Shown here: positions 1 through 64,000 of the stretch, piece after piece
Layout of the letters: each line of letters opens with the position of its first letter
Position numbering within the stretch: position 1 is the first letter of the stretch
Source of the DNA: Thermoproteota archaeon
GTDB lineage: Archaea; Thermoproteota; EX4484-205; JAAOZP01
Length of the DNA stretch: 64,000 bases
Assembly: GCA_038848185.1 (NCBI GenBank)
Contig: JAWCNV010000010.1
Span: 1,361 to 65,360 of the forward strand
Direction: 5' to 3'
Position numbers and translations under genes: made by a program
The notes under the pieces: model-generated
What the model was told of the DNA's origin: nothing
Databases searched by the model: none
Seen by the model: only the letters and a program-made list of their open reading frames with translations

Positions 1-112
1 TGAAATCGTTAGGGAGATAGTATATTCGGGTGGAATGGTTCTTTCAGTAAACGTTGTCCATCCCTCTCTCGAGGAAGTTTACTTGAAGCTGGTTAAGGAG
101 GGGTCAGCTTGA
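1..112 (+). CDS. ABC transporter ATP-binding protein, C-terminal fragment (gene begins upstream of window)
   Basis: Open frame from the window edge (frame 2) ending ...HPSLEEVYLKLVKEGSA*, a typical ABC ATPase C-terminus; its stop TGA 110-112 overlaps the TTG start of the downstream ABC-2 permease. Confidence 0.5.
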   Translation, partial: EIVREIVYSGGMVLSVNVVHPSLEEVYLKLVKEGSA

Positions 113-933
113 GGTTAAACAGGGTTATGCTCGTATTCAAGAAGGATTGGCTTGAGATAAAGAGGAACCGAGAGGTGTTGCTTCCCATAATTATCATACC
201 TCTTCTTTTCTCCATAGGCGTTCCATTGATATTTATGGTTGGCACCATGGTGACTCCTGAATCCTCCTCACCAATGGAGGATCTTGAAAACTTGGTCAGA
301 AGCCTGCCTGAACATGAGAGAAACGAGGTGCTTCAAATGACTGTCCCGCAAGCAGCCGTATATGTCATTACTCTATACATGTTCGCTCCGTTCTTCCTGA
401 TAATCCCGGTTATGGCTTCCAGCGTGATAGCGTCAGACAGTTTTGCAGGGGAGAAGGAGAGGAGGACTATTGAGGCCCTTCTAGCAACACCAATATCGGA
501 CTCTGAACTGTTTTTAGGAAAGGTACTGGTTTCCTTCATCCCGTCTTTTACAGTTACAATAATTTCTTTTACAACGTATTCTATTTTAGTAGATGTTCTC
601 TCCTTCAGCATTTTCAACGGCAGGCTTCTGCTTCCCAACTTGGTTTGGATCATGCTGATATTTTGTCTTTCGCCAGCGATGGCGTTTACAAGTATTTGCC
701 TGACAGTCCTAGTTTCAGCCAGGGTTAAGGGCTTCAGGGAGGCTCAGCAGATTAGTGGGGTGTTGCTTCTTCCAATAATAATGTTAATGTTCGGACAGAT
801 TTCCGGGGTGGTTATGTTTGGACCCGTGGTTATCGGAATCTTAACGATATTTTTTATACTTATCGACTACGTGATACTGCGCTTAAGTGTAAGAGCATTT
901 AAACGGGAGGAAGTTCTATCGAAACTTGTGTAA
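109..933 (+). CDS. ABC-2 family transporter permease (6 TM)
   Basis: 274 aa hydrophobic protein with about 6 predicted TM segments, immediately downstream of and overlapping the ATPase fragment; classic ABC-2 exporter arrangement. Alternative ATG start at 127. Confidence 0.65.
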   Translation: MRLNRVMLVFKKDWLEIKRNREVLLPIIIIPLLFSIGVPLIFMVGTMVTPESSSPMEDLENLVRSLPEHERNEVLQMTVPQAAVYVITLYMFAPFFLIIPVMASSVIASDSFAGEKERRTIEALLATPISDSELFLGKVLVSFIPSFTVTIISFTTYSILVDVLSFSIFNGRLLLPNLVWIMLIFCLSPAMAFTSICLTVLVSARVKGFREAQQISGVLLLPIIMLMFGQISGVVMFGPVVIGILTIFFILIDYVILRLSVRAFKREEVLSKLV

Positions 934-1059
934 ATACTGGGGATGTCGAGCTGTAAACTCAGTAATGAGGGTTGATGGAGTGAAACTGGTTAAATCCTTT
1001 TCTATGGGTTCGATAGGCTGAAGAAATATAAGAAGGATGCTTCACTTTTAACATGATGA

Positions 1060-1482
1060 ATGTTGAAAATCTTTGAGAGTGAACTTGGAATTAGGACGAA
1101 AGGTGAATCAGATATTGTTGACATTACTGGTGAGGTTGAGCGAATCGTTTCAAAGACAGGTATTAGAAACGGTATTGTTAACATTTTCGTACCTGGGTCA
1201 ACTGGTGCTGTAACCACGATAGAGTACGAGCCTGGTTTATTGAAAGACTTGCCGAATGCATTGGAGAAGATTGCACCTAAGAATGCTTATTACGAGCATG
1301 AGAAGATGTGGCATGATGGAAACGGTCATTCACATGTCAGGGCGTCAATACTTGGTTCAAGCATAACGATCCCGGTCAAAGATGGTGGTCTGAGGCTCGG
1401 CACTTGGCAGCAGCTGGTTTTCTTAGAACTGGATGTGAGGCCGAGGAGCAGAACTCTCGTTGTAACCTGCTTAGGAGAATGA
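1060..1482 (+). CDS. YjbQ/UPF0047 family protein (secondary thiamine-phosphate synthase-like)
   Basis: 140 aa; family-typical segments DITGEV, VNIFVPGSTGAVTTIEYEPGL and HDGNGHSHVRASILG...LGTWQ (all read from the ORF track). Confidence 0.8.
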   Translation: MLKIFESELGIRTKGESDIVDITGEVERIVSKTGIRNGIVNIFVPGSTGAVTTIEYEPGLLKDLPNALEKIAPKNAYYEHEKMWHDGNGHSHVRASILGSSITIPVKDGGLRLGTWQQLVFLELDVRPRSRTLVVTCLGE

Positions 1483-1491
1483 TTATGGAAA

Positions 1492-2838
1492 ATGGTTGAT
1501 GTAAAGATAAGCATTATAGGAGCTGGCAGCGCCGTTTTCTCCATAAGTCTGATTAAAGACCTGTGTTTAACCCCCAACCTGTCGGGAAGCACCATAAGCC
1601 TAATGGACATAAACCGGGAGAGGCTGGACGCAGTATACTCAATCTGCACCAGGTATGCTGAGGAGACAGGCATTAAGCTGAGGCTGGAGAAGACGCTAAA
1701 CCGAAAGGAATCTCTTAAAGACGCTGATTTCGTCGTTAACACGGTGCTTACAGCCAGCTACGAGAGGCTTAGAGAAGGCTGGTCGATAGCGCGGAAGCTG
1801 GGCTACAGGTTTGGCGGAAGCTACCACATTATGCATGATGAAGCATTCTGGATAAACTTCTACCAGTTCAAATTCTTCGACTCGCTGATGAGAGACATTC
1901 TTGAAATCTGCCCGAACGCATGGTATATTCAGCTTGCAAACCCTGTTCTAGCAGGTGTAACATATCTCGGTAGAAAGTATGGGAACGTTAAAACTATTGG
2001 TCTCTGCCACGGTTTCAGTGGAATCTACAATGTAGTCAGGGTTCTAGGGCTTGAGAGCAGCAAGGTTAGTTTCAAGATACCTGGGGTAAACCATTTCATC
2101 TGGCTGACAAGCTTCACCTACAAGGGGGAGAATGCTTTTCCGCTTTTAGACGATTGGGTTGCTAGAGACGCTGAAAAATACTGGGAGAAAATTAACCCAA
2201 GCAGCGATTTAGGCCCTAAGGCAGTTGACCTCTATAAGAGATTCGGAGTTTTTCCGATTGGTGATACTTGTACTCCTGGAGGAGGCTCATGGCCATGGTG
2301 GTACCATACTGATAAGGAAACTGAAAGAAGGTGGAGGGAGAATCCTGAGGCATGGTGGGAAGGCTTCTTCTCATATGGTCGGAGGACTGTGGAGGAGATA
2401 ATGAGGCTATCCGGAGATACTAGGAGGGTTACAGAAGTTTTCCCGGCTGAGAAATCCGGCGAGATGATCGTGCCCATAATAGAGTCTATAGCCTGCAATA
2501 TTCCAAGGGTTTTCCAGGTTAACATAATTAATTCAGAAGGCTTCGTGCCGGGGGTTCCAGCAGATTTCGAGGTTGAAGTGCCAGCCGAAGTAAGCAGAAG
2601 AGGAGTTCAAGGAATTAGGGTCAACGGTTTACCGAAGCCTTTGGTCGCCTATATTCTTAGGGACCGGGTGGCACCTGTAGAGGTAGAGCTTGAAGCATAT
2701 AAGAATGGTAGCAGGGATAGACTGTTAGAGCTTATAGAGATGGATCCTTGGACAAAGTCCGAAGAGCAAGCGAGAAGCTTACTGAACAAAATACTCTCAT
2801 TACCTCATCATGAAGAAATGCGTCAACATTATAAATAG
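1492..2838 (+). CDS. aglA: Glycoside hydrolase family 4, NAD(+)/Mn-dependent alpha-glucosidase (AglA-like)
   Basis: N-terminal Rossmann motif KISIIGAGSAVFSISLIKDLC...LSGSTISLMDI, CHGF Cys motif and GVNHFIWL. Strong resemblance (from memory) to Thermotoga maritima AglA over the whole N-terminal half. Confidence 0.85.
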   Translation: MVDVKISIIGAGSAVFSISLIKDLCLTPNLSGSTISLMDINRERLDAVYSICTRYAEETGIKLRLEKTLNRKESLKDADFVVNTVLTASYERLREGWSIARKLGYRFGGSYHIMHDEAFWINFYQFKFFDSLMRDILEICPNAWYIQLANPVLAGVTYLGRKYGNVKTIGLCHGFSGIYNVVRVLGLESSKVSFKIPGVNHFIWLTSFTYKGENAFPLLDDWVARDAEKYWEKINPSSDLGPKAVDLYKRFGVFPIGDTCTPGGGSWPWWYHTDKETERRWRENPEAWWEGFFSYGRRTVEEIMRLSGDTRRVTEVFPAEKSGEMIVPIIESIACNIPRVFQVNIINSEGFVPGVPADFEVEVPAEVSRRGVQGIRVNGLPKPLVAYILRDRVAPVEVELEAYKNGSRDRLLELIEMDPWTKSEEQARSLLNKILSLPHHEEMRQHYK

Positions 2839-2923
2839 AGAAGTTGAACGAGTTCAATGAATTTGTTATTTCATTAAACAGGCAGATGGAAAAGTTTTAA
2901 AAACGCTGGCTGGTCGAGACTTC

Positions 2924-3727
2924 ATGAAAATCAATAATCATATTCACACTACGTTCAGCGATGGTTCCTCCAGCATACTGGATTACTGTGAGGCTGCGAT
3001 CCGGAAAGGATTTGGGGAAATAGCTTTCACAGACCATTTAACTATTCATCCAGATGGTTCAGCGGAGCCACACTCCTTAAACATGCTTAAACTGGAGAGT
3101 TATGTGAGAGAGGTGGAAAAGGTTTCAGAGGAATATAGGGATAAGTTAACCGTGAGACTTGGTGTAGAAGTCGACTATATTCCTGGAAATGAGGAGCTGG
3201 TGGAGAAAGTCCTAGGACGCTATGATTTTGACCTTATAATAGGCAGCGTGCACTTCGTCGAGGGAATCTGCATAGATTCTCGGAGGCAGAGGACTTTAAT
3301 GGAGAATGAAATAAGTAAGAATGGTTTTGACAGCTTCTATTCTAAATACCTCTATCTGGTTGGAAAAGCAGTGGAAACAGGTTTCTTCAATATTGTTGGC
3401 CACATGGATCTTGTGAGAATATGGGGGTTTAACCCTAGTAACGGTTTCTCCGAGGAGCAGAAAGTATTAAGCCTTGTCAAGCAGCATGGAACGTGTCTAG
3501 AAGTGTCTTCAAGAGGGTTGCGGCAACCTATTAACTCAATATATCCTTCTCGTAGAATCATGAGAAAGGCTCGTGAACTAGATATACCTGTAACAATAGG
3601 TACTGACGCCCATTCTGTTGAAGAGATAGATTATGCTTACGATTTTTTAAAGAGCTACATAAAAACGTTTGACTACGGCAGTATCGCTACCTTCAGTAAA
3701 CGGAGCATTGTAGAGAAAAAGCTCTGA
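2924..3727 (+). CDS. PHP-domain phosphoesterase (histidinol-phosphatase HisJ-like family)
   Basis: PHP motifs HIHTTFSDG (HxH...D) and FTDH, GSVHF, GHMD and TDAH His-rich metal-ligand motifs; 267 aa. Confidence 0.65.
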   Translation: MKINNHIHTTFSDGSSSILDYCEAAIRKGFGEIAFTDHLTIHPDGSAEPHSLNMLKLESYVREVEKVSEEYRDKLTVRLGVEVDYIPGNEELVEKVLGRYDFDLIIGSVHFVEGICIDSRRQRTLMENEISKNGFDSFYSKYLYLVGKAVETGFFNIVGHMDLVRIWGFNPSNGFSEEQKVLSLVKQHGTCLEVSSRGLRQPINSIYPSRRIMRKARELDIPVTIGTDAHSVEEIDYAYDFLKSYIKTFDYGSIATFSKRSIVEKKL

Positions 3728-3777
3728 ACAATGTTTCAGATGGAAGCTGTGGAAATTAGAGTTTAAGACTATGTCCG

Positions 3778-3990
3778 TTAAGAAAAGCCCTTGAGGTGTT
3801 CCTTAAGTTTCTTAACGTTCTCTTCATTTTTAGATCTCCTTCTGAGATCTACTGGTAGTCCAAGCCTCTTAGCCTGATTAACTGTTAAACCCGCCTCTTT
3901 CAATTCTCCTAAGGAAAAGCCTCTTGCCCCCCTCCAGGATAAGGTGATTCCTCTTCTCCTCTTAGCCAAGGGTAAGATTTCATCACTCAT
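3778..3990 (-). CDS. rpl13e: 50S ribosomal protein L13e
   Basis: 70 aa; RGARGFSLGELKEAGLTVNQAKRLGLPVDLRRRSKNEENVKKLKEHL matches the conserved core of eukaryotic/archaeal L13e (GRGFSLEEL...GI.VD.RRRN). TATA-like AAATAAAATTTAAAAG about 30-40 nt upstream on the minus strand. Confidence 0.8.
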   Translation of the reverse strand: MSDEILPLAKRRRGITLSWRGARGFSLGELKEAGLTVNQAKRLGLPVDLRRRSKNEENVKKLKEHLKGFS

Positions 3991-4128
3991 TTCAAATCAT
4001 ATGATTCCTAATAACTCTTTTAAATTTTATTTCAAGCCCGTTAGCTTCGATAAGGAAAAGCCGTTTTTTCTCGATGTACATTATTAGAAAGAATAATGAA
4101 ATGAAATTTCAATGTAGAGTGAGAGGCT

Positions 4129-5148
4129 CTATTCTAAATACTCGTATAGCTCCCTTGGCTGAAGCTCTTTTAACCTGTCTGTTTGTTGAACAATATGCCT
4201 CCTTATGTCTATGCAGAGGTGACATTTAGAGATGTATCCTTCATCTTTCTCCTTGTAGCTGAATTCTTTTACGGCAAAATCATAAAGACTCCGGATGCTT
4301 GTGGTAAGTGCACGTAATATAGGTTTATCCTGAAGAGTTATTCCTTGGGTTAAAGAACTTATGTCTCTAGCATCTCCAAGAGATATTCCGCCGCAATATC
4401 CAGTCATATAGTTAAAGTAGTTGTCTATATGGATATGCCAGTTCCTTGTTAACTCACGTATGCAGGACTCGTTGAAGAACTCTTCAGCGGGATGCTTTAC
4501 GAAAAGATTCTTAAGCTTATAGCACGCTCTTCCCATCGGGAGAAGCTCAGCGTATCGCAATGCCTCCTTGTCTTTTTCCAAATATTTTTCCAAGGTTAGG
4601 GTGCCTTTAATATTGAGGCTTTTAAATCGACGGTAATATGTTTCCTGGTATATCATAGCATTTTCGCCGAAAACTTCCCTACCTATCCTAATGGCTCTTT
4701 CAGTTTGCTCAAAAGGAACCTGCTCCAGTATGAAGGGGTTTACGCTAATCAATATCCCTTTTAACCCTGCCTCCTTCAAAACGGTAAGCTTCTCTTTAAC
4801 ATGTTCTTCGCTTGTGCACCAGAAGCAATTGGTTTCAACAAATGTAGATGGGATTTTAAGCCTGTTCGCAATCTTAACCGCGTCCAGTAGAAGATTGAAG
4901 TTCAGGAAAGGTTCTCCACCAGTGAAATGTAATCCATGGTTTACACTTACATCCTCACGGCCATAAGGGCTTGGCTTGATCCGAGGGGCTAACTGCTTTA
5001 AAATCAACTCGACACCATTCTTAGTAAGCCAGTCTGCTCTCCAAAAAGGTGAACAGGCATACATGCAATGCTTGCACGTGCCTCCACACTTATAGGAAAG
5101 GATTAGTCCTGCCGAGATCGGCTCAGGTATGTGAAGCCGGTTCACCAA
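4129..5148 (-). CDS. Radical SAM domain protein (function unknown; extra C-terminal Cys motifs)
   Basis: N-terminal CGGTCKHCMYAC (CxxxCxxC), SAM-binding FTGGEPFLNF, additional C-terminal cysteines (GYCGG, KCHLC). Starts only 22 nt after the GH5-like gene stop, so likely co-transcribed. Confidence 0.75.
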   Translation of the reverse strand: MVNRLHIPEPISAGLILSYKCGGTCKHCMYACSPFWRADWLTKNGVELILKQLAPRIKPSPYGREDVSVNHGLHFTGGEPFLNFNLLLDAVKIANRLKIPSTFVETNCFWCTSEEHVKEKLTVLKEAGLKGILISVNPFILEQVPFEQTERAIRIGREVFGENAMIYQETYYRRFKSLNIKGTLTLEKYLEKDKEALRYAELLPMGRACYKLKNLFVKHPAEEFFNESCIRELTRNWHIHIDNYFNYMTGYCGGISLGDARDISSLTQGITLQDKPILRALTTSIRSLYDFAVKEFSYKEKDEGYISKCHLCIDIRRHIVQQTDRLKELQPRELYEYLE

Positions 5149-5170
5149 TTCTTCATACTACCGGTTTTTC

Positions 5171-7955
5171 TCATCTTTCGAAAACTATCTCATACCAGAT
5201 TGTCCTGAACTCTGACCCGATAGTGAAAGACTTGTAGGAGCCTTCGCTGGATACTGGTACCTCCATGACCCTGTTTCCAAGGTTATCCAGTCCCCAAACC
5301 TTCATCCCCGCCTCAGTTTTGATCTTGATTGTTGCAGGAACCCCCTCAACCAAGGTTGGTGCGGAACCCCAGTCTCTGCCGCATGTTATCCGACCATTAA
5401 ATATCTCAATCTCAGTGAGTTCATTAGCCTCCCACTTTAACAGCTCTCTGCTACCATTATAGTCTCTGAGGGCCATACCCGTGTTTGTCACATAGCCGGC
5501 AGCCACTAGGAGCGCTTTTTCACAATGTTCCAGGTTCTCGCCATCGAGCGACGAGAATGCTATGACGCTCCAGCCATCCAATAGTGAATCACCCGGCTCA
5601 ACAATAATCGTTCCAAAGTCGAATAGTCTCCCCCCTCCGAAGCCTATGATGCCAATACTCTTCGGCGTGTTCACCGTAATAACTCCCCTACCTGCATTCG
5701 ACGTGTCCCATGTCACCTCCTCATTGTCCGACCTGTAGGTTGATCCAGAAACCCTTATGTCGCTGAAGTTGCTGAATTCAGTGCCCCAGACATCTATCTC
5801 CGTCCTATGCAGCAGAGATAACAGGGGGTTCAGCCCTACGTGTTTAGCGTCTGGCAGACCCCAAGCCCAGACCTGCCTATTAAGCAAGTTCATCTCGTCC
5901 TCCCTAGTCAGCTTCGCGACAACAAGCTTGTTTGCTGGCTTAACATCTCCTCTAACAAATATTAGGTGTGCAGGTATCAGCATGGCCATGTGGATAGGGT
6001 GCTGATCCATGTCGAAGAACCCTCTTATCTTCGAGGAGTTCCAATTGCCCCTGCTACCGTAGGCGAACATGAATACTCCATCCCAATCCTGTAGAGCAGC
6101 ATAAGTAGCTATAGTCAAGACTGCTTCAGCATCATACATGTTTGGCGCAGGATGACCATACTCTGTTACGAAATGAGGCTTGTTCAGAACGTTCTTTACG
6201 GCTAAGCCAACTATTGTGCTATCCCTAGGGTTGTTCACCATCGGCTTGTTTTCCACATACCAGTTTACTGGATCCCAAGAAGTACCGGGAAACTGCGGGT
6301 GCTGCCAGTAGGCGTGAGTATCAACTATATCCATTTCCGACATTATGCTCGGTGGGCTGCAGCTGCTGCTGATCGTCCCTATGACGAGTGCTTTTGATCG
6401 TAATTCCTCCTTTATGAAATTGCGCATATTTAGGAAGAACTCCTCCTCCAAGTAGTAGAGAAACTCTAACCAATCGCTGTCGGCATAGGTTCTTCGACGG
6501 TTCACCCAATCTTCGAAGGATACTATCTCAACCGTACCCTGCTCAAGACTCTCCCCCTCCCTGAGGGAGCCCCAAGTGCTTCTAAGGAAGTTTGTGGACC
6601 CATACTTTAATAGGAGATAATTGTTCCACTTGTCCCTCAGCCTGCTCTTGAAAACTTCTGGAAGCTTATCTAGAACGCCCATAAGCCAGGAGTTTATGAG
6701 CCCCTGCTCGTTAACTATCTCGACAAAAGCTATCGCCGGGTCCTCAGCATAGGTCATGCCGGTATAGGGGTTGAAATGGGTAAGAAGTTGTTCAGCATAT
6801 TCCTTCTCAAGATTCTCGATCTCTTCCATGAAGAATCCTAGGGCCTGATGATCCTTCCATTCTATGGACTCAATTTCTCTTGGCAAGCCGTCCTCGGGCG
6901 TAAACCTCCTCGCTACGAGCAGGTTGAGGTCTACATATATCCCGTTCTCCTTAAGCTGGTATATGAAGTAGTCTAGTTTGTCAAGTGCCTCCTCGCTCAG
7001 GAGCCTAGTGCCCAGGAGAGGCTTTAGAGCCCCCCAGCTCGTCCACCCTTGGGAATCCTTCTCGAAATCGAAGATGGGGGTAAAGGCTTGGCTGTTTGGA
7101 TCAGACCATCCAAAAGCGTCTATATAGAAGTTGCCGCTCCACTCCCTACCCGTCCACTCTCCAACTATAACTCCTACTGCTTTCACTCTGGTAGGGTCGC
7201 ATTTGGGAAAGCCTATTTGAGATGGGGGGTTGACGCTCAGATCCCAGCTTAATTGAACCCATTGGTCGCCCTTGCTGCTGAAGCTAGTTATGTCTGGGCC
7301 AGCGTCCCCCCAGTTCCATTTATCGTCCATTATGAATATCTTAGCCTGAATATTTATGGTTGCAGCCTCCTCTGGAACCTTCATCCAAACCGATAGCTTC
7401 TTGTTGCTCAAGTCCATTGGGGTGTCGAGGATGACTTGTACCCCTCCAGTATCGCCCAAGCTGCGGTTGAAGTAGAGTTTAAGGCTTCCTGAGCCATGGT
7501 ATGCTTCAGCAACCGTTTGGGAAACGCCGCCAACTTCAAAAATGTTGTATTCCCAGTTCGCGTCTAAACCATGAAAGCGCACAGCATTAACTCCAAACTT
7601 GGCTAGCCTCGCAGCAATCTTCTCAGCCTCATCCTTCTCCGGGAAACAAGCACCTCCTCCAATATTAACACCTAGGAACTTTATTCTTTTTCCATCGACG
7701 TAAAGATGGCTGTCACTCCCCACCGTTACGTAACCAAGATTCCCAGCAGGCTTTTCGAGTCTCTCACTAAGGCTAACCACCGTTTTACTATAATCATCCC
7801 ATGGAAGGTGAAACGGAAAAATTCTGCTTCCGACTACTATCGGTTCTGGCGTCGTTTGGGTTCCTAGTTTAGGCATGCTTTTGAGAAGGATTAAAAATAA
7901 GATAAAGATTATGATTGCACCCAATACGGTAATGACTGAAACTTCCTTTTTCATT
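5171..7955 (-). CDS. Membrane-anchored extracellular clan GH-A (GH5-like) glycoside hydrolase with inserted CBM-like beta-sandwich domain
   Basis: Start trimmed to MKKEVSVITVLGAIIIFILFLILLK (N-terminal TM/signal anchor; ATG rc at 7953-7955). TIM-barrel motifs FLGVNIGGG, GVNAVRFHGL, GIYVDLNL, acid/base VEIVNEQG (NEP-type) and nucleophile HFVTEYGHP (TE[YF]G). A roughly 155-aa domain (AYHGSGSLKLYF...FYIDAFGW) is inserted after beta-2 and is homologous to the CBM-like module of the 558-aa protein at 33529-35205. Confidence 0.7.
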
Positions 7956-8156
7956 GGGTTTCCTACCTCATGGGAGAAAAATAAACATTGCGGGCATAAG
8001 TGAGGACATTCTAAGTATTCGGATGAGAATTTTCTCCATACGCTATTAGCCGAAAAGATTACATGTTTAGCCTTCACCGCGCAACATCCAGAATGTCCTT
8101 GAAAACTAGCATAATTTAGGTTTATTAGTGCCGTCAAGTCTAAGATAACTTGGAAA

Positions 8157-8864
8157 ATGAAGACGCGTAACTCGGTTTCAGATAAAGATCGAGAGATAAT
8201 CAGGCGCTTAATGGAGGTTCGCACCTCTGACGTGATAGACGCTTTAGACAGGTATAATGTCCACGGTTCAACAATAGTTTCAGAGGAGATAAAGCCTCTT
8301 TTCAACGATATAAAGATGGCTGGGGTTGCATTAACCCTACGCCTCCTTAAGACAAAGGAGCCGATTCCAACAATGACTCCAGAAGAGTATGAACAGTATG
8401 TTGCAGACTGGTATGGTAAAAGAAACAATGCTGAACTCTTCCTAAAGATAGCTGAGCCTGGGCATGTTCTGGTTGCTGACGCAGGCGGATACACTCAAGT
8501 CGGCTTCTGGGGGTCCCTCATAGCATTAATAGCTAGGGATAAGGGTATAACTGGTCTGGTTATAGATGGTGGCTGCAGAGACGTTGGGGAGATTAGAAAG
8601 GAGAGGTTTCCTGTTTTCTGCAGAGGAGTTGGACGTACAGAAACCATTGGCAGACAGGAGCTTCGCCCTGAGGACATTAACATACCTGTTACTATCGGAG
8701 GGGTTCTAGTTGAGCCCGGGGACTTCATAATGGGTGACGATGATGGTGTTGTCGTCATACCTAGAAATCTGGCTGAGGCTGTGTCCCAAAGAGCCTTAAA
8801 ACAGTTTCAGGAGGACCGTAGAAATCAAAAGCCTTATCTTGAAAAATTCGGAATCCGGCTCTAA
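8157..8864 (+). CDS. RraA family protein (RraA/DlpA-like; 4-hydroxy-4-methyl-2-oxoglutarate aldolase / demethylmenaquinone methyltransferase-like fold)
   Basis: 235 aa; VLVADAGG, GGCRDVGEI, FIMGDDDGVVVIP motifs typical of the RraA-like family. Confidence 0.65.
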   Translation: MKTRNSVSDKDREIIRRLMEVRTSDVIDALDRYNVHGSTIVSEEIKPLFNDIKMAGVALTLRLLKTKEPIPTMTPEEYEQYVADWYGKRNNAELFLKIAEPGHVLVADAGGYTQVGFWGSLIALIARDKGITGLVIDGGCRDVGEIRKERFPVFCRGVGRTETIGRQELRPEDINIPVTIGGVLVEPGDFIMGDDDGVVVIPRNLAEAVSQRALKQFQEDRRNQKPYLEKFGIRL

Positions 8865-8878
8865 GGGAGGCTGAAAGA

Positions 8879-9325
8879 ATGGAGTACTGGGAAACCCGAT
8901 TAGGGAGAATAATCGTCTTCAGGTGCGACAGGGGAGAGGACCTTTTAAAAACTATTGAGAAAGTTGCTAACGAGAATAATGTTGTTAACGGAGTCATTGT
9001 CTCGGCGATAGGCACCCTTGGAAAATGCCGTATACACCGAGTTACCTCAAAAGGTCTGCCTCCTGAGGAAGCGTATATTGAGATAGATGGGCCGCTAGAA
9101 GTCAACTCTGTTGACGGGATTATTGCAAACGGGAAGCTTCATGCACATATCTCTGTTTCAGACAGTAAGGCAACTTATGGAGGCCACTTGGAACCCGGAA
9201 GCCCAGTCCTATATTTAGCTGAGATAGTTTTAGCTGAGATGATCGGTGTCTTTTTCAACCGTGAATTCGATGAGAAAACCCGTCTAAGCCTCTTGAAAGA
9301 GGCTTCAAAGGGGAAAGATGATTAG
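8879..9325 (+). CDS. PPC (DUF296) domain protein
   Basis: 148 aa; IVFRCDRGEDLL...GVIVSAIGTL...HAHISVSD pattern of the plants-and-prokaryotes-conserved PPC domain. Confidence 0.5.
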   Translation: MEYWETRLGRIIVFRCDRGEDLLKTIEKVANENNVVNGVIVSAIGTLGKCRIHRVTSKGLPPEEAYIEIDGPLEVNSVDGIIANGKLHAHISVSDSKATYGGHLEPGSPVLYLAEIVLAEMIGVFFNREFDEKTRLSLLKEASKGKDD

Positions 9326-9419
9326 GACTGTCTACTCAAAGTGAATTATTGCCCACCAGTGTCCTGCAAACATTGTATGAAAAACTATTTAATTAGCTTT
9401 TAAAGAGAACCAACGTAGC

Positions 9420-9773
9420 ATGGTTAACTACATTCAGGTTTTTACATGTACTGAAAAGAAGGAGGATGCTGAAAAGATTGCTAGAACACTGTTAGAGAGG
9501 AGACTGGCAGGTTGCATTCAGATAATTGGTCCAGTATCAAGCTTATACTGGTGGAAAGGGAAAATCGAGGAGGCTGAGGAATGGCTCTGCATAATAAAAA
9601 GTGAGAAAAGCCTTTACGAGGAGCTTGAGAAAACGATTAAGGAGAATCATCCGTATGCTGTTCCGGAAATAATAAGTATTCCAATCATTACTGGGAGTAA
9701 AGAATATCTTAATTGGCTTAGTGATATACTTTTAAGTCAAAATAAAGGAAGTGGTGAAGATAATAGCTATTGA
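9420..9773 (+). CDS. cutA: Divalent-cation tolerance protein CutA
   Basis: 117 aa; VFTCTEKKEDAEKIARTLLERRLAGCIQIIGPVSSLYWWKGKIEE...PYAVPEIISIPI matches the CutA1 family signature. Confidence 0.85.
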   Translation: MVNYIQVFTCTEKKEDAEKIARTLLERRLAGCIQIIGPVSSLYWWKGKIEEAEEWLCIIKSEKSLYEELEKTIKENHPYAVPEIISIPIITGSKEYLNWLSDILLSQNKGSGEDNSY

Positions 9774-9862
9774 AGAAACCATGTTAAGAAATATGCTGCT
9801 CCAAAAACATAATGGTGAAAGCAGCATCACATACTATAAGGCTCTTTCCATTTCTTTCTATT

Positions 9863-11056
9863 CTAAACAGTATGCTTCTTCTTTCTTCGAACATAAAGGA
9901 TTATTATTACGAGTATTACTACAACTATTATTGGAAGCGCCAATTGAAGGATCCTGCTTGTCATACCTCCACTATTCTCCGCTTCCTCGGCTTCTTTCAT
10001 AATGTTTAAAGATTCGCTCAACAAGCTTCTCGCTCCCTCAATATCTCCAACCATTATTTTATCGAAAGCGGAATGCGCTTTTAGATAAGCTTCACGAGCA
10101 AGGTTCTTGGCAGAGGAGTCTTTATACGAGGCTATGGCGTTTCTCGCAGAATCCTCCGCCTTTCCTAGTTCAACAATAAGGTCTATCATGTCCTTGTTTC
10201 CCTCGTAGCCTCCTAGACCATGTATATAGAGTGCAATCCTAAGGGTCTTAGAATCGCCCTTCTTCATCGCACCTTTACCGAAATCAGTTAGCCTGAAATG
10301 TGCATTGTAATTAGTGTATGTCTCGTTACTCCCCCTGTTATCGCCTATGCCAAAACCTTTGAATAGGGATGGAGCTATGTTTATCATGGTTATTCCTTCA
10401 CCCAGAGTGCTGAAATCCATCCAGTAGGTCATTCGGCTAGTGTCGTAAAGAGATATATTAGGGTCATATTCAGCCGGAAGATTCACTCTTACTACGGTAT
10501 TCTCTCTAAAGACTTCTGCATAACTACCTCCAAAAAGGCTTACGGGGAACTCCCAGAATCCCCAGCCTACCCTGTTTATATCGCTCGAGTCTTCAACAGC
10601 CGTTAGATTTGAATCTATAAGTATCAAACCATTTTTTGAAACCGTTATCTTTGTGACGATATCTAGAACATGGACATTGTATCTGCCGAAAAACGTTGCT
10701 GTCACGTAATCAGGCTTTTCCTCTACAATTGGTGAAGCAGTTGCATTAGATCCATAAACCTGTTGCCAGTCGCCCTCCCAAATAAACCATCCTCCCGCGC
10801 CAGTGAAATTTATCTGCGATATTGCTATGCTAGAAATGCCTCCGTTGCTATTGATCGTTATTTTAAATTCCTCCGCGGTTCCACTTATAACGGTTATGGT
10901 AACGTTTGTCTCACCGGCCACGACTAAAAGCCTCTTGGCTTCTTGCACATACGGGTTCAAAACTTTAGCAAGTTGTGGAGATGCAAACCCGATTAGAGGA
11001 TTCAGCGTGAGAATAATCAGGAAAACCAGCATTAACACTGCAAACTTGTTCTTCAA
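9863..11056 (-). CDS. Secreted protein with C-terminal TM anchor (signal peptide ... IIVVVILVIIILYVRRKKKHTV); member of a three-paralog surface-protein family in this window
   Basis: N-terminal signal MKNKFAVLMLVFLIILTL, C-terminal hydrophobic helix plus basic tail. Paralogous to 32106-33263 and to the N-terminal domain of 33529-35205 (shared NGGI...KNGLILI and LYIHGxGGYEGNK blocks). Divergently transcribed from cassette A. Confidence 0.7.
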   Translation of the reverse strand: MKNKFAVLMLVFLIILTLNPLIGFASPQLAKVLNPYVQEAKRLLVVAGETNVTITVISGTAEEFKITINSNGGISSIAISQINFTGAGGWFIWEGDWQQVYGSNATASPIVEEKPDYVTATFFGRYNVHVLDIVTKITVSKNGLILIDSNLTAVEDSSDINRVGWGFWEFPVSLFGGSYAEVFRENTVVRVNLPAEYDPNISLYDTSRMTYWMDFSTLGEGITMINIAPSLFKGFGIGDNRGSNETYTNYNAHFRLTDFGKGAMKKGDSKTLRIALYIHGLGGYEGNKDMIDLIVELGKAEDSARNAIASYKDSSAKNLAREAYLKAHSAFDKIMVGDIEGARSLLSESLNIMKEAEEAENSGGMTSRILQLALPIIVVVILVIIILYVRRKKKHTV

Positions 11057-11360
11057 GGGTCAATATAAAGCTTTGACACAATAGTATAAAAACTTTATCT
11101 CGTCACTTAGCTAATTCACCATGTAACAGTGAAGGTTCTAACCGCTGGAGGAGGAAAAAGACATGATGATTGCTATAATGTCAGCAAACTAATTATTTTT
11201 GCAGGTGGGGCAATGGTATTTCAATGATATAGAGCATTTATCGCCTTCTATGAAGCTAATAACCACTGGACAGTTACCTGATGATTCTTTTCATGCTCCT
11301 TTTCTCCTGAAAGGTATCTGGAAGCGGGGGAAAGTATTTCAGGAAGTGTTTAACGAGTTA

Positions 11361-11371
11361 AGCTTATAAAC
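11361..11371 (+). promoter_or_regulatory. TATA box (CTTATAAA) for cassette A first gene
   Basis: TTATAAA centred about 30 nt upstream of ATG 11397, typical archaeal promoter spacing; an imperfect inverted repeat TTAACGAGTTAA lies immediately upstream (BRE-proximal). Confidence 0.45.
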
Positions 11372-11396
11372 CGCGTCTTATATCTAACCTTAAACA

Positions 11397-14300
11397 ATGC
11401 GCCACATATCGTTTACCGGTCTCAGGACCCCCCTGATACTTTCACTATTGGTCTTGATGCTTTTAACGCAGCTGACTTTCGTAACAGGATCCGTATCTTC
11501 GAGCAAAAGTAGTCCAGTCCAAATAAGCGATATTGGTAGTTTGAGCTTTGAAAACATCTTGGGGCATGTTGAAACCCTATCAGGATTCGGTTCCCGTGTT
11601 GTCGGTTACGATGGTTTCTTTGAGGCTGCTGACTATATTAAAGCATACTGGTCCTCTTTAGGCTTTGAGGTACGTGAAGAGAAATTTGACATGGTGACGC
11701 CTATCGTTGAAGACTGCTCTATAAAAGTAGAGACGGGTGATGGAACCATATTAGAGTTTGAGGCTTATCCACTTTGGCCTAATCACGTAAATCCTTGTCC
11801 CTACACAAGTCCTGAAGAGGGAGACAGGCTCATATACGTTGAAGGAGGGATTCCGGAAGATTTTGACGGCTCAAACCCGAAGGAAGCATTCGTCCTAATG
11901 GAATTTAATAATCGTTGGTATTGGAAGAACGCTGCTCTATTCGGTGCAAAAGGCATAATATTTCTTGAACCGGAAGAAACTACCGGTATCCAAGCTATTC
12001 AAAAAGTGTTCAGTATTCCAATAAACTTCCCTCGCCTATATGTAAGAGGCCAAACCGCCTCATATCTGAAGAATCTTGTAAAGCAAAGAGGAGAAGTCAA
12101 GATATGGGTAAACTCCAAGATGAAATGGGAACAGAAGAAAGTATCCAACATAATCGCAGTCATAGAGGGTTCTAACCCTGATACGAGAGACAAAGTGGCT
12201 GTCATAGGTGCTTACTATGATTCCTGGTCGATTGTGCCACAGCTTTCACCAGGTGCCACAGACTCCATAGGGATATCTTTCCTGTTAGAGCTTGGCAGGC
12301 TTTTAAAGGATACTCCTCCGGAAAGAACTGTCTGGCTAGTAGCTTTCGCAGGGCATTATCAAGGTTTGGCAGGTGGCAGGGAATTCATGGAGAAACATTT
12401 TGACGAGTTAGCTAGTAAACTTGAGATGATGTTAAGCGTTGACTTGGCGAGTGAGAGCGATATTTTAGCTGTTTACGCAACCGGTTCAATGTATGGGTAC
12501 TTGCAGCCACAGACGCTTTTAGCCAGATACAGTAGGTGGTTAGGTGATATCTTTTCAAAGTGGAAACCTGCTATTGAGAGTGCTATGGGTGAGGAGTATC
12601 ATGTGATAAACGGGGTCACTTGGTCAGACCCGAATTGGATAAGAAGTTCTCGCCCCTTCGAGCCTTTTCCAATATACTTCGAAGCCGAGATTTTCACCGA
12701 AGCCTGTTACGGTGGTGGTTTAGGTTTCGTTACAACGAACACCTTCAAAATATACCAGTATACGCCGTTAGACACAGTCGACAAGTTGATTCAAGATAAT
12801 ATTAGGAAACAAGTAAGCTTCCTGTGGCCAATACTGTACAATTGCGTTAACATGGAGGTAACTTACTTCCTTGCTCCAAAAAGGATAGCAACTGACTGGG
12901 GGTTAATCACTCTAACGATTCAGCTGGCTACGTATGATAAGATTACCGACTGGTTTAGAAGCTACTATCATGAGGATGCGATTTTTCTGGTTTCTGTTAG
13001 TGGGATTTCGTCTTCTCAGCAGCAAGTGGTTTACGCAGGTTTCTCAGCCCCCTCTTCAATAGGCTCTTTAAGAAGTGCTGTGGTACAGGGTGTGACAGTT
13101 GGACTGTTTGCCTCCTCTTCTGGTGTAAGCCAAGGGCAGGTTCAGCAGGGTTCGCTTGCAACCCCTCTTGGGTTCACCATGGTTGCTAAGCCTGATGCTC
13201 AAGGGCAGGTAGTTATTAAAGGAATAAGGCCTTTAACAGGTATTGACGTGCAAGCATACGTTATTGATCCGGAAACTGGAAAAATATTATGTGCAACAGA
13301 CACCGGGCCATTTGGAACCACCAAACTTAGGTATGGTGGTCTTTTCGGACAAGCCGCTGCAGCCGCAGCACCAACCCTTACCGCAGGTATGGAGGCACTA
13401 GTTTATCTCGCAGCATCAGGTGAGGGCGCTCGCTCTTTTAACCTCTTTGCCCCGCCATGGTGGCGATACGTTCCAATCATTAACGTTTCGTCGATCGCGA
13501 TATTAGGGCTTATTGATCCAGTTAACATTAAGGATGCGGCAGGACTGACACTAGAGGTCTACAACTTCATTTCTCACAGCTACCTTATTTGGAGAGATAC
13601 TCTTTCACCATGGCCAGAAACCATGGCTTTCATTCAACCAGATGTTCCTGTCGAAATCTTGATAAAAAGCGGAGGACGAATAGTGGCTATTTTAAACAAT
13701 GCCTCCAGCAAGTATCCTGAGGGTCAAGGCTACCTGCTTAAGCATGGTGAGACAAAAATCTTAACGATGTTTGATGCTGTAGATAGTGTGTTTTATCTTG
13801 CTCAGGCTAGAGCCGGCTTTTTGATGGAAAGAATGTCAGCAAATCCGAAGCTTGTACTCCATCTTGAGAAGATGAACAGTTTCAGAAAAGCCTCGGAAGA
13901 AGATCTGCAGAATGGGAAACTAGGTGAGTTCTACTCCCTATCTATTGCCTGCTGGCAATATGCGTTGCATGCTTACCTTTCTTCCTTCGAGCTAACATAT
14001 GACGTTGTTAATACAGCGTCTTTCTTCTTCTTCCTATCGGCCGCCTTCATAATTCTGGTTGCTAGGTTAATCGCAAGAAGAGAAGCCGGGGTAAAGCGTA
14101 TGATGTATATAATCGCTTTATTCTTAGTGGTAAATGTGCTTTTAGGATTAATTCATCCTGGTTACGCTATTTCATCAAATATCTGGATGCTTATAAATGG
14201 GTTGGCCATAATCCTGTTCTCAATCCTCTTGGTTTACGTTGTGATAGATGAGTTTAATGATGCTGTGAAAAGCATAAGCCAATCAATCCTTGGCTATCAT

Positions 14301-16055
14301 AAATCTGACATTGAGAGAAACAGCTTCATATTCTCCGCTTTCTCCATCGGTGTGGAAAACCTCAAAAAGAGGTATATTAGAACTGCTTTAACATTATCGA
14401 CCATCATAATAACCGTCCTTGCAATGACCATGTTCACAACTATGGGTTTAGTCGTTACGTCATATAAGACAGAGTTAGGCACGATGCCTGCTTACACAGG
14501 TTTCCTCATAAAGAAACCATTGCCTGACATCATTAATGTTCCCCTATCCGAGCTTTATATGATGGGAATAAATGATATTGCGTCACAAGGGCTCGGAGAA
14601 TTCCAAGCTTGCCCAAGAACTTGGATATATCCTCCGGGCATGAAGATGTTTGTAACATGGGCTAATGCGACGAAGTCAAGCATTAGGGCAATATTAGGAA
14701 TCACTCCAGAGGAGGCTAAATTATTAGAGCCTGCGCTTTCCTCTGGCACTACTTTCATGGAAGGTGCGGAGCGAGTAGCTTTGGTTAGTAGCGGTCTCGC
14801 CAGCCAGCTGAGTGAAGACCTTGGTATAGAGGTTAAGGTTGGTACTTCGATTAGTATTTACGGTATGCCTGTCACAGTCGTAGGGATCCTAGACGATGAG
14901 TTAAGCAAATCTGTTTTCAAAGACTTGGATGGTGGCGATTTTGTGCCCCTCAACCCAACCTCCTCACTTACGAGCGGAGCGCCGGTTTACCTCGATGTTA
15001 AAGAGGTACTAATTGTTCCCTATGATTTTGCAAGAAATGTCTTCAACGCTCAGCCTAACATCATCGTTTTACACTCCGGCACATCTATTAAAACTGAGGA
15101 TTTGGGTCAGCGTGCTTATGACTTGGCTTTGATACTACCCTTTGACATCTTCTTCGGCTCAATGCAGCATGAGTCCTCAGGCAAGGTTGCAACCAGAGAT
15201 GTATACTTAATCAGTGGAACTGAAAACATGCTGGTGCCTTTAACAATCTCTGCCTTAACGATTTTATCAATGATGCTGAGTGCAGTTTACGAAAGAACAA
15301 AGGAGATTACGACGCTTAGTACTCTAGGGCTTTCGCCACGCCACATCGGGTCAATCTTCCTAATAGAGTCAATAGCACTGGCTTTTATCGGCAGCTTCAT
15401 CGGCTATATAACGGGGGCAGGAGTAATGACTCTCTTATGGAGGCTGAACATGTTTCCCAAAGAATTGATTCCGAATGTGTCTTCAGGAGTAATAATTATA
15501 GTCATGGGTGTGATAATATTAGTTACGGTACTATCATCTGTTTACCCAATAGTTAGAGCCTCAAAACTAGCAACCCCGTCGTTACTGAGAAAGTGGCAGA
15601 TCGGAAGCAAACCGGTTGAAGACAGGTGGAGCGTAGCTTTACCCTTCAACGCTACTACCTCAGAGACGCTAGGGGTCTTAGAGTTTCTAGCTGAGTATTT
15701 TGAGGCTTCGTCTTCCACAAGCGGGAGGGCAGGACTCTTCATCCTCCTTAAGCCTGCAGAAATAATACAGGAGGATAATAGAAAAATCTTGAAAGTGCAG
15801 TTACAACTATCACCATTTGACGCTGGAATAATTCAAAATCTTGAAGTAGTTTGCCAGAGGATTGGTACCGATAGATATGGCTTCGGAATCCTGATAAATA
15901 GACTATTGGGCACGGAAAACCTTTGGGTTACGGCCAACAAGAACCTTCTCAGCGAACTTCGTAAACAGTTCCTATTCTGGAGGGCTCTTGGCGTAAGTGA
16001 TAAGGCAAAGTATATAGAGCGAGGGGAACGGAGGCAGAGCACTAGTAAGGAGTGA
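11397..16055 (+). CDS. Giant membrane protein: signal peptide, PA domain, degenerate M28-peptidase-like ectodomain, 3 TM, MacB/FtsX-type permease unit, conserved non-ATPase cytoplasmic C-terminal domain (cassette A, 'L' subunit)
   Basis: 1552 aa. Signal MRHISFTGLRTPLILSLLVLMLL. PA-like GDRLIYVEGG...AALFGAKGIIFLEPEE. M28-like VAVIGAYYDSWS...PGATDSIGISFLLELGR with metal ligands substituted (H to Y; DD to TD; EE to GH). MacB-type TM1 LKKRYIRTALTLSTIIITVLAMTMFT (around 14360-14460). FtsX core AVYERTKEITTLSTLGLSPRHIGSIFLIESIALAFIGSFIGY (around 15280-15400). About 170-aa C-terminal tail, no Walker A. Confidence 0.7.
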   Translation: MRHISFTGLRTPLILSLLVLMLLTQLTFVTGSVSSSKSSPVQISDIGSLSFENILGHVETLSGFGSRVVGYDGFFEAADYIKAYWSSLGFEVREEKFDMVTPIVEDCSIKVETGDGTILEFEAYPLWPNHVNPCPYTSPEEGDRLIYVEGGIPEDFDGSNPKEAFVLMEFNNRWYWKNAALFGAKGIIFLEPEETTGIQAIQKVFSIPINFPRLYVRGQTASYLKNLVKQRGEVKIWVNSKMKWEQKKVSNIIAVIEGSNPDTRDKVAVIGAYYDSWSIVPQLSPGATDSIGISFLLELGRLLKDTPPERTVWLVAFAGHYQGLAGGREFMEKHFDELASKLEMMLSVDLASESDILAVYATGSMYGYLQPQTLLARYSRWLGDIFSKWKPAIESAMGEEYHVINGVTWSDPNWIRSSRPFEPFPIYFEAEIFTEACYGGGLGFVTTNTFKIYQYTPLDTVDKLIQDNIRKQVSFLWPILYNCVNMEVTYFLAPKRIATDWGLITLTIQLATYDKITDWFRSYYHEDAIFLVSVSGISSSQQQVVYAGFSAPSSIGSLRSAVVQGVTVGLFASSSGVSQGQVQQGSLATPLGFTMVAKPDAQGQVVIKGIRPLTGIDVQAYVIDPETGKILCATDTGPFGTTKLRYGGLFGQAAAAAAPTLTAGMEALVYLAASGEGARSFNLFAPPWWRYVPIINVSSIAILGLIDPVNIKDAAGLTLEVYNFISHSYLIWRDTLSPWPETMAFIQPDVPVEILIKSGGRIVAILNNASSKYPEGQGYLLKHGETKILTMFDAVDSVFYLAQARAGFLMERMSANPKLVLHLEKMNSFRKASEEDLQNGKLGEFYSLSIACWQYALHAYLSSFELTYDVVNTASFFFFLSAAFIILVARLIARREAGVKRMMYIIALFLVVNVLLGLIHPGYAISSNIWMLINGLAIILFSILLVYVVIDEFNDAVKSISQSILGYHKSDIERNSFIFSAFSIGVENLKKRYIRTALTLSTIIITVLAMTMFTTMGLVVTSYKTELGTMPAYTGFLIKKPLPDIINVPLSELYMMGINDIASQGLGEFQACPRTWIYPPGMKMFVTWANATKSSIRAILGITPEEAKLLEPALSSGTTFMEGAERVALVSSGLASQLSEDLGIEVKVGTSISIYGMPVTVVGILDDELSKSVFKDLDGGDFVPLNPTSSLTSGAPVYLDVKEVLIVPYDFARNVFNAQPNIIVLHSGTSIKTEDLGQRAYDLALILPFDIFFGSMQHESSGKVATRDVYLISGTENMLVPLTISALTILSMMLSAVYERTKEITTLSTLGLSPRHIGSIFLIESIALAFIGSFIGYITGAGVMTLLWRLNMFPKELIPNVSSGVIIIVMGVIILVTVLSSVYPIVRASKLATPSLLRKWQIGSKPVEDRWSVALPFNATTSETLGVLEFLAEYFEASSSTSGRAGLFILLKPAEIIQEDNRKILKVQLQLSPFDAGIIQNLEVVCQRIGTDRYGFGILINRLLGTENLWVTANKNLLSELRKQFLFWRALGVSDKAKYIERGERRQSTSKE

Positions 16056-16061
16056 TAAGGA

Positions 16062-17942
16062 ATGGAAGAAGTCAAGCAGAAGGGGCTTACATGGAGGGCT
16101 GTTCTAGCAATCATATTCGTAGTGTTCGTCATAGAGCCAGCGATAGTTTACAACTGGCTGGTCAGTGGTCTTTGGGGGCTACCTCTTCAAAGCTGGGCAG
16201 TCATATTGCTATGGATTGGCTTGGCAAGGCTTCTAGGCTCCTCATTAAGCTCCAAGGAGATTTTTGTCATAAGAATGGTGGAGACAACAGGTCTAATGTT
16301 CACCGGCTACTACTTTGCATACTTACTGCGTAACCAGTATTTCGCAAATTCTGAAATAGCAGCACTGTTTGGCATGCAGGATCAAATACCCCCGTTCTTC
16401 TCGCCTCTTGGAGAGTTCGCCCAGAGATCCATGCTACAAAGGACATTTTTCGACTTTGCTTGGGCTCTGCCCATACTGGTCTCCGTTGTTATACCTGTAG
16501 TGCTCGTCGCAGTCGCCAATTATGTGCTTGGTCTGCTTGCCTTCAGACTCTACGTGCAGGAGGAGAAGCTGGAGTTTCCACTAGCCTCATGGGACGCTAG
16601 GACGATGAAAGCCTTCGGTGAAAGAGACAAAAGCCTGATCAAATATATTGCTCTCTCCATAATGGGTGGATTCCTTTACTCTGTAATGAGCCAAGGGCTC
16701 ACTACCATACTGGGGGTACCCCTGTTTCCACGCTATACCATAGATCTAACCAACATAGTTGAGACTATGCTTCCGGGGGCCTCGTTCTCCTTCAGCCTAG
16801 ATTTGTTATCTTATATAACTGGCTTCATCCTACCGATTCAATTTACAGCTGCGCAATTCATATCTTCAGTTGCACTATCTATTTTCGGAAACTATTACGT
16901 GACAGTTAACGATTTATGGCCTGCTGAGAGCAAATGGCAGGCTGGCCAAGGTTATCTCTGGATCTACCAGAGGTCTTCACTCTACTTCTGGAATAGCTTC
17001 ACAATAGGGTGGGGCATAGCAATGGCTGTAATTCCACTCTTGATAAGGTATAAGTCAGTCGTCAGAGCATTTACAAGAGTTGGTAGTGGTCTCGGAAAAA
17101 CGGAGAAAGGCAGTAGACTGCTTTCCAGCAAATTCCTTATTCTTATATACTTGGCTACTGCAGGAGCATCCATACTCATCACGAAGATTCTCATACCTGA
17201 CTTTCCTCTATGGGTCCTCGTGCTCTTCACGCTAGGAATCTCGTTTGTGATGACTCTGCTACAAACACACTCTGCAGGGATCACCGCCGGGTTTAGCGTC
17301 CCCTATCTTAGGGAAACCATGATATACTTTAGCGGTTACGATAGGATTGACATATGGTTCGCACCACCTGACATGATGCTTTTCCTCGGAGGATCAGGTA
17401 TAGCTCAACAGCTTAAGCAAGCATCTATGCTGGGCGTGGAAATAGAGGAGTATACTAAAGCGTATTTCCTAATGGTCTTCCTTGGGCTCTTGGGAAGCTT
17501 TATATTCGTTTCTCTCTTCTGGAGCCTCAGCCCTATACCCGGGTGGGCATACCCCTACACGATTTCAGCATGGCCTGTGGAAGCATTGAACTTCTGGAGG
17601 TGGCAAACCTGGCTCTGGTCTGGTTATCTCTTTAGAAGAGAAATGATGTTAACAGGTATTGGTGTCTCTACTGTGCTCTACCTGATATCGGACCTTGTTT
17701 TCCACATGCCTTCTTTCCCGATTGCAATGATGTCCGGAATGCTGATGGTTCCAAACATAGCTCTATCACAATTCCTGGGTTCCGTAATATCTGTAGGCAT
17801 AAGCAGGTTTTTAGGTAAGAAACTATGGGATGAAAACAAAGGGTTCTTTGTGATAGGTTTATCACTCGGAGACGGTCTCTTTTCCACAATTTTAAGGGTC
17901 CTAACATTGATAGGCAGGTCAGTATGGCTTAAGCCCTACTAA
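16062..17942 (+). CDS. Polytopic Trp-rich membrane protein, subfamily P1 (cassette A)
   Basis: 626 aa, 12 or more hydrophobic segments; homolog of 41143-43107 (GLTWRAVLAIIFVVFVIEPAIVYNWLVSG vs GLTWKTVLAIIFSSFIIQPAVIYLYLVSG); contains EKLEFPLAS motif; starts 7 nt after the upstream stop. Confidence 0.65.
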   Translation: MEEVKQKGLTWRAVLAIIFVVFVIEPAIVYNWLVSGLWGLPLQSWAVILLWIGLARLLGSSLSSKEIFVIRMVETTGLMFTGYYFAYLLRNQYFANSEIAALFGMQDQIPPFFSPLGEFAQRSMLQRTFFDFAWALPILVSVVIPVVLVAVANYVLGLLAFRLYVQEEKLEFPLASWDARTMKAFGERDKSLIKYIALSIMGGFLYSVMSQGLTTILGVPLFPRYTIDLTNIVETMLPGASFSFSLDLLSYITGFILPIQFTAAQFISSVALSIFGNYYVTVNDLWPAESKWQAGQGYLWIYQRSSLYFWNSFTIGWGIAMAVIPLLIRYKSVVRAFTRVGSGLGKTEKGSRLLSSKFLILIYLATAGASILITKILIPDFPLWVLVLFTLGISFVMTLLQTHSAGITAGFSVPYLRETMIYFSGYDRIDIWFAPPDMMLFLGGSGIAQQLKQASMLGVEIEEYTKAYFLMVFLGLLGSFIFVSLFWSLSPIPGWAYPYTISAWPVEALNFWRWQTWLWSGYLFRREMMLTGIGVSTVLYLISDLVFHMPSFPIAMMSGMLMVPNIALSQFLGSVISVGISRFLGKKLWDENKGFFVIGLSLGDGLFSTILRVLTLIGRSVWLKPY

Positions 17943-17955
17943 AACAGGCATCTGA

Positions 17956-17990
17956 ATATTTTTTTCCTAGTTTTTGATTATTGTTTTCAT
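17956..17990 (+). terminator. T-tract terminator candidate (ATATTTTTTTCC...TTTTTGATTATTGTTTTC)
   Basis: T7 run beginning 16 nt after the stop of the 626-aa gene; archaeal terminators are oligo-T tracts. Confidence 0.4.
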
Positions 17991-18003
17991 TATATGCTAG
18001 TAA

Positions 18004-18014
18004 AACTTATATAC
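18004..18014 (+). promoter_or_regulatory. TATA-like element (ACTTATATACT) for the 683-aa gene
   Basis: Centred about 34 nt upstream of ATG 18044. Confidence 0.35.
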
Positions 18015-18043
18015 TTCCAAACATCCTATTAGACGATGGTAAA

Positions 18044-20032
18044 ATGGCTGAAGAAGTTAAAAGTGCTTTAACACCCAAAATGTGGATATTCCTAATAGCG
18101 CTCTCGGTTTTGATGAGCCTTATCGGAGTATCGGCAGCGCCTTTCGCACCCTCATGGGCTTGGTCAACAGTCATGGGTTCTTTCACAGGTCCGATCGTAG
18201 TTCTGTTCATACTACTACTACTCTCTAAGGCTCTTAAGCTGCAGGGTTTAGGTCTTCAGAAGCTTGGTCTAGTATACACGGTATCATCAATATCCCTAAT
18301 CTTCTGCTGGAGCATGATTCCCTATGGTATACTCCACAACTCAGCAAACATGCGCATGGTAACATACGACCCATACACCACAGCACTTGCAGACCAGTTT
18401 GTTTTCGGACCGCGTGCAGAGGTAGCTTCCCAAATCCAGACGGGTGGCGCACTACACCTCGTAGGCGAATGGGCCCCCTGGATGGGATGGTGGTCAGCTT
18501 ACGCCATACTGTGGCTGGTGTTCTGGGTCGGATGGCTAGCATTGCTCCACGAGAGATGGATAGAGGTGGAGAAGCTACCTTTCCCGGCTGCTCTAACTGG
18601 AACACTGCAGATACAGCTGATAGCTGGTCCTGAAAAGGACGGCCGGCTCAAATACTTCCTAGTGGGTGTTGCGATAGGCGCATTAGTCATATTGCCGATA
18701 GTAGTACATGCACTCTACCCCGCCTTCCCCGACATATATGGTTGGACGGCTGACCCATATCTTCCATGGTGGATGGGCACGCTGAACCTTGCCGGAGTGC
18801 CTGCCGCATCAGCAATCCCTGTTATGAGCTTCCTTCCAGTGAACCCGATGGCTTACGCACTTTTCCTACTGTTCCCAACGAAAATACTCTTCTCAATATG
18901 GATATTCAGTCTACTAGGCGTGATCATACCGGCACAGATAGCGTGGTACATGGGCTACTACTCTGGAATACAAACGGCTGGTTGGAGAGCTGACTACCTG
19001 CTGTACCAAGAGCCGTTCAAGTATGGTGGCATATGGGTAGGCGCATTCGTAGGACTAGCCTTAATCTGGTTCGTTCTTAACGTACCCTACATGAAGAGCC
19101 TGTTCTCAAAATCTGTCGACGTCAGTAAAAAGGCTATTGCCCCCATGATGGGATGGATTATGATAATAGTGTCCACCATAGGGCTAATCGCTCTACTAAT
19201 CGTAGCAGGTGCTAATCCACTCGGCTCAATACTGATAGTTGTATCCATGTGGCTACTCTACATGGGTACGATGAGAGTATACGGCTTCGGCAGCATCGCT
19301 GGCTCAGCTTGGACCTCGCCCATAGACTGGCGTCAATTCCCGTGGATTACGAAGTATGTTTGGCACCCGGGAATGACGGCGGAGATGCTTAGCGCTAACC
19401 CGGCACTGGCCAAAGAATACTGTACGACCATGATGCTTACCAACAGGTTCACCGGAGAAATGATGGGTGAGATCAACACTCAATTCGGAATGTTATTCGC
19501 CATGCCGCTGTGCTACAAGGTTGGATACGATACTGGGACACATCCAAGAGACATAACTATGCTGATGCTGGTTTCAGGCATAATCTCAGCTGTGATAGGT
19601 TTCACACTATCTGTCGTGTTCGACTACGCTGCAGGGACAGCTAACACTCCCATGGGCATGTACGACGCTTGGTGGATATGGGTCTTTGCAGTACCAGGAA
19701 CCGTTGAGACCATACCTACAAGCGAACCTTTCTGGCCGTACCTATTAGCCGGTATCATCCTTTCTGCAGTACTGAGCTTCCTCAACTTCCGCTTCGCATG
19801 GTGGCCACTGGATCCTGCGGGTGTATGCGTTGCCCTTGGAGCAGGACCCGGAGGATGGATGCTTCCTGCGTTAGTCGGGTGGATCATTAAGACTGTGGCT
19901 GTGAGAATGGGTGGCTCTAAGCTTCACGACAACGTCATCATACCTATCGCCGTAGGGGTACTGGTTGGCTACTGGTTCCTCTGGTTCCTAGGGTCAATCA
20001 TAGGGCTCATAAAGTTCTTCATCCCTGCATAA
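18044..20032 (+). CDS. Polytopic Trp-rich membrane protein, subfamily P2 (cassette A)
   Basis: Start moved to MAEEVKSALTPKMW (ATG 18044) by homology to MAEEAAEVPS start of paralog 36020-37993. The ORF-track TTG at 17981 lies within the terminator/promoter region. Contains EKLPFPAAL motif; C-terminal GGSKLHDNVIIPIAVGVLVGYWFLWFLGSIIGLIKFFIP conserved with paralog. Confidence 0.65.
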   Translation: MAEEVKSALTPKMWIFLIALSVLMSLIGVSAAPFAPSWAWSTVMGSFTGPIVVLFILLLLSKALKLQGLGLQKLGLVYTVSSISLIFCWSMIPYGILHNSANMRMVTYDPYTTALADQFVFGPRAEVASQIQTGGALHLVGEWAPWMGWWSAYAILWLVFWVGWLALLHERWIEVEKLPFPAALTGTLQIQLIAGPEKDGRLKYFLVGVAIGALVILPIVVHALYPAFPDIYGWTADPYLPWWMGTLNLAGVPAASAIPVMSFLPVNPMAYALFLLFPTKILFSIWIFSLLGVIIPAQIAWYMGYYSGIQTAGWRADYLLYQEPFKYGGIWVGAFVGLALIWFVLNVPYMKSLFSKSVDVSKKAIAPMMGWIMIIVSTIGLIALLIVAGANPLGSILIVVSMWLLYMGTMRVYGFGSIAGSAWTSPIDWRQFPWITKYVWHPGMTAEMLSANPALAKEYCTTMMLTNRFTGEMMGEINTQFGMLFAMPLCYKVGYDTGTHPRDITMLMLVSGIISAVIGFTLSVVFDYAAGTANTPMGMYDAWWIWVFAVPGTVETIPTSEPFWPYLLAGIILSAVLSFLNFRFAWWPLDPAGVCVALGAGPGGWMLPALVGWIIKTVAVRMGGSKLHDNVIIPIAVGVLVGYWFLWFLGSIIGLIKFFIPA

Positions 20033-20052
20033 ATCGTTCGTATAAAAACCCG

Positions 20053-20080
20053 GATATTTTTTTCCTCATGTCTTTTCAAA
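20053..20080 (+). terminator. T-tract terminator candidate (GGATATTTTTTTCCTCATGTCTTTTC)
   Basis: Same ATATTTTTTTCC motif as at 17956, beginning 21 nt after the stop of the 683-aa gene. Confidence 0.4.
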
Positions 20081-20143
20081 ACCAGAATCACTATTAAATT
20101 TAATAACTGCCAGCGGACAATAAGGATAGTTGGAGTGAAGTTA

Positions 20144-20154
20144 AATTTATAAGT
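20144..20154 (+). promoter_or_regulatory. TATA box (AAATTTATAAG) for the 485-aa gene
   Basis: Centred about 29 nt upstream of ATG 20178. Confidence 0.45.
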
Positions 20155-20177
20155 AAGAGTCTCCTCCCCGTGTCTTC

Positions 20178-21635
20178 ATGAAAAACTCGTTTAACCACGT
20201 GAAAGGCTTTCTCCTTGCAATCATACTCATAATGTCTCTGAACATTCTGCTTCTAACGCCTCAGACCGAATACGTTTACTATGGTGTTATTCCAGAAAGA
20301 ATCTATGATTATGACCCCATCCAAGAAACAGACTTATCAAAAGGCTGGAGACTAGTACAGGCGACCGTAGCCACGCAAGGCTACATCTCTATCCTTGCTT
20401 CGCAGGACGGTACTCAGGTGAGAGTCTACACTCTTCCAGGAAAGGAGCTTGTCTCAGAATTCTCACTTAACTCTATGGAGAAGCGTTACGTTCCTCTTCC
20501 GAACGGAACCATGTTCAAGGTTGTTTCGAACAAGCTGGTTTCAGTCCTGCTAATATCTCCACCACCCAGAGGAATCCCGGGAGTTAACGCTACGGAGGGA
20601 CCTATTACAACAGGCTTCTACCTTTCTGTTGAGGGAGCATACGTTGGCAAGGAGTTCGTGATAGAGACTTCACAGGGGCTCTTAGGGCTTCTCCACACCA
20701 TATTTGCCGTGGAGGATGCTGAGGTAACGTTGACCGCTGAAGACGGAACTACACAAACCTTCAAGCTTAAGGCAAACACGTACAGAGAGTTGCAGCCTAA
20801 GCCTCTGAAAGCCTACAGGATAACCTCAACCGGAAACATAATGATTCAAGGCGGTTATATGGATGTTACAGGAACCAATATGCCGAGAAGCTTCTTCATA
20901 CCTTCAGCCGAAGGCGGCTTCGTAGGCAGAAGATTCTACTCCGGTGCCAGTGACACATCCGATGAAGGAATTTTACAGGAGGAAAACTGGTTCGTCATAT
21001 CTGCCTTGGAGGACGCTAAGGTCACAGTCTGGGACCTCTATAACCAGAAGGCTGCTACAGAGATCACTGTTAAGGCTGGGGAGCAGGCTTACGTTAAATG
21101 GGTCGAGATTAAAGTGTTTGAGGAAATAGCATTTGACAGTGATAAGCCGATAACTGTTCAGTTCCTCCACAGCGGCAGCATTAAAAGAGGCTATGGTATA
21201 GCCACTGGTGCAGGCTTCACCTACATGTGTATTAGGCCTAACGAGGATACTCCGTTCGTCCTACCGACAAACTCCACCATCTACGCATACCTCTTCACCA
21301 GTGAGGACGCTAACATCGTGGTCGACGACGTACCAATGACCCTCAGGCCAGACGAGCCCTGGATACTATCCACCCCGGGGCCTCACACAGTCAGGTCGAA
21401 CAAGAACCTGGTTCTCCTCCTGCTGCACTACCCGCTAATACCTCCAAACCAAGGCATAAACGGCTTCGGTGTTCCGGTACCGTGCGTTCAAACAGTTAGC
21501 GTAACTCCAAGCGTCACCCTGCGCCCACTGGGAGGAGAGGGGGCAGCAATCCCGACAAACTACATAATCATAATAGTGGTGGTAGTGGTCATAGTCGTGG
21601 TCGTCGCCGTCTTAATGAGAAGAAGAAAGAAGTAA
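20178..21635 (+). CDS. Secreted beta-rich protein with C-terminal TM anchor (…IIIIVVVVVIVVVVAVLMRRRKK), cassette A-specific
   Basis: 485 aa; N-terminal signal/TM MKNSFNHVKGFLLAIILIMSLNILLL; C-terminal poly-I/V helix plus RRRKK; no recognisable catalytic motifs. Confidence 0.6.
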   Translation: MKNSFNHVKGFLLAIILIMSLNILLLTPQTEYVYYGVIPERIYDYDPIQETDLSKGWRLVQATVATQGYISILASQDGTQVRVYTLPGKELVSEFSLNSMEKRYVPLPNGTMFKVVSNKLVSVLLISPPPRGIPGVNATEGPITTGFYLSVEGAYVGKEFVIETSQGLLGLLHTIFAVEDAEVTLTAEDGTTQTFKLKANTYRELQPKPLKAYRITSTGNIMIQGGYMDVTGTNMPRSFFIPSAEGGFVGRRFYSGASDTSDEGILQEENWFVISALEDAKVTVWDLYNQKAATEITVKAGEQAYVKWVEIKVFEEIAFDSDKPITVQFLHSGSIKRGYGIATGAGFTYMCIRPNEDTPFVLPTNSTIYAYLFTSEDANIVVDDVPMTLRPDEPWILSTPGPHTVRSNKNLVLLLLHYPLIPPNQGINGFGVPVPCVQTVSVTPSVTLRPLGGEGAAIPTNYIIIIVVVVVIVVVVAVLMRRRKK

Positions 21636-21644
21636 CCAACAGTA

Positions 21645-21660
21645 ATCTTTTTCTTTAATC
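21645..21660 (+). terminator. T-tract terminator candidate (ATCTTTTTCTTTAATC)
   Basis: Pyrimidine/T-rich tract 12 nt after the stop at 21635. Confidence 0.35.
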
Positions 21661-21715
21661 AGTATTTAAAGCCTAGGTTGCTAAGTGCTAGGGGAAAAAT
21701 TTTTAAGGGTTAGCA

Positions 21716-24700
21716 ATGGGGCTTTCCTTCATGCCGGTAAAAGCGAGGATACTTATGCTGGTTTATCTGCTTATTATTCTTTTTGCACTTTTCTCCATGA
21801 AAGTGAACGCTACTCCCGATAGCCTGATAGAAGTCTACGGCAGAGTTCTTAATGCTATGGATGGAAGCCCGGTTGAAGGAGCCACTGTTCTCATCCGGGA
21901 TGTTTCAGACCCGTCGATAAACCCTGTTCCGGGAGCAGGAATTTATATCACGGATGAGAAGGGGTCTTACGTGGCAGCTTCCCCTTATATTCGGATTGGT
22001 CACTACTATAGGATTTATGCTTTCAGAGGGGAGCTTCCACAGGGGCCTTTTGACTATGTTCCATCTAAACCCTTAACGTTAAAAATTGAAGAGGGTAAGA
22101 GTTTAAACATTTCTTTCAGGCTGGTTCCCGCTGCCTGCCTTATACTTGAAGGGGACATAATGTATGTTGAGGCCACTGGAACTGCCTTCAGGACCTCGGT
22201 AAGTATTGTTGACCCGTATACGGGAAGCCCGCCAGAAGTGTATGGTGCAGATTATGTTTCAACCTATTGGGCTTCTTCAGACTCTTGGTTCCTAGGCTTA
22301 GCTGAGAGGGTTGTTGTAATACCTGCCAATAAGAAGGTTTACTTAAGGGCAGACTCTTGGTTTCGAGTTGGAACCTACCTAAAGGCTTTCTCCTTCCTCA
22401 TTGATAATAATGGAGAAGGTTTCTCACTGCCTCAAGGTGGCATGCAAAATGTCAGTATCTGGGAGTACCCTTTAAGGAGAAGTTTAGAAATGGTGAGGGA
22501 TGTGCATTCAGAGGTTCTGCAGAAAACCGAGGATTTCTCTAGGTCTGGTTTCATAGTGTTTGATGAGCGGCAACGGCTTGAAGCTGCACGCCAAAAGTAT
22601 TTAGAGTCTCAAGGCCTAATTTATAGTAATCCTAGGGAAAGCTGGTATTCCATGAGAGAGGCTTATACGGAGATTTTGGCGGTTGATAATACTTTGAACT
22701 TCATGAAGTTCGCAGTAGCCACGGAAGCAGTAAGGCTTCCTATTTTTCTATCGGTTATGGCGGTTACGCTGGGCTTCTTTTCTTTTGAAGAAATTAGGAG
22801 AAAATTCTTATCCACATTAATATTTTATCTACTGCTCATATTTTTAATATTCCTGATATATCCTGGTGTTAGTACTTTCAGTAATGAGGATGTTAGAAAC
22901 TTCGTGATCTCGTCACTCATATCAATCTCAATTACTCTGGTTATTGTTTTCTTAATACCGAGGGTTTGGAGAGAACCCAGGGTTGAGGGGGAGGTTTCTC
23001 TTAGAAGTGTATTGAGCATCATTTTTTCAATGTCGAAGAGACAGGTGAGGAAAAGAAGGCTTAGAAGTATTTTCACTTTCCTGAGTCTCTGTATAATGGT
23101 TATGACATTTACTGCACTAACTTCCTTTGGAACAGTTTATGGGCTTAAGTATGAGACCACACCATTTACTAGTTCTAAAAGCGGGTTCCTAGTAAGGATG
23201 AGCAATATGGGTAATCTAACTTTCACCCCTATATCACCATCCGATCTTTCAGTTTTGAATGAAACGAATGAGTTATCTTATATTTCACCTAAGGTGGAAA
23301 GCTTAGGAGACGATCAGGCACTTGGAGAGTTGCTGTCGAGCTCGGGGCACCTCTTAAAGTTTTACGGGATCCTTGGAATAGACTTTAGCAATGAATGGAG
23401 ATATGTTGATGTAACGAATGCAATAACCGGAGACCTGCCTGCAGGGGGTAGTTCTGAAGAGATTGTAGTAAGCTCGCCAATGGCTGATGCATTAGGCATA
23501 AGTATTGGCGATTATGTAAATATATATGTGCGTGGAATAAATGAGCCGATAGAAACCGCTAAAGTTGTCGGTATCTTCAGCGAGTCAACTATAGGGTCAC
23601 TCACAGATCTCGGAGGTGGTAACTACCTGCCCCTGAGGTTTCTTAAGGTTGATGATAGGGTGACGGCTCGGCCATGTAATGCGAGCGACATATTTCTTAT
23701 GGATTGGAGAGGACTGCTCAGCTTGCAGTCTAAAGTGGAGTCTTTGCAACCTAGCGGTACACTTCAACTAGCAGCTATTTCAAGGGTGGCTTTCTCACTT
23801 AGGGAAGATGTGGATGTCGATCTTTCAAAACTAGTTAGACGGTTGACTTTTGTCTTCGGTTATGTTGTGAATATTGTGGGGCAAAACCAGGTTGAAACAT
23901 ACTCTCTAGGGTATTTCTACGAGACTAAGGGTATTGGCGAGATGATAATACCGATCATAATGGTCATGCTTAATACCGGTTCCATAATGCTCAATGTAGT
24001 GTATGAAAGACATAGGGAGATGAAGACTCTGACACTCTTAGGACTGAATCCTGTCCATATCGGATTGATTTTTGTGGCTGAAGCAATCATAATTGGTCTA
24101 ATAGGCGGGGGAATTGGATACGTTGTTGGATTAGGCTTCCAAAGGGTTATAGTTCTTTTTGGACAAGACCTTATGGTGAAGTCTAAAATAGAATGGTGGT
24201 GGAGCTTCATAGGTCTAGCGCTTTCTCTGTTGGTGTCTGTGCTTTCTTCTTGGAGAGCGGCGGCAGTAGCCGTCAAGATATATACCCCCTCAATGGTCAG
24301 GAAAGTTAAGACAGGCAAAGAGGAGAAGAAAATTAGGGAAGAAGAAATATTCAGGATTTTCCAGGGTAGAGAAGTTTCTATGCCTATAAGACTGCATCCT
24401 GTCGAGGTCGACTTCTTCACTGGATATGTGATTACGCGTCTTTCAGAGATGAAGTTTGGGTTTGCTGATCGGGTGGAGGACTTGGAAGAGATGAAGCCCC
24501 AACAGTTTAAGGATGGAAGCGTCCATAAGGGAGTCCACTTTAAGTACTTAAACATGATAAAGGGTCAGCTTCTCGGAACCAAAAACAGGGTCCTCTGCAT
24601 ACAGGATCCTGGGAAAGACTTTTTCAGAGTTTCTCTCGTGTATGAGCCAACTGTGCCAGGGATTCCTGAAGCGGTGGTTAAAAGAGTGGTGGAAATAATC

Positions 24701-24760
24701 AAAGACATATGCTACTCGTGGGTTAAAGAAAAAGACAGGATAGTCGTAGGCTTCAAATAG
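21716..24760 (+). CDS. Large membrane protein: signal/TM, carboxypeptidase-regulatory-like ectodomain, 3 TM, MacB/FtsX-type permease unit, conserved non-ATPase cytoplasmic C-terminal domain (cassette A, 'M' subunit)
   Basis: 1014 aa. Ectodomain VYGRVLNAMDGSPVEGATVLIRD (CarbopepD_reg/prealbumin-like). MacB-type TM1 KRQVRKRRLRSIFTFLSLCIMVMTFTALTSFG (around 23040-23130). FtsX core VVYERHREMKTLTLLGLNPVHIGLIFVAEAIIIGLIGGGIGYVVGLGF (around 23995-24140). About 160-aa cytoplasmic tail homologous to the tail of 38108-41134, no Walker A. Confidence 0.7.
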   Translation: MGLSFMPVKARILMLVYLLIILFALFSMKVNATPDSLIEVYGRVLNAMDGSPVEGATVLIRDVSDPSINPVPGAGIYITDEKGSYVAASPYIRIGHYYRIYAFRGELPQGPFDYVPSKPLTLKIEEGKSLNISFRLVPAACLILEGDIMYVEATGTAFRTSVSIVDPYTGSPPEVYGADYVSTYWASSDSWFLGLAERVVVIPANKKVYLRADSWFRVGTYLKAFSFLIDNNGEGFSLPQGGMQNVSIWEYPLRRSLEMVRDVHSEVLQKTEDFSRSGFIVFDERQRLEAARQKYLESQGLIYSNPRESWYSMREAYTEILAVDNTLNFMKFAVATEAVRLPIFLSVMAVTLGFFSFEEIRRKFLSTLIFYLLLIFLIFLIYPGVSTFSNEDVRNFVISSLISISITLVIVFLIPRVWREPRVEGEVSLRSVLSIIFSMSKRQVRKRRLRSIFTFLSLCIMVMTFTALTSFGTVYGLKYETTPFTSSKSGFLVRMSNMGNLTFTPISPSDLSVLNETNELSYISPKVESLGDDQALGELLSSSGHLLKFYGILGIDFSNEWRYVDVTNAITGDLPAGGSSEEIVVSSPMADALGISIGDYVNIYVRGINEPIETAKVVGIFSESTIGSLTDLGGGNYLPLRFLKVDDRVTARPCNASDIFLMDWRGLLSLQSKVESLQPSGTLQLAAISRVAFSLREDVDVDLSKLVRRLTFVFGYVVNIVGQNQVETYSLGYFYETKGIGEMIIPIIMVMLNTGSIMLNVVYERHREMKTLTLLGLNPVHIGLIFVAEAIIIGLIGGGIGYVVGLGFQRVIVLFGQDLMVKSKIEWWWSFIGLALSLLVSVLSSWRAAAVAVKIYTPSMVRKVKTGKEEKKIREEEIFRIFQGREVSMPIRLHPVEVDFFTGYVITRLSEMKFGFADRVEDLEEMKPQQFKDGSVHKGVHFKYLNMIKGQLLGTKNRVLCIQDPGKDFFRVSLVYEPTVPGIPEAVVKRVVEIIKDICYSWVKEKDRIVVGFK

Positions 24761-24786
24761 ATACCTTAAGCATGTTTCTCATGCGA

Positions 24787-26031
24787 CTACTCTTTTTTCT
24801 TTCTAATCTCTTGAAGCAAAGTTAGGATTTCAATCATGGCTCTGCCATTGTGGTATGCCGCCTTCCAGATTCCAGCCTTGTTTCCAAAAGCCTTTCCGTT
24901 AGGCTTAACCACGCTATACCAATCTCCATTCTTCCAATCAACCTGATATTTCTCTATCCAGTCCAGCGTCTTTGCAAAGTATTTTAGGTAGGAAGGTTCT
25001 CCCGTTAGATGATACATGTAGGCTTCGCATACAAGTGCCTCAGCCTGAATCCACCAGACCTTATCCAACCTGTCTGCAGGCTTATTAATCGGTCCGCTTT
25101 CATAGACTCCTCCCTTCTTATTATCAAAACCGTATTTGGCAGAATAGGCGAAAACCGTTTTATAAAAGTCGGCGAGTACACTTTGGGGAATTTTTAACAG
25201 GTCACAGGCTTTTGCGACGAGCCAAATATTCTCCAAATTATGTCCATATGAGACTCGATCATGCCGGACTCCGTGAAGTGGCGTCCAATCTAAGTGGTGT
25301 GTTTCAGTGCATAAACCATTATTTTTCCGGAGGACCGAATTGCTAAGTATCAAGATTAATTCATGCAGCCGCTCTCTGGCCAACATGTCTCCAGTAGCTT
25401 TGTAAAGGGTTGTTAAAGCCTCAAGTAGGTGAAGATGAGTATTCATCGATTTAAATTCCGGAGGAAAGTAAAAACGCTTTCTTTCTATGGAAGTTGCAGT
25501 TGACCAGTCCTTAGGGAAGTACTCTTTGTACCCACCGTGTAAAGAATCATGTGAATGTTTCTCCATAAGATTAAAGAGGTTTAAAGCCATTTCTAATGCT
25601 TCCTGATCCTTACTGGCCATTGCAAACTCTGAGAGAGCATAGAGCCCGAAGGCTTGACCATACATGACCTTGTCGGGTTTAAGAACTTGGCCTTGATGAT
25701 CAACTTCCCAGAAAAAGCCCCCGTTCTCCAAGTCCCACATGTGGTCACGCAGGAACCGGTAGCCGTGCTTGGCGGCTTCTAGTTCTTCTTTACCGCCCCA
25801 ACCTGTGTTAAAGAGTTGGGAGAAATACCAGACCATGCGTGCCTGTGTCACAATCATTTTGGTTCCCTTACCTATCAGCTTACCATTTATATCGTGGTTC
25901 AGATAATAGCCCCCGTTTTCACTATCTATAGTTCTAGGATACCAGAACGGCTTAATGTTTTCATTCAGAATCTTTTCAAGCCTGTTTTCAACAGAGTCAT
26001 AAAACTTTTCAACATCCTTTATTTCCGACAT
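24787..26031 (-). CDS. N-acylglucosamine 2-epimerase (AGE) superfamily protein, possibly cellobiose/mannobiose 2-epimerase
   Basis: 414 aa, no signal peptide; (alpha/alpha)6-barrel AGE-family hallmarks by eye (Trp/His-rich repeats, overall size); sits in a beta-glycan hydrolase cluster. Confidence 0.5.
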   Translation of the reverse strand: MSEIKDVEKFYDSVENRLEKILNENIKPFWYPRTIDSENGGYYLNHDINGKLIGKGTKMIVTQARMVWYFSQLFNTGWGGKEELEAAKHGYRFLRDHMWDLENGGFFWEVDHQGQVLKPDKVMYGQAFGLYALSEFAMASKDQEALEMALNLFNLMEKHSHDSLHGGYKEYFPKDWSTATSIERKRFYFPPEFKSMNTHLHLLEALTTLYKATGDMLARERLHELILILSNSVLRKNNGLCTETHHLDWTPLHGVRHDRVSYGHNLENIWLVAKACDLLKIPQSVLADFYKTVFAYSAKYGFDNKKGGVYESGPINKPADRLDKVWWIQAEALVCEAYMYHLTGEPSYLKYFAKTLDWIEKYQVDWKNGDWYSVVKPNGKAFGNKAGIWKAAYHNGRAMIEILTLLQEIRKKKE

Positions 26032-26212
26032 TTCCCTTCGAGGAGCCTTCTTATTGGTTTTTAAAAAATCTTTTGGCGTGTCAATACGTTACTCCAGAAA
26101 TTATTTCTTCGCTGCGGAAATTAATGGGAATAGTGGGAATTCTTGAAACACGTTAACAAGGCAATAACACATATACAGATTTCAACTACACTTCTTTAAA
26201 CAGGATTTGGCA

Positions 26213-27295
26213 CTACTTCTCTAAAAAGCTACGTATCAAGTTGAATAGCTCTCTGTCAAGCCTGTCGCCATTGGGAAGCTTCTCTGTCAAGAATTCCTCT
26301 CTACCGGTTTCGATGATTCCAAAGGGGCCTCTTAGGTTCCATTGCGCCCAACCTATTCCATGCTCAGAAAGAATACTTAAGACATCCCTATACCAGTTTA
26401 GCATAGACCTTCTGTTAACCCTAACTGGGAAAATACCAAGTTCGCCACAGTGTACGAATATCCCTTTCTCCTTAAGCTTCAAATAGGGCTTCATCCATTT
26501 TTCAAGCCAAGCCTTATCAACATAGACCCCTTTCCACTTCAGAAAAGCATCTCGGTAAGGAGAATCTACATAGTTATCGAGATTTGGGGCTTCACCAGGA
26601 TACTCGGGCTGCTCCTGATACATGTAATACGGGTAAACCCAGATAGCGCCTAGATGGGTCAGCCAACTGGGCTCATACATATGGAAGCTCTGCCCGAAAA
26701 AGGGGTCATCTATGCTTGGGACAGGCTGATATCCTTCTTCAGTTATGAGACCGTCAGCTATCACTAGACGATCTTCATCAATATCTCTTATGGCCTGCAA
26801 CATTCTCTTACAGAAATCGCGGTAATTGTCTATGCTTGTTGCCTTAGGGTCCCTAGAAGAATCTCCTGCAACAGGCTCATTCACAAGGTTAAAGCTCAGA
26901 TAACGGTTTTCATAATCCTTATACCGTTTAGCGAAAATCCTCCAATGGTATTCGCAGGCATCTGCAGCTTCCTTATCTCTCCAGAGACTTAATGGTTCAA
27001 GAGGCCAGTTAATACAGTACCCGGGTGCCCTATGGAAGCAGATGTTTACATGCACCCCGTATTTCTTACCGAATTCCACAGCCTGATCTATCTCTTTCAA
27101 AACCTTCTCGTTTATATTATAGAAGTTTCCATTGACAATCCAGCATCTATAGTCCATGGGGAGACGCACAAAGTCAAAACCCCATTCCGCCATCCTCTGA
27201 AAATCCAGCTCTAGGAAGGGCTTGTTTCCATGCACCCCAAACTTCTCTAACAGGTTGAATCCTCGCAGATGTCCGAAACGATATATTTCCGCCAT
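26213..27295 (-). CDS. Glycoside hydrolase family 5 (intracellular cellulase/mannanase-type)
   Basis: 360 aa, no signal peptide; acid/base FNLVNEP, nucleophile FVHCGELG, HMYEP motif; starts 4 nt after the upstream GH42-like stop (operon). Confidence 0.8.
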   Translation of the reverse strand: MAEIYRFGHLRGFNLLEKFGVHGNKPFLELDFQRMAEWGFDFVRLPMDYRCWIVNGNFYNINEKVLKEIDQAVEFGKKYGVHVNICFHRAPGYCINWPLEPLSLWRDKEAADACEYHWRIFAKRYKDYENRYLSFNLVNEPVAGDSSRDPKATSIDNYRDFCKRMLQAIRDIDEDRLVIADGLITEEGYQPVPSIDDPFFGQSFHMYEPSWLTHLGAIWVYPYYMYQEQPEYPGEAPNLDNYVDSPYRDAFLKWKGVYVDKAWLEKWMKPYLKLKEKGIFVHCGELGIFPVRVNRRSMLNWYRDVLSILSEHGIGWAQWNLRGPFGIIETGREEFLTEKLPNGDRLDRELFNLIRSFLEK

Positions 27296-27299
27296 TTCT

Positions 27300-29354
27300 C
27301 TACATCCTCCTTAGAAGGTAAGCTGCTCCACGGAAGCTCGGTAGCCTGACTTTAAATCTTACTGCCCCTCCCTGAATCTTCATATCAACAGGACTTTCGC
27401 TAACAAACTCTGTAAGACTATACTTGTTTCCTCCGAGTTTTTGATTTACACATATCTCTGTTTCAGAAGGCTCGTTTAAATGGTTAATAGCTAGAATAAT
27501 GCTTCTGTCCTTTCCTTTCCAAACAGCTGTCTCTACGTCAGGATTGCTTGACTCTGCGGGCGGATCAACTCCAAAACCCTTAAGGGTTCCAGAGATAAAC
27601 AGCCTCACAGCCTCGTTTCGTCTAATGCGAAACGGAAACATTACCGCTAAGTCGTAGTGGCCAGGGTAATTAGAATAGTCCCAACCTATGAGGCTTCCTA
27701 TCTTGACAACCGAGCCTTTTCCATCTCTAAATTGGATGATTGCAGGATCACCATTCTCAAACTTAGCTAGCATCTTCGAGTCTGAAGGTGCCTTCAGCTT
27801 CTCGCATTTGTTTCCCACCGGTACTATTGTTTTAAGCAATCCCATGGACCGTGAAACATTTTCGTCGAAAAAATAGACAACGTAGTCGGCTGAAGGCTTT
27901 TCAACAAGCTCCGGGTATACTGATTTAAAACCTCCTTCCTCTTCTCCAGAATAATCAGTCAGTAAAATGCCTCCATTGTTAACGAAACGCTTGATTTCTG
28001 AGGCGACATTCTCAGGCAGTACTGGGGCACCTATTGTGCAAATCACTTTATAACCGCGTTCCTTCAAAATCCCGTTTACAACCTGTTCTTCAGAGATTAT
28101 ATCAACCGGAAAACCGCTTCTCACAAGCGCCATGTAGAAAAGCAGGTTATCCATGTTATAAGCGTCATCGGCCTTAAGCTCCATGCTTGTCCAAGGATAT
28201 AATAGCGCCACATCTGCCTTGCTTAACTCATAGTCTTTCAGCACTTTGACAAGCCTGTTGAACTCTTCATTAGGTTGAGTTGTCTTACGCCAAAGCTCAA
28301 GGTTCTTCCAGTCTACCCACCATACTATGCCCAGAGCCCCGTGGGCTAGTGTGGAGTAGACCTGTTCAGACATGCTTTCAACAGGAACCTTGTAGCCAAG
28401 CCACGAGTTGAAGGCTTGACCATTAGCTGTGTAAATCTTATCGAAACCCATCGCGGTTCTCAAAATATCCTTAATATATTCGAAGACGTAGATGACGTAA
28501 CGATGGTCAAACTCCAGCGGGTACATGTCCTCGTGGCCCACATCTATTACGCGTGCCATCCTCCATATATCGTTACCAGAGTAAACACATTGATAACTGC
28601 AAGGGTAAAAATCGTTCACCTCGTGTGTAGATAATAGGGGGACTATGCTTTTAGCATATGTAATGAGTTCTCGGAGAAAATTCGGGATTATTTCAGCATG
28701 GTAATCAAACCATTCTTTCCAAAGTGAAACGTTACTCGGTTCCCTCGGCGGCTCTAAACTCATCCAACCAGCGAAACTTGTTCCGTGTTTACGGTTGAAC
28801 TCTCTAATATCACCATATTTTTCAGTCATGCTCCTCCTGAAGCCTTCTACGCAATGTTTACAGTAGCAGCAGGGTTTCAACGGGCCTCCTCCGAACTCTG
28901 GAACCTCCGTCCTATAATATGCTTCATGGATGAAACTCATTAACGGGAGACCGCCTATTCTGTAGAGAGCAGGATGCGAACCATATTTTCTCAGAAACTC
29001 TCCGATCCGCATTTTGCTTTCCTCGAGCAAGTAGGGATGGTTAAAACAACCTATATTTGACCAGCGAGGATCATCTGAAGTCGAGCCGTCTGCGCACACT
29101 ACTTTAACCTCAGGATGCTCCTTTATTGATATGATTGGCATGAATACCGGAACTATTTTGATACCTTGCTCCTCAGCCTTTGTGAAGAAATAGTTTAACT
29201 TCTCATCCTCCACATACAGTACGAAGAGCCATACATTATTTGCATTAGCTTTCTTCATCTCTTTCAAATACTCTTCTATCTGCTGATTACTAGTCTCCTT
29301 TGAATAGTAGAAATATGCTCCTACGATCGGCTCGCGTAAATATTCTTCTCTCAT
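27300..29354 (-). CDS. GH42-like beta-galactosidase family protein
   Basis: 684 aa; Cys cluster C...PCCYCKHC resembling the Zn site of GH42 beta-galactosidases; C-terminal GATase1-like trimerisation-type region (KVICTIGAPVLP...GGILLTDYSGEE); family assignment tentative. Confidence 0.55.
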   Translation of the reverse strand: MREEYLREPIVGAYFYYSKETSNQQIEEYLKEMKKANANNVWLFVLYVEDEKLNYFFTKAEEQGIKIVPVFMPIISIKEHPEVKVVCADGSTSDDPRWSNIGCFNHPYLLEESKMRIGEFLRKYGSHPALYRIGGLPLMSFIHEAYYRTEVPEFGGGPLKPCCYCKHCVEGFRRSMTEKYGDIREFNRKHGTSFAGWMSLEPPREPSNVSLWKEWFDYHAEIIPNFLRELITYAKSIVPLLSTHEVNDFYPCSYQCVYSGNDIWRMARVIDVGHEDMYPLEFDHRYVIYVFEYIKDILRTAMGFDKIYTANGQAFNSWLGYKVPVESMSEQVYSTLAHGALGIVWWVDWKNLELWRKTTQPNEEFNRLVKVLKDYELSKADVALLYPWTSMELKADDAYNMDNLLFYMALVRSGFPVDIISEEQVVNGILKERGYKVICTIGAPVLPENVASEIKRFVNNGGILLTDYSGEEEGGFKSVYPELVEKPSADYVVYFFDENVSRSMGLLKTIVPVGNKCEKLKAPSDSKMLAKFENGDPAIIQFRDGKGSVVKIGSLIGWDYSNYPGHYDLAVMFPFRIRRNEAVRLFISGTLKGFGVDPPAESSNPDVETAVWKGKDRSIILAINHLNEPSETEICVNQKLGGNKYSLTEFVSESPVDMKIQGGAVRFKVRLPSFRGAAYLLRRM

Positions 29355-29607
29355 TTGTCTTTCAACCCCTTAGCAAGCTTCTAATTTTTATGAGTCTGTT
29401 AATAAAGAAGATTACTGACAAAACAATCACAGCTAAAAATTGCATGGTAAATAACCAACAAAACTTTTCTAAACAACTTTCATGCATAACTGGCATCTGA
29501 CGTACCTATCGATATCGATGGAAGCTTGTTAGTCATTGAAATATTTGTTGAAGATTCGCCGAACCTAATAAGTTTTTTAAACGAAGTTTTTAAAGGCTGA
29601 AAAACTG

Positions 29608-29617
29608 TTAAATATTA
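29608..29617 (+). promoter_or_regulatory. TATA box (TTAAATATTA) for the GH3 gene; divergent promoter region shared with the GH42-like operon
   Basis: Centred about 33 nt upstream of ATG 29646; a second TATA-like element (rc CATAAAAATTA at about 29384-29394) sits 30-40 nt upstream of the minus-strand start at 29354. Confidence 0.4.
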
Positions 29618-29645
29618 CTGATTCATAATTGAACTGTGTTTAAGC

Positions 29646-31955
29646 ATGGGAGAAAGACCAGTTTACCTAGATCCTTGCGCTCCTGTTGAACTTAGGGTAA
29701 AGAGCCTCTTAGAGCGAATGACTCTTGAGGAGAAGATTGCTCAACTCCAATCAGTCTGGCCCAGCATGGTTATTAAAGAAGCATTGACTGAGGAAAAGCT
29801 TAAGGAATTTCTAAGCATTGGAATAGGGGAAATAACACGAGTCTCCGGGGCGTTAGAAGTTAAGCCAGGTGATGGAGCAAGAATAGCCAACGATATACAG
29901 AAGTTCCTTATGGAGAAAACTCGGCTACGAATACCTGCCATAATTCACGAGGAGTGTTTAACAGGCTTCATGGCTAGGGGGGCTACAGTCTTTCCACAGG
30001 CCATAGGCTTAGCCAGCACGTGGGATCCTGAACTCGTTGAGAAAGTGGCATCAGTCATCAGAAGGCAGATGAGGACTTCAGGAGCACATCAGGGTCTTGC
30101 ACCCGTTCTCGACGTGGTTAAGGATCCGAGGTGGGGTAGGACTGAAGAGACATACGGCGAGGACCCCTATCTAGTTGCACGCATGGGAGTAGCTTATGTC
30201 AAGGGTCTTCAGGGTAAGGATTTAAAGACAGGCATCATAGCTACGGTAAAGCATTTCGCAGCCCATGGTTTTCCGGAAGGAGGAAGAAATTGTGCCCCTG
30301 TTCATGTCTCACCCCGAGAGCTCAGAGAGGTTTTCCTGTTTCCGTTTGAAGCAGCAGTAAAGCTCGGAGGAGTATTATCGCTTATGAATGCTTACCATGA
30401 GGTTGATGGTGTACCATGTGCATCCTCAAAGATACTTCTAACAGACATCTTGAGAGGTGAATGGGGTTTCAAAGGCTTCATCGTATCTGACTATTTTGCA
30501 GTTAGAATGCTGGAGAACTTTCATCATACCGCTCTCGACGCTAAAGATGCTGCTACACAGGCCCTCAGCGCTGGGATAGATATCGAGCTCCCCCATATAG
30601 ACTGCTACGGTGGCCCTTTACTTGAGGCTTTAAAAAATGGAGCAATATCTGAAGAGTTTTTGGATTTAGCCGTCTCAAGAGTTTTAAGCGCGAAGTTTCT
30701 CCTAGGTCTTTTTGAAAATCCCTATGTGGATCCAGAATCGGCTAAAAGCCAGTTTGACACTGAAGCTGATAGGGAGCTTGCTCTCAGGGCAGCCAGGGAG
30801 TCCATAGTCCTTTTGAAAAATGATGGTGTTCTTCCATTAAAGGCTGTTAAATCCATCGCCGTCATAGGGCCTAACGCAAATAGCAAGAGGAATCTTCACG
30901 GCGACTACAGTCTCACGGCTCATATGGATAGCGATCAGAATCGCCCTAGTTATGGGGAGGTGTTCAGAGAGGGGGCTGTGAAAACCGTCAGCATACTGGA
31001 GGGCATTAGGAATAGGGCACCCGAAGGGCTAGTCATTAAATATTCACTTGGTTGCGACATTGCCACCGAGTCAAAAGATGGGTTTAAGGAGGCTTTGGAA
31101 ATCGCCTCAAAATCAGACATAATAATAGCAGTGGTGGGCGAGAAATCAGGGCTATTCGGAACCGGGACATCAGGAGAGGGTTGCGATACACCTTCCCTTA
31201 GACTTCCGGGCGTTCAGGAGGATTTGGTTAAGGAACTCTGCGATACTGGAAAACCTGTTGTACTCATCCTGGTGAATGGCAGACCCATTTCGCTCGGTTG
31301 GATGGCTGAACGGTGCTCAGCAATAATAGAGGCATGGTATCCTGGCGAGGAAGGCGGGAACGCCGTTGCAGACATACTATTTGGGTACTATAATCCGGGG
31401 GGAAAGCTTCCCATCACCTTCCCCCGTGACGTTGGTCAGATTCCATTGAATTATAATATGAAGCCTTCTTCATTCAGAAACTATTTAACCATGGACGCCA
31501 AGCCTTTGTTTCCATTTGGCCATGGGTTGAGTTACACAAGCTTTGAATACAGTGCTCTCAAGATAGAACCAGAGAAAACAAGCACAACTGGACAAGTCAA
31601 GATATGCTTCAAGGTTAAGAATGCTGGAGAATATGCGGGAGACGAGGTTGTTCAGCTTTATGTAAAAGATATTGTGGCCAGTGTCTCTAGACCAGTTATG
31701 GAGCTTAAAGGTTTCAAAAGGATTAGTCTTGAAGCCGGGGAAACAAAGGAGGTTGAGTTCACACTCTTCACTGAACAGCTCGCCTTCTATGATCAATACA
31801 TAAGGTTGATTGTCGAACCCGGGATGTTCGAGGTGATGGTAGGGCGCTCTTCTGAAGACATAAGACTTAGAGGAGAATTCAATATTGCCGGGGAGACGAA
31901 GGTTATTAATAGGAGAACCATCTTCTTCAGCAAAGTAGAAGAATTTAAAGTCTGA
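29646..31955 (+). CDS. Glycoside hydrolase family 3 beta-glucosidase (BglX-like) with C-terminal Fn3-like domain
   Basis: 769 aa; GH3 N-terminal domain motifs, nucleophile-containing GFKGFIVSDY, KHFAAHG, C-terminal beta-sandwich; no signal peptide. Confidence 0.85.
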   Translation: MGERPVYLDPCAPVELRVKSLLERMTLEEKIAQLQSVWPSMVIKEALTEEKLKEFLSIGIGEITRVSGALEVKPGDGARIANDIQKFLMEKTRLRIPAIIHEECLTGFMARGATVFPQAIGLASTWDPELVEKVASVIRRQMRTSGAHQGLAPVLDVVKDPRWGRTEETYGEDPYLVARMGVAYVKGLQGKDLKTGIIATVKHFAAHGFPEGGRNCAPVHVSPRELREVFLFPFEAAVKLGGVLSLMNAYHEVDGVPCASSKILLTDILRGEWGFKGFIVSDYFAVRMLENFHHTALDAKDAATQALSAGIDIELPHIDCYGGPLLEALKNGAISEEFLDLAVSRVLSAKFLLGLFENPYVDPESAKSQFDTEADRELALRAARESIVLLKNDGVLPLKAVKSIAVIGPNANSKRNLHGDYSLTAHMDSDQNRPSYGEVFREGAVKTVSILEGIRNRAPEGLVIKYSLGCDIATESKDGFKEALEIASKSDIIIAVVGEKSGLFGTGTSGEGCDTPSLRLPGVQEDLVKELCDTGKPVVLILVNGRPISLGWMAERCSAIIEAWYPGEEGGNAVADILFGYYNPGGKLPITFPRDVGQIPLNYNMKPSSFRNYLTMDAKPLFPFGHGLSYTSFEYSALKIEPEKTSTTGQVKICFKVKNAGEYAGDEVVQLYVKDIVASVSRPVMELKGFKRISLEAGETKEVEFTLFTEQLAFYDQYIRLIVEPGMFEVMVGRSSEDIRLRGEFNIAGETKVINRRTIFFSKVEEFKV

Positions 31956-32105
31956 ATTAGAAGAAATGCTTAAAGGACGCATCAAGTAGCTTTTTATACT
32001 GTCTTTTTATGAGGAAACGTAAAGTAATGTTTTAAAGGTTTTTTCAGGAAGCAATATTTAAATCTCCTGAAGAGGTTGTATCTTTATATGGGGCATGAAA
32101 GCGGA

Positions 32106-33263
32106 ATGAGGATGGGAGTAAAACCTTTTGCCGTGGCCTGCATATTCTTGCTACTAGTGTTAAAGTCATATTCTATTCTGATTAGCGCACAATTAGAAGG
32201 CATGTTCCAAGTAACTGAGGAAGATAATGAAGTAGAGGTGGCTTATCTTGAAGCCGGTCTAGAGAAATTCAAGGTCATTATAAACAAGAATGGAGGTATC
32301 ACAGAGGTTCAGGTATCTAACATACCATACACCAGTGTCGCCGGCACACAAGTTTGGAGCCTATGGGAGCAGACATGGAACACTGATCCAATGGCACCCC
32401 CAGTTGTTGTGAACAAGGGTGACTACGTTGAAGCAAGGTTTTACGGGAAGTACCGGACCGCTGAACTCTATGTGAAAACCAATTACACTATTTCGAAGAC
32501 TGGATTAATCCTCGTCTCATCCATCATCGAGGCTAAGAGGGATGAGCCATTAATTATGCAGACAGCATGGATGGTCTACTTCTCAACACCTATCTTTGCA
32601 AACGAAAAGGCTTATATCAAGTTTGAGAAAGAGGTAACGGAAGTGCAGCTTCCTGCATCTGTGACTAGTGGCTCATTCTATGGCGGTCAAGATGTCGTCT
32701 ACTGGGTTGACTTCAGCAAGCCCACTGCGGGAATTGCCTTCATAAATATGGCTCCAGGCTCTGAAGATTGGTATGAAACCACTGTGAGAGATGAGAGGCA
32801 ATATGGATACCATGATGTCTACTCCGTATACTTTGCCCACACCGCCTATGGAGAGGGAGCCATGTCCATGGGTGACAAAAGGGTCTCAAAGGTTGCCCTA
32901 TACATTCACGGTCAAGGAGGCTACGAAGGTAACAAGGAGATTCTAGATCTAATATCGGATATTGCTAGTACAAGTGTTGAATGCGAGAAAGCTCTTAAAA
33001 ACGTTGGGGAGAATACTGAAGCTGGGCGGCTGGCTTCCCAAGCAATGGAAAACGTTAACTCGGGACTTGAAAAACTCCTTAAGGGCGACTTCGAAGGTTC
33101 TGAGACTGACCTTGGAAACGCCAAGAAACTGCTTGAAGAAGTCAAGGGCATCGGTGGAGTGTTTGAGAAATCACTTCCTGCAATCGTAGGAGTGATAGTA
33201 ATCGTCGTCATAATAGTGGTGATAGTTACTCGACGTAGAAAAGCAAAGAAAACAATTTCTTAA
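32106..33263 (+). CDS. Secreted protein with C-terminal TM anchor (…IVGVIVIVVIIVVIVTRRRKAKKTIS); paralog of 9863-11056
   Basis: Start chosen at ATG 32106 (MRMGVKPFAVACIFLLLV; the ORF-track TTG at 32076 overlaps the TATA element TCTTTATATGG). Shares NGGITEVQVSNI, KTGLILVSS and VALYIHGQGGYEGNKEILDLI blocks with the paralog. Confidence 0.65.
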   Translation: MRMGVKPFAVACIFLLLVLKSYSILISAQLEGMFQVTEEDNEVEVAYLEAGLEKFKVIINKNGGITEVQVSNIPYTSVAGTQVWSLWEQTWNTDPMAPPVVVNKGDYVEARFYGKYRTAELYVKTNYTISKTGLILVSSIIEAKRDEPLIMQTAWMVYFSTPIFANEKAYIKFEKEVTEVQLPASVTSGSFYGGQDVVYWVDFSKPTAGIAFINMAPGSEDWYETTVRDERQYGYHDVYSVYFAHTAYGEGAMSMGDKRVSKVALYIHGQGGYEGNKEILDLISDIASTSVECEKALKNVGENTEAGRLASQAMENVNSGLEKLLKGDFEGSETDLGNAKKLLEEVKGIGGVFEKSLPAIVGVIVIVVIIVVIVTRRRKAKKTIS

Positions 33264-33283
33264 ATCCTTCTTCCTTAAACTAT

Positions 33284-33294
33284 TGTTTTTCTTC
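33284..33294 (+). terminator. T-tract terminator candidate (TTGTTTTTCTT)
   Basis: 20 nt downstream of stop 33263 in a convergent intergenic region. Confidence 0.35.
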
Positions 33295-33509
33295 AATAAT
33301 ATTCTATCCTTAATGCACATTATAGCAACACATCTAGAGAAGCGAGATGCCTGGTGTATACCTGTATCAAGAAGCTGAGACAAACTGTGTGAATTAAATC
33401 CATTGAGCGAGGCTCATAAGGTATTAATGAATATTAAAGATTTAACATTATGAAAAGAGTTCATGGTTTACGAATCACATGCCTATAATTAAGCCTTACG
33501 AATAGTAGA

Positions 33510-33522
33510 TTGATAAAAAACA
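33510..33522 (-). terminator. T-tract terminator candidate (minus-strand TTTTTT)
   Basis: A6 run at 33515-33520 on the plus strand gives T6 on the minus strand about 10 nt after the stop at 33529. Confidence 0.3.
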
Positions 33523-33528
33523 GGAAGT

Positions 33529-35205
33529 TTATTTCTTCCTCTTATTCTTATAGATAATCCCTACGATCATCATGACCACTATGAGTAACAGCCCGATTAT
33601 AGCGTATTGCATGGGTGTTGGAGCTGGTGTCGGTGTAGGAGTTGATGTGGGAGTGGGAGTCGGGGTTGAAGTTGGTGTGGAAGTAGGTGTCGGTGTTGGT
33701 GTGACTGTTGGCGCCGAAGTAGTAAAGTAGTCTATGTAGAGATCGCCGCTCCACGCCGCAACATTCCACTGACCTATTTGAACACCCAGTTTTCTCACAG
33801 CATTTTCCCAAGTAATGTCTTCTCCACCGAGGTCCCAAGTAACTTGAGTCCAGCTTCCTCCAGCTAGGTTTATCGCTGCACTATTCTTCCAGTCCCAGGT
33901 GGCGCTCTGCATGAATATTTGTGCTTTAGCATCTTGCGGAACCCAGACCCATACGGAGAGTAGCTTATCCTGAAAATCTGCTAGGTTGCCCTCAGCAAAA
34001 TATACACATACTCCACCAGCAGCACCGTTTGATGCATCGAAATATGTCTTTAAGCACCCAGCTCCATGATATGCCTTCTCAACGGTCCACATAGCTGAAG
34101 TAAGAGCACCTTGCCCGACGTTTGGGTCGACATCCCAGCCCTGAGTATCTGTCTCAAAATCAAACAGCACCTCCCCAAATACCGGGGTTGGTGTAGGGGT
34201 AGGGGTGGGTTTAGGCGTCGGAGTAGAAGTGGGGATGGGTGTTGGCGATGGAGTAACAGTTGGTAAACCCAAAACTTCTCTTATTGCATTCTCCACCTCA
34301 ACGGTGTATCCTCCATATTGCTGGTAGACCTCTAAGACCCGTTCCACGATATTGGTGTAGGGTTCATAACCGCCAGTGCCATGGAAGAAAAGTGCCATCT
34401 CAGTTACTCTTTCCTCGTTTTCAAGCATAGCGCCCTGTCCCCATCCACCGTGCCAGAAGGTTACGATGAATTTCAGTTCATCCCAGCCTCTTCCATCCTG
34501 TACTATAAAGGCAAGGTTAGCCTCAGGGTTAAGGTTCATAAGGGTGACACCGCCCTCATTCACGCTTAGGTCTACCCAGTTTGGCGGAGGTTTGATAATT
34601 TGAGTGACATCTTGATTTATAAATGTGGATGGTAGGTTTAATTCTTCGGTGCCCCACAAATAATTAATATATATGTTTTTACCGGAATACTCCTCTGTCT
34701 TTAACTTGACAACCCAGCCTGTTGTCCTTATGTTAGGGGCTCCTCCAGATGGTGCTCTCATCGTCAGCCTTATGAATACGAAGCCGAACTTAGTTACCGT
34801 CACCTCCGTAACCAAACTGACAAGATGGGTTTTCGTCTGACTGTAACACGTTATTTTGGTATAGGTATCCCTCTCCTCTATTGTTGGTTCATCGACAACT
34901 GTTCCCCATGTCTGTTCCCAGTCATCCATCCAAATGAAGCCTGCTGCTCTTTCAGCAACCTCTACTCCTCGGCTTCTAAGCATGTTTATTCCACCAGTTT
35001 TCCAGAGCTCGATGTAGAAGAGTTCATTATCCTGAGGATCATAAACCCAGACATCTATTATATTACCGGTTTCACGTGGCTGAACCACGATTTTATTTTC
35101 CTCCTGCGCATAAACTTGAATCGGAAAAGGTTGGAAACAAAGCTGTATAAAGTTTAGACAGACGAACATTACTAGAATCATTATTGTTTCCTTCCTCTTG
35201 ATCAT
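33529..35205 (-). CDS. Modular surface protein: signal peptide, surface-paralog domain, Pro/Thr linker, CBM-like beta-sandwich, Pro/Thr linker, C-terminal TM anchor (cassette B terminal gene)
   Basis: 558 aa. Domain 1 homologous to the 397/395-aa paralogs (LWKTGGINML...TKFGFVFI; ALFFHGTGGYEPY). Linker 1 PTVTPSPTPIPTSTPTPKPTPTPTPTP (about 34198-34282). Domain 2 FDFETDTQGW...EKAYHGAGCLKTYF...LSVWVWVPQDA...LYIDYF homologous to the insert of the GH5-like enzyme at 5171-7955. Linker 2 PTVTPTPTPTSTPTSTPTPTPTSTPTPTPAPTP (about 33613-33717). C-terminal TM IIGLLLIVVMMIVGIIYKNKRKK. Confidence 0.75.
   Translation of the reverse strand: MIKRKETIMILVMFVCLNFIQLCFQPFPIQVYAQEENKIVVQPRETGNIIDVWVYDPQDNELFYIELWKTGGINMLRSRGVEVAERAAGFIWMDDWEQTWGTVVDEPTIEERDTYTKITCYSQTKTHLVSLVTEVTVTKFGFVFIRLTMRAPSGGAPNIRTTGWVVKLKTEEYSGKNIYINYLWGTEELNLPSTFINQDVTQIIKPPPNWVDLSVNEGGVTLMNLNPEANLAFIVQDGRGWDELKFIVTFWHGGWGQGAMLENEERVTEMALFFHGTGGYEPYTNIVERVLEVYQQYGGYTVEVENAIREVLGLPTVTPSPTPIPTSTPTPKPTPTPTPTPVFGEVLFDFETDTQGWDVDPNVGQGALTSAMWTVEKAYHGAGCLKTYFDASNGAAGGVCVYFAEGNLADFQDKLLSVWVWVPQDAKAQIFMQSATWDWKNSAAINLAGGSWTQVTWDLGGEDITWENAVRKLGVQIGQWNVAAWSGDLYIDYFTTSAPTVTPTPTPTSTPTSTPTPTPTSTPTPTPAPTPMQYAIIGLLLIVVMMIVGIIYKNKRKK
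33600..33720 (-). repeat. Low-complexity coding repeat (GGTGTnGGn)n encoding Pro/Thr-rich linker
   Basis: Visible in sequence as tandem GGTGTTGGAGCTGGTGTCGGTGTAGGAGTTGATGTGGGAGTGGGAGTCGGGGTTGAAGTTGGTGTGGAAGTAGGTGTCGGTGTTGGTGTG; a second copy at about 34190-34285. Confidence 0.8.
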
Positions 35206-35388
35206 TTCAACATCGAGAGGAAAAAATGTTTTTCCAATATATTAAGCTTTTGAAGCGCTTACTATACCCGAATTTTTTAAAAAAGCCTTTTAAGGGAAAT
35301 CACTAAGAAAGCTAGGTAAACTTGGGTTAACAATCTTTCAGATTAGAAAGTAAGGGCGAAATAATCAGTTAGCTGAAGCCAATTTATT

Positions 35389-36060
35389 CTAACCTGTAGG
35401 ACGCTTAGCTACTGATTCAATAGCCTTCTTGCCTAGTGAAATGATGATCCTCCATACTTCTAGCCAAGCGGCTAGTAATGTAAATATGAGGCCAATCCCA
35501 GATATGAAAATGCCTAGACTCCATTGTGATTTTAGGAAACTGCTATCATAAGATGTTTCGCTTGATGGTGGCGGAAGCCCGCTGAAGACTGTTATCCGCG
35601 TCCAGCCTTGGACGAAGACACCTAAACATATCATCATCAGCGTCGTCCCAATGGTTAAGCCCAAGGCTCTTTTCGTCCAGGTTTTTGCTAAAGCACTAAT
35701 GATAATTATTATAATGGCAATGGGCTGTAGAGTAAGAACACTAGATGTAGGCGGTTTATCCCATCGCCCAGAAAAGACGAGTTTCAGAGTGGTCTCATCA
35801 TACTGTTGCCATAGAGGGTAGACTTTCCACTGCACCTCTCTACCATCTAAGTTACCGTTTAACTCGTACCAAGGAAGGAATAAGCTTACTGTGAGCAGTG
35901 CTCCGGCGATAAGCCCCAGACTGTTTCTACCGCCTTCCAATGGGTCGGGTCGACGCTGACTGTTTATAAAACTAACTCTTAAGCATGATGCATAGAGAAA
36001 AAGAAATAGGGTTTTCCTCTTAGAATGGGAAGAAGAATCTGATGATGCCGAGTACAGCAC
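35389..36060 (-). CDS. Small multi-TM membrane protein, cassette B-specific
   Basis: ORF-track GTG start at 36060 overlaps the upstream gene by 41 nt; an in-frame TTG at 35940 (…PDP-L-EGGRNSLGLIAGALLTVSLFLPWY) would give a 183-aa, non-overlapping protein with about 4 TM. Start uncertain. Confidence 0.45.
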   Translation of the reverse strand: MLYSASSDSSSHSKRKTLFLFLYASCLRVSFINSQRRPDPLEGGRNSLGLIAGALLTVSLFLPWYELNGNLDGREVQWKVYPLWQQYDETTLKLVFSGRWDKPPTSSVLTLQPIAIIIIIISALAKTWTKRALGLTIGTTLMMICLGVFVQGWTRITVFSGLPPPSSETSYDSSFLKSQWSLGIFISGIGLIFTLLAAWLEVWRIIISLGKKAIESVAKRPTG

Positions 36061-37993
36061 TGAGGAATAGCGCTAGGTTCCAGCCAACCATTATTCCAAC
36101 TGCAAGTGGAAGCCCCTTGTTCTCCCAGAGCGGGACTCCGCCTACTCTGAATGTTATCTTCTTGAGTACGTATGCGATCGTCCAGCTTGTTAGCATGAAG
36201 GTGTTGACTCCTGCCACACCGGCCCATACTCCTATGGGGTCGAGTGGGAACTTGAACCATAGCATTCTTGCTAAGTATATGACAACTATTACTATTCCGC
36301 CAGCTATAGCTGACCAGACCCAATTCCAGTCGGGCGACGGGTACTGCTGCATCCTAGTGGGATCATGGAGCATGTACATCCACCATCCATCCGTAGTTAG
36401 GCTCCTGTAGAGTTTTGATCCAAACATGTGTCTGAGCTGGAGTGCGAGTGGGAATGAGACTATTGCGGAGACCACCATTGAAATGGTCATTGCTATAGCT
36501 ATATCGCGGAGGTTCGTGCCAGTAGCCTTTGCTATTCTGAATGTAATCATGACGTCAGAGTTATTTGTCCAGTTGAGAACGTTCTGGGGTCTATTTATCA
36601 TAAGGTAGTCATTCACCATAGGTGCCGTAACCTTGCTTGCAGTTACACCCGTATACATCCAGTTGATCCAGCCTGGAGACTCCATCCAGTCGCCGAGCCA
36701 TGGGCCTCCGTAACCAGCGCTTCGCGCACGTACGCTCCCATGAAGGAAATGCACGAAAATTATCATGCCTGCCCCTAGGAGGCTGGTTGCACCTATTTCG
36801 ACATTTGCAACAAATAGGAGCACTATTGCCACAAAAAATATGATGCAGCTGAACCTGAAGGGTATCGGTTCTTGAGCATCCACCTTAGGGTCAGGTTTAC
36901 GAGCCCACTTTAATGTTTGAACAAGGTAACGCCAGTTTAAGACAATCCATGTCAATATTATTGCGGTAACCATGCCGTATGATGCCATGGCATAGAAGTA
37001 GAATGGTGCTCCCTGTCCCAGCACATCTCGCTTGGTAGTTACCTCCGAGACTGTTAAGGCAGTCGAGTAGTAGCCAAAGTAATAAGCTATCTGAGGAAGG
37101 ACGATCATGAATACTATGTTAGAGATAATTCCTGAGAGCAGTATATCCGTAGGTATCAGGTAGGCGAAAGCTATTGCTGAAGGATTGAACTGTAAGCCGT
37201 TCAGACCTACCAGCGTCTCCTTAAGTGGCGTTTTAGTAGTATCTATAGTGAAGAGAGCCCAAGATATCCAGGGGTCCTTTCCCAAACCATATATGTCTGG
37301 GAACCATGGGAACACATATTTCAAAGCCTGCGGCAGGAATATCAGAAAGCCTATTATACCGCCTATCAAGAGAAGTAGCCTCCTTCCCTTCCTTTCCTCA
37401 GCCTTTGAAAGGTCCATAATAAGTTCAGTGCCCGTGTATGAGGAAGGATATGGAAGCGCTTCCACATCCATCCATTGGCGCCTATAAATACTCATTAGAC
37501 TGAGCATGAAGACCCACCATAGTATTGAAAGCAGTATCCATCCTGAGAGCGCAGGCAGATATTCTCCCCACGGTACTTCAACTCCTCCTTTAAGCTGGAG
37601 ACGTGCAATATCCAATGTTGGACCCCAGAGCATTGAGAACCATTGCCTCCACTGGGGGTTGTATAATCTTGAAGTCAACATGTTATCAAGTATACCCATG
37701 GGGACATTTCCATAGGAGTACATGACCGTGACTGTGAATGTAGCCCAGAGTACTGTGAGAAGCTTCGCATTTATCTTCTTCAGCCTCGGGAGCCCCTCCC
37801 CCAGAAGTAGAAGTATACTTAGGATTATCAGGCCTATGTTTCCAGGGCTGAAAGTACTGCCTCCCACCCAGCTTGGGCTGAAAGCGGTCACCGTTATGCT
37901 GAATGCTGAGAGAATTGCTGCTATAATCGCTGTGATAACCATCATCAAAGGAGTCATTATTCTTGAGGGAACTTCAGCCGCTTCTTCGGCCAT
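36020..37993 (-). CDS. Polytopic Trp-rich membrane protein, subfamily P2 (cassette B)
   Basis: 657 aa; MAEEAAEVPS start; VEALPYPSSYTG motif; C-terminal GGVPLWENKGLPLAVGIMVGWNLALFLSAVLGIIRFFFPF homologous to 18044-20032. Confidence 0.65.
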   Translation of the reverse strand: MAEEAAEVPSRIMTPLMMVITAIIAAILSAFSITVTAFSPSWVGGSTFSPGNIGLIILSILLLLGEGLPRLKKINAKLLTVLWATFTVTVMYSYGNVPMGILDNMLTSRLYNPQWRQWFSMLWGPTLDIARLQLKGGVEVPWGEYLPALSGWILLSILWWVFMLSLMSIYRRQWMDVEALPYPSSYTGTELIMDLSKAEERKGRRLLLLIGGIIGFLIFLPQALKYVFPWFPDIYGLGKDPWISWALFTIDTTKTPLKETLVGLNGLQFNPSAIAFAYLIPTDILLSGIISNIVFMIVLPQIAYYFGYYSTALTVSEVTTKRDVLGQGAPFYFYAMASYGMVTAIILTWIVLNWRYLVQTLKWARKPDPKVDAQEPIPFRFSCIIFFVAIVLLFVANVEIGATSLLGAGMIIFVHFLHGSVRARSAGYGGPWLGDWMESPGWINWMYTGVTASKVTAPMVNDYLMINRPQNVLNWTNNSDVMITFRIAKATGTNLRDIAIAMTISMVVSAIVSFPLALQLRHMFGSKLYRSLTTDGWWMYMLHDPTRMQQYPSPDWNWVWSAIAGGIVIVVIYLARMLWFKFPLDPIGVWAGVAGVNTFMLTSWTIAYVLKKITFRVGGVPLWENKGLPLAVGIMVGWNLALFLSAVLGIIRFFFPF

Positions 37994-38107
37994 TTTTTAC
38001 ATCGTTGATAAAAAATGACTTGCTGTATATAAAACTTACCTTCGTGAAATATTTATGTTCGCTTCATTCAGCGGATTGCAATATTACGTTTAAACTAGGT
38101 TGAGGTT

Positions 38108-41100
38108 TTACATTCTCGGAGGTGCTTTATGAGCCGAGGGTCTTCTTTTAGTCCAATCTATCGCGATATCATAGACTAGTTTCATCACTCTTTCTCTTAT
38201 TACCTCAGGCATACCTTCCTGCTCAGCTGTTGAATGGAGATACATTCTGAACCATTCTTCACCCGGCTTACACTCCAACCTTATCTTATTAGACATAGAG
38301 AAGGTTTTGCCTCTCTGTACAAACACGTACCTGAAGCCGAGCAAATACATTTCAGTTCCATCCGGTGTCTTCACGTTCTCTATTTGACCCAGATCCTCTA
38401 CCCTCTCAGAGAATCCTCCAGTGCGTTCCTTAAGCCTGTCTTGAAGATGACCCGTTAGGAACTCAACTTCCTCCCTCCTAGCCTTTATGGGTATGGAGAG
38501 CACACGTTCACCATATGCCTTGTATATCTCCTCATGTCTCTTAACTTCCTCCTCTGGAGTTAGCTTAACCTTTCTCTTAAGCGAAGGCACAGCTAGGCTT
38601 GCTGCTTTCAAGGATGGTGGTATTGCGGAAGCTACGGATATGAGTAGACCCACTACAATGCTTAGCATACTGGCCTCCCAATGGAGGTTCTCAGAAATAC
38701 CGACTTGGATAAATCTTGAAACATAACTCATGGTTCTGAAGAAGCTTAAGCCCAACAAGTATCCGAAGCCTCCACCTAATAGGCCCATGGTTGCAGACTC
38801 CGCGATAAAGACTAGGGCTATGTGCATCGGGTTGAAGCCGAGAGTAGTATAGATGAATATCTCTCTCCGTCTCCTGTCAACGACATCATACATAAGCCTC
38901 ATTAAAAACATCATTAAGATTATTAGCGGTGGAAGTATGTCTAGGAACCGTATCTCAATCATCGTCCCCAGATAATAGTGTAGAATTTTACCTTCATGAC
39001 TAAGCCACACGTGGAATCCTCTTGCCCATGCTTGGGTTTGAATGAAACTCGTCACAGATGCATCTTCAGGATTATTGAATTCGATTATCAATCTCGAGAT
39101 TGAGATCGGTAGTGAATAGGGTTTTGACGAAAGCTCAAGTGCCTTTTGCAAGCTTAAGATTATCACTTGGGAGGCATTGCAATACGCTAACTTGCCCTCA
39201 ACAATGACTCTAGGAGTATAAGGTTCACCGTTTAACTCCTTCTTGTTGTTAAACTCATCATCGTTGAACACGCCGGCAACTTTCACTGGGACTTCGAATA
39301 CAAAGCCTCCGGAAGAGAACTTGAGCGTAACATTGTCGCCAGGTTTTACACGAAGGGTTTGAGCAGTAATATAGGAAACCATTATGGAATAATCGTTACT
39401 AATGTAACTTCCACTAGCCAGCTCAAGGCTAACATACTTCGTATCCAGCTCGGGGTTTATACCTATCATCCCGAGTAGCGAGGCCCTCCCGTTTTCAGAT
39501 ATGAGCTGAACGGAATATTGACCAATCGTGGGTAGTGACTCCATTTTCGGAGAAACAGACTTCACATTTGTCTCATTTCTAATCTGTGCCATAGTGATAA
39601 TGTCGATTGGTACAAATAAACCCTCTGTTTCTCCAATGTTCTTCATAAACACCCATTCTTCAGAAGAGCTTCCGACAGTCTCAGAGTTTAAGCCGAATAT
39701 TGAGGTTACTGACGTTAAAGTCGTGGCCATCGAGATAAGTATACAGATCGACACTATGATCAGGGTGGAACTGAACCTTCTGAGCTTCACATACCTCTTA
39801 CCAAGCGTGAACGCTACTGCTAGTGCAGACCTTAACGGGACCTTCGTTGGAGAACTTGCCTCGTGAATGATTTTTTGAAACAAAGACATGAATAGTAACC
39901 CGGAAAGGAATGCTGCTGAAACCGATAAGTAGAATAAGTTTGAGAACCTGGTTAGTATCAAAGGTATTCCTGGATAGAGATAGTAGAAGCATGCATTAAT
40001 TATTGTGAATGACAGGATGAAGAGGGGCAATCTAATTGTTAGCTTGCTTTTCTCCGTGATGAAGAGGGTAAGCATGATGGAAAACACGGTTAAGAATATG
40101 GGTAGGAGCAAGGCGCCTTTCTCAGCAATATTCTTCATGCCTTCAATCTCGTTAACAATATATCTTGTAGCATAGACATATGCTTCCCTAAGTTTTCCCT
40201 GAAGTTCAACCGATATTTCACCGTAATTTATCTTTTCTCTGGCTTCCACTATCCTATCATCAACCTTTTCCTTAGCATCACCCTTAAGAGACGATAAGAA
40301 GAAACCGAATCTCTCAGCCTCATATATTTTCTCCCACATTAATTTGGAGGCTTCTTCAACTTTTGACAAAGACCATGAGTATGCAGATATTGTTATGTCA
40401 ATACTCTCAAGAGCACCCTGGTGCAGGGTGAAGGGCTTGTCACCATTCCTTACGATGAAGGTTTGGTCAATAACTCCAGGTTGTGAAGCGATCACTCTAA
40501 GCTCGATAGGTCTATTCGCAGGGACGATAACTATTGTCCAGTAGCTGGTTGAGATCACTGGGCTGAGCCAGTTGGGGTTAACGAAGTATGATGTAACATT
40601 GTCCCCGTAGAATGGAGTATAATCTCCAATATTGGGGTCTATTGCGCTGTTAAGAACCTCGCCACTCTCTGGGTCGATAACCTGAACTTTCAGAGAAGTC
40701 GAGTACCTTGCCGTGAAAATGTTCCATGCCTCGCCAGTTATGTTTAAGGCTGCTCCAGGTACAAGCCTTAAGTCTAACTCTATCGTTTCTCCAGGCTCCG
40801 GGAAAAGGGTTTTTTCTACGGTGGATGGTGCAAAAACCATGAACCCGTTCTCCTCCTTGTATGCATATACTCTGTATGAATGTGGAAAGCCTGATTCAAC
40901 CTCCAGCTCATAGTATCCTGCGGAGTCTGTCTCCAGAACGGCGAGCAGTCTCTGCCGATACCAGTCTATTATCACTACGGAAACGCTTGACAGAGCATTC
41001 CCATTAACATCGGTTACTCTTCCACGTAGAACTGCTGTTTCACCCCCTGTCTGGGCTGAGACGCCTATTAACATGGTTCCGAGGAATAGGTAAAATGTCA

Positions 41101-41134
41101 GGATGGCTATTGTTCTTTTTCTCATTACTAACAC
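38108..41134 (-). CDS. Large membrane protein: signal/TM, carboxypeptidase-regulatory-like ectodomain, 3 TM, MacB/FtsX-type permease unit, non-ATPase cytoplasmic tail (cassette B 'M' subunit)
   Basis: 1008 aa; AVLRGRVTDVNGNALSSVSVVIID...AGYYELE (CarbopepD_reg-like); MacB TM1 KRYVKLRRFSSTLIIVSICILISMATTLTSV; FtsX core MYDVVDRRRREIFIYTTLGFNPMHIALVFIAESATMGLLGGGFGYLLGLSF; tail VEFLTGHLQDRLKE...FSERVEDLGQ homologous to VDFFTGYVITRLSE...FADRVEDLEE of 21716-24760. Confidence 0.7.
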   Translation of the reverse strand: MLVMRKRTIAILTFYLFLGTMLIGVSAQTGGETAVLRGRVTDVNGNALSSVSVVIIDWYRQRLLAVLETDSAGYYELEVESGFPHSYRVYAYKEENGFMVFAPSTVEKTLFPEPGETIELDLRLVPGAALNITGEAWNIFTARYSTSLKVQVIDPESGEVLNSAIDPNIGDYTPFYGDNVTSYFVNPNWLSPVISTSYWTIVIVPANRPIELRVIASQPGVIDQTFIVRNGDKPFTLHQGALESIDITISAYSWSLSKVEEASKLMWEKIYEAERFGFFLSSLKGDAKEKVDDRIVEAREKINYGEISVELQGKLREAYVYATRYIVNEIEGMKNIAEKGALLLPIFLTVFSIMLTLFITEKSKLTIRLPLFILSFTIINACFYYLYPGIPLILTRFSNLFYLSVSAAFLSGLLFMSLFQKIIHEASSPTKVPLRSALAVAFTLGKRYVKLRRFSSTLIIVSICILISMATTLTSVTSIFGLNSETVGSSSEEWVFMKNIGETEGLFVPIDIITMAQIRNETNVKSVSPKMESLPTIGQYSVQLISENGRASLLGMIGINPELDTKYVSLELASGSYISNDYSIMVSYITAQTLRVKPGDNVTLKFSSGGFVFEVPVKVAGVFNDDEFNNKKELNGEPYTPRVIVEGKLAYCNASQVIILSLQKALELSSKPYSLPISISRLIIEFNNPEDASVTSFIQTQAWARGFHVWLSHEGKILHYYLGTMIEIRFLDILPPLIILMMFLMRLMYDVVDRRRREIFIYTTLGFNPMHIALVFIAESATMGLLGGGFGYLLGLSFFRTMSYVSRFIQVGISENLHWEASMLSIVVGLLISVASAIPPSLKAASLAVPSLKRKVKLTPEEEVKRHEEIYKAYGERVLSIPIKARREEVEFLTGHLQDRLKERTGGFSERVEDLGQIENVKTPDGTEMYLLGFRYVFVQRGKTFSMSNKIRLECKPGEEWFRMYLHSTAEQEGMPEVIRERVMKLVYDIAIDWTKRRPSAHKAPPRM

Positions 41135-41142
41135 CTCTTAAA

Positions 41143-43107
41143 CTAGTATGGCAATAGCCATACCGATCTTCTCATTAGGAAGATTGCTGAATATAGAGTA
41201 TTCATCATACCATCCCCTAGCATAACTCCGATCACCATCATGTTTCGATACCTGTACCAACGATCCTTACCAATTATTTGCGAAAACAGTCTGCTGCCAA
41301 GTAGCGACCCTATTAGAAGCGCTTGCGACCATGCTATCGGATTTACTCCGCCAGCGTTCCACCAGAACCCGCCGCTTATGAAGGAAATTAGGAACCAAGG
41401 TGCGCGAAGCACCAAGTCCATCACCGCGTAAACTATTGAGCCTACAGCAAATGAGCCAAGGATGAGTTTATCGTCGAAGAAGCGTCCTGTCCATGTCCAT
41501 TGAAGATTTCTAACAAACTCTGCAGCCTCCGTGACCCATCCAGTAACAGTATAGGGGTACGCTTGCGACGGAAACGGCTGTATCGACCAGAACAGGTTGA
41601 CAAATAGGAAGCTGCTAAGCAGGCCCAATACAGCTACAAGTATAAACGCCTTAACATAGTTGCTGTGTCTGACTCCACAGATATCTGCCCCCCTAAGGGC
41701 CTGAGCTATATCCCCACCGCCTTGAAAGACCTGTATCGGTGCGAAAAGGATAAGTTGACTGGTAAACCCTGAATAGTGAACTATTAGTTCCTTCTGATAG
41801 GGGATGTTGAGGCTACCGTAGGTAACACCTGCTGAGAAGGTTGCTACAAATGATGCGAAGAAAGACCATCCCATAGTATATGCTATGATTAAAGGCAGGA
41901 TACCTATGAGATCAGGCACAAGTATAAGGTTCAGCCCTATAGAGCCCACGGTTGCAAGGAAGAAGATGCCGAGCAACAAGTAGGGGCTCGGCATTTTTCC
42001 ACCTATCTCGCCAACCGCCCTCATCTCCTTCAGAGTGTTGACGAGCCTCTTGAATACCGTTGGATGCAGGAGAAATGGTATGACTATAGTTGCAAGAGAC
42101 AGGCCTATGTGGATGCTTATGAAGAAGTAGATGACAGACCTGTCAAGTATTTGCCAGCTTTCCCAACTCTTTATTGCCTGAATATTAACTTCTGGTGGCC
42201 AAAGGTTCATGGCGGTGAACAAGTGTGTTCCAACAAAGTAGTATGCAAGAGAACCAAGAAACTGGGCTACGGCAACGCCCGGCGGGAGTAGGAAGCCCGC
42301 TACGTAATGCACCGGGTTGATCGAGACTGTGTAGGTTGCCCCTGGGAATAGATCCACTAGAAACCTTGTGAGGTCTATAGCCTGAGGTATTGAGGTGCCG
42401 CCTCCCCCAAGTATGTTGTAAATTACGTTTGGGATAAAGCTCCTAACAGTGTTTATAAGCACTCCCGCGACCGCGGACAGCATAAGGACTCTGAGCGTTG
42501 TCGGTTCCCTCTCTGCTAGGGTCAGCACTGTCCTAGCTTCAGCTGTGGCAGCTGGGAACTCTAGCTTTTGTACTCTAACATAGAGGGCGTAGGCGAAGTA
42601 TCCGATTGAAATATTCGCCATAACGTTGAATGTTATCGTGAGAACATTGAGGAGTATAGGTATTAGTAGGGCGGAGTCAAGCAGCACCCAGCTCTCCAAG
42701 TAGAGTCGGGATGCTAAAGAAGGGCTTGGAGCCCACCAGTCAGGTATTATGTTGGCTAAGCCGTATATTAAAGGGTATTCTGTGCTCCTAATGTACGTGT
42801 ATCTGATTGGAGCTAGGAAAGTCATGGGCAGGGCTCCCCACCAACCGGTGATCCCGCCGAGGGCACCTGTTATCCCTCCCAGAGCAGTTATGATGAAAGT
42901 TTCCTCCTTAGTAAGCGGGGAGCCCAGAAGCCTAGCTAACTGTGTCCATAGGAGTATGACTATCCACGCTTGGAACGGTAGCCATTGCCCGCTAACAAGG
43001 TATAGGTAAATTACTGCAGGCTGAATTATGAAGGAGCTGAAGATTATTGCTAGAACAGTCTTCCATGTTAATCCTTTTCCAAGCGCTTCTTGTTTCTCTT
43101 GAGCCAT
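41143..43107 (-). CDS. Polytopic Trp-rich membrane protein, subfamily P1 (cassette B)
   Basis: 654 aa; homolog of 16062-17942; QKLEFPAATAEART motif; C-terminal MLGDGMMNTLYSAIFLMRRSVWLLPY vs LSLGDGLFSTILRVLTLIGRSVWLKPY. Confidence 0.65.
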   Translation of the reverse strand: MAQEKQEALGKGLTWKTVLAIIFSSFIIQPAVIYLYLVSGQWLPFQAWIVILLWTQLARLLGSPLTKEETFIITALGGITGALGGITGWWGALPMTFLAPIRYTYIRSTEYPLIYGLANIIPDWWAPSPSLASRLYLESWVLLDSALLIPILLNVLTITFNVMANISIGYFAYALYVRVQKLEFPAATAEARTVLTLAEREPTTLRVLMLSAVAGVLINTVRSFIPNVIYNILGGGGTSIPQAIDLTRFLVDLFPGATYTVSINPVHYVAGFLLPPGVAVAQFLGSLAYYFVGTHLFTAMNLWPPEVNIQAIKSWESWQILDRSVIYFFISIHIGLSLATIVIPFLLHPTVFKRLVNTLKEMRAVGEIGGKMPSPYLLLGIFFLATVGSIGLNLILVPDLIGILPLIIAYTMGWSFFASFVATFSAGVTYGSLNIPYQKELIVHYSGFTSQLILFAPIQVFQGGGDIAQALRGADICGVRHSNYVKAFILVAVLGLLSSFLFVNLFWSIQPFPSQAYPYTVTGWVTEAAEFVRNLQWTWTGRFFDDKLILGSFAVGSIVYAVMDLVLRAPWFLISFISGGFWWNAGGVNPIAWSQALLIGSLLGSRLFSQIIGKDRWYRYRNMMVIGVMLGDGMMNTLYSAIFLMRRSVWLLPY

Positions 43108-43123
43108 TTCATCCTCCTCCTGT

Positions 43124-46100
43124 TTAAGCCTCCTTCTGTAATAGTTCCCCTAATTTTTCACCCTCCTTAATATAGTGTTCTCTCAGGCTTGGAGGCATTG
43201 TCCTCCATATGAGAAGCTGTCTGCGCTGAGTATCTATGAACGCTTTGTTAGAGGTTATCCAGTTCTTCGTAATGCCGCTTCTTCTAACGAAGTATAGGGT
43301 CAAAGTATATCTTTTCATCTGGGACACGGCTTCCACATCAAAATCCTCCACTATTGCAAGGTCGAACGGTGCAAGCCTTATTCTAGAGTGTAGCCTTTTA
43401 ACCACTTTATCGCCCTCCCTCTGCTCGCTGAAACTTATTTCCTCAGGTGCAAATAGCCCTGTCTTCTCAAGACCGCTATAGGCTTGGAGAAACTCTTTTA
43501 TGAATGCAAGTATACCCATTAGTTCCCTTTCACTTGTAGCCACGAAGGGAAGCGGCACGGTCCAGTAGTCACCAACCGGCTCCGGGATTTTCCATTTACG
43601 TTCAAGACTGGGTGTCACAAGCTGCCACGCTTTTAAAGCGGGATAAAGCGTCGCCACAAGTTGTATAAAGATGGCGAGCAATATGACGATGAATATGAAG
43701 GATGAAGCGAAATTGGGGAAGAACTCAGTAAAATTATAGAAGCCAAGCCTTGTCATCGCCGATATGCCGACGATTCCAAACACGTAGCCAAGTACACTGC
43801 TCAACAAGCCATAGACAATGGATTCTGACAGGAATATTCCTGCTGTCTGGCTTGGAGAAGCCCCGACCACGACGTAGACCGAAACCGATTTTATTCTTTC
43901 ATAGAGTGTTCCAATTGTTATGTTCAGTATTGATATCCCAGCTATTATTAGAGGTATGATAAGGGTCTCAGCACCCATGAAGGTAAACCAAGACCTAGCT
44001 GTAAGCTCCCAAACATCCCCCATGGTCCAGCCCTCTAGGCTGGTATACTTAGTTAAACCATAGATGATATATGTGTCGAGCCTATAGACGAGTTCACGTG
44101 CAAAAGGCTCTATTTCAGAATCGTTGAAAGGTTTAATTGCGATACTCATAAGCTGTAGGGAGGATGGACCGAATAATTTTATAGCGAGGTCGAACGGTAT
44201 GATGGTGACCTCGTCGCCAAGCAGGTGTGGCGGGACTGCCCCTATGCCTGTCCCGATTACAATAGGGTCCTTAGGTGTTATTGGCTCCCCATCCAAATCT
44301 ATAAGCCCGCTGGTAAAACCCATCTCTTCGGCACCACCACCGTAGAGCGCGCTACCGTCAAACAGCCCTATTACAGTGAGATTAAGCCCCCAGATTGCTA
44401 TCTGGCTTCCCGGCCCTATCGTAGAATTCAGTTCTTCAGAGAGCCTAGACGCCAATGATTGGCTTATGAGTATGGAGTATAGCTCTCCAGAGTAGAACCA
44501 TCTTCCTCTAACCCCTATTCTGCTCCATATCCCTGTAACTGATTGCTCTTCAGGAGCCATTGCAAGTACTGCATAGACTCTGGCTAATTGTTTGGAAGCG
44601 TTCCAGTATATGTAAGCCCTACCGCCTGATCCAGCTGGGGGATAATACCAGCCTCTCGGAACGACATAAGCCCTGTCACTTAGCTCATACTCCAGCTGGT
44701 ATAATAGTTCTATTGGTATAGCCGTCCAAGGTCTCTGTCTTACTAATATGCCGCTATAGGAGACAGGTATATCGACATTCTTCTCCATTCCCATGGGAGC
44801 GACCTTTCTAGGCTCCGCGACGGATGTTAGTGAGGTGAAAGTTATGAGGGCGAATGTTATTAGAGTTGTTGATGTTAACGTTAGTATTGTTCTAAAGGGT
44901 CTTTTCTTCATCCACTGCACACCTAAACCTAAAGCTGTTGTTAGGAGTGCGCTTGTTGTCGAGGCGGCTGCATGTACTCCTAAGATTTTTGAACTTACTA
45001 TTCTGGTGCTTGTTGAAGCCTCGGTGTATAGAAAGGTTAATAGGATGACTATAAGGGAAGCGACACCCAAGCTTATCAATATCATTAACAAGTTGTTTGC
45101 AAGATGAAAACTTGGATGAAATAAGAGTAGCAGTATAGTCAGCGCCATCGTAATTAATATTACTCCGCTTGCCCTCTTTAAACCCGAATACCCGAGTATG
45201 AGCCTTTCAAAGACGTATGCAAAGGGCAATAGTAGCAAGAAGAAGAGGGCTGTCGTGGCTATTACGTTTTCAACAAGAATTCTTGTTTCAGCATATGCCT
45301 TCTGCTCATAGCTCCAAACTGGGTATGATAAGCCGTATGCTTTCGAGTATTGATTCTCATTCAGTGAGACAAGGGCATCATCAAGGTATCTTTTTGAAAG
45401 ACTGTGGTAGAGAAGTATCATGGGGTTGATTACCCCATAGCTCATTGATGTTGAAACTCTAGCATCATTCAGGGAGAAGAGTCCCTCCGCGCATGCAAGC
45501 GGACCATAGTTTACTATGATTGCTTCCCCTTTCTCTCTAACCCTATACCCACTGAGGCTCCTCATATCCTTGCCAGTGAGATTAGCTAGAACACTCCAGA
45601 CCATTCCTGTTCCACTATGGTATATCACTATCTCTATTGGTTCTCCAACTTCTGTAAAGAATACGTGGTCTCCAAAGACGGTCGACCCTGTCCACTTGCT
45701 CCAACGCACAGGATAGCCATGGGAGAAAGCGTTGTAAGCTGTGGGATTTAACGAGCTAGACAGGTCCCTCGGGTTTAGCACACCCTGAAGCACGATTGAG
45801 CCGCATTCAAATAGGGGTGCGTAAGCCCAGATGTTAGAGGCAGTTATTGCAACATCTGTTCTAGCTATTCTTCCTCCCGCACCGAACCTGTAACCCCAGT
45901 CTAGGGCCATATAGACTGCTCCGTTAGACGAGTTAACGGCCAAGGCGAAGAAATAAGTCGGAGCATTCTGGCCTGTGTATGGCTTCAGACCCTTGATTGT
46001 TGCTACACCATTCTCATCAGGCTTCACTATTACTGAGAAGGTTCCGGTTGCCCCAGAACCTAGGCACTCGGTTCCTGTGGTAACCCCTTGGAAGGAGCCT

Positions 46101-47749
46101 GAGTAATAAACAATTATATCGCTCCACAGTTTCGGGTTCCTCTCCTCAGTTATCGGGTCTAAGAAGTCTGTGGTGAAGTTGTAGGTTGCAGCTATGATGT
46201 TAAGTGTTGAGAAACCCCACTCCGTTGAAAACCTTATAGCTCTTCCCGCCGATAATGGTAGGGCAGGTTCGTTGAGCAATGCATAGCTAATGCCTGTAAT
46301 AAAGTATACTTGCTTGAAAACATTATTGAAGTTAACCTTATCAAATGTGTCGAGTGGCGTCATGTGATATGTGAGAAGATCGTTGACTGTTAGTATTGTT
46401 AATCCTCCGCCACTAGCTGCTGCAGTGAATGGTTCAGAGTCGTAAGCTGTTGAACCGAATCTTACTGGTAGGGAGATGCGTGAAAACGGTGGAGTTGTGA
46501 GCTGGATTGCGTCATAGAAGTTGGCACCGTAAGTCGTATCATTAAGTGCCTTCCTTAAAGCAGGAAGGTAAAAGCTGAACACTCTTATGATAAGCGGAGT
46601 ATACTTAACGTTGAGGGATTGAATTATTGTATACGCGTAGGTTGAGCCTCTATTTACTATAGCTAGTTGATCAGAACCATAACTCAAATCTAGACTTATA
46701 AACAGTTTGATCTTGGTTCCTATCTCTTCGAAGTGTCTGTCAATGAACTCTCTTGCTCCCCATAGGGATTGGAAGTGTCCGGAGGTGAATAATAATATAA
46801 CTGATCTTTTAGGCCTGTTTTCAGCGAGAAACCTTGCAACCTCCAGCAAGACCGAGGGCCCTATGGATTCCGTAGCGCCGGGTGCTAACGCAGGTGTTAG
46901 AGAGTAGGAGTCATAATAGGCTGATAAGACAACGTATTCTCTACTTAGCTCTGGATCAGAGCCTTCTATAAGCCCAACAATATTCGGGACTTCCAGTCTC
47001 TCCCATGTCATTTTCGAATCTATCCAGATGGTTGTCTCACCACCTCTCTCTTCAACGTAGTCGACAAGCCTTCGCGAGTCCCTTGAGCTTAGGAGGTATT
47101 TCGGAAAACTTGTAGGGTTATTGTAAATCTTTTGAGAGGCTTCTTCTCTCACAGTATCCCTAGGGTAAGTATATACTACCCCCTTAGCTCCAAACATTAA
47201 AGCGTATCTGAAGAGCCATTTAGAGTTGAAATCCATTATTACGAATTTACCTGCAACATCCTTCTCATTGAAATCTTCAAAAGAGGTTCCGCCGACGTAA
47301 ATTGCCTTATCTCCCTCAGGGGGACTCTTATAGCTATTGGTGTTAAGGAAGTTCGGCTGGCACATGTAAGCTTTCAATTCTGTCCCGTCTTCAAGAGTTA
47401 TCTTCGCACCCCAGTCAACATATGATGTTAAAGTATAATACTCGTAGAAACTACTATTATTACCATATGGCTTAACACCTATAGTATTCAAATAATCAGC
47501 GATGTAGCTTGCTGCCTCTAGGAAACCAGAATGGCCCGGCATCCTTGATTCGAGGCTTGTGAAGTACTTTACATGGCTCATTATCAGATCTTGCCCCCCG
47601 TAATCCTTGAAGAATGTTGGCACTATACTTAGGTCGATCTCCTCTTCTTGAGCTAATGCTTTAGAATTAGGCAACAGGTAAAACGTTAGGAGAAACAGTG
47701 TCAATAGAGCCAATGGAAAACGCGTTTTACTTCCATACATCTGCCTCAT
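43124..47749 (-). CDS. Giant membrane protein: signal peptide, PA domain, degenerate M28-like ectodomain, 3 TM, MacB/FtsX permease unit, non-ATPase cytoplasmic tail (cassette B 'L' subunit)
   Basis: 1541 aa; signal MRQMYGSKTRFPLALLTLFLLTFYLL; M28-like YVVLSAYYDSYSLTPALAPGATESIGPSVLLEVARFL with the same ligand substitutions as 11397-16055; MacB TM1 MKKRPFRTILTLTSTTLITFALITFTSL; FtsX core YERIKSVSVYVVVGASPSQTAGIFLSESIVYGLLSSVLGYVFG; tail homologous to the tail of the 1552-aa paralog. Confidence 0.7.
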   Translation of the reverse strand: MRQMYGSKTRFPLALLTLFLLTFYLLPNSKALAQEEEIDLSIVPTFFKDYGGQDLIMSHVKYFTSLESRMPGHSGFLEAASYIADYLNTIGVKPYGNNSSFYEYYTLTSYVDWGAKITLEDGTELKAYMCQPNFLNTNSYKSPPEGDKAIYVGGTSFEDFNEKDVAGKFVIMDFNSKWLFRYALMFGAKGVVYTYPRDTVREEASQKIYNNPTSFPKYLLSSRDSRRLVDYVEERGGETTIWIDSKMTWERLEVPNIVGLIEGSDPELSREYVVLSAYYDSYSLTPALAPGATESIGPSVLLEVARFLAENRPKRSVILLFTSGHFQSLWGAREFIDRHFEEIGTKIKLFISLDLSYGSDQLAIVNRGSTYAYTIIQSLNVKYTPLIIRVFSFYLPALRKALNDTTYGANFYDAIQLTTPPFSRISLPVRFGSTAYDSEPFTAAASGGGLTILTVNDLLTYHMTPLDTFDKVNFNNVFKQVYFITGISYALLNEPALPLSAGRAIRFSTEWGFSTLNIIAATYNFTTDFLDPITEERNPKLWSDIIVYYSGSFQGVTTGTECLGSGATGTFSVIVKPDENGVATIKGLKPYTGQNAPTYFFALAVNSSNGAVYMALDWGYRFGAGGRIARTDVAITASNIWAYAPLFECGSIVLQGVLNPRDLSSSLNPTAYNAFSHGYPVRWSKWTGSTVFGDHVFFTEVGEPIEIVIYHSGTGMVWSVLANLTGKDMRSLSGYRVREKGEAIIVNYGPLACAEGLFSLNDARVSTSMSYGVINPMILLYHSLSKRYLDDALVSLNENQYSKAYGLSYPVWSYEQKAYAETRILVENVIATTALFFLLLLPFAYVFERLILGYSGLKRASGVILITMALTILLLLFHPSFHLANNLLMILISLGVASLIVILLTFLYTEASTSTRIVSSKILGVHAAASTTSALLTTALGLGVQWMKKRPFRTILTLTSTTLITFALITFTSLTSVAEPRKVAPMGMEKNVDIPVSYSGILVRQRPWTAIPIELLYQLEYELSDRAYVVPRGWYYPPAGSGGRAYIYWNASKQLARVYAVLAMAPEEQSVTGIWSRIGVRGRWFYSGELYSILISQSLASRLSEELNSTIGPGSQIAIWGLNLTVIGLFDGSALYGGGAEEMGFTSGLIDLDGEPITPKDPIVIGTGIGAVPPHLLGDEVTIIPFDLAIKLFGPSSLQLMSIAIKPFNDSEIEPFARELVYRLDTYIIYGLTKYTSLEGWTMGDVWELTARSWFTFMGAETLIIPLIIAGISILNITIGTLYERIKSVSVYVVVGASPSQTAGIFLSESIVYGLLSSVLGYVFGIVGISAMTRLGFYNFTEFFPNFASSFIFIVILLAIFIQLVATLYPALKAWQLVTPSLERKWKIPEPVGDYWTVPLPFVATSERELMGILAFIKEFLQAYSGLEKTGLFAPEEISFSEQREGDKVVKRLHSRIRLAPFDLAIVEDFDVEAVSQMKRYTLTLYFVRRSGITKNWITSNKAFIDTQRRQLLIWRTMPPSLREHYIKEGEKLGELLQKEA

Positions 47750-47974
47750 TCCGATAAATGGACAAGGTGAATTCTAGTAAATAAGTTTTATATCCCTTAA
47801 GTATCCCCATTTCGTCTAAGACTTTAATTTAATACGATGGATGCCTACTTGTTTTCTTAATACATTAAAAAGGCTTATAGAGCTGATTCATTGTTTAATG
47901 AAACTGTTAGGATCAGTATCGGCTAAACCCTGTAGGGAAAACATTAAATCTTGAGATGAACGCTTTCCCACTAA

Positions 47975-49258
47975 ATGGCCGAGGAACAGTTCTTCCAAAT
48001 GTTCCTTAACAGGCTACATGAATCAGTAGGCAGGCTGACTCCTCTGGAGCTTCACTCATCTCCCTTTAAAAACGCATATTTATCTAAGTGGAATGCTTGT
48101 GAAGAATCAGCTAAGCCTAGCGGCACAATAGTGGCATGTGACGGTAGTATTGGAGAGTCAAGTTTCTCAGGCGGCCTCGTAGTCTTGGTTGCCCGAGCCA
48201 TAGCCCACATCTACACTATAGAGGGAGGTCTCAAAAGCATCATGGAGGTTGATACTGCGGCGAATTATAGGCTACAAGGCAGGTCCCTGTTCATGAAGAC
48301 GCTGGAGCTGAGGGTTCTAAGAAAAGCTTTGGAGAAGGCTTTGCAGGAGCATGAAACTGCACTTGGCATATTTGACGGAAGCCTCTACCTTACTTTCCTC
48401 CACTACAGGGAACACCTTAGGAGAGTCTCATGGATATTTGAGAAGTATGTTAGGGAACTGGCTTCACTCCTTAAGTTGGCTGAGAAAAATGTTGCTATAG
48501 TAGGCCTGTCTAAAGATAGCGACATTAACTATCTTAGAGCTAAGGTCATGCTGGATATTGTTAAGAGCTTTGACGCTAATTTTATTCTTGAAGTCAAGCG
48601 TGGAAGAAGTATAAAGAAGATTCGTGAAAAGCTCGTGGAGAAGGCTGAGGATGAGTCCGAGGACTCTGTGCTCCAAGCATGCATAGAGGAGCTTGATAAG
48701 GATCTTTCTGATGAAGGAGTTTACAGCGAACTCGTGCCTAACCCCGGCTTCACGACGCCTTTGCTGCTAGCTCCACAGACCCTTTTCCTAACAGGAGAAT
48801 CAAAGACAAGAAGCTGGTGGGACACAAGCTTCAGGAGGCTTCTCGAAAAAGATGCCGCTTTAAAAAAGGTTCTCGAAGCGCTCGACGAGTACTTCTCCAT
48901 GCCCCCTATAGCGTTATCATACTGGAGACCTGCCGGAATGCTTGGAGTCTACAGGCTTGATGTTCCTTCAAGTCTACTGGGTTACAAAGGGTCTTGCGGA
49001 GACCTCTCGGACGATATGTTTATGGATGACGATGCTCCTTTAAGAAGGCTGAGGGAGACGATCAGTTTTTTAAACTGGATGAAGCATGGTCCTCATGTCG
49101 CATACCCGCTTGTGGAGGTCGACACCATAGCTAGGCTGGACAGAGAGCTTTACAAGAATGCTTACGAGCCAGTTATCGTGGATGAGCTTAAGAGGAGAGG
49201 CTTTAAAGTAAGCCCTAGGAGGAGAAGCATTAGGGACATGGTGTTGAGGGGATACTGA
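47975..49258 (+). CDS. nurA: NurA 5'-3' nuclease
   Basis: 427 aa; NurA catalytic motif IVACDGSIGE; first gene of a nurA-herA-mre11-rad50 cluster; stop TGA overlaps herA ATG by 1 nt (TGATG). Confidence 0.75.
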   Translation: MAEEQFFQMFLNRLHESVGRLTPLELHSSPFKNAYLSKWNACEESAKPSGTIVACDGSIGESSFSGGLVVLVARAIAHIYTIEGGLKSIMEVDTAANYRLQGRSLFMKTLELRVLRKALEKALQEHETALGIFDGSLYLTFLHYREHLRRVSWIFEKYVRELASLLKLAEKNVAIVGLSKDSDINYLRAKVMLDIVKSFDANFILEVKRGRSIKKIREKLVEKAEDESEDSVLQACIEELDKDLSDEGVYSELVPNPGFTTPLLLAPQTLFLTGESKTRSWWDTSFRRLLEKDAALKKVLEALDEYFSMPPIALSYWRPAGMLGVYRLDVPSSLLGYKGSCGDLSDDMFMDDDAPLRRLRETISFLNWMKHGPHVAYPLVEVDTIARLDRELYKNAYEPVIVDELKRRGFKVSPRRRSIRDMVLRGY

Positions 49259-50814
49259 TGGAGCCACTTGGAAGGGTAATAGAAGAGTCAACCCCATATG
49301 GGTTCGTTTTTAAAACAGGCATAGATAATCCGATAGCTCTCCACGACTATGTTTTCGCGGAGGTAAATAATTTTGCGGATGGAAAGTTGGAGAAGGTTAG
49401 GGTTTTAGCAGAGATCGTTGACCTAAGTTCTAAAAACCCTCTTGCGACGGAAAGGTTGACTGCTGAGCAGCAGGTGTCACCATATTCCTACAAGCTGGTT
49501 TCGGCAGAGGTAATAGGGTATCTTAAAGCCGGGAGGATCATGAGGCCGAAGGTTGCTCCAGACCCTAACACTCCTGTCTACAGGGCTGATGATGAGTTTC
49601 TCCAAGCATTCTTCTCAGGAGTAAAGAGGAGGATACCTCTGCATGTAGCTATGCTTCTTAACAGACCTATGGTTAAGGTTCCTATACATCTCCAGGATCT
49701 CCAGTTCCACCTAGGCGTTTTCGCAGCCACTAGAGCCGGGAAATCATATTTTGCCGGCAGGTTGATCGAGGAGATTCTTGTAAACACGCCTTTCCCAGTG
49801 GTCGTTATAGATATTCATGCGGACTACGTTATGATGGATAGGCTGGTTAAAGAAGGTAGACATGGTGACTTCAACATTGTTGTATACTATCCGCCTGGTG
49901 CTCCCAGAGTAGGCGGGGTGACTGCTGAGCAGAGGGAGCTCCAACTGAGCCCTGAGCATCTGACATACGAGGCGATAATCGCACTTCTCGGAACTACTCT
50001 TGGGGAAAGGCAGAAAATAGTTTTGAGAAACATTTTGAGGGGGCTTAAATCGGAAAAACGGCCTTTTGGGCTGGGGGATATAACTGCCTTAATCAGGAGT
50101 AAGCTGGAGGAAACCGATAATGATAGTAAGCCGGTGCTTAAGGGAGAGGACAGAGCGAGGTATGAGAGTCTTCTCGCTAGGTTGGAAGACTTGGGAGAAG
50201 AGGTTTCGCTTCCCCCAACCGGAATGAGTATTTCCGAGTTGCTGTCTCCAAAGACGCTAAGCGTCATCTGTTTAAACGGGTTGCGTTCAAAGGTTCAAGA
50301 CGCATATGCAAGTATAATCATAGATACCTTGTTCAGACACCAGGTTTCAAGCAAGAATGACGAGAAGAACTTTATCCCTGTCTTTCTCTTCATTGAGGAG
50401 GCTCATCGTATAGCTTCTGAGAAGAGCGGCGGGTATGCTGTCAAAACCATATCCACGGCGATAAGGGAGGGCGCTAAGTTTGGGCTCTTTATAACTCTGA
50501 TAAGTCAGCGTCCAAGAAACATAGACCCAGACATATTGAGCAATGTCGGGAATTACGCGGTGATGAGGATAACTAACCAGCAGGATCAGAACGTCATAGA
50601 GAATGCTAGTGAAAGCTTTTACCACAGGCTTATAGAAGACCTTCCAGGTCTAAACCAGGGAGAGGCTGTGCTCGTCGGGCCTTTCGTACCTCTTCCAGCA
50701 CACGTGAAAACTCTAGAGAGGAAGACAGTTCACCATGGTGTAACTCCTGAGCTAAGCAATATCATGGAGAGGATTAATGAGCAGCTTAAGCAAAGGGAAG
50801 CAGGCAAATGGTGA
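49258..50814 (+). CDS. herA: HerA bipolar DNA helicase (FtsK/HerA-type ATPase)
   Basis: 518 aa; P-loop GVFAATRAGKSYFAG, Walker B/DExH-like VFLFIEEAHRIA; genomic context between nurA and mre11. Confidence 0.75.
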   Translation: MEPLGRVIEESTPYGFVFKTGIDNPIALHDYVFAEVNNFADGKLEKVRVLAEIVDLSSKNPLATERLTAEQQVSPYSYKLVSAEVIGYLKAGRIMRPKVAPDPNTPVYRADDEFLQAFFSGVKRRIPLHVAMLLNRPMVKVPIHLQDLQFHLGVFAATRAGKSYFAGRLIEEILVNTPFPVVVIDIHADYVMMDRLVKEGRHGDFNIVVYYPPGAPRVGGVTAEQRELQLSPEHLTYEAIIALLGTTLGERQKIVLRNILRGLKSEKRPFGLGDITALIRSKLEETDNDSKPVLKGEDRARYESLLARLEDLGEEVSLPPTGMSISELLSPKTLSVICLNGLRSKVQDAYASIIIDTLFRHQVSSKNDEKNFIPVFLFIEEAHRIASEKSGGYAVKTISTAIREGAKFGLFITLISQRPRNIDPDILSNVGNYAVMRITNQQDQNVIENASESFYHRLIEDLPGLNQGEAVLVGPFVPLPAHVKTLERKTVHHGVTPELSNIMERINEQLKQREAGKW

Positions 50815-50820
50815 GACGCG

Positions 50821-52107
50821 ATGAAGATAGGAGTTTTCGCTGACACCCACGTAGGGAGGAGCATACCTAGGGAAGTCGGCGAACTTAGGAGAAACGCTTA
50901 CCGTCATGCTTTCACCCAGGCTATCAACATTTTCATAGAGGAGAAAGTGGAGTGCGTGATCCATGCAGGAGACCTCTTTGAGAAACGCAGTATGACGTCT
51001 GAGGACAGTGTTTTCGTCAAGGAAGAGTTGCAACGCCTAGTCAACTCTATTCGTGAGGAACATGGTAGAGAGGTATCCATATTCCTCATCAGAGGAAACC
51101 ATGATGGTGCCCCTGACAATAATGCTATAGATTTCGTGAAGCATCCTCTCGCAAAATATCTTAAGGTGGTAGGCGAGGCCACGATAAGAGGGGAGGAGGA
51201 ATCCTATTTTTTTAACGGCATCCGGTTAATAGGTCTACCTTACCATCCCTACATATTGCATGTTTTCAAGAACGTGAAGGATGTAATCCAGAGAGAGTTT
51301 AACAGGGAGGGGGAGATTAAGATTCTTACGATACACAGTTTTATTCAGAGTTATCACGAGATTCCTCCCGGAGTACCTCAGCACAACTATCTTACAGTAA
51401 GGGATTTCGACGAGCTTGGAGCTGATTTGGTTTTAGCCGGCCACTACCATGGAAAGGTTAATCCGATGGAGAGCAATAAGGTGCTTTTCCTAACACCCGG
51501 TGCAACTGAGGCGGTTGACCTGTCTGATGAGGGTCCTTTTGGCGTCTACGTGCTAGACGGGAGACAAGCAAAGTTCATACCGATAAAACCTCTGCATGAA
51601 ATACGCAACATCAAAGTAGATTCAAAGGGCTCTGTGAAACCCTATGAATGGTTTGTCGAGCAATCTGTTCGTGAGATAGATGCTTATTACTCTGATCTTC
51701 AGGCTAGGGGTGCTGATGGGATACTGCGCCTAGTTTTAAGCGGATCCACTGAGGATGATCCGCGTAACATAGACGTATCCCTCCGGAAGGAGGTTGCGAA
51801 GAGAACTGCCTCAACTAGGTTGCTGCATATTGACTTGGTTAACCGTGTTGAAGACATTAAGCAGAAAGCAGTATTTTCTAAGCTTGGTAGCGGACTTGAC
51901 TATGCGATGGAGATTTTGAAACCCCTTGGGGGAATGTCTGGGGAAGCGATGAAGATTGTGGAGGAGTTGAGTATAACTCTCGATGAAAAGGCAAGTCAGA
52001 GAACAGGGCTTCTCACAGACTCTGATAGGAGCCGTTTCATAAAACGCTGGATTCAGGTTTTGGAGAAGACGGGTGGTTGCGATGAGCGGCTTAATCGAAA
52101 CACTTAG
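50821..52107 (+). CDS. mre11: Mre11 DNA double-strand-break repair nuclease
   Basis: 428 aa; phosphoesterase motifs GVFADTHVG (D-x-H), HAGDLFE (GD), IRGNHDG (GNHD), GHYH. Confidence 0.85.
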   Translation: MKIGVFADTHVGRSIPREVGELRRNAYRHAFTQAINIFIEEKVECVIHAGDLFEKRSMTSEDSVFVKEELQRLVNSIREEHGREVSIFLIRGNHDGAPDNNAIDFVKHPLAKYLKVVGEATIRGEEESYFFNGIRLIGLPYHPYILHVFKNVKDVIQREFNREGEIKILTIHSFIQSYHEIPPGVPQHNYLTVRDFDELGADLVLAGHYHGKVNPMESNKVLFLTPGATEAVDLSDEGPFGVYVLDGRQAKFIPIKPLHEIRNIKVDSKGSVKPYEWFVEQSVREIDAYYSDLQARGADGILRLVLSGSTEDDPRNIDVSLRKEVAKRTASTRLLHIDLVNRVEDIKQKAVFSKLGSGLDYAMEILKPLGGMSGEAMKIVEELSITLDEKASQRTGLLTDSDRSRFIKRWIQVLEKTGGCDERLNRNT

Positions 52108-54073
52108 ACTCCGGAACCTGGAGCGTTATAGGAGGGTTGAGCTAGATTTCTCAGCTGGGCTCAACCTCATAAAAGGTAGGAATTCAACAGGTAAAACCAC
52201 TCTACTTAATGCGTTGACATTCGCGCTTTTCGGCGAGGTTCCGGAGGCTAGGCCAAGGCTACTGGTTTCAAAGCTACCGGGCTCGGGGGAGATGAGTGTG
52301 TACGTAAAGTTCAGAAGCCCAGTTAGCGGCCAGATTGTTGAAGTCGAGAGAAGAGGCAGTTTAGACAGGAATGGGGATTACAGGACTGGAGAACGATTAC
52401 TCCGGGTTGACGGTAAAAACATATCTCTGGAGAGCGAGGAAGATTTGAGGAGCAAGATTACTGAACTTCTCGGGATGAGTTTAAGGAAGTTTCTCAACCT
52501 AGTTTATATTAGACAGGGTAGGTTAACGGAAATACTGGAGCCGCAGAGAGAACACATGGACTCGGTGATGGGGATAACGCTGTTAAGAGAGCTGCGTGAA
52601 CAGCTGGATGAAGCACGAAGGGAGCTGGAGAGGTTTAACGGGAAGGATGTTGCAACCGAGATTCAGAATCTTGAGGGTCAAATGCCTGAGTTAGATTCAA
52701 GCCTCAAACAGGTTGACGAAGATATTAGCTGGTTGAATAAGGAGGTTCAGGAGCTTGAAAACCTTCTGAAGAAAGCTGAGTCAATTGAGTTAAGCGAGCT
52801 TCTCGACCATATTAAGAAGAGAGAGGAGGTTGAGGAGGAATTGAAGAAGTTTAACTCAAGGATACAGGAGCTTCTTGAAAATGCTGGTGCCTCTTCGGTT
52901 GAGGAGTTGGAGGCTAAAATAAGTTTAGGCGAGAAGGAGTTGGAGGCTTTGAAAGCTACCAGAGATAGTCTGAAGAAGGAGCTTGACGCCTCCATGGAGA
53001 AATGGTTAAACTTGAAAAGCAGTGTTTCAAACCTTGAGAAACAAATAAGGGAACACGAGTCCCTTGCCGGAAGCGGGGTTTCTAAATGCCCTACATGCGG
53101 CCAAGACCTGCAACCCTCTGTTATCCAAAGGCTCTTGGAGGAAGATCGTGACTTGTTAGCCAGAGTGAGGCTTGAGGAGGCTGAGGCGAAAAAGTTTTAC
53201 GACTTGAAAAACTCTGAGTTTCAAAACATTGTTGAAAAAATAAACGCGGCTGAAGGCGAGTGCTCAAGAATGAAAACTTTGAGAAACCGTTTAAGAGAAC
53301 ACTTGAATTCTACCGAAGCCTTCAGGAAAACAAGGGATAGCACCTTAGTTGCAATAAGTGAGAAGCTAGCCGTCCTCGGCCTACCTTTCACTTCCGAGGA
53401 TCCTGAGTTAAAGCTGAAACTAGCACAGCAACTCCCCCTTCAACCAGACGAATTGGCTAAAAGGAGAAGTGAACTTGCTGAGAAGAAGGGAAGCCTAGAA
53501 AGGAAGACAAGTATTAGAATGGAGACCCGCAAGAAGCTGGAGGAATATAGGCGGCTACTTAACGAGCTTAAACGAAGGATGGAGAAGGCTGGCCTCGCAC
53601 ACAGGCTCTCACAATCTTTCGACCAAGCTGTTGAAACTAGGAGGAGAGAGCTGATAAAACGCATAGAGTTCAGAGCATTAGAGTACTATAGGGCTATGAC
53701 AGATCAGCATGTTTACGACGCTATAATCATAAACCCAGAGGACTATTCCGTTTCAGTGCATCCGAAAGGGTTAACGGATCCTATTCCAGCAACCAGAGTA
53801 GGAGGAGGACACCAGACTATTCTCGCCCTGGCCATACGCCTCGCCCTCCTCAACGCTCTAAGCCTGAATTCACTACTAATACTTGACGAGCCTACCTACG
53901 GCGTTGACTCCGAAAACCTTCCTCAAGTTGCAAGCTATATAGGGGAAGCCTCCAAGCAACTCTCCCAGATGATGCTCGTAACCCACTACAATATTTGCGA
54001 GGAAGAGGCTTCAAACATCATAGAAGTAAGTGTTCAAGAAGACGGGTCGTCCAAAGCCGAGATTAAAACATAG
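52082..54073 (+). CDS. rad50: Rad50 ATPase (short-arm variant)
   Basis: ATG 52082 (MSGLIETLRLRNLERY; the ORF-track GTG at 52073 is also possible). Walker A GRNSTGKTT, zinc-hook CPTCGQDL, signature/Walker B LLILDEPTYGVD, D-loop. Only about 663 aa versus about 880 aa in characterised archaeal Rad50s. Overlaps the mre11 3' end by 26 nt. Confidence 0.85.
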   Translation: MSGLIETLRLRNLERYRRVELDFSAGLNLIKGRNSTGKTTLLNALTFALFGEVPEARPRLLVSKLPGSGEMSVYVKFRSPVSGQIVEVERRGSLDRNGDYRTGERLLRVDGKNISLESEEDLRSKITELLGMSLRKFLNLVYIRQGRLTEILEPQREHMDSVMGITLLRELREQLDEARRELERFNGKDVATEIQNLEGQMPELDSSLKQVDEDISWLNKEVQELENLLKKAESIELSELLDHIKKREEVEEELKKFNSRIQELLENAGASSVEELEAKISLGEKELEALKATRDSLKKELDASMEKWLNLKSSVSNLEKQIREHESLAGSGVSKCPTCGQDLQPSVIQRLLEEDRDLLARVRLEEAEAKKFYDLKNSEFQNIVEKINAAEGECSRMKTLRNRLREHLNSTEAFRKTRDSTLVAISEKLAVLGLPFTSEDPELKLKLAQQLPLQPDELAKRRSELAEKKGSLERKTSIRMETRKKLEEYRRLLNELKRRMEKAGLAHRLSQSFDQAVETRRRELIKRIEFRALEYYRAMTDQHVYDAIIINPEDYSVSVHPKGLTDPIPATRVGGGHQTILALAIRLALLNALSLNSLLILDEPTYGVDSENLPQVASYIGEASKQLSQMMLVTHYNICEEEASNIIEVSVQEDGSSKAEIKT

Positions 54074-54145
54074 ATGACCAGCCGCCTAGGTCTCCTAGGA
54101 TTCAGGTGTGAATATCTAGCTTGATTGACTTGTATTCTATATCAT

Positions 54146-55285
54146 TCAATCCCAAAGCGCATCTAGCTTGATCGACTTATTGGGTAGGATTGCTGTATAG
54201 TGATTCAATCCAACAGGGTCATCGAGCGAGAAGGGCCCTTGCCACTTATTATGGGTCGGAGCACCGAAACAGATCTCTGCTTTAAGTTCAGTTAAATTAT
54301 AAATTACTGAAAACAAGGTTCCGAAATAGTCGGTGTAGTAATGTCCGCAGACTCCTTCATATATTTCCTTGGAGAGTATGTCTCTGACTGTTTCTCTACT
54401 AATGTTGGGTGATGCCTGTGATAATCGTTTATCAATCAGTTCAAACCTCCTCTTGGAATTTCTCAGTATCCAATCGCCAGCGTATTCTTGATATTTCACC
54501 ATGTCTGGTAGGAAATAATGGTTGGTTGAAAACAAGAATCCTTCAGTTGAGTCTGGGCCTATTCTTTTAAACGAGCTTTTTCCATCAAAGAACTGTACCA
54601 AAGTAGCTTTATTGTTTTTATCTGTCACCAAGAAGCTCCAGTATCCGCCAACCGGCATTTTCTCCAAGTGTTCTACTGCCTCGTCTACTGTTCTACAATT
54701 CTCCAGCAGGGTCCTAACTACTAGGAAGAAGTTGAATCCTCTTTTCGCAGGCTCTCTTTTGAAGATTCCACATCCTGCGAATGTGACACACAGCCCGTGG
54801 GAGTTAATTCCATCATCTCGACCGAGAAAGTATTCTGAAAAACCCATGTGCTTCACCTTCCCCTTAATTCTGACGGTGCACAGGCGGAAATCATTCATCT
54901 CATGATGGTATTCATAGCTCCTCCCCACGTAGACATGTTTATCACGGGTTGATGAGGACAGCACAGCTATTTGGCTACAGTTACCAGGCTGGTATATTGG
55001 GGGATTATAGATTTGGAGTTTTTCAGGCCCGACTCCAATACTGTCAGCTAAACCCTGTATCTCCTCGGTAATGCCGGGGCAATTCTCCTCGTAGAAAGAC
55101 TGAAGATCCTCGAAGCTGCTGAAACCAAGCTTGCTTGCGTTGACCTCTGCGGAGGAGAACCATTTTGCTGCTTCCGGGCTCTGTCTCTTAAGAACTTCCC
55201 CCTGTTGCCATCCAACCTCGTAACTAGAACCTTCCAATACTAGGTGTTGAAATTCCTTCCTTATCATAGTGTAGTCTTGGCTCAA
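54146..55285 (-). CDS. Peptidase C45 / acyl-CoA:6-aminopenicillanic acid acyltransferase-like Ntn-hydrolase
   Basis: 379 aa; internal GNCSQIAV, a candidate autoproteolytic Gly-Cys N-terminal nucleophile site as in the C45/choloylglycine hydrolase superfamily. Confidence 0.5.
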   Translation of the reverse strand: MSQDYTMIRKEFQHLVLEGSSYEVGWQQGEVLKRQSPEAAKWFSSAEVNASKLGFSSFEDLQSFYEENCPGITEEIQGLADSIGVGPEKLQIYNPPIYQPGNCSQIAVLSSSTRDKHVYVGRSYEYHHEMNDFRLCTVRIKGKVKHMGFSEYFLGRDDGINSHGLCVTFAGCGIFKREPAKRGFNFFLVVRTLLENCRTVDEAVEHLEKMPVGGYWSFLVTDKNNKATLVQFFDGKSSFKRIGPDSTEGFLFSTNHYFLPDMVKYQEYAGDWILRNSKRRFELIDKRLSQASPNISRETVRDILSKEIYEGVCGHYYTDYFGTLFSVIYNLTELKAEICFGAPTHNKWQGPFSLDDPVGLNHYTAILPNKSIKLDALWD

Positions 55286-55444
55286 TTATACTCCTTCTCC
55301 ATGTTCTTAGCACTATTAGACCTTATAAGACTTCTATAAACCGTCGAGAAGCAGGTCTAGCCCTAATGACTATATCCCGCTCCATGTAACCTAAATAATC
55401 GAGACAAAAGTTATATTTCTGAGCATGCTGTTGATTACGGTTGG

Positions 55445-55930
55445 TTGAGCATGAGGGTGTTGATAACCTACTACTCAAAAACTGGGAACACAGAAAGAAT
55501 GGCACGAGCTGTAGTGGCTGGGGTGAAGGAGGCTAAAGGGGTCATTGTTAAGCTTAAACGAGTTGAGAAAACTTCCTTGAAAGACCTGCTTGAGTCGGAC
55601 GTTATAATAGTAGGGTCTCCAACCTACTACGGGTTAATGGCTGCTCCTGTGAAAAGACTTTTGGATGAAAGCGTTAAGATACATGGGAAGCTTGAAGGAA
55701 AGGTTGGAGGTGCATTCACATCCTCGGGAGGAAGTGCAACAGGGGCTGAAACAACACTCATGTCGATATTGCAAGCCCTACTTGTCCACGGCATGATTAT
55801 CCAAGGGAATCCGGAGGACAAGCATTATGGGGTTGCTTGTGTGGGGAAACCGGGCAAGAAGGATCTTGAACAATGTATGAGGCTCGGTAAAAGACTTACT
55901 GTGCTAGCCTTACGTTTGATTAAAACCTGA
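55445..55930 (+). CDS. Flavodoxin-like FMN-binding protein (WrbA/NAD(P)H-quinone oxidoreductase-like)
   Basis: 161 aa; VLITYYSKTGNTERMA (flavodoxin phosphate-binding loop T/S-x-T-G-x-T), VIIVGSPTYYG. Confidence 0.8.
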   Translation: MSMRVLITYYSKTGNTERMARAVVAGVKEAKGVIVKLKRVEKTSLKDLLESDVIIVGSPTYYGLMAAPVKRLLDESVKIHGKLEGKVGGAFTSSGGSATGAETTLMSILQALLVHGMIIQGNPEDKHYGVACVGKPGKKDLEQCMRLGKRLTVLALRLIKT

Positions 55931-55943
55931 TTCTTTCTAAGCA

Positions 55944-56390
55944 TTATTTTCCAACAAGCTTTTCAGCAACTATTCTCGCAACTTCTTCGAGTAACAGTTT
56001 ATCCTCGTCGCTGAACGCATTTAAAAGATCACTGTCTACATCTATCTCTCCCATCACCCTCTCTCCGAAAACTATTGGGACAACAATTTCAGACTTGGTG
56101 GAGAGGAAGCACGCAATATATCTAGGTTCCTTACTAACATCAGGGACTATGACTGTTTCCCCTATTCGAGCAGCCAAGCCACAGATGCCCTCCCCCATCT
56201 TTATCCTAACATGCTCCGTCTCCTGCTCCCCGGAGAAAGCCCGCAAAACTAGGAAACCATCTTCCACCATGTATATCCCTACCCAAGAATAGTGTTTTCT
56301 AGATTCCCTAAGTATGTCTACAACCTTCTTCAGAAACTCGTCGTCCCTCTCAATGAATAACCCCCGGATCCTTTGTGTGACGCTGAACAT
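55944..56390 (-). CDS. GAF-domain protein (free methionine-(R)-sulfoxide reductase-like)
   Basis: 148 aa; GAF-type GEGICGLAARIGETVIVPDV and conserved Cys residues. Confidence 0.6.
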   Translation of the reverse strand: MFSVTQRIRGLFIERDDEFLKKVVDILRESRKHYSWVGIYMVEDGFLVLRAFSGEQETEHVRIKMGEGICGLAARIGETVIVPDVSKEPRYIACFLSTKSEIVVPIVFGERVMGEIDVDSDLLNAFSDEDKLLLEEVARIVAEKLVGK

Positions 56391-56513
56391 ACTATTCGTA
56401 TGAATGCTAACGTAGAAAAATCTTTTTTATCGAAGCTCTTTTCGTCTGTTCAATGCGTTTAAGCTCTTTGAGTAACCCTTATCGCTGAAGTGGATTCTAC
56501 ACTATGCCTTGTG

Positions 56514-56696
56514 CTAAATCTTCGATGCTTGTTCTCCCCGAGTCCCCCAGTTGCTTCTCGGCACATCATGAATAATTATGTTAAGCCATTCGGGTTTCAC
56601 GCCGATTTCCTCAAATGCTCTCGTTATGCCCTTTATGAGTTTCTCCTTCTGCTCCTCCGTGCGTCCCTCCCACATTTCAACTATGACAACAGGCAT
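56514..56696 (-). CDS. 4-oxalocrotonate tautomerase family protein
   Basis: Start trimmed to MPVVIVEMWEGRTEEQKEKLIKGITRAFEEIG (Pro-1 tautomerase hallmark MP.I.V...EGRT); 60 aa, the typical 4-OT size. The ORF-track N-terminal extension of 21 aa is not supported. Confidence 0.7.
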   Translation of the reverse strand: MPVVIVEMWEGRTEEQKEKLIKGITRAFEEIGVKPEWLNIIIHDVPRSNWGTRGEQASKI

Positions 56697-56793
56697 TTCA
56701 ACCACTGTATTTTTAATCTGCCACGACCGTATTAAAGGTTTGCGATTTACGCTAATCATTCTCCAGAATTTTAAAACTCTTAACGAGGACTTT

Positions 56794-57627
56794 TTATTGC
56801 ACTGAGATCGTTAATGTGCACGCATACCTTGTTTCACTCCATTCCGCATAGGGGAAATAGGCTTCGATAATGTAGATGCCGCTTTTTTCGAACACATAGT
56901 TATATTCTGCGTGAATCGTATTGCCTGGCATTAAAGTACGGGTTTGAACAACTTGAATGCATGATTTTTCGAAGTCTTGATCTGTTGGGAAAAGTTCAAT
57001 CCTCTCATTGTTTGGAGTCTGAAGATATACTTTGAAATCCGGAGAGCATGGCGTTGGAGATACATATGAGAAATTCTTCTGCATGGGATTCATAGCTGTT
57101 GGGAATATTTTCAGTGTTTCACCCCTGTTAACAACCAGCTTATCCGTCTTGAGATAAAACATTATCTCCCAGCAGCCTGATGCAAAACTATTCACTCCAC
57201 GCAATAGGCTAATGAAATACGCGAGTTCCTTAGGTGGTTCTCCACTAACATCCGTCCAGTAATAGGTTACCGTCCTACCATTACTATAAATACTCAGGTT
57301 GTAGATGAAGTAGTCCGCTCCACCTGTTGGTTCCAGTTTTAAGCCGTCGGGGTATGCTTTAAGAAGCAGGGTCATCCTACCTGCCAGTTCATCCAATAGT
57401 GGGCGAGGTATTACCGTGGAATTCTCCACATTTCTAGCTAGATCGCTGAAAACAACGCTACCGTTTGCATAACACTCAAATCTCTCCATCCTCGCCCAGA
57501 AACCGCCGGAAACAACCAGCTCCATGATTTTTCCACGATCTTTTTGAAAGCTGAATATCATTATGACTACTGCTCCAATCAGAATCATCACTGTTAAAGC
57601 CAAGAGATAGAGGTATGTTTTCATCAT
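56794..57627 (-). CDS. Hypothetical membrane-anchored (N-terminal TM) exported protein
   Basis: 277 aa; MMKTYLYLLALTVMILIGAVVIMIF anchor; no recognisable motifs. Confidence 0.45.
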   Translation of the reverse strand: MMKTYLYLLALTVMILIGAVVIMIFSFQKDRGKIMELVVSGGFWARMERFECYANGSVVFSDLARNVENSTVIPRPLLDELAGRMTLLLKAYPDGLKLEPTGGADYFIYNLSIYSNGRTVTYYWTDVSGEPPKELAYFISLLRGVNSFASGCWEIMFYLKTDKLVVNRGETLKIFPTAMNPMQKNFSYVSPTPCSPDFKVYLQTPNNERIELFPTDQDFEKSCIQVVQTRTLMPGNTIHAEYNYVFEKSGIYIIEAYFPYAEWSETRYACTLTISVQ

Positions 57628-57784
57628 ATTCGTGATAGTTCTTTCTCTTAAACAGTATTTATTACTATTCTTTAGAACAAGCTTAGGAAGAGTGTTCTAA
57701 AACTAGAACAGGCTCCTCTGTTAACTCTTTAGACACGCTTACTGCAAAAAACTTATTTTCTACCTGTGTATATCCCTCACTGGA

Positions 57785-58813
57785 TTGCTAGACATCCATC
57801 ATAAGGACGGGCTCCTGAAGGCTCTGGAAGGCTTTAAGACATTTACCTTAGAGAACGAGGCGGGGTCAACAGTTGTAACTGAATATGGGGCTAGAATACT
57901 GGGGGTATTTGCCGGAGGACGATCGAACCCGTTTTGGGTTCAAAGAAACCTGAGGGAGTTAGCCGGCAGAAAAGATTGGAATATTGGTGGCAACAGGCTT
58001 TGGATCTCTCCGGAAAGAAACTTCTTCTACAGGAAGCCAAGTAACTTTGAAGAATGGTTCTGCCAGCAATCACTTGACCCTGGCAGCTGGCGGGTCGAAA
58101 GCTCCAGCAAGAGTAGCGTTACGCTGGAGGAAGAGCTAGAGCTCGAAGACCTTTTCAACGAGACTAAGATTAGCCTCTCCTTATCTAGACAAGTTTCATC
58201 TTCAGGAATTAGGGTGAAGAAAGGTCTAGATTGCATCAAACTTAAGGTTAGGGAAGCAATGTTTGTAAGAGGCTGCCTCAAAAACGGTATAAACCTGTGG
58301 ACCCTTACGCAGATACGGCCAAGTGGCACAGTGTTAACACCGACGTGCCCAAAAGCTAAGCCGATACATTATTTTAGTAAGATACCTAGAGATAGGCTGA
58401 GGATCTCTCGAGACCATGTTTCATTCAAGATAGACGGGATGGCTGTCTACAAGCTTGGAATAATGCCGGAGAACATGGTTCAACCGGGCTCATCAAGCAT
58501 ACTTTACTACGTGGAGCATGGGGTTAACGATGTTTTCCTTATTTCGATGAAAACCATGATGGCTCCTGTGAGCCAAGAGGAGTGTCTGGATGTGGCTAGG
58601 GCTGATCCTTCAGGCCCAAGAGGATGCGTACAATCCTATAATTCTGGTTCAGACCTAGGATTCGGCGAAATTGAACTGCACTTCAAGCCTGCTGTAAAGG
58701 TTAAGGATTCCTGGATATCTTATGCTGACTATAATATAGATGTTTTCGCAGGCAAACGTGGAGAGGTATTGAGAATCTTGAGGAAAACTATTCCAAAGCC
58801 TTTCCTCTTCTGA
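57785..58813 (+). CDS. Hypothetical cytoplasmic protein
   Basis: 342 aa, long ORF with no recognised motifs; Ser-rich acidic linker (SSSKSSVTLEEELELED). Confidence 0.4.
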   Translation: MLDIHHKDGLLKALEGFKTFTLENEAGSTVVTEYGARILGVFAGGRSNPFWVQRNLRELAGRKDWNIGGNRLWISPERNFFYRKPSNFEEWFCQQSLDPGSWRVESSSKSSVTLEEELELEDLFNETKISLSLSRQVSSSGIRVKKGLDCIKLKVREAMFVRGCLKNGINLWTLTQIRPSGTVLTPTCPKAKPIHYFSKIPRDRLRISRDHVSFKIDGMAVYKLGIMPENMVQPGSSSILYYVEHGVNDVFLISMKTMMAPVSQEECLDVARADPSGPRGCVQSYNSGSDLGFGEIELHFKPAVKVKDSWISYADYNIDVFAGKRGEVLRILRKTIPKPFLF

Positions 58814-58848
58814 AGACCTCAGATTCCAGTTTGATGAGACTGTTTTAA

Positions 58849-59661
58849 TTATTGGCTGTTGAAGTCGTGCAAAACGTATTTTATCTCGTTTTTCTCAACC
58901 CAGCATTCGAGTAGGTTATTGTTCTTCAACGGAATCCAGTTTCCCATAAAAGTTTTCTCAGAAGCTACTGTAAGGTTATCCACATCAGGGTTGAAGCACA
59001 TTTCGAACACTGGAGAGTCCCCGTAGCATATGGATTTTCCAGGGTTAGTTAAATATCTCGTAAATGCGTAAAGCTTCTCCCCGTCTGAGAATATTGTGTT
59101 CAGACTAGTGAATGGGGCTTCGAACCTGCTAGGCTTCTCTTCTAGAAATATTTCCATCAAGGTTTTTTCAACAGTCCTGAAAGCAGTGACTATGTCTTTC
59201 TCCTTCTCGATTAAGCTGAGCAGTAGGTAGAAATATGCTTCACTATCATTATAGCTTTTTACCAGCCCCCCATAGGAGCCGAGTCTCTTAATCACTTCAT
59301 CAGGTATATTAATCGAACCATTATGCACCAAAAGATAGTTTAAATAATGGAATGGCTGAGAGTTCTCAGGCGATATCAATTTTTCACGCGGCAATCCTCT
59401 AGGGTTACTGGCCTTCCTCACATGGGCAATTATTATCCTGCCCCTGGTGGATTTAACAACCTCCTCAAACCTGTCTTCCTCCTCATATACTGCTTTTTCA
59501 GACTTGAATACGATGGGAACCCGCCCGGCGTAGAAACCTATTCCCCACCCGTCTGACTGCTTACCCTTAACCGCCTGCTTAAAAATAGCACACTCCGCCT
59601 CCAGCAGATGGTTTTCAACACTACCGGTTCCAACGAAAATCGCGCCTAGGAGCCTACACAT
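58849..59661 (-). CDS. Class II (Ntn) glutamine amidotransferase domain protein (YafJ/EgtC-like)
   Basis: 270 aa; N-terminal MCRLLGAIF (Cys-2 nucleophile after Met removal), GWGIGFY, HVRKAS motifs. Confidence 0.7.
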   Translation of the reverse strand: MCRLLGAIFVGTGSVENHLLEAECAIFKQAVKGKQSDGWGIGFYAGRVPIVFKSEKAVYEEEDRFEEVVKSTRGRIIIAHVRKASNPRGLPREKLISPENSQPFHYLNYLLVHNGSINIPDEVIKRLGSYGGLVKSYNDSEAYFYLLLSLIEKEKDIVTAFRTVEKTLMEIFLEEKPSRFEAPFTSLNTIFSDGEKLYAFTRYLTNPGKSICYGDSPVFEMCFNPDVDNLTVASEKTFMGNWIPLKNNNLLECWVEKNEIKYVLHDFNSQ

Positions 59662-59710
59662 AGCTCTGCATCTCTGTGAAACATTATTTATGCGTTTTCA
59701 CGAGGATTCT

Positions 59711-60385
59711 TCAAATTCTTCCAGACACCCACATGACCGCGTTCTTCAAAATTTTCAACACGTTTCTATTTCTGAAAGTAGGGTAAGTCTCGTGCCCAGG
59801 TCTAAAGTAGAAGACCCTGCCCTTCCCTACTTTCCATGTTAAACCCGATCTGAAAACCGCGCCGTCAGCTTCAAAAACCGAGATGAAAACCGTGTCCTGA
59901 GGCTTCGGCACTGCAAAGGGCTCACCATACATCTCCTCGCTTTTTAAAACAAAGTCTTTAATCCCTCTGGCTATAGGGTGCTTCCTGTTGAAGACATGTA
60001 TTAGCTCTGGTAAACCATCCTCCCTCCAGCTGCCTAAGCCACAGTCCGTGCCTAAGAGTGTCTTAAATGGCTTTGAGAAATGAGCTGAGTGCAAGGCTAT
60101 GAAACCCATCCCGTTCTCCCTAACTTTTTTAACAATATTTTCAACCTTATCATCATTCACCTCGCTATGCTTCATGTGACCCCACCATACAAGTACGTCC
60201 ACAGGCTTCAAGAGTTCTAGGCTAAGGCCCTGATCAGGATCGTTTAAACCGGATGCTCTTGCCTCCATCCCTTGAGAATTAAGGAAGGATGCGATAGCCC
60301 CATTTATGCCGTTTGGATAAGACTGTTCAGGCTCAGTCCTCTCAGACCATACTAGAACGCGTATTCTCCCTTTTTTAGACGGCAT
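59711..60385 (-). CDS. ThuA-like protein (GATase1-like fold, 'trehalose utilisation' family)
   Basis: 224 aa; RVLVWSE...DVLVWWGHMKHSEV...IALHSA pattern resembling the ThuA domain. Confidence 0.5.
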   Translation of the reverse strand: MPSKKGRIRVLVWSERTEPEQSYPNGINGAIASFLNSQGMEARASGLNDPDQGLSLELLKPVDVLVWWGHMKHSEVNDDKVENIVKKVRENGMGFIALHSAHFSKPFKTLLGTDCGLGSWREDGLPELIHVFNRKHPIARGIKDFVLKSEEMYGEPFAVPKPQDTVFISVFEADGAVFRSGLTWKVGKGRVFYFRPGHETYPTFRNRNVLKILKNAVMWVSGRI

Positions 60386-60448
60386 GGTTAAGCCTGTCTT
60401 AACTTGGTAAAAAGTTTTTTGGAAACATTTGCTCTTCTCTGCTCTAAT

Positions 60449-62392
60449 CTACTTGCTTAGGGGAGACAAGTGGGCTACGTAACCTCCGCCTGAAGCCATC
60501 TTCGCCACGAGCATATCTTTAGAAGATACTTCAAGCTTATACTTGCGGACTCTGTCAGGATAATCATCTGCGTCTGGAGCATCTTCAAAAATAAGTGCAA
60601 CATACCTAGCGTCATCGAGGAAACTCAATGGTATTTTGAGGGTTCTAGCCTCCCAGTTGGTCATGCTTCCTATGAACCAGTCTGAGCCATGCTTTCTTGC
60701 AATAGTTATGTACTCGCCGACCTCGCCGTTTATGACCTTAGTTTCATCCCATGTAGTTGGAACTATCTTCAGAAACTCTAGACCTGGTTGGCCTCGATAA
60801 TTATAGGGTGAGTCGCAGAGGACCTGAAGCGGGCTCTCATATACGACTAGCATTGCCAGCTGATGGCAGCGTGTACCCATTACGAATGGAGCTGTGCTCT
60901 GAGGCTTGAAGGTTGTCTTAGTTGCGTGGCGGAAACCACCCGGAGTAAAATCCATGGGTCCTGCCAGCATTCTTGTAAAAGGTATTGTCGCAGTATGTTC
61001 GGGAGTGACAAGGTCACTCCACTTGTTATACTCATTACCCAAAACTCCTTCACGCGTTATCAGATTGGGGTATGTTCTTCGAAAGCCGTCAGGCTTATAC
61101 GCACCGTGAAAATCTACGATCAGGTGGTGTTCAGCAGCCTTTCTAACAACCCTATGGTAGAAGTTTACCATCTCCTGGTCATCGCGATCCATGAAGTCTA
61201 TCTTAACCCCAGCAATTCCCCATTTCTCGTAGAGCGGAAATGCTTCATCAATCTTTCTCTCAATATCTTTCCAGTAGAGCCAGATTAGTATTCTAACATT
61301 CCTTTTCCCAGCAAACCTGATGAGTTCATTAAGATCTAGCTCTGGAATACTTTTCGTGACGTCTGCATTCGGGTTATTAGGCTCACCGTACCATCCTGCG
61401 TCTACAAGCGTGTATTCAAAACCCATTTCGGCAGCAAACTCCACGAAATACTTCATTGTTTCAGTATTCATCCCTATTTTGAACTTCGCGTCAGGAATAT
61501 AGCCGCCGCACCACCAATCCCACGTTGCCCTACCGGGCTTAATCCAAGAAACATCTTTTATTGCGCATGGCTCGTTGAGGTTCAGGATAATGTTGGACTC
61601 TATGAGGTCACCGGGCTTCTGCCCAATCATGATTACTCTCCACGGCGAGTAGCGGGGTGTTGTTGAACGCACTAAAACCCCTGGCTCATCCAGACGAGGT
61701 GAAAGAGTTGAAACAAGAGCGTAGGGTTTAACACCTGTCCCCGCAAGATACATTCCCGCCCAGTCAGTTATGTTTGCCTCAGCTATCGCAACCCATCTAG
61801 TCTCATCCACTTTAATAAGCAATGGTAATCCTATTATTGAAGAAGGCAGTATTTGACTCAGAGTCTTCTTCTCGAAAACAGCCTCCTGAGAAGAAATGTA
61901 GGAACCGTAGTTTGCCATCCAAACAGCGTGGTTTGATGCGAAATGGAATTCTGAACGCTCGTTGACAAGCCTGAAAACCTCCATCCCCGGCTGCTTCGGA
62001 AGAAAATAGCGGAAAGCTACCCCATCGTTATAGGCACGGAAAAACAGCTCTAGGCTTCTATTAGGCTCCTCTTCCTCCTTAAGCCAGAGATGCAGCTCAT
62101 TACACAGGTTTAAGACGTTTCTACACTTACCATGGACTGTCTGCCAACTCTCGTTTACTGCCCTCCTCTCCTCTTTCACCAAGACTAGGTTTCTAGCTAA
62201 AGGCGGCGAATCCTTGAAATCCACACCGAGCGGAGAGTCTAACAGTATCTCCTTATCCTTGAAGACAATCGAGTAGTATAGACGCTTACCAGAAGGATAA
62301 GGTTCAATCCTTTCTCTCAAAGAAATGTTAACTTTCACCTGTTCATCAGGAGATGAAACACTTGTTGATTGCAAACCTGGAGCCTGCTTCAT
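60449..62392 (-). CDS. Glycoside hydrolase family 97-like alpha-glycosidase
   Basis: 647 aa; central TIM-barrel with FEYTLVDAGWY and GVKIDFMDRDDQEMVNFY (resembling the GH97 KVDFM.RDDQ block, recalled from memory), REGVLGNEY; first gene of the GH97 - ThuA-like - GATase II operon. Confidence 0.55.
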   Translation of the reverse strand: MKQAPGLQSTSVSSPDEQVKVNISLRERIEPYPSGKRLYYSIVFKDKEILLDSPLGVDFKDSPPLARNLVLVKEERRAVNESWQTVHGKCRNVLNLCNELHLWLKEEEEPNRSLELFFRAYNDGVAFRYFLPKQPGMEVFRLVNERSEFHFASNHAVWMANYGSYISSQEAVFEKKTLSQILPSSIIGLPLLIKVDETRWVAIAEANITDWAGMYLAGTGVKPYALVSTLSPRLDEPGVLVRSTTPRYSPWRVIMIGQKPGDLIESNIILNLNEPCAIKDVSWIKPGRATWDWWCGGYIPDAKFKIGMNTETMKYFVEFAAEMGFEYTLVDAGWYGEPNNPNADVTKSIPELDLNELIRFAGKRNVRILIWLYWKDIERKIDEAFPLYEKWGIAGVKIDFMDRDDQEMVNFYHRVVRKAAEHHLIVDFHGAYKPDGFRRTYPNLITREGVLGNEYNKWSDLVTPEHTATIPFTRMLAGPMDFTPGGFRHATKTTFKPQSTAPFVMGTRCHQLAMLVVYESPLQVLCDSPYNYRGQPGLEFLKIVPTTWDETKVINGEVGEYITIARKHGSDWFIGSMTNWEARTLKIPLSFLDDARYVALIFEDAPDADDYPDRVRKYKLEVSSKDMLVAKMASGGGYVAHLSPLSK

Positions 62393-62504
62393 CTACCGCT
62401 CATCATGCTGGACGTATTCAAAACCTGTATTAAAATCTAAGCCACTCAACAAATTACTTTAAAACAGTAAGTTTTTATATGCCGGCATCAGTTTTACAAA
62501 TATC

Positions 62505-62771
62505 ATGGTTGAGCTTGTATCTATAGTAGGGCTGATAATAGGGGTTGCAATAGGCTACGTTATAGCGAAGGCTCTTAAAGTCGCCATCATAGTCGGGCTG
62601 ATAATAGTTGTTTTAGCATACTTGGGGGTCACGGTTGTTTCGAGAAGCCAGTTTGAAGACTTCCTAAGAATCATAATGCCAGCACTCGAATGGATCAAGG
62701 CCTTCATAGAGTCGTCGCAATTGTTTGCAATAGGCCTGTTAATCGGGTTCGCAATCGGGCTTCTAAAGTAA
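62505..62771 (+). CDS. Small membrane protein (3 TM), unknown function
   Basis: 88 aa hydrophobic ORF with Gly/Ile/Ala-rich helices. Confidence 0.4.
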   Translation: MVELVSIVGLIIGVAIGYVIAKALKVAIIVGLIIVVLAYLGVTVVSRSQFEDFLRIIMPALEWIKAFIESSQLFAIGLLIGFAIGLLK

Positions 62772-62888
62772 AAATAAACATCATTTGATTAAGACATATT
62801 TCCAAGCATCGGGTTTTAGTTTAAGCAGTTTCTAAAAACCTCAGACTACACTGCTTTATGACGGTGTGCATACTCATAGCCATTTGGC

Positions 62889-62906
62889 AGCACATTATAA
62901 TGTGCT
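62889..62906. promoter_or_regulatory. 18-bp perfect palindrome AGCACATTATAATGTGCT (candidate dimeric regulator operator)
   Basis: Read directly; its reverse complement is identical; lies in a 325-nt intergenic region about 190 nt upstream of the 63097 gene. Confidence 0.35.
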
Positions 62907-63096
62907 ACTCTGGTTTAAGCACTTAATGTTTATATGTTTATTAAACAAGTGAATGTCGGAATTCGACGTTTAATCTTCTATTTAAACATATCTTTCAGAA
63001 TCATTTCAGAATTGTTTCTGAAAGGTCCAGACCCATAGACCATCACAACACTTATATCTCTCTAACGGGAGAACCCCGAGGGGTGATGTTAGGGAT

Positions 63097-63471
63097 ATGA
63101 ATATGAGGGTTGAAAACCCTGATAAGAATTACAGGAGAAGAATAATGGTGACAGTGCTACTGATCAGCATTATCTTCTCCTTAAGCGTAATAATTGTCAT
63201 AGCTGTTCACCTTTCTGAACGCAAGGAAGCAACTAGTGCCCGCGGAGTATGGCGTTACGCGTCTGTAAGTGCGGACAGAGGAGCAGACGGGAAATTGTAT
63301 AACATTTACCATGGGTATGGTTACGCTCCGCCCTGCACACCTATGCCAGTCCAACAGTTACCCAGCTACAATCATACTTCAACATATGCATGGACAAGAC
63401 AGCGTATTAAAGTATATATTAATAATCAGTGGGTAGATGATCCTCCTGAGCTATACGTAGACATACCTTGA
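63097..63471 (+). CDS. Hypothetical protein with N-terminal TM anchor
   Basis: 124 aa; MVTVLLISIIFSLSVIIVIAV anchor; Tyr/Trp-rich C-terminal region. Confidence 0.4.
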   Translation: MNMRVENPDKNYRRRIMVTVLLISIIFSLSVIIVIAVHLSERKEATSARGVWRYASVSADRGADGKLYNIYHGYGYAPPCTPMPVQQLPSYNHTSTYAWTRQRIKVYINNQWVDDPPELYVDIP

Positions 63472-63518
63472 GGACTCAGCTTCTCCTTCTTCTTTTTTTA
63501 TTTTTCTCGTTGCTCTTA

Positions 63519-64000
63519 ATGTCGCCTGAGCGTTCCAGTGCCCAGGTCAGGTTTGACTGGATTAAACCAGGCTCCTACGCAGTCTACGAGTTGAGCACCC
63601 TCTTCCTCGTCAAGCTTAATGAAACCAGTTACTGGTATTATCTTTCTTCTGAGGATTTGCGCGAGCTTTATCCTGAGGCCACTATTGCCCACTACGGCTT
63701 CGAGATTCTTGAGGTTGAAGATGGGTATGCCCTGCTCAGAGTCTGGCTTAACGAGAGCATTGTGCTGCCACGGATATTCAACACCTCCAGCTTAAGCTGC
63801 CTAGTCTGGGTTGACATTGAAACCAGGGATCTTGTTGACAGGGAGACTGGCGAGGTCTGGGGTAAGTGCCCCTTCTGGATCTACCCGGATGAGGCTGGGA
63901 GGAAGGATGTGGTAGCTTTAACAGACTTCCTGGGGAAGAGGATAGTGTGGGACAACATAACGATATGGAGCGAGTGGGCTAAGAGCCACGGAGTAAAGGA
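63519..64000 (+). CDS. Hypothetical protein, 5' fragment (continues beyond window)
   Basis: ATG 63519 opens a 160-codon frame with no stop to the window end (MSPERSSAQVRFDWIKPGSYAVYELSTLFLV...). Confidence 0.35.
   Translation, partial: MSPERSSAQVRFDWIKPGSYAVYELSTLFLVKLNETSYWYYLSSEDLRELYPEATIAHYGFEILEVEDGYALLRVWLNESIVLPRIFNTSSLSCLVWVDIETRDLVDRETGEVWGKCPFWIYPDEAGRKDVVALTDFLGKRIVWDNITIWSEWAKSHGVK

Follow-up and report, generated by a model that had tools for sequence, protein, structure and literature searches.

A putative membrane-anchored glycan-binding protein with a CBM59-like module from an uncultured hot-spring archaeon

The ways in which uncultured Thermoproteota of hot springs capture plant-type polysaccharides are poorly understood. 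Here, we describe a gene of 558 codons for which a cell-surface glycan-binding protein of such an archaeon is the best explanation, a reading to which we give a probability of about 55% on the strength of sequence comparisons. The gene lies in a window of 64,000 nucleotides, by which we mean the whole stretch of DNA that was analyzed. Its product most likely is a surface-tethered binder of β-mannan or β-glucan, in which a domain with a predicted galactose-mutarotase-like fold and a module related to carbohydrate-binding module family 59 (CBM59) are carried on proline- and threonine-rich (PT) linkers above a membrane anchor. The locus extends the known biology of CBMs and surface binders to a new lineage and a new architecture, and does not overturn current concepts.

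Architecture and authenticity of the gene

The gene and the parts of its product are arranged as follows:

33529..35205 (-), whole gene from the list of open reading frames, ATG start, 558 aa; QW304_06380, a hypothetical protein in NCBI MAGs
35107..35205 (-), signal peptide, residues 1-33, read from the sequence: KRK n-region, hydrophobic core and a probable cleavage site between VYA and Q
34264..35106 (-), N-domain, residues 34-314, from paralog similarity, an AF2 model and Foldseek
34183..34263 (-), Pro/Thr linker 1, residues 315-341, by composition (12 P and 10 T in 27)
33715..34182 (-), CBM59-like module, residues 342-497, from Pfam PF21253 (Mann_GBD_bact) and a module profile
33613..33714 (-), Pro/Thr linker 2, residues 498-531, by composition (13 P and 15 T in 34)
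33532..33612 (-), C-terminal transmembrane (TM) helix, residues 532-552, with the basic tail KNKRKK, read from the sequence

The reading frame is exactly as the initial annotation had described it, with all four of the parts it listed and all of the sequence motifs it cited. From the N-terminus, a signal peptide is followed by a domain of ~280 residues, a PT linker, a module of ~155 residues, a second PT linker, the TM helix and the basic tail, an order from which we predict a type-I membrane-anchored surface protein. Both the S-layer glycoproteins and some sugar-binding proteins of Sulfolobus carry Ser/Thr-rich stalks. The combination of a class I signal peptide with a C-terminal TM helix is a recognized mode of membrane anchoring in archaea (PMC2910488). 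The topology of the exported proteins that use it (signal peptide, ectodomain, stalk rich in hydroxy-amino acids and proline, TM helix, basic tail) resembles the one described here. Unlike these proteins, however, the 558-aa protein has neither a substrate-binding protein (SBP) fold nor a PGF-CTERM, and its two linkers flank an internal CBM. Pfam gave no match to the SBP_bac families, and the model of the N-domain is a supersandwich rather than an SBP; an anchor of the PGF-CTERM/archaeosortase type was ruled out, as the sequence contains no PGF motif.

The linkers are of low complexity. In phmmer searches of the PDB and in NCBIfam, the sole matches of linker 1 were other low-complexity linkers, and the NCBIfam matches of the protein to adhesins and InlK, which fall on such linker sequence, were rejected as compositional. 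At the DNA level, linker 2 has a degenerate periodicity of 6/12/18 nt. The view that PT linkers are unusual in archaea was overstated, for they recur in the surface proteins of this lineage, including the ortholog of a glycoside hydrolase (GH) of the window in a related MAG (L001), two metagenomic module proteins (L003 and L004, see below) and a further protein, P0016. Near the gene, a TATA-like element and a hairpin with a T-run suggest a transcription unit of its own, although this evidence is weak.

In an exhaustive profile search, the four-part architecture was unique among 1.84 billion protein representatives, and the gene is missing at the syntenic site of L001. Both observations would fit a non-functional chimera, be it a fusion in decay or a product of faulty assembly or binning. 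Yet the protein is found in three NCBI MAGs, as a 519-aa version with an alternative start, and independent gene calls on three contigs of Logan assemblies gave the identical product of 558 aa. Since the same product recurs in independent assemblies, the gene is not an assembly artefact. With the reading frame, signal peptide and anchor intact, and with family-conserved residues kept in both halves of the protein, a decayed or artefactual chimera is the explanation we consider the least credible.

The CBM59-like module and its second copy in a mannanase-like enzyme

Against PF21253 (Mann_GBD_bact, a mannanase galactose-binding-like domain), the module scores 34.1 bits (gathering score 27, E 3.8e-8) over HMM positions 1-142 of 143; in the Pfam scan, none of the other CBM families gave a score. 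A profile built from five modules matches the C-terminal domain of a Bacillus mannanase (1wky_A 316-460, E 8.6e-6), which is classified as CBM59 (PMC8952944), and, second best and over the whole module, CBM44 of Clostridium thermocellum Cel9D-Cel44A (2c26_A 102-250, E 0.006). These matches place the module closest to CBM59 and CBM44, and its earlier assignment to a CBM-type domain holds. Like CBM59 of Man5A from Bacillus sp. JAMB-602 (1WKY), it spans ~150 residues, has a [FY]DFE..xGW strand in its N-terminal part and a YIDxF strand in its C-terminal part, and goes with mannanase-type enzymes, CBM59 being the C-terminal module of bacterial GH5_8/GH26 mannanases. The similarity is nevertheless remote and detectable with profiles only: a phmmer search of the PDB with the full protein returned nothing but PT-linker matches, a two-sequence module profile had no match there, and the five-sequence profile was needed. 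The ligand specificity of CBM59 is therefore not confidently transferable. The host differs as well, as the module described here is archaeal, whereas all of the 15 organisms with CBM59 known in 2014 were bacteria (PMC3985142). On binding by CBM59, the literature covers ManF-X10 and Man26E, and the ligands of the ManF-X10 module include mannan, xylan and Avicel (PMC3985142). CBM44, the weaker match, binds β-glucans and xyloglucan (PMC10992016) rather than mannan, and is part of a cellulosomal enzyme instead of a membrane-anchored protein.

Within the alignment of the five modules (A5), Trp439 is invariant, while Trp437 is conserved in four and replaced by Arg in the divergent L004 copy. In the HMMER alignments, both columns are paired with aromatic residues of 1WKY (Y-T-W) and 2C26 (W...W), and the WxW of the module aligns with two Trp of 2C26 that are reported to bind its ligand (Najmudin et al. 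2006). Judged from these alignments, Trp439 and Trp437 are candidate binding residues. The β-sandwich fold of the module is predicted solely from HMM similarity; a single-sequence AF2 model of the whole protein reached a pLDDT of 37.7, with values below 50 in the module.

A second copy of the module resides in another predicted surface protein of the window:

5171..7954 (-), GH5-mannanase-like enzyme, predicted to be extracellular and anchored by its N-terminus; 927 aa if counted from the probable ATG
7010..7534 (-), 175-aa insertion in its catalytic domain, the second module copy, absent from the L001 ortholog

By blastp, residues 374-500 of the 558-aa protein align to residues 327-467 of the listed ORF, 5171-8494(-), with 36% identity (E 2e-19), and the module and the insert are 41% identical in a MAFFT alignment. 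The homology noted earlier between the module and a segment inserted in a GH5-like enzyme is thereby confirmed, and comparison with L001 marks the segment as a true insertion: the ortholog there, a protein of 796 residues with 76% identity, lacks it between conserved flanks. With the insert removed, the enzyme matches the GH5 mannanases 8gf3 (E 5.7e-6) and 3pz9 (E 9.4e-5). The listed ORF is over-extended, and the comparison with the L001 ortholog places the probable true start at the ATG at 7954, which yields 927 residues and an N-terminal TM helix.

In the insert, the strand β1 ('IFDFEKDSQGW', 7043-7075) comes after the body of the module. Moving the FDFE segment to the front raised the PF21253 score from 23.1 to 31.9 bits and extended the coverage to HMM position 1, so this copy appears to be circularly permuted. 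While CBM59 is a C-terminal appendage in mannanases, its relatives in the window occupy two other positions: an internal, apparently permuted insertion in a GH, and a site between the PT linkers of a membrane-anchored protein that, as far as its sequence indicates, is not an enzyme.

The module also exists on its own. In metagenomes, we found a standalone protein of 244 residues (L003; signal peptide, module, PT linker, TM helix) and a tandem protein of 486 residues (L004; signal peptide, module, PT linker, module, PT linker, TM helix), whose modules are 74-75% identical to that of the 558-aa protein and which score 36.6 and 39.5 bits against PF21253, respectively. These standalone and tandem proteins are the likely donors of the module cassette. 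The 558-aa gene would then be a lineage-specific fusion of a family N-domain with a pre-existing cassette of PT linker, module, PT linker and TM anchor. A comparison of its surroundings with L001 gave no convincing flanking repeats or spacer similarity that could be read as insertion scars. As standalone anchored, tandem, fused and apparently permuted forms, the last within a GH5-like barrel, these archaeal CBM59-like modules provide a compact example of domain shuffling.

The genes of L003 and L004 adjoin genes for a C25 peptidase, a PKD protein and GH31 rather than clear mannan loci. This would suit an envelope or adhesion protein that binds the surface glycans of its own cell or of its neighbours, for instance those of the S-layer or the exopolysaccharide of a biofilm, instead of dietary plant polysaccharide. 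In its membrane anchor and its long Thr/Pro stalks, the 558-aa protein resembles archaeal envelope glycoproteins; it has no N-glycosylation sequon, compared to six in its 397-aa paralog. However, a GH5-mannanase-like enzyme carries the module as well, catabolic GHs abound in the region, and the CBM59 and CBM44 relatives bind plant β-glycans, so that we consider such a role improbable and favor the binding of plant-type β-glycans.

The N-domain, a rare archaeal family with a predicted mutarotase-like fold

The N-terminal part of the protein has two paralogs in the window:

32076..33263 (+), 395-aa paralog with N-domain, helical hairpin and TM anchor; 71% identical ortholog in L001
9863..11056 (-), 397-aa paralog with N-domain, helical hairpin and TM anchor; divergent from membrane cluster 1

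Over residues ~16-311, the 558-aa protein is 27% identical to the 395-aa protein (E 1e-24) and 25% identical to the 397-aa protein (E 3e-24; blastp), which agrees with the homology to these two anchored proteins that the initial annotation had claimed. For the 395-aa protein, the probable start is residue 11 or residue 13 of the listed frame; the alignment with its L001 ortholog begins at 13.

Word-index searches with the N-domain, the module and a two-module alignment came back empty, and relatives were found only by an exhaustive profile search and by pattern scans. Among 1.84 billion proteins, the family has 26 representatives, and its named members are all 'hypothetical' proteins from MAGs of Thermoproteota/Thermoprotei. 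The 558-aa protein is itself recovered by the family profile (P0001, E 8e-123) and has the motifs of the family, i.e. a signal peptide and a domain of ~270 residues with NGGI...G141...D237xR239...H275GxGGY. Its N-domain is closest to the P0006/P0009 subfamily (36-37% identity); an origin by recent local duplication of the 395-aa gene next to it was rejected, since the identity to that protein is only 27%. Almost all other members carry no CBM and consist of the domain, a helical hairpin and the anchor. The anchor design is common to all family members and to the L003 and L004 module proteins, and the N-termini of the paralogs and family members correspond to the signal peptide of the 558-aa protein. 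In the 558-aa protein, the membrane-proximal hairpin of ~60 residues is absent, and the PT linker, module and second PT linker stand in its place; it therefore represents a variant architecture of the family.

In a Pfam scan of the 558-aa protein and the family members, no family matched the N-domain. Its AF2 model, by contrast, is of high confidence (pLDDT 92.1, pTM 0.90), and a Foldseek search of the PDB returned 141 matches at E<=1e-3, with TMq values of 0.5-0.6 and E-values down to 8e-8. The top matches, namely LacZ domain 5, the GH38 C-domain, GalM, YeaD and PL26, are all galactose-mutarotase-like domains of carbohydrate enzymes. We thus predict from this model that the N-domain is a galactose-mutarotase-like supersandwich, a fold class tied to carbohydrate enzymes, with no detectable sequence similarity to such domains (6-10% identity to mutarotases). 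It would also differ from them in its setting, as a standalone exported domain on an anchor, whereas GalM-like domains are found within GHs or in cytoplasmic epimerases. The window's own GH97, which likewise contains a GalM-like N-domain, was compared to the family profile by hhalign and showed no kinship.

The fold raises the possibility of an extracellular, membrane-anchored enzyme, with a catalytic N-domain of the mutarotase/epimerase type or of a novel kind that the CBM59-like module targets to polysaccharide. The layout of linkers and CBM is typical of CAZymes, the fold class includes true enzymes among the Foldseek matches (GalM 1l7k and YeaD 2htb, both at E~2-3e-6), and the polar residues D237, R239 and H275 are near-invariant across 23 divergent family members, with further Trp, Gln and Glu residues conserved in the closer subfamily. 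On the other hand, Aldose_epim and all other enzyme families stay below the Pfam threshold in every member, the identity to mutarotases is minimal, and almost all relatives lack a CBM to target them. In LacZ domain 5, the GH38 C-domain and PL26, which make up most of the listed PDB matches, the supersandwich is a non-catalytic accessory domain. As none of the 23 members matched Aldose_epim even at E<=1, we do not file the protein as a mutarotase, and we regard an enzymatic N-domain as rather unlikely, albeit as the strongest competitor of the glycan-binding reading.

The tie between the paralog family and carbohydrates, proposed at first from the module, has become firmer than claimed: besides the predicted GalM-like fold, one distant member (P0023) is fused to a GH5 domain, and in most loci examined, the family genes adjoin GH or other CAZy genes. 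A rare and unannotated family of anchored surface proteins thereby gains a confident, model-based fold assignment and repeated links to GHs.

Neighbourhood and possible surface function

Apart from the mannanase-like enzyme, the glycan genes of the window encode a cellobiose-2-epimerase-like protein (E 1e-62), GH3, a GH42-like protein, GH4, GH97 and a GH5 similar to a bifunctional endomannanase/endoglucanase. Other loci of the family have genes for GHL6, GH172, AXE1, CBM4_9, GHL15 and GH3, or DUF6785/FtsX genes; some have no obvious glycan genes nearby, on contigs that are short there. In the window, the 558-aa gene is preceded by a large membrane cluster:

35389..47749 (-), membrane cluster 2, upstream and co-directional, by Pfam: M28-FtsX (1541 aa), a 654-aa protein, FtsX (1008 aa), DUF6785/6784 (657 aa) and a 223-aa membrane protein

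This cluster is paralogous to cluster 1 at 11397-24760, and possibly is a functional partner of the 558-aa protein. Pfam detected no ABC ATPase in either cluster, which speaks against reading the 558-aa protein as the SBP of an ABC transporter and makes an importer role of the clusters speculative. Our literature search returned nothing specific on PF21253, DUF6785/6784 or archaeal CBM59.

The arrangement could also mean that the protein serves the M28-FtsX/DUF6785-6784 complexes as an extracellular subunit, either accessory or regulated. Its primary role would then be set by the complex, for example in export, envelope remodelling or signalling instead of nutrient capture, and the glycan-binding arm would be a mere addition. 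Each of the two paralogous clusters is edged by a family member, and the 558-aa gene is the last of cluster 2 and runs in its direction. Elsewhere, two distant members flank a DUF6785/6784 gene (L014/L015), and P0023 comes after a pair of MacB_PCD/FtsX and ABC ATPase genes; docking could be likened to that of coiled-coil partners on bacterial FtsX. However, several family loci have no such cluster on their contig, the helical hairpin, which would be the candidate docking element, is missing from the 558-aa protein, and the promoter- and terminator-like elements mentioned above weakly suggest separate transcription. We hold a subunit role of this kind to be unlikely, and more so than an enzymatic one.

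Under the preferred reading of a surface glycan binder, the protein would be exported by the Sec pathway, relieved of its signal peptide and retained in the membrane by its C-terminal helix. The two Pro/Thr stalks, probably O-glycosylated, would hold the folded domains off the membrane. The CBM59-like middle domain most likely binds β-1,4-mannan, glucomannan or related β-glucan chains, and the distal GalM-like domain most likely serves as a second, non-catalytic domain for glycan binding or docking. Both would hold plant-type hemicellulose on the surface of the cell and thereby bring it close to the extracellular GH5-mannanase-like enzyme and the DUF6785/FtsX-type machinery, with which the protein may co-operate. 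Released oligosaccharides could then enter the cell, where the cytoplasmic enzymes encoded in the region (GH5, GH3 and cellobiose/mannobiose-2-epimerase-type) could process them. If such binding occurs, the thermostable module and its linkers could be used as affinity or targeting tags.

By analogy, this predicted role resembles that of the SusE/F-type surface glycan-binding proteins (SGBPs) of Bacteroidota and of the anchored multi-CBM proteins of Gram-positive bacteria, which are non-catalytic, surface-tethered multi-domain glycan binders. SGBP genes, like the 558-aa gene, lie beside genes for GHs and for membrane transport-like proteins, but the proteins are not homologous, and a lipid or sortase anchor takes the place of the C-terminal TM helix. 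The 'Sus-like' role in the initial annotation is accordingly tenable as a functional analogy only: Pfam scans of the 33 ORFs taken as genes, out of 36 with at least 150 residues, revealed neither SusD nor a TonB-dependent receptor (SusC), and the archaeon has no outer membrane.

A more far-reaching, and in our view doubtful, proposal is that GalM-like anchored proteins, DUF6785/DUF6784 proteins and the giant M28-MacB/FtsX proteins together form a new archaeal apparatus for the capture and import of surface glycans, with the 558-aa protein as a capture subunit armed with a CBM59-like module, a permuted copy of which was recruited into the barrel of an extracellular mannanase. If true, this apparatus would correspond in function to Sus systems or to binding-protein-dependent transporters. 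The recurrent neighbourhood of the family with DUF6785/6784 and M28-FtsX genes offers a first functional hypothesis for these DUFs. Finally, the window carries a NurA-HerA-Mre11-Rad50 operon, which points to an archaeal origin of the DNA.

A genuine gene for a probably membrane-anchored two-domain protein

The 558-residue protein is encoded by a single open reading frame (ORF) with an ATG start at 33529–35205 on the minus strand (mechanical ORF list). The identical protein was called independently in three Logan contigs, and three NCBI MAGs contain a 519-residue alternative-start form, annotated as "hypothetical protein QW304_06380 [Thermoproteota archaeon]"; JAWCPA010000009.1 (GCA_038870495.1) is one of the contigs carrying the gene. 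Because it recurs in independent Logan contigs and NCBI MAGs, it is a genuine gene and not an assembly accident. A TATA-like element, TTAATATATT, lies ~35–45 nt upstream of the ATG and a hairpin with a T-run follows the stop codon, which weakly suggests that the gene could be transcribed independently. From its sequence, we read the following layout:

Residues 1–33: signal peptide (KRK, hydrophobic core, VYA followed by Q)
Residues 34–314: folded region 1 (N-domain)
Residues 315–341: Pro/Thr linker 1 (P or T in 22 of 27 residues)
Residues 342–497: folded region 2 (module)
Residues 498–531: Pro/Thr linker 2 (P or T in 28 of 34 residues)
Residues 532–552: hydrophobic helix, followed by the C-terminal tail KNKRKK

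The combination of a signal peptide with a C-terminal transmembrane (TM) helix is a standard archaeal anchoring mode (PMC2910488), and the best-supported reading is that of a membrane-anchored, surface-exposed glycan-binding protein. Both homologies proposed in the initial annotation are recovered by BLASTP within the window: residues 16–311 match the 395-residue paralog (27% identity, E 1e-24) and the 397-residue paralog (9863–11056, minus strand; 25%, E 3e-24), and residues 374–500 match residues 327–467 of the glycoside hydrolase (GH) ORF at 5171–8494 (36%, E 2e-19; 41% between the two modules in a MAFFT alignment). The 558-residue protein has no N-X-S/T sequon, compared with six in the 397-residue and one in the 395-residue paralog, and therefore any glycosylation would be O-linked, on the Pro/Thr linkers. 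Within the 64-kb window, it is the only protein with such linkers. The earlier statement that they are unusual in archaea finds no support locally, as they also occur in the GH ortholog of a related MAG contig (L001), in two metagenomic module proteins (L003, L004) and in the N-domain family member P0016.

A CBM59-like module and its apparently permuted relative

In Pfam, residues 348–492 match PF21253, ‘Mannanase, galactose-binding domain-like’, over HMM positions 1–142 of 143 (E 3.8e-8; it scores 34.1 bits, where the gathering threshold is 27). PDB searches with the single sequence and with a two-sequence module profile returned no match to the module. A pattern scan of JGI metagenomes yielded two loci with modules 74–75% identical to it: L003 encodes a protein of 244 residues (signal peptide, module, Pro/Thr linker, TM helix, KKKSKQ) and L004 one of 486 residues (signal peptide, divergent module, Pro/Thr linker, module, Pro/Thr linker, TM helix), both of which pass the PF21253 threshold. 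A profile of five modules matches residues 316–460 of 1WKY (E 8.6e-6) and residues 102–250 of 2C26 (E 0.006), the latter being the structure of the PKD-CBM44 part of C. thermocellum Cel9D-Cel44A. Every one of the five modules has Trp439; Trp437 is conserved in four and replaced by Arg in the divergent L004 copy. In the profile alignments, aromatic residues of 1WKY and 2C26 face both positions; those of 2C26 are presumably the tryptophans that reportedly bind the ligand in CBM44 (Najmudin et al., 2006). The C-terminal domain of 1WKY belongs to CBM59 (PMC8952944), and CBM44 binds beta-glucans and xyloglucan (PMC10992016). Because of the PF21253 match and the profile matches to 1WKY and 2C26, we regard the module as a putative remote archaeal CBM59-like domain.

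At L003 (14–3522), the anchored module protein is encoded ~2.3 kb downstream of, and co-directionally with, genes for C25-peptidase-like and PKD/CARDB proteins, with PIN-like and nucleotidyltransferase-like genes in between; the PKD/CARDB protein carries the same type of anchor (TM helix and RRRRKK).

The GH ORF at 5171–8494 (minus strand, GTG start, 1107 residues) is over-extended by ~180 codons, and its upstream extension overlaps an opposite-strand ORF of 235 residues at 8157–8864. Based on the L001 ortholog and a TM helix, translation probably begins at the ATG at 7954, which gives 927 residues with an N-terminal TM helix. Once its insert is taken out, the protein resembles GH5 mannanases weakly but significantly (8gf3, E 5.7e-6; 3pz9, E 9.4e-5), and the resemblance extends to the NE acid/base region. 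The L001 ortholog (JAWBXT010000028.1, "Thermoproteota archaeon"; 796 residues, 76% identical) lacks a 175-residue segment between "...RFHxxDAxWE..NIF" and "TRxLxExALDxLDYF", which identifies the module as a genuine insertion in a loop of the catalytic domain:

7010–7534 (minus strand): CBM59-like insert in the GH, delimited by comparison with the L001 ortholog

In this insert, the module body is followed by a 12-residue connector and then by "IFDFEKDSQGW", the equivalent of which forms the first strand in the 558-residue protein ("LFDFETDTQGW") and in 1WKY ("LYDFEESTQGW"). When the segment is placed in silico ahead of the module body, the PF21253 score rises from 23.1 to 31.9 bits and the HMM start of the match shifts from position 18 to position 1. 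On the simplest reading, the insert is apparently a circular permutation derived from L004-like tandem modules; the tandem arrangement of L004 is that expected of a permutation precursor.

The N-domain and its family

The N-domain has no match among Pfam or NCBIfam models. When 1.84 billion representatives were searched exhaustively with a profile, the family came to just 26 proteins, of which 16 matched at E<1e-30; all named members are "hypothetical protein" entries from Thermoproteota or Thermoprotei MAGs. Their usual layout comprises a signal peptide, the ~270-residue domain, a ~60-residue helical hairpin, a TM helix and a basic tail, with variants that have five helical repeats (P0009) or a Pro/Thr linker before the TM helix (P0016). 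Among the 26, only the 558-residue protein carries a CBM59-like module. In its N-domain, it most resembles P0006 and P0009 (36–37% identity) and not its neighboring paralogs (26–27%). The gene would have originated by fusion of a family N-domain to a pre-existing cassette of linker, module, linker and TM helix.

An AF2 model of the N-domain, built from a 23-sequence alignment, is confident (pLDDT 92.1, pTM 0.90) and obtained 141 Foldseek matches in the PDB at E<=1e-3. Among those listed at the top, galactose-mutarotase-like supersandwich domains predominate. The matches include the beta-galactosidases of T. maritima (6sd0, E 7.7e-8, TMq 0.60) and E. coli (LacZ), presumably through their domain 5, the Foldseek output being without aligned regions, as well as galactose mutarotase, YeaD, PL26 and GH38 alpha-mannosidases, whose C-terminal domain has this fold. 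From the model, we confidently predict a galactose-mutarotase-like supersandwich, a fold class that nearly always goes with carbohydrate-active proteins. Near-invariant in the family are G141, I73, P107, P227, D237, R239, H275 and G278. In P0023, a weakly matching N-domain (E 5.6e-4) is fused to a GH5 cellulase domain (PF00150, E 1.6e-27). Following an enzyme–linker–CBM logic, the N-domain could itself be catalytic, a rival reading that we consider unlikely relative to a glycan-binding role.

There are precedents for anchored multi-domain CBM proteins, for modules of the CBM59/CBM44 type and for galactose-mutarotase-like domains. A literature search found nothing on five aspects that we consider new: the combination of N-domain, CBM59-like module and anchor in one protein; the occurrence of a CBM59-like module in an archaeon; the N-domain family, with its confidently predicted fold; the apparently permuted module insertion within a GH barrel; and the recurrent link of the family to DUF6785/6784 and M28-FtsX genes.

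Gene neighborhoods and candidate ligands

Given the following operon and related contigs named Thermoproteota, the window DNA is archaeal:

47975–54073 (plus strand): NurA-HerA-Mre11-Rad50-like operon (NurA/HerA by Pfam, Mre11/Rad50 from sequences only)

Near the 558-residue protein's gene are encoded a cellobiose-2-epimerase-like protein (best PDB matches 8h1k and 5zig, E~1e-62), a cytoplasmic GH5 (nearest to the endoglucanase 1vjz and the bifunctional endomannanase/endoglucanase 3w0k), a GH42-like protein and a GH3, with GH4 and GH97 farther off. This set fits the catabolism of beta-mannan/glucomannan or beta-glucan oligosaccharides. Because of these catabolic genes, the CBM59/CBM44 relatives and the presence of the module in a mannanase-like enzyme, the most likely ligand would be beta-1,4-mannan/glucomannan or a related beta-glucan; binding of self or envelope glycans appears improbable. 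The ‘Sus-like’ role suggested initially holds as an analogy only, since the defining Sus components are absent here.

The gene comes last, in the same direction, after a five-protein membrane cluster encoding a 1541-residue M28-peptidase/FtsX, a 654-residue membrane, a 1008-residue FtsX, a 657-residue DUF6785/DUF6784 and a 223-residue membrane protein. This cluster is paralogous to another (11397–24760, plus strand; 28–37% pairwise identity), at the edge of which the 397-residue paralog is located. Over 36020–47749 (minus strand) and 11397–24760, both encode an M28-peptidase + MacB_PCD + FtsX protein (~1550 residues), a polytopic protein with no Pfam match (~640), a CarboxypepD_reg-like + FtsX protein (~1010) and a DUF6785/DUF6784 protein (~670); in neither did we see a gene for an ABC ATPase. 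The L001 counterparts of the 395- and 223-residue proteins' genes are directly convergent orthologs, 92 bp apart, and the 558-residue protein's gene is therefore a lineage-specific addition.

Elsewhere, the family is usually multi-copy, with three members in L012 (8105–18311), a tandem pair in L013 (310–2727) and two members in L010/L011 (L010 4687–8341), and sugar-metabolism genes are interleaved with the copies at multi-copy loci. The L012 arrays include FGGY kinase, GH172, acetyl-xylan esterase and fucose isomerase genes, the L013 pair adjoins a CBM4_9 protein, and other loci have GHL6/GH42M or GH3 neighbors. In L014 (3063–7556) and L015 (131–4624), a DUF6785/6784 gene is flanked by two family members from lineages far removed from this one (they share about 18% identity with the 558-residue protein), with a GHL15 gene adjoining; in the window, too, a family member lies beside such a gene (35389–37993). 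The P0023 fusion gene directly follows a MacB_PCD/FtsX and ABC ATPase pair. That the family serves FtsX/DUF6785 machines seems quite unlikely to us, next to glycan binding, but the conserved neighborhood could provide a first functional hypothesis for these DUFs.

In the plus-strand cluster, the DUF6785 gene is followed by a gene (20178–21635, plus strand) placed much like the 223- and 558-residue proteins' genes in the other cluster. Its 485-residue product, which has no match in Pfam or NCBIfam, combines a signal peptide and a beta-rich ectodomain with a C-terminal TM helix and an RRRKK tail. Toward the window end, a DUF6786 protein (57785–58813, plus strand) adjoins a ThuA-like protein (59711–60385, minus strand) and a complete GH97 with N, catalytic and C domains (60449–62392, minus strand), so that DUF6784, DUF6785 and DUF6786 all occur in one window.
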